Shown here piece after piece: positions 1-64,000 of a stretch of 64,000 nucleotides of DNA. The position numbers and the translations under genes are program-made. Under the pieces are notes generated by a model that worked only from the letters and a program-made list of their open reading frames with translations, had not been told where the DNA came from and searched no databases. How positions within the stretch are numbered: the stretch's first letter is position 1; each line of letters starts with the position of its first letter. Source of the DNA: Catajapyx aquilonaris. Lineage: Eukaryota. Location of the stretch: the NCBI GenBank assembly GCA_000934665.2, contig KZ538258.1, positions 1 to 64,000 on the forward strand, in the 5' to 3' direction.

Positions 1-352
1 CCAAAAAAAACCTCCTTCTGCGCGCTGATCATCTCTCACAGCACCAAAAAGCAAGCGGAACGTTCCTTGGCAATCCTTCTCTGTTTTCAAACCACACAGG
101 AAGCCGCCGACCAAAAATAATGCACAGATTGAACTTCCACCCCTCCTCCATTCACGTTTCTCCACACACGCGACAATAGACGATAACGACACACCGACTT
201 CAACTCAGGCTCAGCCCCTTGGCGACATTTCCGCCTCCTGTGTCACGTCTTCGACACCCTGATCAGCTGCCAACAGACAAGACATCCAGTCACTCATGAC
301 CTGACACCAGGAATTATTCTTGATACTCATCCACTATTCCCTCCTCAGCAGA

Positions 353-425
<73 letters not shown>
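353..425. repeat. (ATT)n microsatellite
   Basis: Uninterrupted ATT tandem array followed by short AAC/AGC triplets. Confidence 0.97.
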
Positions 426-427
<2 letters not shown>

Positions 428-2695
428 AACAGCAGCAGCAACAACAACAATAACATATGCAAAAAAATGAAATTAGTGGACATCAGCTGAAACCCTCAGC
501 CACCATTAGACAAGCTGAAAAAGGTTCCTTGCTCTGGCGGCTAAAGGGCGTACTATACTGAAAGCCTGACTTAGCCGGAACGCCTATAATTTTGAAACGC
601 TTCGTGCTGACGACCGTGAATATGTGCGGGTTTTTTTCCCTTATGGTACGAGGGATATGTCTACAGGAAGGGTATAGAGCGGCACGTGCTCCATCTTTTT
701 GCAGGCTGCACGGGATGCAAAATAGGCACCTTTTTTCTTTATCATGCAAAAGAAGAGGCGGAAACATGGATGCCCACAGCTGTTGCCATGACTTTTCCGT
801 ATCCATTTGGCATCGGTCCTAAATATTAAAAAAAGAGTGGTCCGATCAAAAGGCACGCCTCTTCCGTTCGGCATTTCCGGATTTGCGTGGGGCACAATAC
901 GCACCGATCGAGAATCAATACCGCGACGGTCACAACTGGTTGCAACTCGGTATCTTTTTTTGACCGCCCACAGATATGGATTTTCTTTTCAACGTGAGCG
1001 CCTAGAATTGCAGCGCATTTAAAAATGCGACGTACATCTTCTGATTTGACAAATGTTCGCTCGTTTTCTTAAAATGGGTCTCGTCCATAAGGGTGTGCAA
1101 TATTATGAGACGAACAAAATGCCTTCCAAGGTAATCTCTACCAAAGATGCGCAATGGAACAACATATTGGTATCGAACATAGCCTCAATATTTACAATAT
1201 TCTTTGTGCAAATAACATTAATGAAATCCCATATGACTACCCCTAACTTGAGACATTCATTCCAACATTGTTTTCCAAGAACGTCAACATAAGTGTGGCC
1301 AGTAAACGGATCATCGCTCCTCTATTCAGAAAAACCTATTGTTTTCACCACGTGACAATGGACCCTGACTTGACGCCCCCTAGTTATGTCAGTATGTGTA
1401 GGATACAACCGTCGGTTACACAAGTTGCGTGAGCACAGTAGCTTTATATATATATATAACTGTTCATTCAACCTTGGGCACTCACGCCTTGCGTTCAGAA
1501 ACACGGCCTATTTATATCAGTTGGAAATGATTCACAGCCGTGGGTAGGGAGTAAGAAGCAAAAAAAGAAAGAAAGAAAAATGCACGTCTCATGTGTAGAA
1601 GTCGCGAGTGGGAAGGAATTTCATGAATCCTATTCCCTGTTTTCTTTCAGGCCCTAGCATGAATGGCAAACTTTACGCCAGCAGGAAGTGAACTGGCAAG
1701 AGAGTAATAATACCAGCTCCTCCCGAACCCATCAGCAATAATTAACGAATGGTGCCATTCGTTCTTGTACTGCGCCATTTCCATCTTCATCGCTTACACC
1801 GAGGTACTCTGTGCTCCATGAAGCATCCCCCGAGTCTGTGATAATACCCACTGTTTGAAGGTTCCCTGACTTCTCACTCCCAAGTCAGAAGAATCAGTTT
1901 TAGACTTAGTATTTGTGATTATTGAGTATAAGCTTGAGGAATTGAACCGGAGCACCTATAAGCACTGCAACTCTCTTCTTATACACCTCATCTTCTACAC
2001 TGCATTGGCATTTACAACCGCGTTTACAGGCCCAGCTTCTGCGCACTTAATTACATTTTACAGCCAGACTAATGACTCGTTTTGCCTTTGTCCGGGAAAG
2101 CAAAGCCGCCGCCATATCTCATACCGGAAATGTCCCCAATTTTTAATACATGAAGCGCGTTCCACTGAATGGCTTCATCCCAAATGATTTAACATCCCCC
2201 TCCTCCCCATCCGCTTTGTTTGCATTACAAGCCTACGCAGTATTCGAGATACCCTCTGAAACGCGGTTGCGGTCAACTGCCCTTCCTGCAATATATGCAC
2301 GACTGTTTCTGTACATAGAGTTGAATAAAATAATGCGGTGCAGAATGGGAGGTTATTGGACTTGATCGATCAGCTGCCCACTATGATCACCTTAGCAACG
2401 ACAATCAACCCAACAGGGGTTAATTAACCGCCAGCGCCAATTAGTCCTTACCGCAACCTACTTTCCGATAGACTGGACTCTTGTTTCGCACCAACCAAGG
2501 CCGGGTACATTCACCATGAGGTAACTTCCATTGACCCCTCCGTAAATTCACTAACCAACTTCCTCATCCGCTGTTACAAGACACCCCAAAAATGCTGGTT
2601 TTTAACGGTGTGGGGAATGAAGGTGTGTTGAGCGTGTGTGTGTGTGTGGAAGGAAGGGTTGGGTGGGGGGTCGGAAAGATGTTATTTTGGCCCAC

Positions 2696-2821
2696 CTCCA
2701 ACGCCAGATTGAAAACACTTGCTAAACTTCCGAGCCCGGAGATGAGTCGAGTGGCGAAAAGCTCACTACTGATGGATGGACCCGTCTTTGTCATCCTTGA
2801 ACTACGGGACACGAAGTGTCC
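2696..2821 (-). CDS. Candidate 126-nt phase 0-0 exon (GHFVSRSSRMTKTGPSISSELFATRLISGLGSLASVFNLALE)
   Basis: Acceptor gacttaactattccag|, donor GAG|gtgggc, open frame with internal ATG at 2794. Confidence 0.35.
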
Positions 2822-3733
2822 CTGGAATAGTTAAGTCACTATTGTTATCCAGTATTTTCGCCACGGTTGGGTCCTTGAATCCTTTCATCATTGTCGAGCC
2901 AACAACAAAAGCCTATTTTTCCCTCAAGCAGGCTCCCACAACTACCGGAACCACCATGGCACTCAGATCGACCTACCTATTAGGCAACATCAAAAACCGC
3001 TTCGTCAATTGGAAAATGCATCACCAAAAACACGGTCACAAATCTTAGTTTCCATACCATCCATTGTTGCGCAATCCACCTGGCTTTCCTGGTGAAGACT
3101 GACTTGCAAAATACACCCCTAACTGTGAGAGTCAACAAGTCAATCAGCAGCTAAAAATTTCAACTGTACATTTAATCACGCATATATTTCATCCACCTGA
3201 CAACTTGTTAATAACACTGCAACTGATTCTATACATCAGGGTTCCTTGTTAGAATCCACCTGTTCGGTCTCTCCCCGCCCTCAGGTAACCAACCGCGGTG
3301 CCGTATCTGTTGCATGGCGTCCTTCGTACATGGTAAACTGGATAAACGATCTCAAAAACATACCCACTTTCGCGACAAGGAGATAAGAAAGCACCTACAC
3401 AAAGCCCCAGCAACATCCGCTATAGATTTACACGTGAAAGACTCGCCCCGACGCCAAAAACTCTCACGATTTTTTTTTTCTCGCTTTCCTATAGTGCACA
3501 CACGAGAGCTATCAACTTATCCTCACGGAATGCATCATTATCTCTTTTTTCCAATACAATTCTGTGCAATAAGACATACCTATGGATCATCCTCCCTGCC
3601 TGCACCTGCCGGTGTTCGTTCTACAATACAACCGGATTGTCCGTTCGATATCCTAAAGTAGTCTCCACAACAATGACAGCAGGCAGACTCAGCCCCTCAA
3701 GCTTCCCACTCCAACGCAGCACAATGCGTTTCA

Positions 3734-4324
3734 TTACCAGAAAGACATCCTGCCCAGCCAATCCAACAATACCTTCCATGTGCCCCTAGATTCGGTTTTC
3801 TTGTCTCGGGGAGGAGGCGAAGCTGAATCTCCATTCTCTTGGAAGTGTCGTCTCTCTGGCAGGGGACTGGGTGCCACCTTCCTATAGGACACCGTGCAGA
3901 CGCATTCGATCCGCCTGGGCTTGGCCGGTACCCTGGCCGACACCGTGATGTGGTTGATGAGCGAAGGCTGTGCCGGTCCCACTACGAACCCGTTCCGTCC
4001 ATCCTGCTGGATCAGCGTGGTGGTCCGTATGGGCTGCGGAAGGCTGCTGGACTTGTTGGGCTCCAAATCTATGCCCGTCTTGTACTGGTACAGCACGCAG
4101 TTGATGCTGGCGTCGCGACGCTTCCTCTTCCGATGCGTGCCGAACGACTCGTCCGTTTGCGTCGACGCATTCTTACGTTCCGTCAGCCGATACACACGCA
4201 CTCGCCTCTTCATGGCCGCCGACAGACTGGGGCTTTCACCGAGGGATGGTTCCTCGTACTGTTCCTCCACATCTCGATGCAATCGCGGTGTGCCCTTTCC
4301 CAACCTGCGCCGATAACAGGGCAC
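3734..4324 (-). CDS. Intronic orphan ORF/candidate exon, unknown protein (first ATG at 4213; candidate exon 4304-3738)
   Basis: 196-codon stop-free, GC-rich frame. ATG in GCCATGA context; motifs KNASTQTD and HRKRKRR. Possible acceptor ggcgcag| at 4304 and donor TG|gtaatg at 3738. No family recognised. Confidence 0.5.
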   Translation of the reverse strand: MPCYRRRLGKGTPRLHRDVEEQYEEPSLGESPSLSAAMKRRVRVYRLTERKNASTQTDESFGTHRKRKRRDASINCVLYQYKTGIDLEPNKSSSLPQPIRTTTLIQQDGRNGFVVGPAQPSLINHITVSARVPAKPRRIECVCTVSYRKVAPSPLPERRHFQENGDSASPPPRDKKTESRGTWKVLLDWLGRMSFW

Positions 4325-6020
4325 TCGGTCGATGATAGGGACCCAAAATTATTTACCGGAGCGACTCCACAGCCCCCAGGTTATTCAATAGGCTATGAAA
4401 TATGCAATCAGGCGGGTGAAGGAACTTTCCAACTGAATCACGGTCCGATCGGGTGGTGTTGCAAGCAGCTCTTTTTCCGACCATCTTCCCATAGTGACTT
4501 TCCAACTACTACTGTAATATCCACTTCCTTCCAGGCAGCGCCCCGGAATAGGCACCCAAACCGTTTTGGCTCCTCTCCTGTATGAGTTTTCTCTCCTGCC
4601 AAAGGGGGCCACTGGCGACACGCACGGGACAGAATCGTCGGAGAGGGGGGAAGGGGAGTAAATACCCCAAACGTGCAACTTCTGCTTCTTTTTCTTCCCA
4701 AGAACACCACAAGTCCCCTCCAGCACCCCGTATCTTATAATTTATGCTGCGACACGGGGTCATTATTTTCCCCCGCCCTCTGTATTGGAACTGGAAACCT
4801 CCAGGAGAGGGGGGGGGGGGGCACATAACAAGGTTGGCGCCTTCTCTGCCGGAATGTATTCGTCTACAGGGTGATTCAGTCCTTGAGCGTGTACGGAGGG
4901 TTGCGTAAAGGGTAATGACTCCGAAAATAGAGTCCAGCTGTGCGACAAATTCAATGACACTATCCTTCGCATACCGCAACCCCTCGTGCTTTTGGCTGAC
5001 TCACACTATTATCCAATTCTACACTTACAGCCAGACAGCCAGTCAATCACCTTTCTTTACGACGGAATCTAATACTTCGGAGTCTGACACTAACATTTTC
5101 ATAACGCACTTAAAGTTGAACTTCTGCTATTAGAGGAAAATTTCTGCATCCAATCGGAAGCTGTCCCTGAATATTTTCATGCACTCTTATTAGACCAGAA
5201 AATTCTTTCCATTGCCACCTTGCCCTGCAGATACCAGCATTAATGCCAGTATGCCACCAATTATACTGTACTGTACAATAGCAGCAGTCAAAATTAGATA
5301 TAAACTCTCGAGTGCTCCATCAAAACCTTAGGGGTTCTTCCAGGCATTATCCTTCTGCTCGCAGGCACTTGTGTCACAATGTAAATGCCACACGCAATCC
5401 TCCCATTTTTTTTCCGCTTCCGAACAATATACCACGGGTAATCCGTTGTACGCTCTAATTAGCTCCCACTCTCAGGATGCAAAACCTGTCCGGATGAATA
5501 AAAGATGGGGCGAAAATGGCTTCCAAAAGCGTTGTTTGCATCGTCAGTTTGACAATTCCCTATTGAAATGGCAAGCCTGATGAATAGGTGGAGAGTTGGC
5601 CTCAGCCAACATATTGTGCATCTCTTCCTTATTTAGAGCCCTGCATTTCGATATGCTGGCCCTTCTAAGGACCAGCACTTTGTCAGTACCAACAAGACGG
5701 TTGGGAAAGCTCAAAAATCACTCCCAGTTAGCCCAACTCTACAGATTCATAACTCACGAGACCGCGTTTAGAAAGCCTCACATCCACCTGCGATCAGTCA
5801 AACTGCTCTTTTCCGCCAAAGTGAATCCCCGTGTAAGCTAGCCTTTACTTTCAGGCTTTCTCCTACCACGTTTTTTTTTTAAAAAAAAGGCGTGGCTCTG
5901 CTGCAGGACAGAAGATCGAATTTCTAGCAGCCCACCGGTTTATATTTAAAAGAACAACCGCCTTTGTTAACCGGGAGCGTGGACGACAGGACTTCACTTG
6001 CCATGAATGTGCTGTTTACA

Positions 6021-6662
6021 CAGGGTGTCCCCAAAGATATGCAGCAACAAGGCATGAATTACTCTACAATTTGTTTGCAGCTGGTATAACAGGGTATCTT
6101 ATGCAGTGAGTGTAGCATGTGCAGGTCAGGCAAGTTCTTGCATAAGGAGTCAAACGTGAGGCACAGCGCATAGGCACCACACATAATCAGCGCCTTATCA
6201 ACTCGAAGTAATTGCACGAATTAATAATTTGGAAAACTTAACAATGGAAATAGGTATTATTCTGGAGCATGTTTGGAGTAAGCTAGTGAATTTTCACTAA
6301 GACTCGAGCCAGCAGGAAAACGCGTATCCATCCACTGTCCTGACTTTGACAGCCAGTAGACCGGGTACTAGGTGGCTACCTGGTTCCAAATCCATTTACT
6401 GATCAATTTGTGCTGAACCTGTTGCAGTTTTCCTGAGAAAACTGGTTGCAAGTCTATAAATGGAGGTCACGCTCGCTTCTAAAATTCCATACTAAATTTT
6501 GAAAATTATAATTTGTGTGTCCCGGCTGCCCAAAACATGCCACCGTACATTTGAAATCTGCCTACAATATCCTAACGAGTATTCACATATCAAATTACGT
6601 TCGATATCATTACGCCACGCTACCAAATTCAACCTCTGCCCCGCCCCTTTACGGACACCCTG
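6021..6662. mobile_element. Non-autonomous Tc1/mariner-type element (MITE)
   Basis: Terminal inverted repeats CAGGGTGTCC ... GGACACCCTG followed by TA; the left TA is degenerate. Confidence 0.6.
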
Positions 6663-7123
6663 TATAAACTAGGCCTCCGGGCGTCCTTCCGCAAATGGCA
6701 ATTTTCCAAAGGGCCTGCTGGTGAGGCTTTACAACACCAGTGCACTGCTCCAGATAACTTTGCAGGGAGCCAAACTACCAGTGAGGAATGTTGTATACGT
6801 ACGAATATGACGGTACCGTTGCAAAAACCTGATTGACGTGCGATGTCCCCAGTGATAATAAATCCCCGTTTGGTTCCACCTGCGCGCATCACAACATCAG
6901 CTGGAGTGGGGCCAAGAGTGACCCATCCCTCCACTCCTCCTCAACATCCGCATAAATAAACCCCAGGGGTTGAAAATCCACATTTCTCGAGAGCCCCAAC
7001 TTGATAAACACTTATCATCATATATCCTGGAGTTAAGTCACCGGATGCAGGGTCACTTACACTACTTTCAACACTGCGCCTCTTGTGCTAGGCCACATGA
7101 CTCAGGCACTACACAGTGGTTTC

Positions 7124-7202
7124 CTCAAGGTTCCAGTCATTTCACCGCATTTGTTCAACAAAATTTGTTGAACAAATTCGGTGAAATGACTGGAACCTTG
7201 AG
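7124..7202. repeat. 79-bp near-perfect palindrome, probably a miniature Harbinger-like MITE
   Basis: 39-bp arms (ctcaaggttccagtcatttcaccgcatttgttcaacaaa and its reverse complement), 1 mismatch, 1-nt centre. Confidence 0.9.
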
Positions 7203-8657
7203 ATTGGAACCTCAGAGTGTGCGTAATATTTAATCTTACGCACACGCTGATCGCAGGGAAATGTACCACATCAGACACTTTTTTCGGCCAAACGCCACTG
7301 GGCTAAATCCGTTTTATTCGCATGTTAATCACTTGATCTGGCTCAACTATATATCATGCAACCGGCCCTAAATGGCAACAGTGTTGATATCCCCCCTGCA
7401 TTGTCACGACCATGTCACGCCCCTCTTTCTCAGCCTAATTCCACTAGAACTAACGGGCACGAAAGAACCATCCGGACACCCCTGAAAAGTATCCCAGAAT
7501 CCATATACTGATGGACTCCCCTCCACTTAAACACACTTGAGGCGCGTCCCCCCCCCCCCNNNNNNNNCCACTACGATCCGCCCATTCCATCACCCCCTTC
7601 CGGCATCTCTATCTGAAGGCTATGTATGCACAAATGCACAAAAGCAGTCATAGACTGCAAACCCCTATTTGCATTTGTCTCCCTCTTGGCTAAACCCCGC
7701 CCCTAAGACTGTATTAGGTGCCTGAATGGGGAATACTAATCAGGCCTGGCACAATTTGCGATCCGGCCTATTTTCCCCGGGAACATTCCGTGTTTGGACA
7801 AGTGCGCCATGTGGCTGCTCATATTTGTCCGGTGTAGCCAGGTACGACAAGAAATGGCCCTGCTTTTGTGCCAGCAGTTTGTCTCCGCTGAATGTTTTTA
7901 GAGCGTAATAATTTGCACAGGACGCGGAGTTAGCCGCGCTGAATTTACATTTAGGATGTGCCGCCTGTTGGGGACCCATTCTCCTGGTGGGTCACTCGGA
8001 AAACCACGACTGGCCCCACCAAAATCTAGAGCTGAGGATTCTAACAATCCATTCCTCATTATGTAATAAAATTAGGAGAAATTTGGGGTGAGCCATTACC
8101 GTCACGTCGTGCGTGCCGAATTGGACCAAACTTGGAGTTCTCGTAACTTTTCTCTCTCTCCCCGCCCCCCTTCCCTAGAGCCCCCCGACTGCGAAATTAA
8201 TTTCCTGCGCATCTGGTTCAAGATCAACCTTTTCACGCTCCGAGAGCCAAAAGAGTTTTCTCTCCGGGAAAGCTTACAGAACATCTCGAAATCAGTGTTT
8301 CCGCCACAGTTTGAAACCTTTCATCCTCAGCACCATTCGAAAATGAGCTTTTCTTTTAAACTCCTCTCGCCTAAAGACGCCAGAAAAATATTCAGACCAT
8401 GTGCAAGGTCAAAATCCAATACCCCCTGCCCGCCGCGCCGGTAACAAAACGAACATCTTTGAAACAGTATCGATTCAGACTCCCAGTTTCCGCATGGTCC
8501 GTCCGAGTCAGACGAATGCAAATCTGTCCATATCCAATAATATCGGCTGACTTCTCTCGAACAAAAGACACTCGAGCATTAACTTTCACCGATTCCCACA
8601 CCTAGAGGGTACAGCCCCGATACTCAGTCGACGGTGAAGTCGATACCAATCACTCAC

Positions 8658-9250
8658 CTTCTGGCCCGCCGCCGCTCCATCAACACCCAACAACGTGCGG
8701 AGTCCCAACCAGTGACATCCTCACGCTGTCTTTTTCCCGCCGGCCCAGCTCCGAATTGGCATCAAACCGACAAAAATCCAGCCCCGGCCCCCCCTACATC
8801 CTGTTCTTGCCATTGTCCCTTATGCAACCAAGCAGTTAGTTGCCTGCAGGCTACACTGGCGATCATTCCTGCGTGAATCGGGTCCTAGCGGATCACGCAG
8901 GCGCACAGCCAGTCTTGCCTGGCCCCCGCTCCTTGCTGTACAACAAAACCCGGTAGCACTCGCTATTTCAAAGTACCGGCCCGGACCCGCCCGGTTCGCC
9001 GGTGAATGAACCTGCGGTACGCTGGATCCTGGCCAATTTGCACGAAGAATGGCCCGTGCCCCCCTGCTTCAGTTTTTGGCACCAGCCCGGATCCATAAGG
9101 TCCCGGCAGTGTCCACCTATCAGTCAAAAGTGCACACGACACGCCCGCGCGGTTATGGGATGGCCGCACGGAAATAAACGTGACGCTTCCCGTATAACAC
9201 GCTGGACATGTCGTGCTCTGGGCGTATCCCCACGCTCGCAATGGCCATCA
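8658..9250 (-). promoter_or_regulatory. Candidate internal promoter/first exon (ATG at 8680, MERRRAR-R, phase-2 donor)
   Basis: GC/CpG-rich stretch ending in the consensus donor AAG|gtgagt at 8658. The 5' boundary is approximate. Confidence 0.4.
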
Positions 9251-12200
9251 CGCCAGCCGCCAATTCGCACTCATTTCCCCCTCCAAGAAAGGAAGCCTAT
9301 AGTTGAATTAGGTGTCAGGTAAGGAACCTCCTCGGGGGACTAAAAATAGCAGTTCCGTACTGCCTGGCCTAGTTCGGAATGCAAATGAAGGCACGAGTGT
9401 CAACATGGGGGCGCCGCCTTTTACATCAATCTATACGTAGTATAGAGAGGCCAAGATGCCAGGCGTTTTCTCTATTTTGCATCTCACCTGCCGACATGAT
9501 GACCCACATATCGCGCGATCAACATCTGTCCGACGTATTGTTTCCATTACACATACTAGGTATGAACCAGGGCATCGGTCCGATTGTGCCAGGAGTGACG
9601 TCTAGCCCCGCACATCGGATCCCCGCCAAACACCTGGGATCCATCCGGTCCCCGGTTATGACGCGGAAGTCGGAACACCTGGCAACCTTTCGGCCCTAAT
9701 ATTCCCCCGGCCCCCCNACACCCAATAAATCTCGACTTTTCCTTGTCACTGCCGACCGTGACGTAGGATTCAGCACTGCGGTCGCTAACGTATTATTAAC
9801 GCGTGTAAAAAGCACCCCTGGTGGAACCAGCTCCTCAGGAACCATAAAGGGCCCCTCTCCATGCTCCACTTTTGGACACCCCTTGTTGTAAGGTCACCGG
9901 AAATGTCAGCGGAAAAGGACATGATGACTGCCGTGACAATCCCCGGGGGTCTCATTATTAAGGGAAACATGGTGGGACCGCAGGGAGGAAAAAAAACAAT
10001 CACAAAAAAATGGTGTAAAGGAACGTTACTGAAACCAGACTTGTCTGCAGGAGAAGACCATGTGTATACAGTTGTGAGGTCGTCAGGGTCATTTTTGGAA
10101 TATAACGGGTGGGAGGGAGGGGGGGAAGGGTGTGGAGGGTTAGTGCCCACTCTTCATAAACGTCAGGAATGATCGAAGAGAACTCGTCTGTTTCGCACAA
10201 GCCCCGTTTTATAACCGTGTTCTAGTGGCAGCCATACAAGTGTAAAAGGGAGAGGAGGAAGCTGGCAAAAAAAAATGGCGAAAATGGCCCAGGTTATAAA
10301 TCATTTCGCACATGTTCGACTTCCGCCGAATGCGAAAGTCACACATTGATTAAAGTCTGCCCACACTTCTGCAAAACACCAGCCCGGAAATGACGCCCCA
10401 CATCATTTTTTTAAAGTGCAGAAAAATATATACTTCCGCGCTCGTCCCACTTTAACGCAGCTCACAAATGCTCGGAATAATCCAAACGACTCCGTCTATG
10501 AGCTTTCAAAGTGATTCAAGCCCTCCATGCATTATTCATAAAATCCTAACTATCCATCTATGCAGGGGGGGGGGGGAGGTTTAAAAAACCGACCGGTTAA
10601 ATAGCTTAATTGAATCCCCAACCGCGCCTTTCACTATTGAGAGAAACTCTTGCTAAATGAAGGGCTCTCTGTGGTCAAGAAACCGAGTTTCGCAGAAGCC
10701 ACTTTTTTCCACCACCACGAAGAAAAGTACATACATTTTAACGTAATATTTCACGTTACAAATGGCCACCGGTCATGCTAATTAAGCCCTAGAGCGCCAT
10801 ACAAAAAGGTCATGAACACGGAATGAAGCGCCCAAATGGCAAACGTAACAATGGCAACTTTCATTTGTCCAACGTGCAAAAAAAAAAAAAAAATGTGTGT
10901 GTGTGTGTGTGTGNTTCAGATCGATGCCCGGTGCCGATCTGGAAAATGGACGATTCCATTTCGGTCCACACTGTACCACTCGATGTGGTTACCATACAAA
11001 TAGGGCCGCATTACGGTTACCAAAGACGAACCGCATTCGGATTTTTCCCTTTCACTTTTTTGAACCCAAAAAAATAACTTGATGATGATGCAGAATAGCA
11101 TCAAGGCTGAGGGTTATTTCTACCGCCACTTTGTCCCCCTTTTCTTCACGGTTATATGAGTTCGGGGAAGGAGAACCGTTTACCTATTTTCGACGCAACG
11201 CACGAGACTTTCATCCGGAGACTTGGAAAGGAAGAAAGAAAGAAAGGAAAAAAAATCAGCAGTCGATGCAAAGCACCGAATTGTACCAATGTACCGAAAA
11301 ATCTTACATATAAATTTTGATGCAATATTATTTTCCAGCATTTTGAAAGCTAGATTAATTATCCAGCAGCAATGACATTGTCGCGCTTTCCAAACCGCGA
11401 AAAAAAAGGCCGTTATGGGCAAGATGGCGATCAGCAGGGGCGTTTGTATTTGGTACAAGGGTCAAGGTAGTCCAGAGCGAAAATGAAGTTTTTACGAGGC
11501 CAACTTCCGGCCTTCCCCTTTGGCAGAGTCCAGCAGGTGAGATGCTCTAACCAATTAGGCTGCCACATCCTATTTCACACCGACACATGCGCCGCTTTCC
11601 CCTCGCCCACATGGTATACATTATAGAAAGGGAAATCACGAATAATCTACTTCGACCCTGTTCGAATTTGGATGACTGTAGAAGAAGAAAAAAAATGGCA
11701 ACATAATTTTTCTCTATCTGTATACGACGGAGACACAAGTCGGAGGGGGCAACTTTCACAACCTGTGGTGACGACTTTTCCTGCGTAACTAACGGAAACG
11801 GGCCATAAATTCAGATCTTACCCATTACCATCAGTTTCACTGCCAAAACATATTTGGTTATTAACGTTATCGCCTTTCCTTTCCGCTGTGCATTACAGCT
11901 TATTTGAACCCTTGGAAAAATGATCCCCATTTACCAAATGAGTCCAAGAGAGCATGAATATTGACACTCCCCTGTCCCACATTAAAATTTTACCATAATG
12001 GCGGTAATTACCGCTAAGAGGTTTGTGCTAGCCCCTCCCCCTTATTTACACCTACCGCAATTTTGCCAGCGGAATGGGATCGAACTAGGCCAACCCAACT
12101 AAATAGCCGGGCATTTATGTGCAGGCGAGATTAGTCCTACGGAAGCGTCTGGCGGTAATCTCATTTTGCAAATAATTCATCTCCGGCCCCTTGCAATGCT

Positions 12201-15200
12201 ATTAGGGTATTAACGAGTTCAAAAGAAGGGAGTCCATCAAGAACCGTTAAGCGTCAACAGCTCCCCATCTGCACGAATGGATAGTTCTTAACGGACCGAT
12301 CCAACTTCCACCGTATCGTGGGTCCATGCTTGCATAACCCTATCAATCTCATATATTCATCCCAGCCTTTTGTATCCTGGAGATTGTTTGTCCTCCGCAT
12401 GAAGGGCCCACCCGCTGGGTTATTTATAGGCATTTTAATGCTAAATGATTACAATCGCAGTGTGGCAACGCTCACACTTGGTTTCCATGGGCCACCTTAA
12501 GTCCGGAGTGCTAGATTTAGGACCAGGCTGGGCTAATTCACAAGGTCAATCCAGGAACGTCCACGCCAACTAGCTCTAACGACTAATGATATTTCATTCC
12601 CAATTTTGATAAACTGCTCGTAAACATCAGTCGGGAGGGACAAGGTGCGTCCCAGACTGGTTTTACTAACTCGCGTTAAATGTGTCAAGTACACTCTCGT
12701 ATATTGGAAAAGCGGCAGATATTTTGGTGGTGGGCGGAGGCGTGCCTTGGTCAGGCATGTTTGGCTTCAAAAGGCCAATATCGGAATTAATGACCAGCGT
12801 GTCTCCATGCAACGAAGCTGTGTCGGATTAAGATTGAGATGCTTCACACGGGTCCGTACAGAAACGGATAAAATATAGCCTATCGTATTGTCCGAGGGAA
12901 CGTCAAACCAGATTCAAGTTTCTGGAATAGTCTTTCGAGGACGGAAATTGCGCTTAAACGAAACTGGGAGAGGACATCTGATTTCATTACGGACATTTCC
13001 CCGTCTTTCCTAATCTCATTTACGTCCGGGGCCGTTCTTCATAATGGCATTCGTGAGACGGATTTACTAGATTCTTCGGGCCTCGAAGGGCTCGCATTAG
13101 TGTCACAAAGAACATCCTGAATAAGTACGAAACCTACATTTCAGGCCCGCAGGGAACCAAGTCGGCCTTCAAAAACTTACCCATTACAATAAATTACAGC
13201 CTACGCTAGTCTCTGTCCTATGATTAGTCAACCCCAGAGAACTCGGCCGTTATCTGCCGTACACATTTTGATATATCCAAGTACTGACAGCATTCATGAA
13301 AATGCCGGATAAATCTGCGGGTCCAGTGCAGGAAGCGAGTGGCCTTTTTATCAAGAAGCCAAGAATGCTGGCAAGCCCCCAATGGGATACGCCGTTATCC
13401 TATTATAAAACCAAGCCTCCGTTTTACCCCAGGTTTTACGTGCGCGGGAACTCAACGGTTCATGCCCGACCACAACCTCAAATACAATCTACGTCTACTT
13501 ACACCTGGCCCGTCGATGTGGGTCTCTGCACTTATGCCACCTCCTGTTGCCAGCTATCCCCCCAATATTGACCACACCGCCCCTGCTAATGATCGGCAAA
13601 TTAACCCTACTTACGTCATCAGGGTCCACAATCCAGAAAAAGACCTGCGCATTGTCTCTCGTCCTATAAACTTGCACCCTGTCTTTCACCACCGGCGCCA
13701 TTGACCCGCCAGGTCACCCCCCTCAAGAAAACACTCTCACTCTTGACCTTATCTGGTCATCAGTCCAGAACCACTGTTTGTTTGCTCCCGAGAGCACACG
13801 CCATACAACAAAGAGAAAGGTGTCCGAGGTGGATGTTATGTCGGCTGGCGAAGAGCGACTGGTTCCTTCTCTTCTGCCCCACTTCCACCACCACCAACGC
13901 TACTAACACTGGAGGGTCCTGGGACCTCCTCCAAAAAAACATAACCACTCCAACCGATTTGTTTGGATTCCGCTGTTCACATTATGTCAAGTGGGCACTG
14001 GTGACAGAGCACCCCCCTGCTAGTGACAAAATGCCCCTAGCAGGTACACCGTGTTTTCTTACCGTTAGGGTGACACCCCACCGCCACCACACGTTGTTTA
14101 TCACGTACTGGAAAAAGGTCAAGATTGGCGCAGCCTTCTTCACTTACTAAAAGCGACTTACGTGAAGGTTTCGCGCCGAATCAAGGTCGGCAGGGCCCGG
14201 TCTCGGCCCAGAAGGACATCTGCCTACATGTTAATTAGGGCTGCTCCCTTATGTGGTCAGAATTAGTTCCCAAACGCGGCGCTCAAAAACATCTGCCGTC
14301 CTAAAATACACGCGGACGAGGGGCACGGAATAATAATTTGCTAACCGGTACTGGCAGGTAAGGTCACTTCTGAATGTGATCAGGCCCACGTACCGTCGCC
14401 CAGAAGACCCGCCGGTTGCGTAACTGCAATCCTAGAAATTATTGTATTGTTTCCCTAATTAGCCCGATAAGCGCCGCAGATACGAACGTGATATACACAC
14501 GCAGGTGCCTCGTTATCAACGTAGGACGTTCGAAGAACTGGAAGCCAAACAAAAAGGTTATGACACCTTGTTCTCGCCGCAATAAAACTATCATAACTGT
14601 GTTTCCGACCGTTATGTCCTCTATTACTCTACAAGTCATTACGTCCAATCCCTACTAAATTTCCTCGAGTTGCAATCCAGCTCCACTAATTCTGACCCGA
14701 CAGGTGAGATTAACCATATCACCCTGCAGCATAAATGATCAAACGCGCTCAATAACCGCCCCAAGCTGGCAACACCGCTTGGTTGCAAGTCATGTGGTCG
14801 CTAATTCACTGCTATTATCCCGTCACAGCTTTTCTCAGTCGGAATAGAAGCGCNNNNNNNNNNCCCCCCCCCCCCTCTTTTGAGAAGGAGGGAGGCAAGG
14901 AAAAATTTCACCCAATTGTCCTTGATGCCGGTTTCGCTAAGATTGCCATGGCGGAGAGAAAAAAATAAGAAAAAAACTCTCCATTTCGCTGACCGGACTT
15001 TGCCAGCCAGGAGTTGGCCGGACGTCCTCGGCCCATCAGTATAAAAACCTTTCCCTTTCCTCCAGCAGCCAGTGGAAGACCTCGTGACCTGGACCTTCTC
15101 CTTCCGACACCTCCCATTCAGTTTCACTGACCTCCTTCCAAAGAATCCGCCACTATCTGCGGACATCAGCGCAAATTGGCGCCCATCCCCTCACGCCCCT

Positions 15201-17674
15201 AAGTTTCAATTTCATCCGATTTCTCATTTTTTTCTTCTTCTTCTTGCCGGCGCGATTAAAAACCTAACAAACTAGATCAAGGGTTCTCGACCTTTGCCTA
15301 TTCAACATGCAAAGTGTAGGGCACGGAACCTGTTTCATAGGATGGAGAGGGTGGCTTTCAATTGAACATCCTTCTCCTTTCAATCTGCCTCCAGGGCGGA
15401 AAGAACAACACACACACAAAATGAAGTAGAAATATATTAAACTTTCAACCTGCACGCAAACGGCTTATTGGCAAAAATGATATGCCCATTTTACACTTCC
15501 GCGGTCGTGCAAGTTCCATTGGTGTTTACACCTGAAAAGGTCGAGACCCCACCGAGACACGGTGTGCAACTTCAATCAGACCGTTGACCCCGAACGCGAA
15601 CAAAAACAACAGGTGCTCATCCCTTCGCATTAGCCTACCTGAATCGCCATTATCATATCCCCCCCCCCCTTAGGGTACGTAGGGGGACAAAATAGGGGGA
15701 ACTTCCTCCCTTTATATTTATATATATAAAAAATGAAAGATAAAATTGCTTCCCTCCCAAGTGCATTATCCACGCCTCGTGGCACCCATTTGTGATTACT
15801 TCGTGACAAAGGAAAACCTTTTCATCCCTGTAAATAAAAGTGCTCGCAGCCTTCCTCTTGTGTGACACACTTGAGTCGGCCTCTTTGGAACCGTGCCCGT
15901 GATGCTGGCCATTTTCCAGGGACTACACATGTGCGCCGAGATGCGGTACCGATCTTTGGATTATTACCGCAGAATATGTCCGCATAAGAGGCACCGGCAA
16001 AATAATGCGTCATCGTGTTACTTTGTCAATGACCCGTGATCATGACCTGATATGACATCCGACGACATTATTAGCACCCATTAGGTAGAAAGGCNNNNNN
16101 NNNCCCCCCCCCCCCCACCAGATGAAGTGCCTCTTTCCAATGTCAACTGAAGGATAGTCTGGAGATGTCATCAAAGCACTCGGGTCGCAACCAGTGTTGA
16201 CATTCCTCATTCCAGGCAGATCTCGACAGCAATGGATTTACCCTCAACGGCGACATCCGACTCAAGTGCGACCAAATCGACCTTGGCGGAGAAACTGTTG
16301 GAATTACTGTATGTCAGTCCCTGAGGACAAGTGAGAGGATAGAGCGAGGTCGACTTCCACGCTATATATTTCTGCGCCCAAATTCATTACATTAAACCTA
16401 TTTGCGGTCCGATTCAGCCAGTCGATAAATAACCCGCAAGTAATCATCCAAACGACTTCTCAAAACAATCCGTCCGATTCCATCCCCGGATATCAACCAC
16501 AAGGTCGTGCCGTATCTCCTACAAGTGCATTAAATCCGCCCAAGATTATTGCTTTGTTTATACTTTTGTTTTCTCACGCTGATAACCCCCCGTAGCGCTA
16601 ATCACACAGATAAGCAGCACCCCGCCCTCCCCGTGAGAATCGAAATAAGCATTTTACGACAATCTCCGCAATTATCCTCCTATGACACAACTATCGGCAG
16701 CCGGATATGTTCATCGTGAGACCTGCATGTGTGTATGTTTATGGCACCGGAAGGCCGCCATGCTAATTTAAACTTTGCTACCTAGTTTCAGCCATCCTCC
16801 CCAGAGGGTGCTTCGAGCAGCGACGGCAAACGACTTCAGCGCTGACTGCGGTCGAGGCCCGAACTTCCAGGACTTTTCAACTCTAAAATCGATCCTGGGT
16901 CCGGGTGTATAACCTGACCAGACGTCTGCCGACGGTCTTCCACAAGTTGCTTAAAAATTCATCGCCAAAATAAATTCTGCACATGCCCACATGCAAAACG
17001 TCCCGTTCTGAATTCTGATGCCTCCATTTAAGTTCCGGTGAGGTCGTGAGAACCTCCCCCACATTACTAGTCGCCACGGGCCTGCTGAATAACGACGTCA
17101 ATCTAATATTGACAGCCTTAAAATAAAATAAAAAAATCTTGACACATTATAGTAAAACCCAGACTTACCTCGAAAGCAAAGTAATATTTGACCGAATTGG
17201 CATTATTCAAAATTAATTTCGTTCGCACATTTCCTTCATAACATCATTCGAAAAGCTTATATCTTAAAATCTCAAATCGACAAAACATCATTTGGCGAGA
17301 CAAGCGCATGCATCATCCCCCCCCCCCCCTTTTTTTTAAAAAAAACTCCCTTTTTCCTCAATTTTCTGGTGAAATAGACTGGAGACAGGGAGCACTGGGT
17401 GACTCGGGTTAGTTATATGCTGGAAATTTTCGTATCAATCCCGCCAATCAGGATTTCAAAATCGAGGGCGGCGTAGTCGACACAAAAATTGCCAATTGGG
17501 CTTCAGCCAAATCGCATTTACCCAGTGCCATGCCTCAGGCCCAGTAATCCTCTTGTCCATTAAACATTTCCACACAAAAAAAAAATACAATAACCATCCC
17601 AACGGGCGTCAGAAACACAGCGCCCCATGCAATAATTTCCCGCCAAAAAAAATAAAAAACAAAAAAATGCTTAC

Positions 17675-17827
17675 CTCCGGATTTGTTCCGGGCAAGTTCT
17701 CCTCCGGAGGAAGGTCTGGAAGCAGTGAGAACTTGCGGTCGTACACGCAACGGTGCAGTTGTCGGTCCAGGAACCGGAAATCGTGGTAGGTGCGACGCAC
17801 TACCCAGCTCTTGCCCTGGCTCGTCAC
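17675..17827 (-). CDS. CdGAPr: Internal exon of a CdGAPr/ARHGAP32-33-family RhoGAP, PX domain (VTSQGKSWVVRRTYHDFRFLDRQLHRCVYDRKFSLLPDLPPEENLPGTNPE)
   Basis: The 51-codon translation closely resembles the PX segment of ARHGAP32/33 as recalled (QGKSWIVKRSYEDFRVLDKHLHLCIYDRRFSQL). Flanked by acceptor tgcacag| and donor GAG|gtaagc; phase 0-0. Confidence 0.95.
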
Positions 17828-18091
17828 CTGTGCATCGGAACAACTCTTCAGTTTTTTTATTTCCCCAGCGCGCATTTGGGCCGGCGCAATATTTTGGGCC
17901 CTATTAGGTAAATTGGCAAAAATGAAAAATTGCGCCCCGAGTCATCTGAGGTCCATGCCGCAGGGGGGGCTATGCCCTCGCCAAATCGGCGTGCCTCTTA
18001 GTCGTTTACATTTGCAAATTTGGACGGCGCAGGCATGAAGAATGGGCGTGGCAGGACCACTTTGCAGAAGGCGGAAATGCAAACTCCTTAC

Positions 18092-18163
18092 CTGCACGCA
18101 GAGGGCGCGGTTTTCGCCATCCTCCGACGCCAGGGGTTTCACCTCCTCCTCGCATATTTGAAA
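18092..18163 (-). CDS. CdGAPr: Internal exon of the CdGAPr-family gene (FQICEEEVKPLASEDGENRALCVQ)
   Basis: Acceptor ttctgtgtcttttgtag|, donor CAG|gtaagg, 72 nt, phase 0-0. Links the flanking conserved exons in frame and corresponds to the variable linker before the PX strand. Confidence 0.9.
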
Positions 18164-18847
18164 CTACAAAAGACACAGAAACCTCGTGAAATCACACGTA
18201 CAGACCTGCAGGCACGAACAGCTATACGGAGGGGGGGAAAAAAAAGATGCTCTAGAAACAAGGCGGTGCTCAACAAGTGATGTGCCTGCCTTTGCAAAAA
18301 CCGCCGCCAACCGCAAAACCGCACCTCCAGGATGACATTTTCAAGCCAGCAGACAATTAGCAACTTTGGTGTGAACTTGGCCTGCTCAACTTTACAGCCT
18401 CTTATCCGGTTCGGATGGCAAGTCTCGGTCTCTTATTGGCCTACTTTCACGGAATTTGCTTCGAGAATCGGTAACAGGAATCTGCACTGTTTATTTCAAC
18501 GTCAGGATTTTGCTCATTAGCAAAGCCAAGGCCTGGTTTTCAAACTCTTCAATGGATGCAGGTTCGAGTCGGGGGTTTATTTTCACACTGGCCGCAAAAC
18601 TGTAGTATACAAGCGATATATATAAATTACTATGAGGTTTACAATCCTAGTTTGTACAGTTCCACCTGCACGTAGCATGAAAAGGAGGTAAGTAGCGCAT
18701 CATTTCACTCGCCTAATGCCATTAAACCATTTGGCTCGAAATAAATTATAGGCAAAAATTTATACTCGGTTGAACAGGATCGTCACGAAATTGGCCTAAC
18801 CAGCTAGAATGAAAACTAGCAGGATTTCCTTGTAGTGTACCACTATA

Positions 18848-19115
18848 CAGGTAGGTCCCGGTCTTACGAAATTTCACATTCACATTTTCACAAAATTGCC
18901 TTAAAATACAATTTCATTATTTGAAACGAACATAATAAATCGAAATATTAACACATCGCTGTAACACCTCTGAGTCCCAACACACTACGTACCGGCGTTC
19001 TTTTGTTTTTCGTGGTGCATTATGGCAGGGTCTATAGATACATACGGCTAGACTTCGTTTTACGACCTGTTTTGCTGACACCTAACCCCGTCTTACAGTA
19101 CAACGGCCCTACCTG
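18848..19115. mobile_element. Tigger/pogo-like MITE
   Basis: TA|CAGGTAGGTCCCGGTCTTACG ... CCCTACCTG|TA ends with TA target duplication. Confidence 0.7.
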
Positions 19116-22100
19116 TACATGACGGCGAACTGCTCAAGTATATGCGAAGAAGTTATGGAATGTTTACACCAGCTGCTTCCCTTTAAAGTGGTTGCTGGGA
19201 TAAACAATCAATAAATTCTTGAACGGGAGACTCTTTGGCAGTGTACCATCCCCATGAACTATACCAGCTCCGACTCGGAGATAAAATGCGAAATGGGCAG
19301 CACCCACAGATGAGTGTGGAGCAAACAACATTTCATCTGAAATAATCAATTTCGAGTCGACTGTCATCGAGAGGCTGGATAATATTCCCGGCTTCCGATA
19401 AACAACACAGATCGCGCTAAAAACTCCACAAAAAAATAAAAAAAATAAAATAAAACGCCCTTCTCCCGACGCTACAAAATGATTGCTTCCAAATCCTGAA
19501 TCCCAACCTCCCAAGACATTCAAACAGTCTCACTTTTAACTTGGGCTCTCATACCAATGAGGCAACGCAATACTATCCTATAACGTGATCCGGTAGGGCG
19601 CCACCCTCATCAAGATCCCTTGAATCCCCCGGCTTGAAGCCCGTTAATCCCAGGACAGAGGGCGCTTCAATTTTCCTCAGGCAACTTGGGCCCAGGATGG
19701 TAATGAGGCTTCAATCGCGCATCCCGTTGCGTATAGTAATGCCATACCAAAAAAAAACAACAACACATCAATCGATAATATTCATCCTTGGCTGCAACAC
19801 AGATCCTTTTACGAGCCCAGCCACCATACATTTTTTATTTCCTCCCGCCGTTGCGTTGGTTTAACCTGCAACTTTCCATATAACGCTCAACTTTTGTTTC
19901 GCCGCCGTAAATCACATCTCCCGGCAAGGAACTTCGCCCTCCTTGTTTCCTCGGGACCTGCCTTCCAGCAGACAATCGCACAAAGTGGCAGTAAAAAGGC
20001 CCCTCCTTTGTTCCTTGCTGCTCTCCAGACATTCCCCAATATAATGATCGACCACGAGGTTATACAATATCTATAACAAGCAATCCAGCTGGGAGACATC
20101 CCCCCNNNNNNNNNNNCCCCCCGAACAGTACTCCCCCATCCCCCGAAAAAAAAAAGTGCTGGAGAATTCCTTTGCCACAACAAACCTATTGTTTACTATA
20201 TGCGAGGGTTATAGGTCTCCTAGATAGGTCTAATTATAAGGGCTGATCCCAACGCCAACTGTTCCTTGTATTCTTAAATTACTTTGCATACTTCCCACGG
20301 GCAAAACTTTTTTTCTTCTTCTTTGCAACATTTTTTTTTGTTCTCGAACAATTCTGCGCTTTTCCTAAGACCAGCTGTGAGGGAGCTCTTACAGTAGTTT
20401 CGCTTAAGAGTTAATGTGGGGGACTAATTATTTCTACCCGCGAATATACGGTTGTGGCATGCAACGTACTTCCACCACTGGTCTATTTTCTGCGCGCACA
20501 TAATCTGCTGGCTGTGCAAGGACAATGCAGAGCCATTTACTGGTTACATCATCAGAAAAAAGTACGGCCCAGCATCTCTCATGCGCGAAGAGAGCTTTGC
20601 CGTAAGGCACTGCTTTTGACAGTTTTTTTTCACGCACAGACAAAGAGCAATTCCGACCAAATCCTCTCTTTCCAAGCACAAAAGAACAAAATACAAAAAC
20701 GAGGAAGGATAAAGCTTTCATTTTGTATATACATCGGATTTTAAAAGTTTTAAAATCCGATCCGGATTTAAGCAAAGTGTAAACCACTTCAACAGGATAA
20801 GACATTGCACCTGCCCACATTTATCGAAGTTTTTAAGTATTTTGTGGTACACGCTCAAATTACAAAAATACATATTGTGAACAATTAGTTGGAGGCAGCC
20901 TCACATTCATGAGGCTTAGGTGCACCAACCAGCAAAGGTGTGATTTTCATAAAACATTTTATCCGGAGGAATTACAAAAAACAAAACAAAAAAACACAAA
21001 AAACAGTAATAGCAGGTTAATTCAAAACATCTCCAGCACACTAGACATTCGCCAAGAAATAATTACACCAAACTTTGTTTTATATGAATACGTTAGTCTA
21101 GATTTTACTTGATTTTTGCAATATAATGCAGAGGAATCCGATCGTGATGCATTGCGGCAAAATGGGACCGTAATGAGTGGGGGATATCCACACAAGCGCA
21201 ACAGAAGGTGTATCATACTGTATATACTGTATACCTTTAAAAATAACCTCACATTTCAATTGATGATAGTCTATCTCTATACTAACAATTAAGTGGGTTG
21301 GTTTTAGACGGGTAAAACCAGTATTCGAAACTGAGATTTCGCACTTAAGCACTTGTAATGTCACCTGCTATCATTATGTGAAAGTTAAGGTAGATTGGAA
21401 TACTCCTGGTTTGTCAAGATTAAAATTAACGCGCAACAAAGTTGCCTATATTTTGTGTACTGTGGTGCAAGGCAGTTAGATAAAACATGGCATCCTTAAA
21501 GGGGAAGATGGACGCGTAGGGAAATTCCGCCAGGTTTATAAGTCGTAACTTGCCTCGAGAGATGCATCCTGCTTGCTTTTCTGAAAAGTCGTATCCGGAT
21601 TTGTTTACTCCCTTCTGACACCAACCCACTCAATTGACAAGAACCTTTTGATCAATCAAAACACACCAAACTCCGTCTTGTAATCTATCAAACGCCTAAT
21701 GAAAGATTAATTTCGTAAACAGGAACAGCTGTGCATAGCATGTCATCCAATGCGGAAATGAAGCCTAATTTTGGCACAGCCTTTTGCGAATATCTCCAAG
21801 TGTGATCTAGATGACTAGTCAGTCAAATTATCCACGGAGCAAATAGTAAAACACGCACAGTTAACCTAACCGAGCCATCTCCACATCCTCGGCGGCTCCA
21901 CCTTCACCACATCAACGCCGACAAATAACCCGAAAAGACTCCATCCCCTTCGATCCAACGTGATTGACTGAATCTTCCCAGGAGCCAGTGGCTGAGCAAC
22001 TCAATCGCCTCTGCAAAATAGATGCACCCTGCAAATCTAGCTGTTTTTTTTTGTTTTTTTTGCGTTTATCAGTGCAAGACAAAGTCTCATTAGACGTCCA

Positions 22101-22261
22101 GGGAGCGGATCTCATCAACGGCATTTCAGCTGACGGCTAACGTCTCATTTATCCTACTAAACAAGGTTAACACGCACAGACTGCTGCCTCAGGGCACGTG
22201 TACACCCAGGCCGAAAGACATAACCGTGTTACACCTGCCGTCTATATTAGTAACTGCTTAC

Positions 22262-22417
22262 CTGCAGAGGCCCTAGCTCGACGTACTCGTAATGGAAATG
22301 AGCACATTCGTCCAGGCGTGGAAATCGGGGCCTTCCCTCGGTTCCGGACCCGGTCAGATGCTGGATCCGGATGCTGCCTCGGGATGTCTCGACCTCGGAA
22401 GTGGAGCACAGACCACT
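22262..22417 (-). CDS. CdGAPr: Internal exon of the CdGAPr-family gene (SGLCSTSEVETSRGSIRIQHLTGSGTEGRPRFPRLDECAHFHYEYVELGPLQ)
   Basis: Contains the family-diagnostic FPxLxECAHFHYE motif. Acceptor ctattgtccattgcag|, donor CAG|gtaagc; 156 nt, phase 0-0. Not in the supplied ORF track. Confidence 0.95.
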
Positions 22418-25037
22418 CTGCAATGGACAATAGCAAGGGTGATTAACAGGCTACCCGGAAGGTATGTTGCGATCGCAGCCTATCACCCCCCCTCTCTCTC
22501 TCTCTTTTTAAAGGGGTTTGTGCCGCTTGCCTGTGGGGTGGGAGGGGAAATAATATTGATTGGTCTACCAGGGGGGGCAGGGAATCCGCCCTTTGGCTCT
22601 GGTCATTCTCCAGCTCGTTGCTCAATAATTAACGGCCCCGTTTTATCACAACCAACCCTTGCACATGCTGGAATGAATCACCTTTTTACGCCCGTTCTTC
22701 CGTGTGTCACACGTTTCACGGACCAGAAGCAGCTCGGTTCAAGGCATTGCCGGTTGCGGATACAGTGACAAGTTTCGAGTTATTGATTGTCCGTATACTG
22801 GTATACCTGTTATCATATTTCTATCGTCTCTGACAAGGTGGCAAGCAACAAGATATGATTTGATTGGAGATTTAATGGCCAGTCAGCCACTCCGCGCCGC
22901 CAAATAAGGAGAAAAGTCGCGCAAAAAGTTGATCTAAATCCAAACAGCACAGGTGTGTCACTTTCAAGAAAGTCAGACATCCAGCCTTCCATCTAAATCG
23001 TCACATTTCCAGAAAGGGTGAAGAGTCGAGACCTTTCCGGAACGTTGGAAAGGGTGAGACAGGCAACTAAAAATGTCACCAGCACAAGTTAGAATTTCGC
23101 AACGCTTATTAGGCAATCTCTTGGTTGTGGACCGCCTCACAAAATGAAGTTTTGACGCATTTCTCCCGAGAGCAGCTCAAGATGGCGTATAATGTACCTG
23201 CATAATGAGAAAAGGGTGGTTCTTGACCCCCTCAAAAATTGCAAAGCGCACAGGTGCCTTGCCTCTGACGAACCGCATCAAAATTGCATTCAAAGAGGCC
23301 GTGAATAACCGCGACGCAATGTAAATAATTCCGTGAAATTCAAACCTCTCTGAGTTTCTTTGCAGAGGTCCCCGATAGGAAACTTGAGGAAGAATTTTGT
23401 CCGATATTTGCACACGTTGGAATTCCACTCTGGAAAAAATGTTCCGCTAAAAAAAAAAGTCTGTCAGTCCCGCATACATCTGCGGGGCATCATTGTTGAT
23501 TGAGCGATTCTCTTGCGCTAGGTTTCAGTGTAGGGCTATATATCGTGGAATCTAACTAGTTCCGCGTGATTGCGCAAATTTACCGAATTCCCTCGTCAAA
23601 TAATATAATTATTCGCCGGATAATGAGTGCAAAGCTGGTGTGCAAACATGTTAAAAATTAATATGCAATTAATGCGGGCAACCCTGGTATCAACATTGAA
23701 TTTGGTGCGCCACATGCAGACCTTCATGATGGCAGCTTTAACCACCGATATTGTCGGTGGCAGGCGTTTATTAGGATGTCGCACCTGTATCCACTTGCCG
23801 CAATTGCCAAGAACCGTTTGAACTCATGCTCACTTTCAACTAAAGGGTCATTCCATAGCGCAATGTAACGGACGTGACAGTGCACAAGAATTGATGCTTT
23901 GGGGCATCCATAAAAGATATCACGCTAGTATGGGGGTGAGGGTGGGTCCCAATGGCGTGACGGGCAGTACATGGGGAGGGGGGTTAATAGCTAACTGTGA
24001 TGTCAGTCATGAACCGTAGCGTAAATGGGGGCTTCTGCGTCCTTCCCTATATATCCCCTTCCCCTCCAACCTATGTGAAAATTAATCTTTCGCGGTAGAA
24101 CTCCCCACGTCGTAAATTTTAGTCAACGATTAGATCCCAATTACGCTCCGGTAAGGATTTTGTAAGTTGCCCAAAATTACAACAGTCAAGACGTGCATTT
24201 CATATATAAATCCCCGACGACAATACTCGTCATAATTACGAATACACTATATTAAAAATAGGGTCTTCAGACCACCCATGTGTCGTCCTTTTCTGGGAGT
24301 ATGAAAATGATTTCGCCATCGCAGAATTTTACTTTCAGAAATCCTTACCTCTGTAAAATGATTAATAGAGCAATATTTGTCTAAGCACAATCTAGCTGGT
24401 CCATTATTCGTGGTCAAATTAATAAAAGAGGGAATGCTTCTTTATTTTGATTTTCGTGCAACAATGAATCTGGAATCCAATATTAAAGTTACTCGCGTAA
24501 CACATAACCTGCATACGAAACTGGTGGAATTCGTGGAATGAACCTAAAACCTGCCATATCTGAGGAATAGGTTCGATAAGTACCTCCCCTTATCTTTCCT
24601 CCTAATCGACACATCCTTGCATTACCCGAGCAGTTCCCAAAGTACAAAAGAACCAGGACTTTCCTTTTCACAAGATTCCTCCCCCTGCATTTAGCCCTTC
24701 CTTCTACGTTTCACTCTCCTCCACATCCTCCCTTCTTCTTCATTTCCCCCATTTCCTGCCATCATCTCCCCCTGGCCGCATACACTTTCACGTTGAATAT
24801 TCCGCATTGCCAGTGCTTCCCTTCTTGGGACCAATCGAATTTGTGATGCTGACGGGGACGCTTCATCATCCAAAAGATGACCTCCCTCCATTCAATCCCG
24901 TCCTCACGCGAATCACAGCGATTATGATGCTAATCCCTTCCGATTACCATCATATTGACTCTCACTCTTTCGTCCCTACTTCATCAATGGCGCCGGATTT
25001 GCAATCCACACGGGGGAAGAGATGCATGAATATTTTA

Positions 25038-25041
<4 letters not shown>

Positions 25042-25073
<32 letters not shown>
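25042..25073. repeat. (CT)n microsatellite
   Basis: Direct reading. Confidence 0.95.
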
Positions 25074-25078
<5 letters not shown>

Positions 25079-25346
25079 GAAGTGTTGCCAAAAATATCGA
25101 TGTGTATAGTACCGGCGCCGTTTCATGAATAGGTAAATCTCCGGAGCAGCAGTTCTGACGAGCTTTTCATGCAAAGAAAACGGCTCTTAATTGAAACGAC
25201 GAAAAGGTTTGAGCATTTGACAAACAAGCACTCGAACCGTCGTTCCCCATGCAGAATACATAATCAGCCTCCAAGTTGGGCTCGAAATTCTCCGCCAGTG
25301 CCGAGGACCAGTTTGATCGCTGACCCCGATATAGAGGACTACTCAC

Positions 25347-25415
25347 TGCACAATCGGCTGCCAAATCCCTGCACCCGCTGAGCATGCGGTCCGAATACCT
25401 CCGCATCACGTCCAT
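25347..25415 (-). CDS. Candidate alternative first coding exon (MDVMRRYSDRMLSGCRDLAADCA)
   Basis: ATG in context ATCATGG with an in-frame upstream stop. Donor GCA|gtgagt in phase 0, compatible with the 22417 acceptor. Locally GC-rich. Confidence 0.5.
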
Positions 25416-28400
25416 GATGGTCCCAGAGGCGCCTTCAGGTTGAGGTCATACCACGCCGCCTCTTCGGCACCCACAACCCCACCACATCACCCCACCGCCA
25501 CCGCCACTCTCACTCTTATCATCACTGCCAATGCACTCCATGTTGAGGGTTCCCACACACATGGACTTGTCAGTGTGTATGCAGCAGTTCCCCAAATGCG
25601 GCACCGATACTACTGAGGTGGGAAAGCCACGCTACGCTCATTTTCCTCCTCAACGCACCCCCACTCGCGTCGCCATGACACCGCCAACAGTCTGGAGCCT
25701 AAATATATTGCAGAGGGCCATTTTCTTCGGAGGAGGAGGAGGAGGAGGAGGAGGGTTGGTTGGGGAGGGGGATATCAGAGCCGGACTCACGACATTTTCT
25801 TAATGGGCGTTTGTAGTAGCACTGTTTGTACATCGCGTGGGGTGTGGAATTCGGTGGAAGACGAGGGGAGAAAACAATAGCAAACCACCTACGGGTCACT
25901 GGCAAGAGAGCAGCTACTCTTGTCATATCGGAACCCATGGGATTGTGCTGGTAATGGCCGCTTTCCGCCGTTTTACACTGCTCCCAGTTGGTCAAGCGTG
26001 GATTTTATACAGGTTTTTGTCGCGGCTGATGATGGACTTCTTTTCATGGGTTCCACTGCTTTGCATTGGTTTTTCTAATATGATCTTTAATCTCATGTCA
26101 GGGTACACCATAGACGATTTTAGTAAGTCATTGCACACTGCACGGAGGCGATGAAGCGGCTGTCACCACCACCACCACCAGCAACAACAACAACAATCCT
26201 GTATAATACCACATCGCAGAAATTGCGGTTTTCATCAAGTTACAGTGAGGTACCAACTCCGGAAATGTGATGTTCGACAGTCGCAATGCAGTATTGAAGC
26301 TACATCGTCTGAAAAATACATTTTCACAGCTACTAAGAACTGACTTAGTGAAAGGAAAGTCATAGCTGCATGCTATAACCACATATCGTGTGCATACAGG
26401 ACAAATCCACATAGTCCAAAAAAAACCAGTTTCGAGGGAATCCAAAGCAAAAATTTGCCCTTACACTTGCTTACATGCTAGTGAAGACAGAATATTCTGG
26501 CTTGTTGGCTCATTATGAATCTTCAGGACTACCTGTAAAGGTACTTAACCAGGCAAGAGAGCACAAAAATGATACTTAGAGCGTGTTGTACGAACATGAG
26601 CTAACTCCGTAATTAACCTTAACTCATGTTCATACAATCTCTCAGCCCTTAGTGGTACAAATAACTCAAAACCGCGAAAACTGGACGGCGGATTTCTCCT
26701 GTATGCCCGGCCAGGATCTATTGATGAGGTCAACAAAAGCCCCGTCTTTTGTCAGAATTTTGTGCCTGCAGCAAAACTTTTCTGTGTAATATCTATATAC
26801 AGTATGTGAAGTGGAACAGCAAGAGCCAGCTAGATCCACCCAACAGTGGAGAAAAATGAGTTTGATTCCGCACTGGGTTCTTCACTAGCCCTCTACACTG
26901 CCGTTGAATATGGTCATGGAGAAAAACTCCTTTCATCCAAGAAAAACTGGGACTTACAAGCAAGGCAAGTTACTGACTGAGTAGTCTATATAAAAGTTGT
27001 TTTTTTTTTTTTTGCGAACTTTTAACAAGGGCAAAGAGAGCCTTCATTTACAGTATACAGACAAAATCAGTTACATGCAATGAAATGGTTCCATATTATT
27101 ACACTGTATTATACTGTATTAAACGAGATGAATCAGCTACACAGATTCAACTCCGCTATTAATTTTCACATTGGAATAGTGTCCACCCATTATTTCATAT
27201 TGGAGATCGGCACAGTACATGTATTTTACTTTAATACTGCCGGTATACGGTATATTTTGTCAGGCCTTTGAGGTGGTCCGTAAATTTCCAGGAATCAAAA
27301 ACTGACTAAGCTTTCATATGAGTGATATACTGCATATGCAGTAGCCCATATTACTTGTAAGAAAATCCCCTTCATCCCCAGGCAAAAGCTTCTATTCACA
27401 CGCGAAAACTTTGTTTTTGTTGCTGCCCTATACAGGCGATATTACCAGAATTTGCATATTTGGTGCATTAAAAAAGCAATTTCTAATGGCACGTTCAGCG
27501 TACCCTAAGCGTACCTACAGTTCAGACTGACAGTTTTTAATCCTCTACTGTAAAAAAAATGTCTACATGCTGGACTCATCCACCTCTGCTTTGTTGCTCC
27601 ACAGATCGACAGCGCATACTGTGTGTATACCATGGACCTCACTCCCTTCAACAGCATGCATAAAGGACTCTAGCGTAACGTATGCCGCTAACAATTTTTG
27701 CACGATGGACAATAAAATGCAATGCATCCACTCTCAATATAATTTATGTCAGTGGCTTGCATTGGCCCAGAGGTCAATACCGTAACTACTACAGAATGTG
27801 CACGTCCCGTTGTAATGAAGACAATGCACAGCCATGATCTGACTGAGATTGAAATGTCTGCACGTGTTCCCACTGGATCCTTGCTTTCAGAAACCGCTAA
27901 CTCCTCCATTACTGGCGGCGTCGAATTTTCCATTACATCCCCCCCCCCTCCCCCCAAAAAAGATCGTCAAGATGTCAAGCGCATTCATTTACCTGACGGT
28001 CTCCCTAACTCACGCTACTTTAATTTTGCCCCGGGGCGACTTCTCCGTGACCGCTGCCCTGATTCCCTGACCGTAACTTGATGACAGCACCGATATCCTT
28101 GTGAGTATACAGATGCAATGCCACACGCAACGCAAGCCCTTCAGACAGGCAGGAAAAAGAGCCACAAAAAAAAGGTGAATAATTTTTTTGGGAAGTCCTT
28201 GCCGCAGTCTAGAAACCTGCTCGTCGCTTCGCACACTTGGGATTATTTATTTACATGCTGGGTAAACTGGGTTGAATCCAGAGCCCCACCGTCTTCATGT
28301 CGCTTCCGTGGCAAGTATCCAAGCCTCGATGACCGCAGTTTATTTAACTGGGAGAATGGGAACGTACTACATGTGTTGGGGACCACCACTGATTTATTTT

Positions 28401-31400
28401 AGATGCCCTTGTTGACAGTTTGGATTCGCTCGGCATTAGCTCCATCTCTGCGCAGCCTCAGGCTGAGAAAAGTCTGTTATGCAACCCGTCCACGCCATGT
28501 TACTTCAAGCTTTAGTCGCGCCCGAAGGTTAGTCAGTCACTCGCTCGTGGCCTCACTTCGGCTCACTCCCACTCTCAGTCTCCTAAAGCTGTAGCAATAG
28601 GAGATAAGGGAATAGATCCCTGGACGCATTTACGCCGACTTCTGCTCCAAGCAGACAGATTTACCCCATTCCCCCGGCCCCATAGACTGTTTCGCGGCCC
28701 AATGTCTACAATATACCCTTACTCTTTGAATGGAGTTATCAAGTCGCATAGAAACCAGAACGTCCTAGAAGATATGACAGGCTTCCCAAATGGGCATGTC
28801 TTGCGAGTTGCCATGTTAGGAGAAAACTTTGGTCCCCGAGCACTGACGGCTATTTTCGCCGAAACATTTTACAGCAGCCTACGTTCCGTATCTCCGGTGG
28901 CAACTGATTTTAATGCAGTGCTGCTTAATCTTCATGTAAATCGCCGGATTATTCCGCGAACTTCATAGCATGTGCCTGAGGCTCTCGGGAAGCTAACTAC
29001 CATCCCTGGCATTAGCCTCCTCCCTTCACTTCATCAGTATAATACACTTAACATTTTTCCCTGCCTGCCCTCTGTTCCCCCTACCTCCATCCATGGCCAA
29101 CATTATGGAAGGGAGCTCGGCACACGTATCAGAGAGCTCGGGAGAAAAGCCCTCCCCCAATTTCCTAGATAAAACTTCACCTTCAGCCCTCTGCTGGGGA
29201 CGAAAGTCAATCAGTCAATGGATGAGGAAGCGTGAAATCAAGTTGGTGAGGGAGGAGGACGAAGGAAAATTCGGCGGCTCCCAAACAACCGGTCTTGGAA
29301 ACCTCAAAAGAACTGGCAATCATTAATCTCACTCCAGTTCGGTCCAATAATGAAGAGGAGTTGGCGACCAGGGAGTCCTCCTGCGGGGGACACGAAAAAT
29401 ACCCCGCTTTCTTGTATATCACCTGTGCCAGGGGCCCAATTAGTCCCATAGCGTCTTCATCTGCGACCAGGCATTTAGCCAAGCGACTGGCATTCGCAAT
29501 CTGCCAGAGTGTGGCCACCCATTTCTCAGCTGCCACCTGTCAGCTTTTCTTCTGACTTTGGGAACGCGCCATCGCGGGCATGCCACGGAACTGGTCACTT
29601 TATAATAATGCTTTCATTGTTGTTGTTTTTAAATAATCTTTTATTGATCTTTCGTACTCTTGCGATATTAGAGGTGTTTGCCCTGCGCCCTGCGCCTGCA
29701 AATCCTGCGCAGGAGTGTTATGCGACTATTATTTGTGGGTGGATCCAGGTTTCAGTTATCGTTCACGCGCGATTTTTCATCCAGGGCAAAAACTCTGCTA
29801 TTAAGAACACGGAAACATATATTATGCACCAAGTGGTTGCCAAGGGCAAAATTCTTGCCGAATATTTCTGGACCGAGTAAACAAACAACACCAAGAGTAC
29901 ACATAATCCGCTATTTTCAGCCGAACTTTTCACATATGCCTCTTAATTTCACCGCGATATTAAATTCACACTTCCATCTTCCGTGCCCTGGTGTGCACTA
30001 CAAATCAGATATACCGACTTGGGGGGTAAAAACTAGCTACCCTTCGCATATCGAGAGCGCCCCCATGCTTGCAGCACGCAACGGAAGCCCAAAATAGCAA
30101 AGTATCATATGTTGCCTTTCCAGGGAGCGTCCTTTTCCATTGCAGCCGGTCCAATTCCGCTCGTTAGCTCCAAATTGCGCCTTTATTAAAATGACCTCAG
30201 CCAGGGGCATGTGTTAATGGGGAAGAAACCTTAGTGAGTCGTCTCCAAATTCCTTCCGCAACACTGCTGACCGTACTAAACTACAAACACCCTCCAACTT
30301 CACGCCACAAATCATAAGCTGCAACTGCCCTGCAATTTTCTCTCCTCTTGTCCGGAAGAGAATGAGGTGAGCGTGGAACTGCACCACTACAGCTTGCCAA
30401 AGGAACCCCCTCTTCACACTGGAAGTATGAGATATATCCTCCTCGTAAAATCCGCCATGGGCTAGGATATTGCGGTGCTTACGGGGCAAGGGGCTGCCCT
30501 ACATCTGCCGCGCATCTCAGCATGGTCATTCAAATTGCGTCGGGTTATATAATACGAGCTAGAGGGAGTTTAAAGCTCTTGAATTTTTGGCCTGCTGCTT
30601 CTAAGCGGGGAACCCCAGGATTTTCGGAGGAATGGCTGCAATTTGGCCCGGTCCACTTCACGAAAACTGTCTTAATTTCCGAAAGGTGGTGTCACAAACC
30701 GTTATATGCATGCTGCAGGGTGGGTTGGTGGAAGATTGTTTTCGCGTTTTTCTCGACCTAAATGGCTCCCCCTGCATACCTCACGTGCATCCGTGAGGGG
30801 AAAAGAGCTCCGTGCCTAACGTCCCCTGGGTTAATTAATGAAATACAATTACAGGAACTTGCCTTGTTTTGTACCTGTAGTATTCTCATATAACAAGGGG
30901 TGGTCTTGACAGAAATTGTGTACGAGCAAAACATTGTATGGCACGCTACATTGTCTTGGGTGTAGTTGAGTATAATGGAATTATTGTTCTACTAAGGGCA
31001 CGCTCACAAGTTAGGACGTGCGATAGAAAGATGATTGGCACCTCCCAAATAGAATTCAATAATTTATTGTATTGAACCCTGTTGAAAGAAAATCATGGTA
31101 GGACTTCTGTAAACCCTATAAAAGGCTTCGAGAAGCATTTTGCTGCACATGCCATTTTAAAATCCAAGCTAAATTTTCAATGATGGAAAAGTCACTCATG
31201 GAGAACGTGTACCCTGGCATATCCCCTAGTCAGCCTATAGTGTATATATGCACTGTAAATAGTGAGAATACCCTAGATTTCCTTGAATACCTTGCACTAT
31301 TTCGGAAAGGTATGCACACCGAATTACTTGAGTAACTATATATAGCCCCTCGATTGCAAACCGAAATCATTATGTTGATATTTAAATAGATGCATTATGA

Positions 31401-31481
31401 TAATGAAACAATTAATATTTCAATAGTCTCGCGATTGAAATGCCCATTTTAATGAGCACTTTCTCGCTCTAACCTATAGTC

Positions 31482-31766
31482 TACTTATTTTAAGAAGTTA
31501 CTTTTAGTCATTATCAAATGTATTAGCTGATAATATTAGGTCGAATTGAATCATCTGTCCAAGCTCTGCATTGCAATGAATTTACAAATGGGAATGGCCC
31601 ATTGAAAGAATTAGCATAAAACATGATAATATCCATTTTTTGTAGGCCAAACTCCCTAGCTCTAGCAGGCCTTCAAAAGGTCGGGTCGACACAACTTGAT
31701 ATAATCAACTAATACTTTAATAATAACTAAAAATAACTGTGCAAAAGTAACTTCTTAAAATAAGTA
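31482..31766. mobile_element. AT-rich inverted-repeat element (MITE)
   Basis: Perfect 24-bp inverted repeat tacttattttaagaagttactttt / aaaagtaacttcttaaaataagta plus about 40 bp of degenerate inner inverted match. Confidence 0.75.
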
Positions 31767-34700
31767 ACTTAGTGCCAAAAATTGCTAACCACTACTGGCA
31801 TTCCGATTGGAGAACCCGGTGTAAAATGTTGATTCTGACTGGTACAATGTGTGAAACTCTTTCCATCTTAATTCCACGCACTATTTTCACGGAATGAGGT
31901 ACGGCCATGAAGTTCCATTGGTAGTGCCAATTCGCACGGACAGTGCTTTTAAGAGCACAATGACAAAAATTAAAGGCTTGCAATGGGACCTGTGGTCCAC
32001 ACCCAATGCAGTACGTGTGGTGAAAATGAAGTTGAGGTCTGCTGTAATCCCCTGAACATATACGCCGCTCAAAAGTACACTCGACCAGTAAAATACTTTC
32101 CATTTTGGCAATTAAGCGCGAGCAATCAAATAATAAAAAAGAGGCTCACTGTTAAACTGCATATTATACTGCGCAGTGCATATATACAGTATCGCTTTTT
32201 TGACACTTTCATATACTGACCGCCAGTATAGTGTGGCTGTTCGAGTGTCTATATGTATTAGCAAGTACTAGCTCGTTGCAACGAGAATTTCCCAATCGCA
32301 CTTCCCAATATTGATGGAAATAACGCGGGTTTACAATGCAATCAACTTCAAAGGGACCGGCCTCACCTCTAAACGCGCTGAACTTGTATGCAATTTTGGA
32401 TCCTCCAATTACTCCAATCCTATTACAAACCACAGAAACTTCCCACTTTTCATTATATTTCTCGCCACATGCGATAAGGACCACCCTCTCCTGCGCAAAC
32501 ACGCTCTGTTTGTATGCTCCAACCATTCATCAATCAATCCCAGGTTCAGCATTATACAGCATAATTTGGATATTGCATGTCCTCGTTATATCGGGTATCC
32601 AACCATGAAATGTATCACTAGGACAGGTGTTTCCAATGTGTCGTGCCAGATTTGATAGATTACTTTCCGCGTTTTCGTGAGAATCCGCGCCGATTATCTT
32701 TGCCGACTATACCCAGCTGTTGAATAGCGTATCGATATTTGTCTTACTCTACCCAGCCCGAAAACTTTCTACTATACACGAGGCCAGAGAAGCGGTACTG
32801 GTGCATCGCCCCCTGCAAAAGGTGCATGACATTCTGACGATCCAGCTCTATAGGAGGCTCTCCGCCGAAAATTCTATTACGCCTTCCAATCAACAGAAAT
32901 GGAGTTTCCCTCCCCGCCCCTCGTCACTGCTAGTGAAAAGCCTTCCCATGGCACCACCACCCGACTAAAATTCAGCCATTTTTCTAAAATAAAATCCGCC
33001 AAGCATAAATCTTTCCCGGACTCCACACACACTGAAGGGGGGGGGGGGGGNCCACCCTCCACATAATTCAATTCCCGGGCAGACCTTCCTAAGGAAATTA
33101 TGCCATATTTCCCTCCCTATACTTCCCCACTTTGCAGGCCGCTCAGTCCTGCAGAGTTAATTATTACCGGATTATATTCGCCCCAAGAATCTCTTCGATG
33201 CCACCGACGAACATCTCTTAATTTTCTTGTCATGGAGCGTCAATTCGGCGCAGCTGACGGTCTGTGGAAGGTCTTTTTTATTTTTATTCTAAAATTTAAA
33301 AACGAAAATGAAATAAACAACTTAATGTCATAACAGCGACTGGATGATCAACAATATTCGCAGCGACTTGAGCACATGTATCCCTTCCACCACTAAATCA
33401 GGTTGGCCTCTTTTTTCCAGACTATGACCATCGGAATGTTACCCCGGAAGCTCCGGTGCACTGCTTAAATGACCGTAGCAAGATCATGAGCCGAGGCGGA
33501 ATCTTCTCGGTCGACGCCGCATTATTTGCAGAGCACTCTTAATGAAATCTTCCCTGCCGATGTAATTTGCTCGTTACGGCCCGCAGTATTTCTAAAATGC
33601 AAATTTACAGCGGCTCCCGGTCTTGTCAACTGTACGTGCAATGCGAAGCGACAGTTATGCCACTCCATGCCGAAAACGATGTTAACGCCCATTTCGCTTC
33701 GGAGTGATACGTCTATTTATATTTGGATTTCCCTATCGGTGCAGTTAACCTAGTAGCTCATTCGCATCAACTTTGTTGCTCCTCCTGGCCATTCCAGCAC
33801 AAGTTTTCTACCTGCTGATCAGAGCACGTACAACTTCGAAATCACGGCTCCATCACAAAATCTTCGAAGCGATAGGCAATACCCAGGAGGGAAGCCGGGG
33901 AAAAAAAACAACTCAATAATGCACAAAAGAGAAGCTAGGGAGTTTGGTCGATGGCACCTGGACACTCTCGGCACATTTGCATTTTCCAATCGCTTTACTT
34001 TAGCTCCTGCAATTTCAGGGAGCTACAGGGACACGAAAATTGGGCGGTCCCTTCTCCAGCCCTGATATAGACTCCATTAAGGCCGAATGAGGAGGGGAGG
34101 CCTGCACCAAATTCATTGTAAATAAAGACCGTCCTTTTTTTTCTTCCTCCCGATCCCCTTGACAACCAAGAAAACGCAGTCACAGGTCGTCCATGCCCTG
34201 AACAACTACCAGCGTGGTTTACGAGCAAAACGAACCTCATCTCTCCACGTCATCCTTACAGAGCCTTAAACGATCCCGCAGGGAAGCAATCCGGAAAGAA
34301 AACAGTCTTGCACTGTAGACTCGCTATAATGAAAAGAGGAATGAGAATTTCCAATCCCCTCAGAAATGTGTAACAACGCACTAAAAAAAATATCATAAAG
34401 GTCGCCAAAACCTGTCACCAGCAATCCTTTCTCGATTTGTCATCCATTCTATTGTGTGCTCATAAAAACGGAGCCCCTTGCAGAACCCCCCCCCCCCNGC
34501 CACAAAACTAATTTCCATATTCCTCCCACGCCTTTCCCTCGCCTATTACCAGACCCCACGACTTTCCATTGCAAATTGGCGAGCCTAACACGTTGTTTTT
34601 TTTTTGTCACCCAGCAAACAAAATACGGTTCTGAAGCCAAGTGGCATGCCAGGGACCGTTTTCGGCTGTTCATGCTCGTTTCGCAGGATTGCATTTTCCA

Positions 34701-34942
34701 AATTTTAACCGTCAAGCAATTCCGTGAATCCCCCTCCCACAAACTGCGCTCTAAATAAAATCAAGTATACCTTTTTCCCTAGATTTGAATTAACTTTCCC
34801 TCCAACTTCTGCTTTAAAATGGGCCAGCTGTTTTCGAGCGTTTTTCCTTCTTTCAGTAGCCGTACATGCAGTTCAGTCATTCGATGTAGTAACTCAAAAG
34901 TTTTCAGGAATTGAAAAGGAGCCTAAGTTCACTATTTCAAAT

Positions 34943-35582
34943 CAGGGATCGCTGTCGGCTCGGCTCGAGATAATTTTTTTGTCAGATTGTTTTCCCAATA
35001 ATATCAAGTGAAAAGTGAAACTGAGCCTTTGCTTATTTAGATCCCTAACTGAGAAATCAGGATTTGAAAACTAACTTTTTAAAACTTCAAATGGCCACAT
35101 AATGCATTATGAACGTTGTAAAATCTTTATTGAATTTTTACGGAAATGATAGAAGATAAGCACATTTTTATTTAGGGCTGCCAACTGACCACTAAAATTG
35201 ATAGGGTCTATTAATGGAGTTCATGTGTGCGAATTATTGGTTTCCCGCTGCATTGACCCATTTAAATAGTTGCCACATTGCTGTGTAAACAGGGTTGCAC
35301 GATCATTTATTTTATGAAATATCAATTTCCGCGAATAATGACCCACTAAAAATACTGAGTTTCAAAATTTGCCCTAAAATTATATTATTATTTCCCCAAT
35401 GCTCCCCGCAATTTCTGCGTGGCCACGTGTATTTTTTTAAATGGCAAAATCGTTAATTCCAATTCCAAATTTCTCGGTTCGGAATATAATTAGGCAAACA
35501 CTGAGTTTCACTTTTCATCTATGTTATTAGGAACATCCTAGAAAAAAAAAAATGATCGTCATTGCAGCCGACAAAGACCCTG
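34943..35582. mobile_element. Long-TIR (fold-back) non-autonomous DNA transposon remnant
   Basis: 34943-35098 aligns by eye to the reverse complement of 35419-35582 (shared tgtcggct, tgaaaagtgaaact, gagaaat, tggccac). Confidence 0.75.
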
Positions 35583-38500
35583 GAAATTTGGTTTTTTATC
35601 GCATATCTCTGACATTTTCCGAACTATTCACTCTGCAGAATTGTTATATATTGCAATGGTTATAACCCCAATCTAAATTATTACTTTAGAACAATTATTA
35701 TACTGCTGGCTTGTTGTTATGCTCAGAAGTGGCAAGTTTATAAAAATTCTGTTGACAAAATTAAGCATCACAGAAATCACGCAGCTAAACTTAATATTGG
35801 CCAACGTCGCCAACTGGCAACCAGACCCCAACACAAAGTGCATTTTCCATTCCTCATTCTTCAGTCTCGGCACAAGGAATATTCATGTTACGGTAGTTAC
35901 AACTTCCTTCGAGGTTGGAAAACCTAATTAGTACCAAAGAGGCGACCTTGACAACCCGACATCTGCAGAGGTAGTAGCTAGGCTCCAGGATCGGGAGGGG
36001 GGGGAGGGGGGGGGCGTAGACGGAAACGAACCGCAACGCTTGTTGCAAACTTAGCCCTCTCCTTTCATTACGCACGATGTTCAAAGTCACGGGCACACCT
36101 TGCTACAAGACAAATGGCCTGGCCCGTTATACGTTGCATTACAGTGGTGTCTCTCCACTTCTCACCTCCTCCGCTTTGATTCCGGCCAAACGCGCACTTC
36201 TTTCGGCCCACTCGCTACCATCTGCATTATTAATACGGCCCGAAGGCCGAAGCACGTTGTCAAGGCAACATCTTCAGATCCAGTTCAGCTGGGAGACAAA
36301 AATGTGCACTATAAGAATGATGGAACGCCATACTCGGCGCGTGCGGTTGTAAAATGACACAGGTGTTATGGAAAAACATCTGCGATGTGCCATCTCCATT
36401 TACATCCGTGCAATACTTCTACACTGCATCTGTGAGCGCCACCACCTAATCATCTCCAACAAAAAAATTCCTGCCCTATCCGATGGACCAGAAACAGGTA
36501 CTCGCAACCAACCAGCCAGTGTCAAATATTGATTCAGATCTCTTTTTTTCTGAACCCAAAATGAGGCGTAAAAAGAAATTTAGTACGACAGAACTACTTC
36601 CTCCCATTGCGGGTAGAAGGCTTATTATTGGGAACTTTACGGGCCACCGCTACCAAAGGGAAAAGGATGCTCTTCCTCCTTGACGGTCCCCCGCAATCCG
36701 TCGCTTAGCAACCCCTCCCAAACCCCCACCAATCTTACACTTTGAAAAATTCCTCCGCCAAAAAATGTGATACGGAGATGGAATGATAAATGGAGCGTGA
36801 CCCACGCCGCCGCTCGAAGTAATTTGTTTCCTCGGGTCATCGCTTTTTCCCCGTTTCTTAAGAACCACTGGAGATGATCCTGCCGTGTGGAAGACTATAC
36901 ACGCCTCTCAAGGAAATGTCCAGATTTTCACGTATCTGACTTGCAAATTGCATCAGCACATTTTTCGTCGTCGACCAGCCTGGATGTTGATCATGTGCTA
37001 AGCCGATTAGACATTACGTTTCGATGACCATGAATGGACGTCTACAGCCCGTTGTCCATGACCACCTAAGTGTGCTTGGCTCGACGGAGAAGCTCTTCCA
37101 CATCGACGGCCTCAAGCAGTCTGGACTAGATATTCATCTCTAGACACGTTCATTCTTAAAAATCCGTGTGCGACATACCAGCTGTACTAATTTGCACCAA
37201 ATATGTGATGCATAAACCCGCAACCCCAGCATAAACTTGCGTTTGAGAGCGGAACCGCACGATCCTTCTATTACGCAAGCCCTATGACAGCTTACGACCC
37301 GCACTGTCCCATCATGCAAGACTTGAGCTTTAGACCGCTGTAGATGCTCAATTCAGTACTTTAGAAACGGTCCATGGAAACAGGGTAACATGATCGACTG
37401 AAAACTCCCTTGCGAACAGGACACGAATACCCTTCCATGCGCTGGCTGCATTTACAACTCCCTAAATTCAGTCTTATACGACTCAGCAAATTCCGCTCAC
37501 GATAAAAAAGCGGATCTAAAACCACGTTATTATTTCATTACATCGCCGTGTTTTCTAATCAACCCTACGAGTTTACAACTTATGGGTTAATGATTTTCCT
37601 TCCCAAAATTCGATGTACTCACCCTCGTAAAAAATTCACTAAAAGACTAGTTAAAATCCAGGCAAAGGGATGCTTACAAGCCTCCCTGAGGTGAGAAACG
37701 CACCCCGCTGACATTTACGAATCGCTAAAAACCAGTAGGATTATTCCCACCAACTACGAGTGTATCACACTGATTTATTCACGCCCTTCCAACCATGAAG
37801 TCGTACATCTGAAGCCCTCAGCTGCCGGGATGCCAAGCTTTTCACCATTACAAATCCCCAGCATCAATACTGCTGCCGGAGTGGCAAATGGTCACTCGAT
37901 ATGTGAATAAAAAATACACCCCGCCTTCATCCCCGCCAAATACATCAGTGTCAGCGGAATATCACTTCACTACAACACCCAATTGAAAACGTACTACAGG
38001 CCCTCTCTTTTGCCTCCCGCGAGGACCTGTTTTCATTCGGCGTTTTTGTGGATTAACATCCCCGATAACAAAAACAACAAAAAATACCCTGGGGTTTGTC
38101 ATCCGGAGTTAATGACAAGAACTCGTTCGAAGCGGTGCAAAAACTTCCTGCCACATGCCACATTCATCAGGCAATATTCTGCCCAACTGCTGATTGGTCA
38201 TGTATGGGGAAGATGAGCTGCGGGTCACGACCTCTGTCCACTTCATTTGCATGTCTTCATTGCTGCTAAATTGGCAGACGTTGTCACTAAATCACGCGGA
38301 CAGTATTTTCATTAGGCTCAAATGGCACCAATTCGGGGTTATTTTCCTACTTGCATGGCTTTATATGCAAGCAAATATTTGCCGTCGGTTAGTGCGCCAT
38401 CTCGCAATATACGCAACTCTATTAAAAACTCGACAACTGCTTCTGTTTGCTCGGCCCGCCGTATACATGTAGCCTGCAAACTTTTTCACTATGACTTTTG

Positions 38501-41500
38501 CTTTGTTGTTTGTTGTGTTGTTTGGTTGAAATAATAAGACTGATGCTCGTAAATAAACTAAAGCAAGTTCGTATTCGATCAAATTAATTTTTCAACGCTA
38601 GGCGTCATTCTCGGCCTCGTAGAATGCCATTTGCACTGACAGAGCTAACACCAGTGCGTGTATGTATGTGCAGATGGTTTCGATGTTCTGTACACGGTCG
38701 CTACACGGCCAAAATTGTTTACAGCCTAACCATATAAACAATGCATATTCTGATGCAAAAATAAGTCCTACATGATGAATTGAAACATTGTTGCCTTTCT
38801 CAGTGCACTTCCTGCATCTACTATGGGACTATGACAAACAAGGCATAAATTATGACCCCGCATTAGGCCAAGAGGTCACCTGGGAATTGCATCACTTTAC
38901 ATGTAATAAATTACCTTTGAAGCATTTCTGAATAATCTGACATGCACTCAAATAAATCCTACCGCTCCGAGGGATCCGCCGAATCCCCCCATCTACTTAC
39001 AGTGCCATGCAAGATTCAAGAAACCCCACCATTGTCAAAGGCAGCGCACTTATTTCCCATTCCACCGCCAGCAAGTGCTGGATTTGAAAATACCACCGGT
39101 CTACCAGCCTAGAGAGCCACGGTTGCCAGGAGAGCGTGCAATTCACCACTCCGTGAAAAGCACGAGTGCTCCAATTGCTCTTCCGATTCCTGTCCGACCA
39201 CTCCTCTTCCCATCAATTAAATTCTCGTTCCGCTAATTGTCTCATTTCTTGATCGCCAATGATACCCGCCCGACCCCTTTCCCGCACCGAGTTTAATCTC
39301 ACGGCTCCGATGGGAAATAACTCTCTGCTCCAATGGTAACAGCCATTTTACCCACACCTTTTCATTTCATCATAATATTTTTAAAAGCTACCAGGTCTCC
39401 GCCAAATTTCTCAGGTGAACTAATATGATCCCGACTGTGATTCTTCGGCAAATCGCCACTTCATCGCGGAATTACCACCGCATATATAACCGGACTCCCC
39501 CAGCGATAATTCTCCCGGTGTGGTGGTGGGTATACGTATCCGACAGCGACGAATTTTGGGATTACGGAGACACGATCGCAGGGGCATGAATATTAAACGC
39601 TCCAATTCTGCCGCGAAATCCCTACCGCCCCCCAGTATAACAGCCGCCGTGATTGTGCCTCTGAAACAAGCCTGTCTTTTCCACCGCCAGTGACCCGTCG
39701 TTGCTCTCAATGGAGCCGCCATTCCCGTGTGTTTGCTCCACACCGGCCTTAATTGTCCTTTTCAACCTTACTTTACGTTATTATAACTGTAAGACCGCTT
39801 TTTTTTTCCCCCTCCTGCCGCCCTGCTAATGAAAACTAATTTAATTCCAACCCGGTGCTACATGCGATAACTGCGCACTGTCCGTGCTAATTCGCACCAG
39901 ACCAATTTGCTAATGCCGCCCCCCCAACAAGCACTCTATACTCACCGCTATGTGCAAAACGCCACTAACTGAACCCAAAAAAAAACACCAATCACCACCG
40001 TCACAACCATTCTTATTTTTTCTCTATCTCTATCTCTCCCTTGGCATGTGACCAACCCTAGGGAGAGTCCGGCACTGATCGAATCTGACACATGGCCCCA
40101 TGGGAGGGAATGGGGGGATGGAGGGGACCTATGGGGAGGACGTCTTAAAACGGTTTGACAGGGCTGGTAAGAAGGTCCCTACCGAACACGGACGGAGCAG
40201 AAGACTGCAGGAGGTGCAGAAGAGGACGGGAGCGAAACGCGTGCTGGCAGGCGCTTCCCTCTTCTACCACCCCCCACCCTCCCCCGGTCCGACCAACCTT
40301 CCTGGGTTTCAGCATGGGGAAAATCGATATCTGCCTAGGCTCCCCCCTTTGCTGTTATTCTGCTCCCCGTTTTGCACCAAAAACGGCCGCCCCGACCGCT
40401 CCGCACCTTTTCCTTTGGCCCGCAGACAACGCGGCCGTCACTCAAAACCGATGCTGGGACGTCTGAATTAGGATGGGCCCCGGACCTGGCTCCCGCATGC
40501 CTCCAATCGATGCCGGCTACCCGCCCAATCAAGGCATACGCCAAGCACTTTGGCCCCGAGAGTACTCTCCGGGGGAGAAAAAAAAAAGTGTGGGACCTTT
40601 AAGATGCATTTTTCAAAAGGTCTTATAAAACGGGACCGTAAAGATATGGGTGACAGTCACGGAAGGTTGTGATTGCGTCGGCACGCTTATTTCAAGTGCG
40701 ACTTGCATCTTATGGGAGAAACCCCCCCCCCTCCCCCACCCGGGTAAGCCTCCCCCTATAAAACTTCACGCTTCCAACCCCCTTATCTGAAATCGAGCCT
40801 GGCCGTCAAAATGCGGAAATAGCGTGAACGCCAACTCAACGTGAGGGCTCGCAAAAGAAGAAAAAAAAAAAGAGAGAGAGCAAAAAGGCCCCTTTGATCT
40901 GCACAGATAACCTCCCGAATAATCAACCTGCGATTCCAAATTCCCCTTTCAGCTTCCCAAAATTTCAGACTTTGCCTATGCACGCTTCGAGACATACCCC
41001 CAAGTTGTAAGACACCATTGACGCGACTAGGGTCCATCCTCCACTCTTATTCCCCCGACAGACTAGTGGAGTTCATATTAATTAGGCATCAGTGGGCTTG
41101 CTCGTTTGGAGAGAATTAACCTATTAACCACAGCATGCGATGTTCTGCTGACTCACTCCTTTTATGAGCAAGATACAGTATAATGAGCCCACCATCCCCC
41201 TATAGCTCGGATCTATGCTACATGTATCCAGTAGGGACCTAACTTCTTTTTTTTNGGGGGGGAGGGTATAAAATTGTCGGAATATAACTTTTTAATTAAA
41301 TTTCGATTTTAACGTGGCAGAAATTAACCAAATTATTCCCAGGTAAAAACCCAGTTTTTCCCCTCCGGATGAGTTCGGTATAAATAAGTAGATTTTTCAT
41401 CGACATCGGTCTCAAAAGAACGGACCATTACTTCGCCGAAGCTACTTCATTAGCTCCGGGAGTCGCTATTGATTTTGCGATGAATTGGATTCCTCTGTGA

Positions 41501-43157
41501 CACAAGATTGAGGGCAGGCGTATGGCGGAGCCGAAAATGGCCCGTAAAGGGCTGGAAATGAAATTCTAGCTCTCGACGGATCCCAAACAAAAGGGACTTG
41601 TTTAGAAACCTCCGATACCGTAATATTCCGATTGCTCCCTAAAAGTTCCCCGCTAGTAATGAACTGCCGATTACACCACCGCACCGTCAAGGCGAATGAC
41701 CACGGTCACCCCCCAAAAGTCCATGTGTGCAACCGACGTGGCTGTCAACCGCTCGGGCAGCACCGACACCCCGCCAGTTGCAAAATCAATGCCTCCTATA
41801 AAAAGGCGGTCCCGTATACGCTAATGCGACACTCGAGCAGGCTGCAAAGGTACTCGCTGATCCCCAGAGCGGTGAACCTCACTTAGCCCCCATCATTTTG
41901 TGGGGAAAGCCTTAGTACCTTAGAGCGGCCGTCCATCTAGAAACCCCCTCTTGAAAAGAGGCTCCCGAGAAATCTGCAATGCAGCTGACATCATCCCAGA
42001 ATCCGCCTCTACCATCCCACTCGCAGTGGGGGAAGAAGGCAAGCGACTCAAAACTTGGTTTGCATCCGACCAGTTCTATATTTACAAGTCACTCTCCGCC
42101 CGCTTCCAGAACAAGCGCGGAAAAGCTATTCAAATTTAGCCCAAAAACAAGAAATGAAAAAAGATGGGGACCCTCTCGTCGAGTGGTATCGCAGTGCGCA
42201 TGGCGCAGCGTACTAGCGGAGGTGCCGGCTGTGCCGTCACAAAGGCGTCAAAAGCCTCTTCATGTGTAATTTGCAGCAATGCGGTTGCCAATTAGTTTGT
42301 TGTCGCCGGCAATTCTCCCATAATTATTCACTCCTAATTGGGTCATTCCGTCACAAATAATTGCGTCATAAAGTTTACAGCATCGTCAATTAGCAAAACC
42401 TGGCTTACTGCGTCGGATGCACATAAGACGCCTGATACTTGACGTTATTTACAAGCAGCACGAGTGCAATGTTATGTCGCAGAACTCGGAAATCGATATA
42501 TTTGGGAGACCACAAAAACGGATTAGTCTTCTGCTGCAACCCACATATTCAGCTTCAGCTTTGAAGTTCTGACTTATAAAATATGGCCCTGGCGGCGAAA
42601 CACATGAGACCATTTGGTTACCTCTATAGGCCGGGTAAATCACGGGTAACTAAGTTATCTATCCAGCAGGATGCTCTCTACAATTCACACGGGACGTCAC
42701 CTAAACTACTGCCTCCGCACGCTGTAATGGCGCTATACTACTGTATAGCCAAAAATGATGCGGAGCATTTTGGTCTGGGAATAAGTCTGCTGCGCTATCC
42801 GCTTATTATGCTGGAGATACTGATCATGGGACAAATTTCGTCAGTTTCGTTATTGCATTGTTGATTATAAGTATATAAAGGACAAGAGCTATACGTTCAA
42901 CACATTTGCTTGCTTCTGTATTAAGTGTACACGCTGTGTATGATGACCAACTGGAAAATTTCTGTCGAGTAGCAGCACAAAGAGCAGCATAAAAGCATAC
43001 TCCGCTATAGCCGAAACACGAAAATGGTCTTATCAGTTTCTTTACATCCTGATAGTTAGAAACCTCGGATACCAAGTGTGGTAGTCGTGTGGCATAATCA
43101 GAAAGGATAATCCCTCTATCACTCACATGAGTGACGAACAAAGATTTTCCGAAGGCA

Positions 43158-43345
43158 CAGTGATATCTGTCCGTATAGCAAAGTCGCTCCATTCCGAAAA
43201 TATTTCACGTACTGGATACAGGCTTCCGTGATGTGCTACAGTACAGTTCATAAATATATGGTGTGTAGAATCTCCGCCGGGACCAAACAAAAGTTTCCCA
43301 ATGGGTAAGTTTCCGCTGTAGGTTGTGGTTCGACAAGTTTCACTG
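43158..43345. mobile_element. Tigger/pogo-like MITE (CAGTGAAAC family)
   Basis: CAGTGATATCTGTC ... GACAAGTTTCACTG|TA; internal tttccgct motif shared with the copy at 56917. Confidence 0.6.
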
Positions 43346-45586
43346 TATAACAATATCGCTATTCAAATTCGAAAGGAACGGAAAACTCAAGAGAAAATGC
43401 GTATACTTGGTATTAGAGGCATACTGAGTGTAGGTCCTAAATTAATCGGAGGCAATGTTGACCACGCTGACGTTAGGTCTTCCCGCAAACATACGACCTC
43501 TAACTCCATCATTTCAACTCATATCCCATTTTACCGGCAATATCGCGCGATGTGGACCAATCAGTTATACACCTGAATAATACTTTGAGTGACATGAAAA
43601 CTGGCAGTGATTACAGTATACCGCAAGGTACTCTTGATGCCAGCAATCCTGTCTTGAAAACCTATCCATGACGTACGAAACACCCCCCTAAAACCCCCTA
43701 AAAATGTATAGCCATCGTCAGCAACCCGATTATCTGTACAGAACCGGACGCAAAATGATGGCCTTATAATCACTTCCGATAGGATAATAAACATGTTTGA
43801 CTAGCTGTATCACAATGATCGGGGCTCCCTAATGAGGAGTCTCCTTCCCAATCGATGGCCGACCCATTTATCTTTGCACCCCCACCGTACAAACAATCCG
43901 CACGCTGCCTATATGTGCGTGGCGGCGTATAATCCCTGCTCTCCCATAATTACCTTCAGTTTCTTGGGTGGTGGCCAGCAGAAGAAGAATGGTATAGGAA
44001 TGGCGTTTTCAAAGTGACCAGCGGGTGCTTCGCGTCCAGAAAGGAAAAACTGGCAGAGATCGATGTGAGGAAGGAAAAACGTACGTCGAGAGGAGAATAA
44101 GAAACGGCAAAATGGGCCCCAAGCGACCGTTCTCTGGATGTTCTCTCGGCTTTGATACAGGAGTCGATATTCGGCTGCTCGCTGGAGCAACGTTTTGGCT
44201 TGCTCCAGGTAAAGGGAAACGCACAACTCGTCTAGTTGGAATGGTGTGCCAAAAGCACAGCATCCACAATGGAATGTTATTCTGCCGTTTCCCTACCAAA
44301 GGTCCAGGCCTGGATGTACGTAGCAGGAGCGGCCACAATGTGGTCACCGGGCCGGCTCACAGGTGGAAGCTGCGACAATATTAAAACTGAACACGCTGAC
44401 AGCAGGGGGGGATAGCTGGCTTGTGCACCCAAAAAATGTGACTGGCGATAGGAAATCGAAACTGTGAGTAGTTGAGAACAAACGTTCCAGAGTGGCGTCC
44501 CTGTGTAACTAAACGTGTGCTAAAAGAATGGGAGGGAACAGCAACATAACGATCCGACTCCAATGCCGATACCATCAGTTCGTTATGACACACACGTTTC
44601 AGTCTGGTTGAGGTTGGTATACAGTACAGAATATCTTGCCCCTGCCTATATGTGACGCACTTCCCTCTGTAGTCTGTACACATTCGCCAGGCACAGACAA
44701 GAGATTCAAATGAGATCAACCTATATGCCTACATCCCTGTGCAGATTGAAGAGAAGACGGCATGTAATTTGCAGACAACTTTCTGATTACTAACCAAGAT
44801 GCAAATACAAAACCGGCGAATTGCCCCGAAGCAAACTTAATCTAGCATGAGCAGTAAGCGCATTCTTGGTCAACATGCTACCGGTATACGAGATATTCCT
44901 CTATGCAGACTGTTCTTTACAGTAAATCCTATTGCTAGGCATATAATTATAGGCCTTGCTCGGATGAAAATCAGTGTTTTCAAAAGTAGCCATATACTGC
45001 ACGCCCGTGCTTTAAAGCAGTTGTATCATACATATACCACAGAACAGTTAAAATAGGTTTTGTATAAAGCGGTTACCTTTAATATGCAATATTTCTACAT
45101 TTATCCAATAAAAATATTCACTGTACAATAAATAGGCTACTACTAGGAACCTGCCGCTTTTTATGATACTTAATCCAGTTTGGCAAGTAAAAGTTACTTA
45201 TAATGCACCTGTAATGCACTCATAACTATAAGCACTATAATGGCTCATGATAAAATTCACCACAGGTAATTTGTGCTGAATTTGTTCCAAGTCACCCAAA
45301 CTCTGCAGGTCTTTTTTATGCCAGATAACTTATACAGTAGAAACTGTAATATACACAGTATAGTGTATTATACAATCACTGCCTGTCAAAATTTACAACC
45401 CTACTTCCTCATTCGATTACAAAGTTACCAGTTCCGTATCAGGGTAAATAGATTACTGTTTGAGGCCAAAAAAATCCTGACAGGGAAAAGTTCAGTGAAT
45501 ACAGAAATTAGGCAAGAAAAGGTCATGATACTTGTGTAGCCCTTTGAACCTCAAAAGCCAGCGCCCGTATCATAATCCCACACAAT

Positions 45587-45754
45587 ATACCCAATCCACA
45601 CGCGACAACTCATGGCGATAAGGCTCTCGCGAAGACGCGAAGTTGCCGGTCATGTTATGATAATTTCATAGGTGTGCCAAATGCATGAACATGTAACAAC
45701 TCCGTGCTTTCGCGAGTCTTGTCGCCGGAAGTTATCGCGTTTGGATTGGGGTAT
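45587..45754. mobile_element. Palindromic MITE, Harbinger/PIF-like
   Basis: atacccaatccacacgcgacaact ... agttatcgcgtttggattggggtat with further inner inverted matches (ctcgcgaag / tttcgcgag). Confidence 0.75.
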
Positions 45755-46901
45755 TAGTTGGTATTAAGATAAGGCTGTGGGTTAGCCAAACAACTGTAAT
45801 TATGGCAATGTACAGGGTGAACCAGAACTCCAGGTCAATTTCCCGCCAGGTCCAAAACAAGTCTATACAATGTGAGTGAGAAATGTCGAAAACCCAACCG
45901 TTAACTGTTAGACTATAATATAGTCCTCTCTGAAGCAATAGCAAACGCAGAATAATACCCAGCTGGACCCAATGAAGAATGTACTCCCCAGGCACACTAT
46001 AAAATTCCATTATTCTCTCCCGCACTTATTAGCCTGGAAGGAAGGAGGACTCCAAATAATCAGATATGAAGGATTCCTTGATTACATTCCGGTTAAAAGA
46101 CGCCCCGGAATTTTTTCCCCCTCCCGGACCTAAAATTAAACTGAAATCGACAAGAAAATATTGACCACCGGGAAGCCTAATTTGGTATCAGTAATGAGTT
46201 GCCCTTCCTGCACGTACCGATGAATTACCATTGCAAATAACGTGCACGCGTTCGACTACCCAACTTCAGGAGTTCGTTACGTGAATAACAAACTTCATCA
46301 TCCACTATTTATTGTTTACATTTGAATTCCCCATGCAGCCTATAATATACTGCTACGCGTATATGGCCTAGAAAACCCGTCTTCAATGCAGATTTTCTAC
46401 TTCATCTCAAAAATGGAGCAAGTGGTTCTCTTTGCAGAAACCCATATGAACCATTCATCGTCCAAAACTGCGTCTCTATTGCGGAAGTAGCAATCGGGTT
46501 GGGTAAAGAGCTCGCGGCTATTCCTTCGATACTTCCCTCAGCTTCAAAAGGGGCGGATGGAAATGAAGAAAACGACGCCGTTCGGCTACACCGGGATGAT
46601 TCTGCTTCACGAACAGATATAACAGCCCTCTTCTGCTTACGCTTCACAAATTGGAAAACGGCGGATAGGATTAGAGTTGGCAAATAGCTCCTTTTAATAT
46701 TCATGCCGCTATCGGTAAGTTCTCCGGCTATTATCCCCCATAGGCAATTACCGTACGTTTCCATGAGCAGCTCCAGATTAATAAATATATCAGGCGTAAA
46801 GGGGATGACGTTCCGCGGTCCTATACAGTATACTATAGCATGTCCACATACAACATTGCGGAATGCGTTGGGTAGATGGAATCTTCAAAGTCGTCACTTA
46901 C

Positions 46902-46998
46902 CTCAGACACATATTTCGGATTGATGTCGGCCAAAGTTCTAGTTCGGCGACCAACTCCACCAGAGGCTTCTATAGTTGCGCTCGGCATCGGAGAACTC
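46902..46998 (-). CDS. CdGAPr: Probable upstream coding exon of the CdGAPr-family gene ((R)SSPMPSATIEASGGVGRRTRTLADINPKYVSE)
   Basis: Strong acceptor cttaatctgattttgcttccatgcag| and perfect donor GAG|gtaagt. 97 nt, phase 2 in and phase 0 out, matching the 48859 donor and the 22417 acceptor. Confidence 0.75.
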
Positions 46999-47716
46999 CT
47001 GCATGGAAGCAAAATCAGATTAAGTGCAGGAATTCGCAATGAGTTGGCAGCACTTGCGGTGAAGCACAGCTATGAATAACATGTCCTTAGAAGGGATATG
47101 AATCTGGCATAACTGATGGCAGTTAGCATTCGTTTCCTTTCGCAGAGTCATTACTGAATCTCAGAAATCTTAACGCTCAGCTTCAAGACACGCCTTTCGT
47201 TAATTAAGCTTTCAGGCGCTTCGCCAGCCAAACACACTTTCCGACTCTCCAACACCTTGAGCCCCCTTTTACACGCTTCAAAAATTCGCTAATCCGGCCT
47301 GATGGTGGAATCTTAAAGGAGAGATTCGTCTCGACTTGGAATACCTAACAGTCATTTTCGCCGTAATCAGCATGCGTTATCTCCACCCTCATCCTGCGCC
47401 TTTCCTTCACCTACCGTTCCCATCATCCTGACAAGCCTTCCACCATGATTATCCAGGCTATACAGGCAGTTCCCAACCTCATTGTTCCTATTCGTTATCC
47501 TAATTTTGGCACTCGGCTATTTTATTAAGCAGTTTTCGTTCTAACACTACTGCTGATATCTTCAATAGAAGCATCCCTGCTCAGCACTGGAAATAGAGTC
47601 TAGCCCGGAAAGGGGCTCCAGATTCCAATGGTTCCGTGGCCATTCTGTGTTAAGTTCCATTTTTATTTATTTAATGCTGCTTCTGGAAGCAACTATATAG
47701 GAGAGGAACTGCTTAA

Positions 47717-47998
47717 CCCTTAACTAGTGACCTGGAAAATCCTAACACTCACGGTGACTGGGGTGTTTAAAGACCCCAGGGGATTTTTAAAATATAACTT
47801 TCATTTAATGATAAATATTTGCTTTTAAATTCTTTTACACAACACCTGCAACTGTTTTCTACAATTTGGTTTAATTTTCAACTCTCTAGCTGCCGTAGAA
47901 CGGAATTTAAAAAATCATATACCTAACTACAATTAAACATTTTATAACAAAAAAATTGCACCTGGGGTGTTGAAAGACCCCAGGTCACCACTTAAGTG
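47717..47998. mobile_element. piggyBac-type MITE
   Basis: TTAA|CCCTTAACTAGTGACCTGG ... CCAGGTCACCACTTAAGTG|TTAA: TTAA target duplication plus a duplicated subterminal palindrome ctggggtgtt(t/g)aaagaccccag. Confidence 0.85.
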
Positions 47999-48858
47999 TT
48001 AATGAACAGCATTTAGTGCCAAAATTCTCGATCACTAAGTTTTGTAAAATTCACCTGAAATATACCCCGCAAAAATTCACATTGCGTAATTTCTGCCTGT
48101 TATTTTTTGAAATATCACTGCTGGCCTAATAGGATAAAGCAGGCTATACAATGTACAATGCGCATAACGCATCCCCTGAGACGTGCCGCTAAATAATTCC
48201 TAAGTGACTGTGAAGTGTTATAAAGCTTTTAAAAGAACTCTCCACTGCCATGTAACGTTGGTCACACAAAATTAAACACCTCCTCTCCATGCGTTACGTA
48301 ATTTATAGTGGCCCTGAAACGCTACATTAGTTATGTGATGGCCGGTCATCTCAGAGGTTGTGTTTACAAGAAACACCACGTCTCGTCGACAAACGACACG
48401 CTTGACTATATTATCAGCACGTGACATGTAATACATTCCTCTTCTCAATTAACACACTGCCCTTCTCTTCCTGCACACTGATTGTCCCTTACGACACTGG
48501 AATTACGCGGAACACATCGATTGTAAACAACGAGTCACCTTCACTGGGTGCAAACACTGCAAACTGCTTTACAACCACCAATGCTCTTTCCTTCCTTCCT
48601 TCCATTACGACTCGTCGGAACTTTGTAAACAAAATTCCCTCTATCTTCATATTTAAATCAAGAGGAATGAAGTACCTCCTCGCTTCTTAAAAAATGCAAA
48701 AGGAGGCGTGTTTCCGCATCGTAATTAAATCCCACAGAAGCGAAATGGAAGCAGGTCTCCGGACACTGCAGCGTTGGGGCCTTTAAGAAAACTGGCTCTG
48801 GGCCACGACAAAACGTCGATTTGCCTTGGTTGCGAGCTAAATGAAATTTGAGGCTCAC

Positions 48859-48944
48859 CTAAGGTCTCGTAGTGGTAGGCTTCGTCGTCTCTTCGGGGTG
48901 GGGTGTAGTGGCAGAGGAGAGGCCGCATCCACCTGGTCGCCCAT
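48859..48944 (-). CDS. CdGAPr: Probable first coding exon of the CdGAPr-family gene (MGDQVDAASPLPLHPTPKRRRSLPLRDL-R); the exon itself starts at 48955
   Basis: Acceptor ctattgtctttttcag| at 48955, ATG in strong context ACAATGG, donor AG|gtgagc in phase 2 that reads in frame into the 46998 exon. Confidence 0.7.
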
Positions 48945-51349
48945 TGTACTCAAGCCTGAAAAAGACAATAGACCAGCAGCTTTTAACTACCCCTTCCGCA
49001 TATTACAGAGCGCATTATACAAAGCATCTTCTATTTTAAAGGGGATGATATTTCGTGTTGATAACTACTACTTTTTATGCCGTATTGCCCGTATAACATG
49101 TAAAGCTGGCATTGTGAGTGTCTGATCCATCAAAAGCATCCCAGGTTTCCTGACAAGTTAAGCAGATGACAAAGGCAGCAGACAGGTAGGTCTCGCTTCA
49201 TGCATTGTACTGTACCCGCAGGAGAAATAAGCCTTGCGTCAACTGTCCACACGGAAACCAGCCAAATAATAATTACTTGTCCGATTGTCACACCGCCTTA
49301 TGGAAGCTTTACAGGCCTCGACAGCCTGACCTAATGAAACACAAACAAACACTATCACGAATGGGCACAATTATTGCAACATGTAGTAAAATAATTACAC
49401 ACATTTGTACTACCATAGACAAATGAGACACCTAAGAACTTATGACGGTAACGTTGGAATGCTAACCCTGCACAATTTGCTCACGTTCCATTCCTTTTTG
49501 TCGCCTATACAATGCACCCGATATGCAGATTCCATTTTCCCCGCACTTTAACCAGCAGGTAAATGGATTTTCATTGCCACATGTCACTTTTCGCATATTA
49601 GGGACCCAAACGGACACATCCCGGGCATTACCTCAAAATCTTTGAATTTAGTGACAGTATACCCTGTGGACACCACCGATTTTCGCAATGCCAACCAACC
49701 GTATTTTGAGAGCAACCCCCAAGCACTCCGATGCTAAACTGTTAATCAGTGCAACTCGGGCCAATTCGGATCAACGTCATTGGGCACAAGTAATCAAATT
49801 GCCGGCATTCCCGGAATTTCCATCCATGCACTCCCGTCTGGCTGCTGCTCAGTTGTCTGGATCAATTACATGAGAGAAATTCAGCTCTCGACCTCTCCTC
49901 CATCTGGATGGTGTCCATCAATGCTTTACAACGCACCGGGGCCCACAGCAGCGCCGTGCCTTCATCGATGAGGGGCATTTGCACCTCCATGCTACTGCTC
50001 TGCTATCTACTGGACCGGCATCGAAGCTTTTCGGCCGCACGTCAACATCTGACGTGCCCGGAATCTGGACTGGGGGGACTCAAAAACTTTCGATCGGATT
50101 CAGGAAATGTCTCTTGAAAAACTTTCATGCGCATAGGCCGGCCAAGGAGTTGGAATAAGTAGTCCTAAGGATTTCCAGGCCGCGAGCACTTTGCCTTTGA
50201 AAATGTTAGATGCGCCCGTCACTCCCGATCAAGGCGGCAAAACGTTCTGCTCCCCCAGGCCGATAGCTATTGATTTGCACAAATAGACCTGCCACTACTT
50301 GAAATTCGCGCCGTCAATATTAGCTATACGACTCCCGGGTTACGGTAAACACACCAGCGCTTCATACGTCCACAGTGGACTAATCCACACCTGATAACTC
50401 CCATTTCAATTACGTGGCGAACAACAACTCTTCGTGTATAGAGGACATATCATTCTGCCTCTGTACTAAAAAATTTATGCGCCATGCTGGCAGTGCCCGG
50501 ATAAACTATACTGCCTTTGAGATGGCATATTTTTCACACAAGCACCATCCAATACAGAGCGATTCACTGAAGCCTCCCCCCCCCCCCCCCCNGCTGGTAT
50601 ACGATATTGCAAAAGTTATATATTATGGAATACTGCATTGCGAAAAACCTGTCTTGGTTCCTGCATAGCATGCATAAATCTTCAGAATTCCAGGAGGCAG
50701 GGAAAACTGGTCTAACTGTTAAAATGTATTAGACTTGGGGGATTCACCGAATCGCACTGTATAACTTACTTGCAGTAGACCTATACCTTTATTTCAGGTA
50801 GATAGCTATATTTCCTTAGGGCCATGATCTTCCACTAGATGCTCGAGTGCACGCACATTCTTAATCAAAGAATTACCGACGTGTTTCCGGTACAATAGAC
50901 AAACATAAATTCTTTCCTCGGCTGACAGGCGTGAAAAAACATTCGGTTTTTTCAGCCGGCGATTATATGAGGTTTATAGCATGAAAATGTTAGGCTTTTA
51001 CAATAGGAAGTATACATTTAAAATCCCCAGTAAGTTAATCGTACAACTTTGTTATCTCAGTAACCTCCGATCCTAATCACTTTGTGCTTTCGTCGGTACT
51101 TCTACTCATAATCGCACCTCAGTACAACTGATGATCGTATATATTCATCACTACTTATTAACACCATTGTTAAGAAGCAATAAAAATAAGCAGACAATGG
51201 ATAATGAAGTTGTATTAACCGTCATGTGTTATTTGTGACGTACTGTATACTGCCAACAGCAATGATGCCGCCAAGTAATTATACCTATAATCACGACGCT
51301 ATTGTACAATTACCTTCCTATAATTTAATTTCATGTACACAATATGTTT

Positions 51350-51580
51350 GGAGCGATACGGAAGTGTAGTGACTAATGCAACAGCCTTCCAACTCTGAGA
51401 TCCCGACTTCGATCCCACGATCGAACGGAGGATTTTCTCATGTGAGACGGGCTCGGAGGAGTTGTCACCTTGTTCGCGTGGCTCTCTCGTTTACTTCTAC
51501 GTCCTAAAACCCCTTCTATCCATATTACCCCCTGTCCTCCCATGCCACATGATCTTGGTGGCCCTCAATAAACAGAAACA
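51350..51580 (+). mobile_element. tRNA-derived SINE (tRNA-Gly-like head)
   Basis: A-box-like agtgtagtgact, gccttccaa anticodon-loop-like segment, B-box-like acttcgatccc, tail gtggccctcaataaac shared with the copy at 62890. Confidence 0.65.
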
Positions 51581-54500
51581 ATCCAAATATTATGAAACAT
51601 TTTAAAGCGAGTTGCTGACACTACGGTATATGGACGGTTCTACTATGATTTATTTGCATGTTAAAGAGACATGGAAATAATTAGCCTGTGTTCCTATATG
51701 CACCACACCCAAAACACATTCCAATATTGAACGTGAATAGTTTTTAACAACGAAAAAAGTGCACTCAAATCAGAATAACCTTTCAACAGTGTTAAATTAC
51801 AGCTTTCCATCGACATAAAATTCGTGTCGGCCAACCAATAGGGAGCTCATGGACGAGAATCATTAAATAAATGAACAGAAGAACAATGACGAGTAACAGT
51901 GATTCCAAAGCTTCAGAAAATATGGTTTAAGGGAAACAATATGTAAACATCTGTATTGTTTCGCACTACTCCGTGGTGACTATAACATTCAATAAAGAAT
52001 GGCCGAATTGCTCATTTTATTATTTTTACACGGATCTCCTACTTGTGCATGGCCCTCGAAGGGTATTTCAGCGTCACAAAATATTCGTGCCACCTAATAT
52101 CCCCTCAATATCACGATAAGGTTATCGGCAAATACACGACATTATTATCCAACGACGTCATCAGCCATAAGTTCGTTCCCTCGTAAACAACCGCCTAATT
52201 TCTTACAACTCAACATCTTCCGGTACCATCCAGCCATAATGCTAAAATAAGGTGCACGCCCACATTGTTTGGCCCCAACCCTAATCACAGTCTACTTTTG
52301 TCATCCTCGTGCAAGAATGGATTCCGTTCCACCTTGAGCCAATAAATCGGGACGAAATTTGGCCCCGAGTCAAGCTGAGTCTCCTGCCGTTCGAACTGAC
52401 TGACTCAATTATTGTGAGAGCCAAGGTTCTTACATTCAATAGAGAAATCCTGCCTGGGTTTTCACATGACATTTTTCCCGATCGCCGTACCAGGTTCAAG
52501 ATAAAGCGCTTTTTTCTTCGTCTAAAAATGACAATTGGAATGATGTGAAACCTATAATGCAGTTTCTCTCTTTTTTTTCCAACAGTAGGCCCTTACATTT
52601 TGATGCATCAGTATGCAAGTAATTATAAAACTCGATCGGCTTTTGTCGATAAACACGCCATGTAGCATGAATTTCACATAATTTTGGGGATGTTCAACGG
52701 CCTCCAGTATTTTCATCTGTGATTTTTAGTTACTTTTAAGGGCTGGGGGGAGTTGGCCGCGCTGTTCTCAAACACACGCAAAATGAAACAAACATCCCCC
52801 AGAATGAAATCCTTGCGAAGGCCCTGGGTTGTGAGACTACTGCATAAGTCTCCCCAATTTTCTAGAACCGCCACTGGGGGCAGGAAGAAGGAGGGGAAGA
52901 AATTGGGGGAAGGAGAAGGAGGGTTTCTCAAAGTTTGCACCCCAAGTTACTGGCGGGCGAGTGCCGCTTCCACTAACTTTTAAAATTATGGCCGAAATTT
53001 CTATTTCATCAATATTAAAATAAATGTTCAGGGGACTGACTCTGGTAATGGCCTTTCATGCTGTTGGTTATTCGCTAAGGTCAATGTAGCTCGGGCTTGG
53101 TTACGCACGACATAATCCGTGGATTTTTCCTTTAGTGCCGCTGTTTGTTAGGAGCTAATAGGATAAGTGACCCCCCAAGAGAGGATTTTGAGAAAAATAT
53201 TCAGTTTGAATTCTTCCTCGCAAAAAAAAAAAAAAAAAAAAAAAAAATCAACACGCCAATCGCAAAATAATACAAAAAAATATGAAAGTGTCCCACTTAC
53301 AACTAAAATGATCTGGTTGGAATTTGATATGAAATTCCATCACCTGAGCTGGCTGCAGCCTTTCTTCCATCCATTCCCAATTGATATTCCCATCTCCCTC
53401 GCATCAGAATAAAAGCTGGGGCTGGAATCTCTAGACTGAAACTGGGCCATGACACGGTTAAGTGCTTTACGTGAATGCCTCTGCCCAGCTCCTTTATTGC
53501 CGCACTTTGGAAAATGGTTGGATCCATTTTCACTCGAAATATACCCGCTGTTGCCAAAATTCATGGTGGCCATCATCTGAGGGTCCTGCGTGCCTTAATT
53601 CATCCGATCCACTCGAAGAAAACAGGTCCCAATCGACTTCTAGAAAAAGGGTTGTCTTCTGCACCAGTTTCCTCAGCCAGATAAATTATGATGGAGAAAT
53701 CGCCTGGAGGGCAATAGGGGGGGTAGACAAGGGGGTCCATCGCGTGCACAAATCCCATCACCTTGTGGCCTTGATCGGCAAACTCCCTGCGTAAACAAGT
53801 GTAATGATTCCGGTGAACATGTGATGAAGCTGAATATTCCTCCCAAGACCTCTGCCCTACATACCATCTGTGTATTTATTTACTCTAAGCCAGGCCTGGT
53901 GTTGCAGTTAACTCCTTTTTGTTATATCCTGCGGAATGATCTGACCGATGGGAGGGGGAGGTCCTGACCCACTAAAAAAAAATACTAATGCAGCGTTTGT
54001 AATTAAGTTTCCGTAAGTTTTAAGGAGTTTAGGTACAACGCCCTTTCTCAAGGCCTTCTCTCCCACTGCAGCCCGAAACATCATCATTACTTTCCAACCC
54101 CCGGACATACACCTACAGTACCAATGTTTTTGTCGGGATGTTTTCGGCGAATACCCTTGGCCCAAAACGTTGCCATTCAGTCGTCCATCAAACTTGCGTT
54201 CATTCAGATGCCAAGTTTAAGACGGAAACGGCAACCGCGTCCTTCCTCCTGATAATATTCGTGCATAATCGACCTACTTGAAGCCATTTTTCCAATTTAT
54301 AATCGACGCTTCAAGGTTATCGTTCGCTTATTAACATGAAAACACTGAGCTCTTTTCGCGCTACATAAATGCCAGTATCCAAAGAGTTCAAAGTCAGAAG
54401 GATGTGCCTAAAGCTATCTGGCAGTTTGCACATCCAACTGAGCTCGACTTTGGAATTGTCAACTTGATGCAACTCAACTAACTGGGTGTGGTCCTCCATT

Positions 54501-56832
54501 AAGTAATAAATTACAATAATTAGGATTGGCAAGCAAGGGACACTTTGTGTATGCTGTTTCTCTCCACAGCACCAAAATATATGAACAAAAAATACAGTGC
54601 AGCATCTGTCACAGTATTGGAAATGTTTGTATCAAGTTCCTGTGGCTGGATCCACTAGTCAAATGTGATTATGATATCTTAAATTCGCGATATATGAGCA
54701 GTCAAGTATGCGACTGAAGAAATACAGCTTCTCACTTTTATATGGCGCATTTTCTCAGCACGTCTTCATCTCGTTTTTCTTTTCTTTCGCCTTTTCACAT
54801 AGAACAGCCTCCACGTGACATAATGTTGTTTATAATATCTACGCCTCGGTCTACGCCAAACACATTTACAAAGCTTAATGCAGTATTTAACTCGCGTTAA
54901 TTTAAACTACATAATGACTGGATCACTGGCCAGCATGCACTGCACCCATAGACTATACATCATAACATCTTAGGCAGCTGCATGCGAAAATGGCGACGTT
55001 GGCCAGCCCCTACCTTGCACCGAAGGCCCATACCGGTCGAGCACCTTCCCTCGGGCCTTCCGAAAGAAGGAGAGGTCCAAACTGAAGGAACGGTACATGG
55101 GACTCTTCCTCATCTTCCCTCACACACACTCGCGCTCTGTTCCACACACACATTCCTGCATAACCAACAGCTATCGCCCCGATTATCACCTCAAGTCCCG
55201 TGCAAGAGAGTGCTGTAACTGGTGTGTAACCAAGAAGTGTATGTGGATGGTCCTACAGGCACCGAACTACCTTGCCAACTGGCAAGGCATGCCCACTCAC
55301 TTAGGGGCCTCCGTTATGGCGAAAAAAAACAGCAGACAAAAAAAAAAAAAGTGGCCCAACCCTAACTCAAGCACGTGACTAGTACGTATAGTCTCGCGGT
55401 CGTAAATTGCTTAATGTGCCTCTCCGTAATTAATTGTGCAAATCTCATATCGACCGCTTCCAACAACTTTCAAAATTTCGTTATGTTTTCACCCTGGTGC
55501 GTCTAAACGGTGTTTTTTTCCTCAGTCGTAAAAATTAACAGATCGGAAAATATCGTGCGCCCTTTGACACAATTAGGTGCGACGTTAATACAGGCAATTG
55601 CTGCTTAATTAAGCACGTGGCATGTCTCACCCAGCTTGAGGACAAAGGCTGCATAAGGCGCGGCAGAATCAAAAAAATCCAGGGTCGTAAATTTTCAGTA
55701 CCTTTTTCCCCCGGTTCCCAAGTCTCTCCTTTCCCCCACCAATTCCCCGTCTCTTTCCCTTCCAAACCNNNNNNNNNNNNCCCCCTCTGGCTCTACATTT
55801 TTTTTTCATTCTCGATTACAAAAAAACGTCAGGTGAGGCGCCACGTTCTCCTTGAATATGCACGACCATCACACTCAGGAGTACCATTTTAAAACACTCC
55901 ATCTTTATAGTATATGTCTGCCGTACAGTCCGCATATATGACTTACAAGCAAGTTACCAATTACTTGAATCGTTTTGAATTCATTGCCACAATCTTGACG
56001 AACATGTGCTAAAATAAACGGTTTTAATTGACGTGCATGTTTAAATTACCGTATCGTTTTTTTAATCATGTGGGTTTATTATGTGAAAAAGTGTTCCATC
56101 ATTGATTACCCTCATGTGCTAATGAGTGTAGATTGGTCACTCTGAAGGCCTTACGCGAGTATTCACGGATCAGATTAGATGTGAAACTCGCAATTTAGGT
56201 CCATCTCAGCAATGAGTTTCAGCAGTCTGGCAGGTTCCCGCTCAAAGCCAACTTGAAAGTCTCGGTTACCGGATCCAGACCAAATTCCCGCTGGTGTAGA
56301 CGGAGAATCGTTAATGAGATGCGTCCAAATTGCGAGTTGCACGTGTAATACATGAAGGTGTAGCAATACCCGCTGAAAACTCAAATCCATTGCAATTCAC
56401 TGGAAGGGATGCCTTCATTCAACTTAATATTAGCAGCTACAGCATTTTCGTCAACCGGAAAAGTAATTGCTTCATCTAAGCAGTTTAGTTCACAAAATAA
56501 TAATAATTGCAAATTACTACAGGCCCTTCGAGTTGCAACATACTCAGACCTCATATGCGACCCTCGTGTGTAAATCGCGTATACATCGAGTAAATGCTTC
56601 TTGCCTGCAACATGCTGCATTTAAACTACCATTATCCCACAAACGCGGGTGGTAGTCATGTTTGATTGTATTATTGATTGTATTAAAATATTTGTGTCAT
56701 GTATCTCATCTCAATGCCGTACCCCTACCTGGCTGCGCCTCTAGTAAGAAATTTGTAACTGAGACGTCTGTGGCATTTTCACCTAGTAAGCTTACAGAGT
56801 GCAATTTAGTGGCATTTTTGTTTTTGTTTCTA

Positions 56833-56837
56833 TTCTT

Positions 56838-56899
<62 letters not shown>

Positions 56900-56900
56900 T
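56833..56900. repeat. Compound (TTC)n(TTA)n microsatellite
   Basis: Direct reading. Confidence 0.95.
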
Positions 56901-56916
56901 GGGGTCTATTATTATA

Positions 56917-57065
56917 CAGAGAAACCTGTGTACAGCGGAATCGCACCGTTCAGCAAAAAGTTTCCGCTATATCGGACAAAAATACATGGACTATGCCCGG
57001 TCTGCCAACATTTTACGCAGTATACAAATTTCCGCTATAGCAGGTTTCACTGCACGGTTTCACTA
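56917..57065. mobile_element. Tigger/pogo-like MITE (CAGTGAAAC family)
   Basis: TA|CAGAGAAACCTGTGTACAGCGGAA ... TTCCGCTATAGCAGGTTTCACTG with a duplicated terminal ggtttcact. Confidence 0.7.
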
Positions 57066-60000
57066 TATTATTTGGAGGAAGGGGTGAGGGGCTAAGAGCG
57101 GGGTATATGTGAACATGAAAATAGGCCGTCCCTTACTAACAGAAAGACATTCACGTGACCTGACCAGCATGCCATAACCCAAAGACCAATAATCGGTAAG
57201 ATTGAGCCACGGCAGTCGGTCCAATAAAATCTGAAGCAATCAGTTCCATCATCCCGCCTTACAGTGCACTTCATTTCCTTCGACCAATTTTTCCCGAACC
57301 AGCGACGAATATTAACATCATTATTACCCCATAAAATTCAAAAACTCAACATATTAAATTCAACGCATAAAGTACAGACTCGAGAACTTTTCACTACAAT
57401 AAAACTGAATAAAACAACATCCCAAATGTATTGCGCTTCTCCAAAACAACGTTGTACGTCCCATTCCAGACCTCCCAGGTACCATAATTTAAAACACAAT
57501 CATCGTAGAATTTATGGCGTAAAAAATTACCATGTCACGACAATAAGTTCTGTGTAACATTATATAACTCCAGGAGCTATAAATTACGGGACACATACCT
57601 ACGCCACTGCATCGGTTGGAAAAACTTGCTCTTCAAGCTTCGTTTCTCAGGCAGAACGAAAAATTCTATCCATATTTCTGCCTTCACGACACACAAAAGC
57701 ATTCCAAAAGGGGCAGATCACATGGTCGAGACCAAGGGCGGCATTCACATGGACCCGTCTATGTCACATGGAACATGCGGAGCATATACAGGACCATGTA
57801 TGCATGACCAGACTCTCGGAACATGGAGCATGCGCAACGAGGGATGGTCCGAATTTACGGAATTGCGCCTATAGATCGAACACATGTGATTTTAAATTTA
57901 ATCGCAATATTGGGCCACTTATCATGAGTATTGTACCATAATAAACTGACAAAATATACAATAATGAAATTAATATACGTGGTTTTAATTCGTGAATTTT
58001 TTTATATTCCATTAAATTTTTCGTCAAGTTTCGCCCATCCGAATTCGAATCTGCCAGTGCCTTTCACGAGGATGCCCCCAATAAAATTCGCGCAACATAA
58101 CCCGACCACAAGCCTCCGGATATGTGCCTCGTCTGTCAGAGAGCATTCAATAAGCCAGACTTCTGCCACTGGAGGCGGGATCTGACATGAAGTGCAACCT
58201 CATAAAATATGAGCCCGTTTACGAGCAACTTACGTCAGTCTCCGCCAATTCGGTCCCCAGAGTTTTCCCTCCCCAAATCCGATGCACCCATCACATCAAT
58301 GCTCCTCGCGTTTCTTCACATTGCCTTCCTGATATTAACACCTTTTAGTCCCCGCTCCTCCTCTTTCCCTTCCGATCCTATAATTTAGCCCATCTCAAAG
58401 CACGCCAAGGGGCCTGTGACCTCGCCAACATCTGCATCTGGAAAAAGGTCTACTCCACCACCACACACTCAACTTCTGTTCTCACACGCACACATCCCGT
58501 ATCGAGTGACACCTCCCAAGGCTTTTCATCGCGAAGGTCACCCAAGAGATTCGGACTTCAAACCCAACACCTGTCCAATGGAGCCCACCTTTTATTACAT
58601 ATTCCCTTTCCGTCCTACATGGTTCCTAAACCCACCAGACTTGTTTAGGGGGGCCTCGCCTAACATGCTGTGCACCTCCATTCCTCCCCGATTTTTTTTT
58701 CGACCGATTAGGGAGGGTCTCGCTGTCCAAAAGTGCATTGGTTGCGGAGGTGTCTCACTAATAGTCGGAAACAAACATTGTGTGGGTGAACCCTGTATGG
58801 TGTAGTTGGCCAATACGTGACACAAGGGGTAATCCCGGTGAATGGCGGACATAAAAATCTGGCCCACATTGCGGGAATGCGATCAACAGAGTAGGGAATG
58901 CTACCAACGTATGGAGAATCAATAGTACAGGGTATAGTCTTGGCTCTAAAAGTATATTTCACAATTTTATTTTTTACTGGTTCCCTCATAACTTGGGGGG
59001 CAATAAAGTGTCAAAGTAGCGAACCCACGTATTTGGGTGGCGATATTTTTCACCTGCGCCTTCTCTTTTTTTTTAATGTAGAGTCGCCCTAAAAGGGTTC
59101 TGCCCAGGGTCGGGATGCGGAAATGATATTCATTTAGTGCCTGACGAATACAAAATTCTGTAATCAATAACATCCGTCCGGGAATCGCAACTTCCTTCAT
59201 TACTAGATGTTGCGTAACATGTTATGTAATGCACTCCATATAATTAGTCGCGCAATTATCAAAAGAAAACAAAGTGGCACATTTTGCTGCAACGGAGTTC
59301 AAAGGGCATGGGATAAACTGGACATGGTAATCAACGTTATGTGCATAATTCTGAGTCATTGAGGGCATTCTGTTACAAAGCAAATGGTTCCTTGAGTCCT
59401 TTGATCTAACTTTCCGTTCCACAAAACCCTTTCCATCCCCCACCCCCCACCCCATGCTCTCACATAATTTCCCCTTATGATGTCATCCATGTGGTTTGTG
59501 CCCCTGTCACATGTGAATCACCAGGGCCTTTCTGAATAAGTCAGGATCAAACTCTTCGGAGAGACACTGACACTCACTTATAGCCAGCAAGTGATGACAT
59601 CACATGTGCTACAATGGAATATGATGTTTACTATCACTGGGCTGGTATGCACAACAGTGTCTCCCATGCACAAAAATATCAAACAAAAGTCGACCCCCTG
59701 ATTTATGTCATTAATTGCATTTCCCTCCCCTACTGCTTACCAAAAAGCTCTAACATGCTATCAGCCCAGAGGCCAGGGTCAGGCAGAAATGGGATTTTGC
59801 ACCCCCTTTGGGTCAACATGGCACTTTTCGCCATCCCTACTGCTTATTCTGGGTATCACTTTCGGACCATTTCCTACTCCAATCAGAGTGGATTGTTGTC
59901 ATCAGCTCACCCACATTCAGTCGCCTTCCACACACACTTCAGTTTATTGACCTGCTTGCTATCAATACCCGTACAAGCACCTTTCATGATGATAAGATTA

Positions 60001-60952
60001 CCGATGTTCAAATTGTTTGCAAACATGGATTAATCCACGATCGAAAATGCATAATGGCGAGTGCTTAATTAGCCTTTCAAATGCTAATACGCATGAGGAA
60101 AATAAAGCAATAACAGCGTATTCCTTTGTAGCTCATAATAAAAGAAGCTGTCTGCCAAGGTTAGCAATTTGAAAATGTGTGCTAAATACAAGAACACACT
60201 GCTGTGCTACAGTATGCATGGCTATGACACCTACATATCCACATCCCTTTACACAACAAATTTAAAATTCACACAATGCAAAATAAATATTTCGTGTTTC
60301 TCAACTAAACACTGTCGATAGGATCCTCTTAGCAAGAAATTGACTAGACAGTTGCAATGTATGCCATAGGCCTATACAAAATTGAAACCTGGACATGTAA
60401 CTCTGCCATGAATTAAGCTCAGCATCATTTCTTGAAATAACATTTGACAGCAGCAAGGTGCGTGAACGGCCTAGGTTGACTGTGACGACCAAATCAAATT
60501 ACACTAAAAATTCAGTATTAGTGCACAAACACACTAGCAACACCTGCATTCCCTCAACTCTACGGCCATTAATCAAGAGTCCAAGACAGGGTGCAACACA
60601 TTCACCCTAGGTTTGCATCCAGGCAGCGCACCTTGACTCCATCCATGTACCAAGGTGGATGCATCCCAAGAGTGCCATGCTCAGCCCCATCTGTCAGCTG
60701 AACCCTGACGAAGGTGAGCTTTCGGCTCAGGTAGTACGCCAGCACGACCTGCCTAACGTCGTGCTACCGGATGCCCAAATTTCACCTGTCAGGCCCAATT
60801 ACAACTCTGCAGCCGGCCCCATAAAAAGCGTGTCCGGAAGTTGCGTGCTAGTAGCCGCTAACAGGATGGCATCTACAAACCATCCCTAAAAATGGTGGGC
60901 AGGCAAGCAGGCAGTCGAGCAGGGGAGAAAGACTCGTGGCTCAGGCACCGAC

Positions 60953-61260
60953 CTGCATGATGATCAGCAGCAGTCAGGTAGTGAATCTCCTCAGCAGCCG
61001 ATGGATGCAGCAAGACGCAGCACGTGGAGAGCGACGAATCATCCTTGGCAGTAGGACCGTGGACGGCCCCTGGTCTGTGAGGGTGGCGGGGGCGTAGTAG
61101 TGGCTCCGGGCGACTTTTTCAGCTGCTCCGTCCACCGTCTCTTTTGGGAGGCGCGTTGGGAACGTCAATTCACGCCCACTACTCAGGCAGCACTGGCAGA
61201 GGGGAGCGACACTAACGACATCTAGCGGGAGTACTGCATACTTGGCATGGCGGGATTACA
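60953..61260 (-). promoter_or_regulatory. Candidate promoter and non-coding first exon of the CdGAPr-family gene
   Basis: GC/CpG-rich island ending in donor CAG|gtcggt at 60953; composition changes to its right. The 5' boundary is approximate. Confidence 0.5.
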
Positions 61261-61424
61261 AGCATGGAAGGACAGCGGTGGCGTCTCAATGTTTTCAAAG
61301 TGCTCAGAAGGCACGATAATGTTAACGTGTAAGCCAATTAGGATGGACCACAATGTATATTAACTATATTTCAGCTTCGTTTTAAAGGCAGATCCTTCCG
61401 ACCACTTTATCAGGCAACCCACAG

Positions 61425-61670
61425 TGGTACTGTGGTCTAGTGGTTAGTGTCACAGCCTTGAGGTCCTGCAGTCTGTCCTCGTGTAGGACGGAGGAGTGTC
61501 GCATGCAGATTTTCAGTTCGTTTCAGTTCGTTTCAGTTTTCTCCGAGTGTTCCATTTTCTCTCGCTTTCAAAATCCATCAGTATTTAAGTTCAAATTAAT
61601 CGAGTCAGGAATTTAAAAAAAGGATTTCCTGAGAGGCCAAGGAGCAGCCATTGTTAAAATAAATTATTAC
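61425..61670 (+). mobile_element. Degenerate tRNA-derived SINE
   Basis: gtggtctagtggttag A-box, cagcctt, ggaggagtgtc, and a central gttttctccgagtgttccattttctc resembling the common SINE core GGTTTTCTCCGGGTACTCCGGTTTCCTC. Confidence 0.55.
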
Positions 61671-62331
61671 TAGCCATAGACCAGGGAGACGTCTCAAGAT
61701 CTTTAACAATCAAATAAGCAAGTATTAAACTGAATAGATTGGATTGAATTGATCAAATATCTTAAGGGTAGCATAAGATGGTTAAAATAGAACATAGTAT
61801 AGATCCTAGTCGCTTTTACAGAAGTGGGCCAGACATAGTAGACAAGCAATAGAGATAACTGTTGTACAGCATCCTCAACTCGGCCATAGTGGGAAATGAG
61901 CCTGATTCATGCCTTCATCACCTTGACCACATCTCTAGTGAAGCTGATCCTCTAGTGTACCTCTAGCTCATGTCTCTAACTGTAATTTCTAGCCACCATG
62001 GAGAAAGGTGTAAGGCAAAAAATAAAAGACTAGCATTCTTTGTCCTTCATGTACAGTACTGTACTCAAGCTACTAGCTACCAAGAGGATTTACAATAGCC
62101 ATCCCAGGCCAAGAAATTGAGATGAGGAGATCATGGATGGCTGACTGAAACAAGGTGCATTTGAATGTGACGGGAATAAAATATGCACTTTTCCTTATTC
62201 CCATATTCCTTTCACCTTGAAAAAGCTCGCTAATTTTTCTACACAGAAGAAAAAATAAATACATCATATTTGACTTCCGCTGTTTCTCACATGAACATCA
62301 TATGCTAGTGCTGCAACGTAACCACTCCAGA

Positions 62332-62624
62332 CAGCCCCCTGACACACACACGATATGGTAGTGTAATATAAAAGTCTCCGCCATGCAGGGATTTGGCGCT
62401 GGCACGCCCCCACAGGCATCTACCACTGCCAGCCATCTGAATCTTAGTCTGCAAACGCCCTCCGAGGAAAGGACTGTTTGGGTTGGTTCCGATGGCAGCC
62501 AACCCGAACCGACCCTCCAGTAGATGCCTGTGGGGGCGCACCAGCGCCAAATTCCCTGCATAGCGGAGACTTTTATATTAAACAACCGTCAACTCAGGGC
62601 TAGGAGGCATGTGTCAGGGGGCTG
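62332..62624. mobile_element. GC-rich inverted-repeat element (MITE) with nested inverted repeats
   Basis: About 60-bp arms at 62364-62423 / 62520-62580, outer 15-bp pair cagccccctgacaca / tgtgtcagggggctg, and a small inner hairpin. Confidence 0.8.
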
Positions 62625-62889
62625 ACTCCAGCATAAATGCAGTATCTTCTCAGCACATTAACTACTTCTGAAAGAGAACAGATGATGCAGGAAAGCAGGA
62701 AGGAAAACATGTTTTGGCAAGAGGAAAGGATGTTGTAGAAATATTGTAAATATTACTAGTTCAATGTGCTTTTAAAAAAACTAGGAAAACCCTCATTGCT
62801 GTCCCAAGACCAATTGTATACAAAGAGAAAATAATGAAAAGGCAGAAATTTTCTCAGAATATGTATTGTGAATACCTAAGCATAACTTA

Positions 62890-63060
62890 GGGAGGCACAG
62901 AGGTGTAGTGGTTAACACACTTCACTCTTGAAAAACCTTTTAATGCCACTGATCTCCATGTGGAAAATCTGGATGGGCACTCGGTTTGGCTTTTGGATGA
63001 ACAACTTCATTTCACATGACTCTGTAAGTGGCCCTCAAATGATTCTGTTTCAAATAAACA
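62890..63060 (+). mobile_element. Degenerate SINE copy related to the 51350 element
   Basis: ggtgtagtggtta head; cacatga...gtggccctcaa...aataaaca tail. Confidence 0.5.
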
Positions 63061-63612
63061 AGAAGCAGTGATGATAATATTGTAACATTATAATTATAAC
63101 ATTATATATACTCGTATTATATTATAATATTTTTTAAATGTGCATTTTCATCTTATGAAAATCCCACATTTAAAAAAATGTTAGTATGTGCAGGTCAATG
63201 GTGCTCTTAGGCATTCCTATCATTTTAAAAGGAACCTGAGAGATGAGACATGATCAAAATCAGATTATGCTGTATTTCAAGTAATTTCAACTTGACAGGT
63301 AACTTTCAGAAAACATCACACACACACAAGGGTAAGTGAAATAAAAATGGCAAGTACACAAGACATGGTTAAATAGCATGATTCCTGGCACACCTGTGTG
63401 GTTCAGGTCCAATCCATTCAACAGCAAATTTGGTCTAATCAGAGAAACAATAGCCAAGGTCACAGAAGTGACATAAGGTGTGGAAGAGTGCATAGCAGCT
63501 TCATCATCATGGATGGTGGTGCAGCACATGAACTGTATCTTAGGGAGACTCAAGGTAGCATCATGCTGATGAGCACTGGCAACTATCATTGACAGCAACT
63601 GAAAATAATATA

Positions 63613-63824
63613 CAAGGGCAAATCGAAAAGTAATTCCCAACTTTTTTATTTCCAAAGCTTCACAACAGAAACTGAAACTGAGATATACATATGAAAGGAC
63701 AGGTCCTTCTCTAATTTTAGACATAGTCACCACACACTTTGGTACACTTGTCCCACCGGGACACAAGTTTTTCCATGCCCCTGCAGAAAAAAGCATCAGG
63801 CTGGCTGGGAAGCCAGAGACAGAC
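63613..63824 (-). pseudogene. mariner transposase C-terminal fragment plus 3' TIR
   Basis: 63824-63711 translates to VCLWLPSQPDAFFCRGMEKLVSRWDKCTKVCGDYV*, matching the mariner C-terminal signature GIxKLxxRWxKCxxxxGDYVE. TIR-like TA|CAAGGGCAAATCGAAAAGTAAT at 63611. Confidence 0.85.
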
Positions 63825-63910
63825 GCGCCGCCCTCTCACGTCCTCTGTCGCTGAGGTCTTGACAAGCCAGTACTCCTTTTTTAGTCAGAAGAGATGGTAG
63901 ACATGGTTAA

Positions 63911-64000
63911 GACTATAATTTCGCACTAACTAAGAAGCACCTGGCCTGTCGGCACTTCAGTGACAACAAGGAAGTGAAAGAGGCCGTCCACCCTTGGCTT
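63911..64000 (+). pseudogene. mariner transposase fragment (runs off the window)
   Basis: Translates to DYNFALTKKHLACRHFSDNKEVKEAVHPWL, matching the mariner DYHLFxxLKxxLxGxxFxxxEEVKxAVxxWL region. Confidence 0.8.

Follow-up and report, generated by a model that had tools for sequence, protein, structure and literature searches.

Within the 64,000-nt window, by which we mean the whole stretch of DNA analysed, the minus strand carries an open frame of 204 codons that is very likely coding or derived from coding sequence, and we lean towards its being functional today. The frame lies in a long intron of an ARHGAP32/CdGAPr-like RhoGAP gene, on the strand of that gene. Its most likely identity, at a probability of roughly 0.3, is a first coding exon that runs from an ATG at 4213 to a weak phase-0 donor near 3878 and is joined in frame to downstream exons of the host. 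This reading is favoured because no stop codon marks the place where the codon bias ends and because its phases agree with those of the host. Two rivals are close, a relic of coding sequence and a stand-alone nested gene, and the choice among the three, in which we place the first exon ahead of the relic and the relic ahead of the nested gene, is made with low confidence.

The host gene was located by tblastn with six ARHGAP32/CdGAPr-type proteins, comprising five named spider proteins and one further protein, which placed two minus-strand exons in the window. The downstream exon matches the PX family of Pfam (PF00787; E 4e-06, with 27.7 bits where the cut-off is 21.6). Each of the two exons ends in phase 0, at a donor reading AG/GTAAGC. 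The spider exon that continues the PX domain has no counterpart within 1–17674 (tblastn, best E 2.8); the post-PX intron accordingly exceeds 17.6 kb and extends past the window edge, and the next host exon downstream of the PX exon lies beyond the window. A preliminary description of this DNA had put the open frame in the post-PX intron of the RhoGAP gene, and the tblastn exon positions agree with that placement.

The coordinates of the frame, its surroundings and the host exons are collected in Table 1. Among the 56 frames of at least 110 codons in the window, the one at 3734–4348 is the longest on the minus strand, ahead of runners-up of 182, 163 and 160 codons, as the preliminary description had held for the sense strand. 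The upper limit of 4324 given there was arbitrary, the frame being open from 4348. The sequence features that it had listed are all present: GC across 3751–4350 is 0.57–0.61, compared with 0.42–0.46 in most of the intron, long antisense shadow frames of 252 and 142 codons overlie the frame, and the start at 4213 has the GCC-ATG context. Four further ATGs precede this start, between 4763 and 4272. The moderately GC-rich flank upstream of it is a candidate 5' UTR or promoter.

Table 1. Position of the intronic open frame, its candidate signals and the host exons in the window. A slash marks a splice junction; donor scores come from a generic matrix.
Feature	Position	Strand	Details
Stop-to-stop frame	3734–4348	minus	Open from 4348 to 3737; 204 codons; stop TAA at 3736–3734
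ATG	4211–4213	minus	Context gcggccATGa; GC3 enrichment begins here; 159 codons to stop
Codon-biased core, 113 codons	3875–4213	minus	GC3 91/113, compared with about 0.5 at positions 1 and 2
Upstream 20-codon ORF (MWRNST...)	4210–4272	minus	Stop TGA shares bases with the main ATG (ATGA)
Upstream flank, moderately GC-rich	4214–5000	minus	GC 0.49–0.54; no period-3 signal
252-codon antisense shadow frame	3827–4585	plus	Codons in register with those of the minus frame; composition not protein-like
142-codon antisense frame	3888–4316	plus	Shares the GC-rich third-position column; main strand rival
Candidate phase-0 donor AAG/GTGGCA	3872–3880	minus	Exon end 3878; score 0.16, weak; one codon from the codon-bias change point
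Second candidate phase-0 donor AAG/GTATTG	3767–3775	minus	Exon end 3773; score 0.78, weak
Donor CTG/GTAATG	3732–3740	minus	Exon end 3738; phase 2; GT (3736–3737) overlaps the stop TAA; score 1.92
Acceptor cgcag/G	4304–4306	minus	AG at 4305–4306; exon start 4304 is a third codon base; phase 2 relative to the frame
TQT tripeptide in KNASTQTD, residues 18–20	4154–4162	minus	Candidate LC8 anchor; D at +2, small Ala at −3
RKRKRR basic cluster, residues 28–33	4115–4132	minus	NLS-like or polybasic
Host upstream exon	~22262–22414	minus	...RFPRLDECAHFHYEYVELGPLQ; donor CAG/GTAAGC
Host PX exon	17675–17827	minus	Phase-0 donor GAG/GTAAGC; acceptor may be at 17845 instead

The length of the frame is by itself weak evidence for coding. 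In dinucleotide-preserving shuffles, 2000 for each region, a longest ORF of at least 204 codons arose at frequencies of 0.0365 (3601–4600), 0.0145 (3734–4348) and 0.053 (3601–5000). When the composition of each codon position was preserved, the frame stayed open in a fraction of 0.00015 of 20000 shuffles over its 204 codons, 0.00175 over the 159 codons from the ATG and 0.03 over the 113-codon core; because the ORF was chosen for its length, these openness figures are tied to that selection.

Composition, unlike length, speaks for more than a chance ORF. Period-3 power at the ORF is 3.0, compared with 0.72 ± 0.43 in shuffles, and was reached by none of 1000 of them. The signal is absent from both flanks and from another GC-rich island of the window (8600–9300), and Tandem Repeats Finder together with a repeat search revealed no cryptic period-3 repeat structure at the ORF. 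The amplitude of the GC phase reaches 0.40 over 3876–4225, above the value of 0.34 that marks the 99.9th percentile among 2486 windows, each of 150 nt. This is the sole strong GC-phase region in 64 kb, three others elsewhere being borderline, in a scan that is not a calibrated exon detector since both known host exons went unflagged. In a period-3 ranking of the 251 frames of at least 70 codons, the three frames of the locus occupy ranks 2, 4 and 5; the first and third places go to simple repeats, namely an ATT microsatellite and a tract rich in T. GC3 over the ORF is 0.70–0.73, against 0.66–0.72 in the two host exons, with codon positions 1 and 2 at about 0.5.

The coding signature covers only part of the frame. 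GC3 is 28/45 in the codons upstream of the ATG, rises in the core and falls to 25/46 in the tail. The signature therefore begins at the ATG and not at the acceptor, and it fades at about 3875, some 46 codons short of the stop. The drop past codon 113 gives a Fisher p of 0.0014 and a change-point permutation p of 0.0235 (2000 permutations), a moderately significant change point whose location was chosen after inspecting the data. No other stretch in 2801–7300 has a GC-rich third-position signal resembling that of the core.

GC3 is unable to separate the two strands, because the 142-codon plus frame has the same third-position column (GC3 0.76). Amino-acid composition distinguishes them better. 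Scored by a model of real protein built from four spider orthologues against random translation, the ATG-started minus frame has a log-odds of −0.04 per residue. The plus frames reach −0.23 and −0.19, and the corresponding values of the host exons are +0.035 and −0.118. Lys, Glu, Asp, Asn and Gln together make up 0.24 of the minus frame and 0.11–0.15 of the plus frames. Only the minus frame has an ATG on the border of the signal. When 102 host codons served to train a positional nucleotide model, it favoured the minus frame by just ~5 bits. Taken together, these measures assign the coding strand to minus with high confidence.

The splice signals of the frame are weak. On the generic matrix, its donor candidates score 0.16–2.16, compared with 6.11 for the PX exon donor. 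The two candidate donors with exon ends at 3878 and 3773 would read on in frame into the host exon that follows, since the PX exon ends in phase 0. A symmetric 567-nt exon spanning 4304–3738 had been proposed; its two sites and its length are indeed present, but the exon model drawn from them is not supported. Its bounds disagree with the codon bias, which is lacking over 4304–4214, starts at the ATG and has faded by about 3875. Joining the phase-0 PX exon to the acceptor at 4304 brings the reading to a stop after 22 codons, and the donor at 3738, besides overlapping the stop codon, is in phase 2 and out of frame with the phase-0 next exon of the host. The accompanying statement that the ORF is not a simple cassette holds for the same reason, the phase-2 exon misfitting the phase-0 PX exon. 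Downstream of the stop codon there is no AATAAA, and the first ATTAAA lies 557 nt beyond it. Inspection by eye upstream of the ATG gave no convincing core promoter, the candidates being one Inr-like TCAGTT and one TATAAG, neither beyond chance.

Searches for relatives of the ORF returned nothing usable. Pfam assigned it no family at E values up to 1, and on five adjoining or overlapping frames the only hit was DDE_Tnp_1_3 on the plus shadow frame (E 0.35), far under the cut-off. In word-indexed protein searches none of 154 and none of 917 candidates scored, PDB sequences gave no match, and 154 pattern matches among metagenome contigs yielded no confirmed relative. An exhaustive search of 1.84 billion representatives returned a single match, a repeat protein of 2652 residues, which we judged spurious: its score was pooled over nine weak stretches, with a pairwise E of at least 0.003. 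The ESM Atlas held no usable match for either the minus frame or the 142-codon plus frame, and its recognition values for the two (1354 and 1268, respectively) are uninformative on whether a gene is real. No Rfam family and no tRNA turned up when 1–24000 was scanned.

The ORF was also compared with its host. Against the six ARHGAP32/CdGAPr-type proteins the best blastp E was 0.84, and the Smith-Waterman score, computed for the exons of the host itself and for the PX regions of three orthologues, was equalled by 8–20% of 2000 shuffles. Descent from the N-terminal and PX exons of the host as a diverged duplicate was rejected, the similarity not being significant by either method. The ORF thus has no counterpart in the orthologues, and the view that it is not part of the CdGAPr/ARHGAP32 architecture stands. 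A control search with the host PX exon found only spider proteins, at 58–70% identity and none identical, so the species and its close relatives are unrepresented in the protein collections. We accordingly use orphan to mean that no relative is detectable in the collections searched, which is weak evidence for restriction to this lineage.

At the DNA level, 2501–7559 is covered by a single Logan contig from the probable source sample, with no base differences and at the depth of its neighbours. The contig departs in length at one place only, by one base at 4809, beyond the limits of the ORF, and additional contigs are not piled up on the locus. The locus looks single-copy, copies having been sought at no less than 90% identity. 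The contig, which is not a source independent of the assembly, speaks against both an assembly join and an element present in many copies. DNA contigs of the same sample, from four runs, contain no variants in the ORF; a fifth run gave only short repeat scraps. Repeat searches found neither repeats nor target-site duplications flanking it. As a test for a transposable element, the locus gave no extra copies, no flanking repeats and no Pfam family on the minus frame.

The encoded polypeptide would be strongly basic. A 112-residue product, ending near the codon-bias change point, has a pI of 10.8 with 23 Lys and Arg against 8 Asp and Glu, and the full 159-residue product has a pI of 10.6. AlphaFold2, run on the single sequence, gave a low-confidence model (pLDDT 38.8) that is uninformative on the fold. 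The two motifs named earlier are present in the ATG-started protein, RKNASTQTD at residues 13–21 and RKRKRR at residues 28–33. In 20000 composition shuffles, TQT arose by chance at a frequency of 0.037 and a run of at least five Lys or Arg at 0.027; with a protein as basic as this one, 32% of composition shuffles contain the loose pattern K[KR]x[KR]. The cluster RKRKRR was compared with the general pattern of monopartite nuclear localization signals.

For the TQT motif, the published rules for LC8 anchors (PMC6607443) allow a closer comparison. The stretch S-T-Q-T-D satisfies the anchor rule, with TQT at −1, 0 and +1 and Asp at +2, but at −3, where the rules call for a large side chain, KNASTQTD has Ala. 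The pocket at −3 is often filled by Lys or Arg, and only two tight binders have Ala there; small residues are less favourable without being excluding (PMC6607443). Many TQT peptides fail to bind LC8 (PMC6607443). The description of K/R-x-x-x-TQT as the canonical LC8 motif was inexact in this respect: the pocket that takes Lys or Arg is −3 (PMC6607443), which is Ala here, and the Lys of the candidate is at −5. Judged from sequence, both TQT and RKRKRR are leads and not evidence of function.

Under the first-exon reading, a transcript would start inside the post-PX intron of more than 17.6 kb, from a putative internal promoter. Translation from the ATG at 4213 would run through about 112 strongly codon-biased codons, encoding a very basic, probably disordered polypeptide with both TQT and RKRKRR. 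The exon would end at a phase-0 AAG/GT, preferably at 3878 or else at 3773, either of which would mean the use of a weak donor, and would be joined to the next ARHGAP32/CdGAPr-like exon, which must accept phase 0. The predicted product is a RhoGAP isoform in which the N-terminus and most of the PX domain are replaced by the ORF module; any role of the TQT or basic motifs in it would be an addition to this scheme. The period-3 bias, the start of the signal at the ATG, the phase-0 donor near the change point, the single-copy locus and the precedent of ARHGAP32 isoforms speak for this reading. Several observations count against it: all donors of the ORF are weak compared with GTAAGC at both host donors, four ATGs lie upstream with no convincing core promoter, and the frame terminates at a stop codon of its own, like that of a single-exon gene. 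The architecture is awkward as well, only the last part of the PX domain being kept. The change point, moreover, is post hoc, and the host-trained positional model prefers the minus strand by only ~5 bits. A more specific version, in which a lineage-specific N-terminal module with an internal promoter swaps PX for a basic disordered segment that might engage LC8 through KNASTQTD and the nucleus or acidic membranes through RKRKRR, strikes us as rather improbable.

A lineage-specific nested gene and an alternative N-terminal module, the pair proposed in the preliminary description, are still the leading readings that assume a working gene, although not with the bounds of 4304–3738 given to them. 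As a stand-alone gene in host sense, the locus would be a single exon from the ATG at 4213 to the TAA ending at 3734, with its own promoter and a basic protein of 159 residues. The ATG and stop of its own, the onset of the coding signature at that ATG, the lack of a strong donor within or after the frame, and the openness of the frame in just 0.00175 of the 20000 position-kept shuffles all fit such a gene. The last 46 codons do not: their GC3 is 25/46, after 91/113 in the core, and it looks as if coding ends at about 3875; the absent AATAAA, with the first ATTAAA 557 nt past the stop, and the want of a homologue or a confident fold (pLDDT 38.8) also weigh against it, and we consider it unlikely, if still credible. 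A relic of coding sequence, that is, a fragment of an old exon, a retrocopy, a mobile element or a virus that has kept its periodicity while losing expression or selection, is somewhat easier to entertain, though tentatively. The core is just ~340 nt long with sharp compositional edges and no strong splice sites, no relatives emerged from the protein and metagenome collections searched, and the 113 codons of the core stay open by chance in 3% of position-kept shuffles. Against a relic, the signal starts exactly at an ATG and the frame is intact over 204 codons; the locus is single-copy in the source reads, flanking repeats and target-site duplications are lacking, and no domain of a transposase or virus was found, the only Pfam candidate being DDE_Tnp_1_3 (E 0.35), which fell on the plus shadow frame.

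The other explanations are progressively harder to sustain. The first exon of a separate multi-exon nested gene, spliced from a weak donor to exons outside the RhoGAP gene, would account for the ATG start and for the end of the codon bias near 3875 just as a host first exon would; with no core-like GC3 signal elsewhere in 2801–7300 and only three borderline GC-phase regions elsewhere in the window, it is doubtful. It is improbable that the gene lies on the plus strand (3888–4316 with 142 codons, or 3827–4585 with 252) and that the minus frame is its shadow. The shared GC-rich third-position column (GC3 0.76) and the ~5 bits that separate the strands in the host-trained positional model would permit it, but the plus frames are clearly less protein-like (−0.23 and −0.19 against −0.04 per residue), are poorer in Lys, Glu, Asp, Asn and Gln (0.11–0.15 against 0.24), have no ATG at the signal edge, and gave neither a Pfam match above cut-off nor an Atlas match. 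A non-coding ORF arising by chance in a GC-rich intronic island could be imagined from length, which 1.5–5% of dinucleotide shuffles attain, the more so as the frame was picked for that property; the period-3 signal, found in 0 of 1000 shuffles and extreme for the window, and its absence from the GC-rich island at 8600–9300 make this highly improbable. Least probable of all is the 567-nt internal exon, with phase 2 on either side, whether assigned to the RhoGAP gene or to a nested one: it has an AG/G at 4304, a GT at 3737 and a length divisible by 3, and is opposed by the stop 22 codons after a junction of the phase-0 PX exon with 4304, by the lack of coding bias over 4304–4214, and by a donor that scores only 1.92 and overlaps the stop codon.

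Should the ORF be transcribed, it would represent either an unannotated, taxonomically restricted protein or a new alternative N-terminus that retargets a conserved Rho-family GAP, and it would offer a concrete case for studying the origin or persistence of orphan coding sequence inside long introns. At present it is an annotation lead from one poorly sampled arthropod genome and holds no surprise in mechanism, as orphan ORFs are familiar and so are nested genes and promoters inside introns.

The nearest known system is mammalian ARHGAP32, for which two isoforms are described, RICS, lacking PX and SH3, and PX-RICS, with both added (PMC7226772). RICS and PX-RICS belong to the same gene family as the host and offer isoforms with and without an N-terminal PX module. 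The exon proposed here would differ from the RICS/PX-RICS arrangement in joining inside the PX domain and thereby keeping the PX tail. It differs also from the ARHGAP32 orthologues in that the ORF has no sequence similarity to any of those compared. Nested and orphan genes in long introns likewise have an ORF that is intact from an ATG to a stop of its own and no detectable homologues; relative to these, the ORF lies on the strand of its host, and its strong codon bias is unlike what is expected of a recently born ORF. With the TQT motifs bound by LC8 (DYNLL), KNASTQTD shares TQT, Asp at +2, a small polar residue at −2, Asn at −4 and Lys at −5, all allowed or favoured (PMC6607443), whereas nearly all tight binders have a residue of at least the size of Val at −3, often Lys or Arg, where the candidate has Ala (PMC6607443). 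Finally, HRKRKRRD, with six consecutive Lys or Arg, resembles a classical monopartite nuclear localization signal or a polybasic membrane-binding cluster.

The main ATG, which begins the orphan coding-like ORF, is preceded by a 20-codon upstream ORF whose TGA stop overlaps it as ATGA. Judged from the sequence, this overlap is compatible with a termination–reinitiation layout, and it may alternatively be due to chance. The length of a C run upstream of the ORF is uncertain, because it is one base shorter in contigs from two of the three DNA runs that probably represent the assembly's own sample.

The highest period-3 signal of the whole window, a measure of coding-like periodicity, belongs to a perfect (ATT)24 microsatellite, giving rise to pseudo-frames of poly-Asn or poly-Ile. 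Among simple repeats, this microsatellite alone exceeds the period-3 power of a long low-complexity tract rich in T and in CT, with pseudo-frames of poly-Phe or poly-Leu. At the edges of short dispersed repeats, many source-sample contigs continue into dissimilar sequence, and their summed depth is about 2x in the bins containing these edges. Assembly gaps are marked in the window by 11 N runs (56 N in total, including six single-N positions), and the run at 16095-16103 is spanned by one Logan contig with 7 letters fewer.

Features of the window
Feature	Position	Strand
Upstream ORF	4210-4272	minus
C run, ~12 C	4809-4820	minus
(ATT)24 microsatellite	353-425	
Low-complexity tract	56650-57090	
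Dispersed repeat edges (from source-sample contigs)	5871-5889, 15227-15245, 17320-17345, ~18998	
Multi-base N runs	7560-7567, 14854-14863, 16095-16103, 20106-20116, 55769-55780	
Host inter-exon interval, expected site of spider segment	17828-22261	minus

In spider orthologues of the RhoGAP host gene, ~22-28 residues separate the part encoded by the ...VELGP... exon from the part encoded by the PX exon, and this segment is without a match anywhere in the window. This may mean that a small exon was overlooked, that the PX exon begins further upstream, where gaag|AGT at 17845 could serve as its acceptor, or that the insert seen in spiders is absent from Catajapyx aquilonaris.
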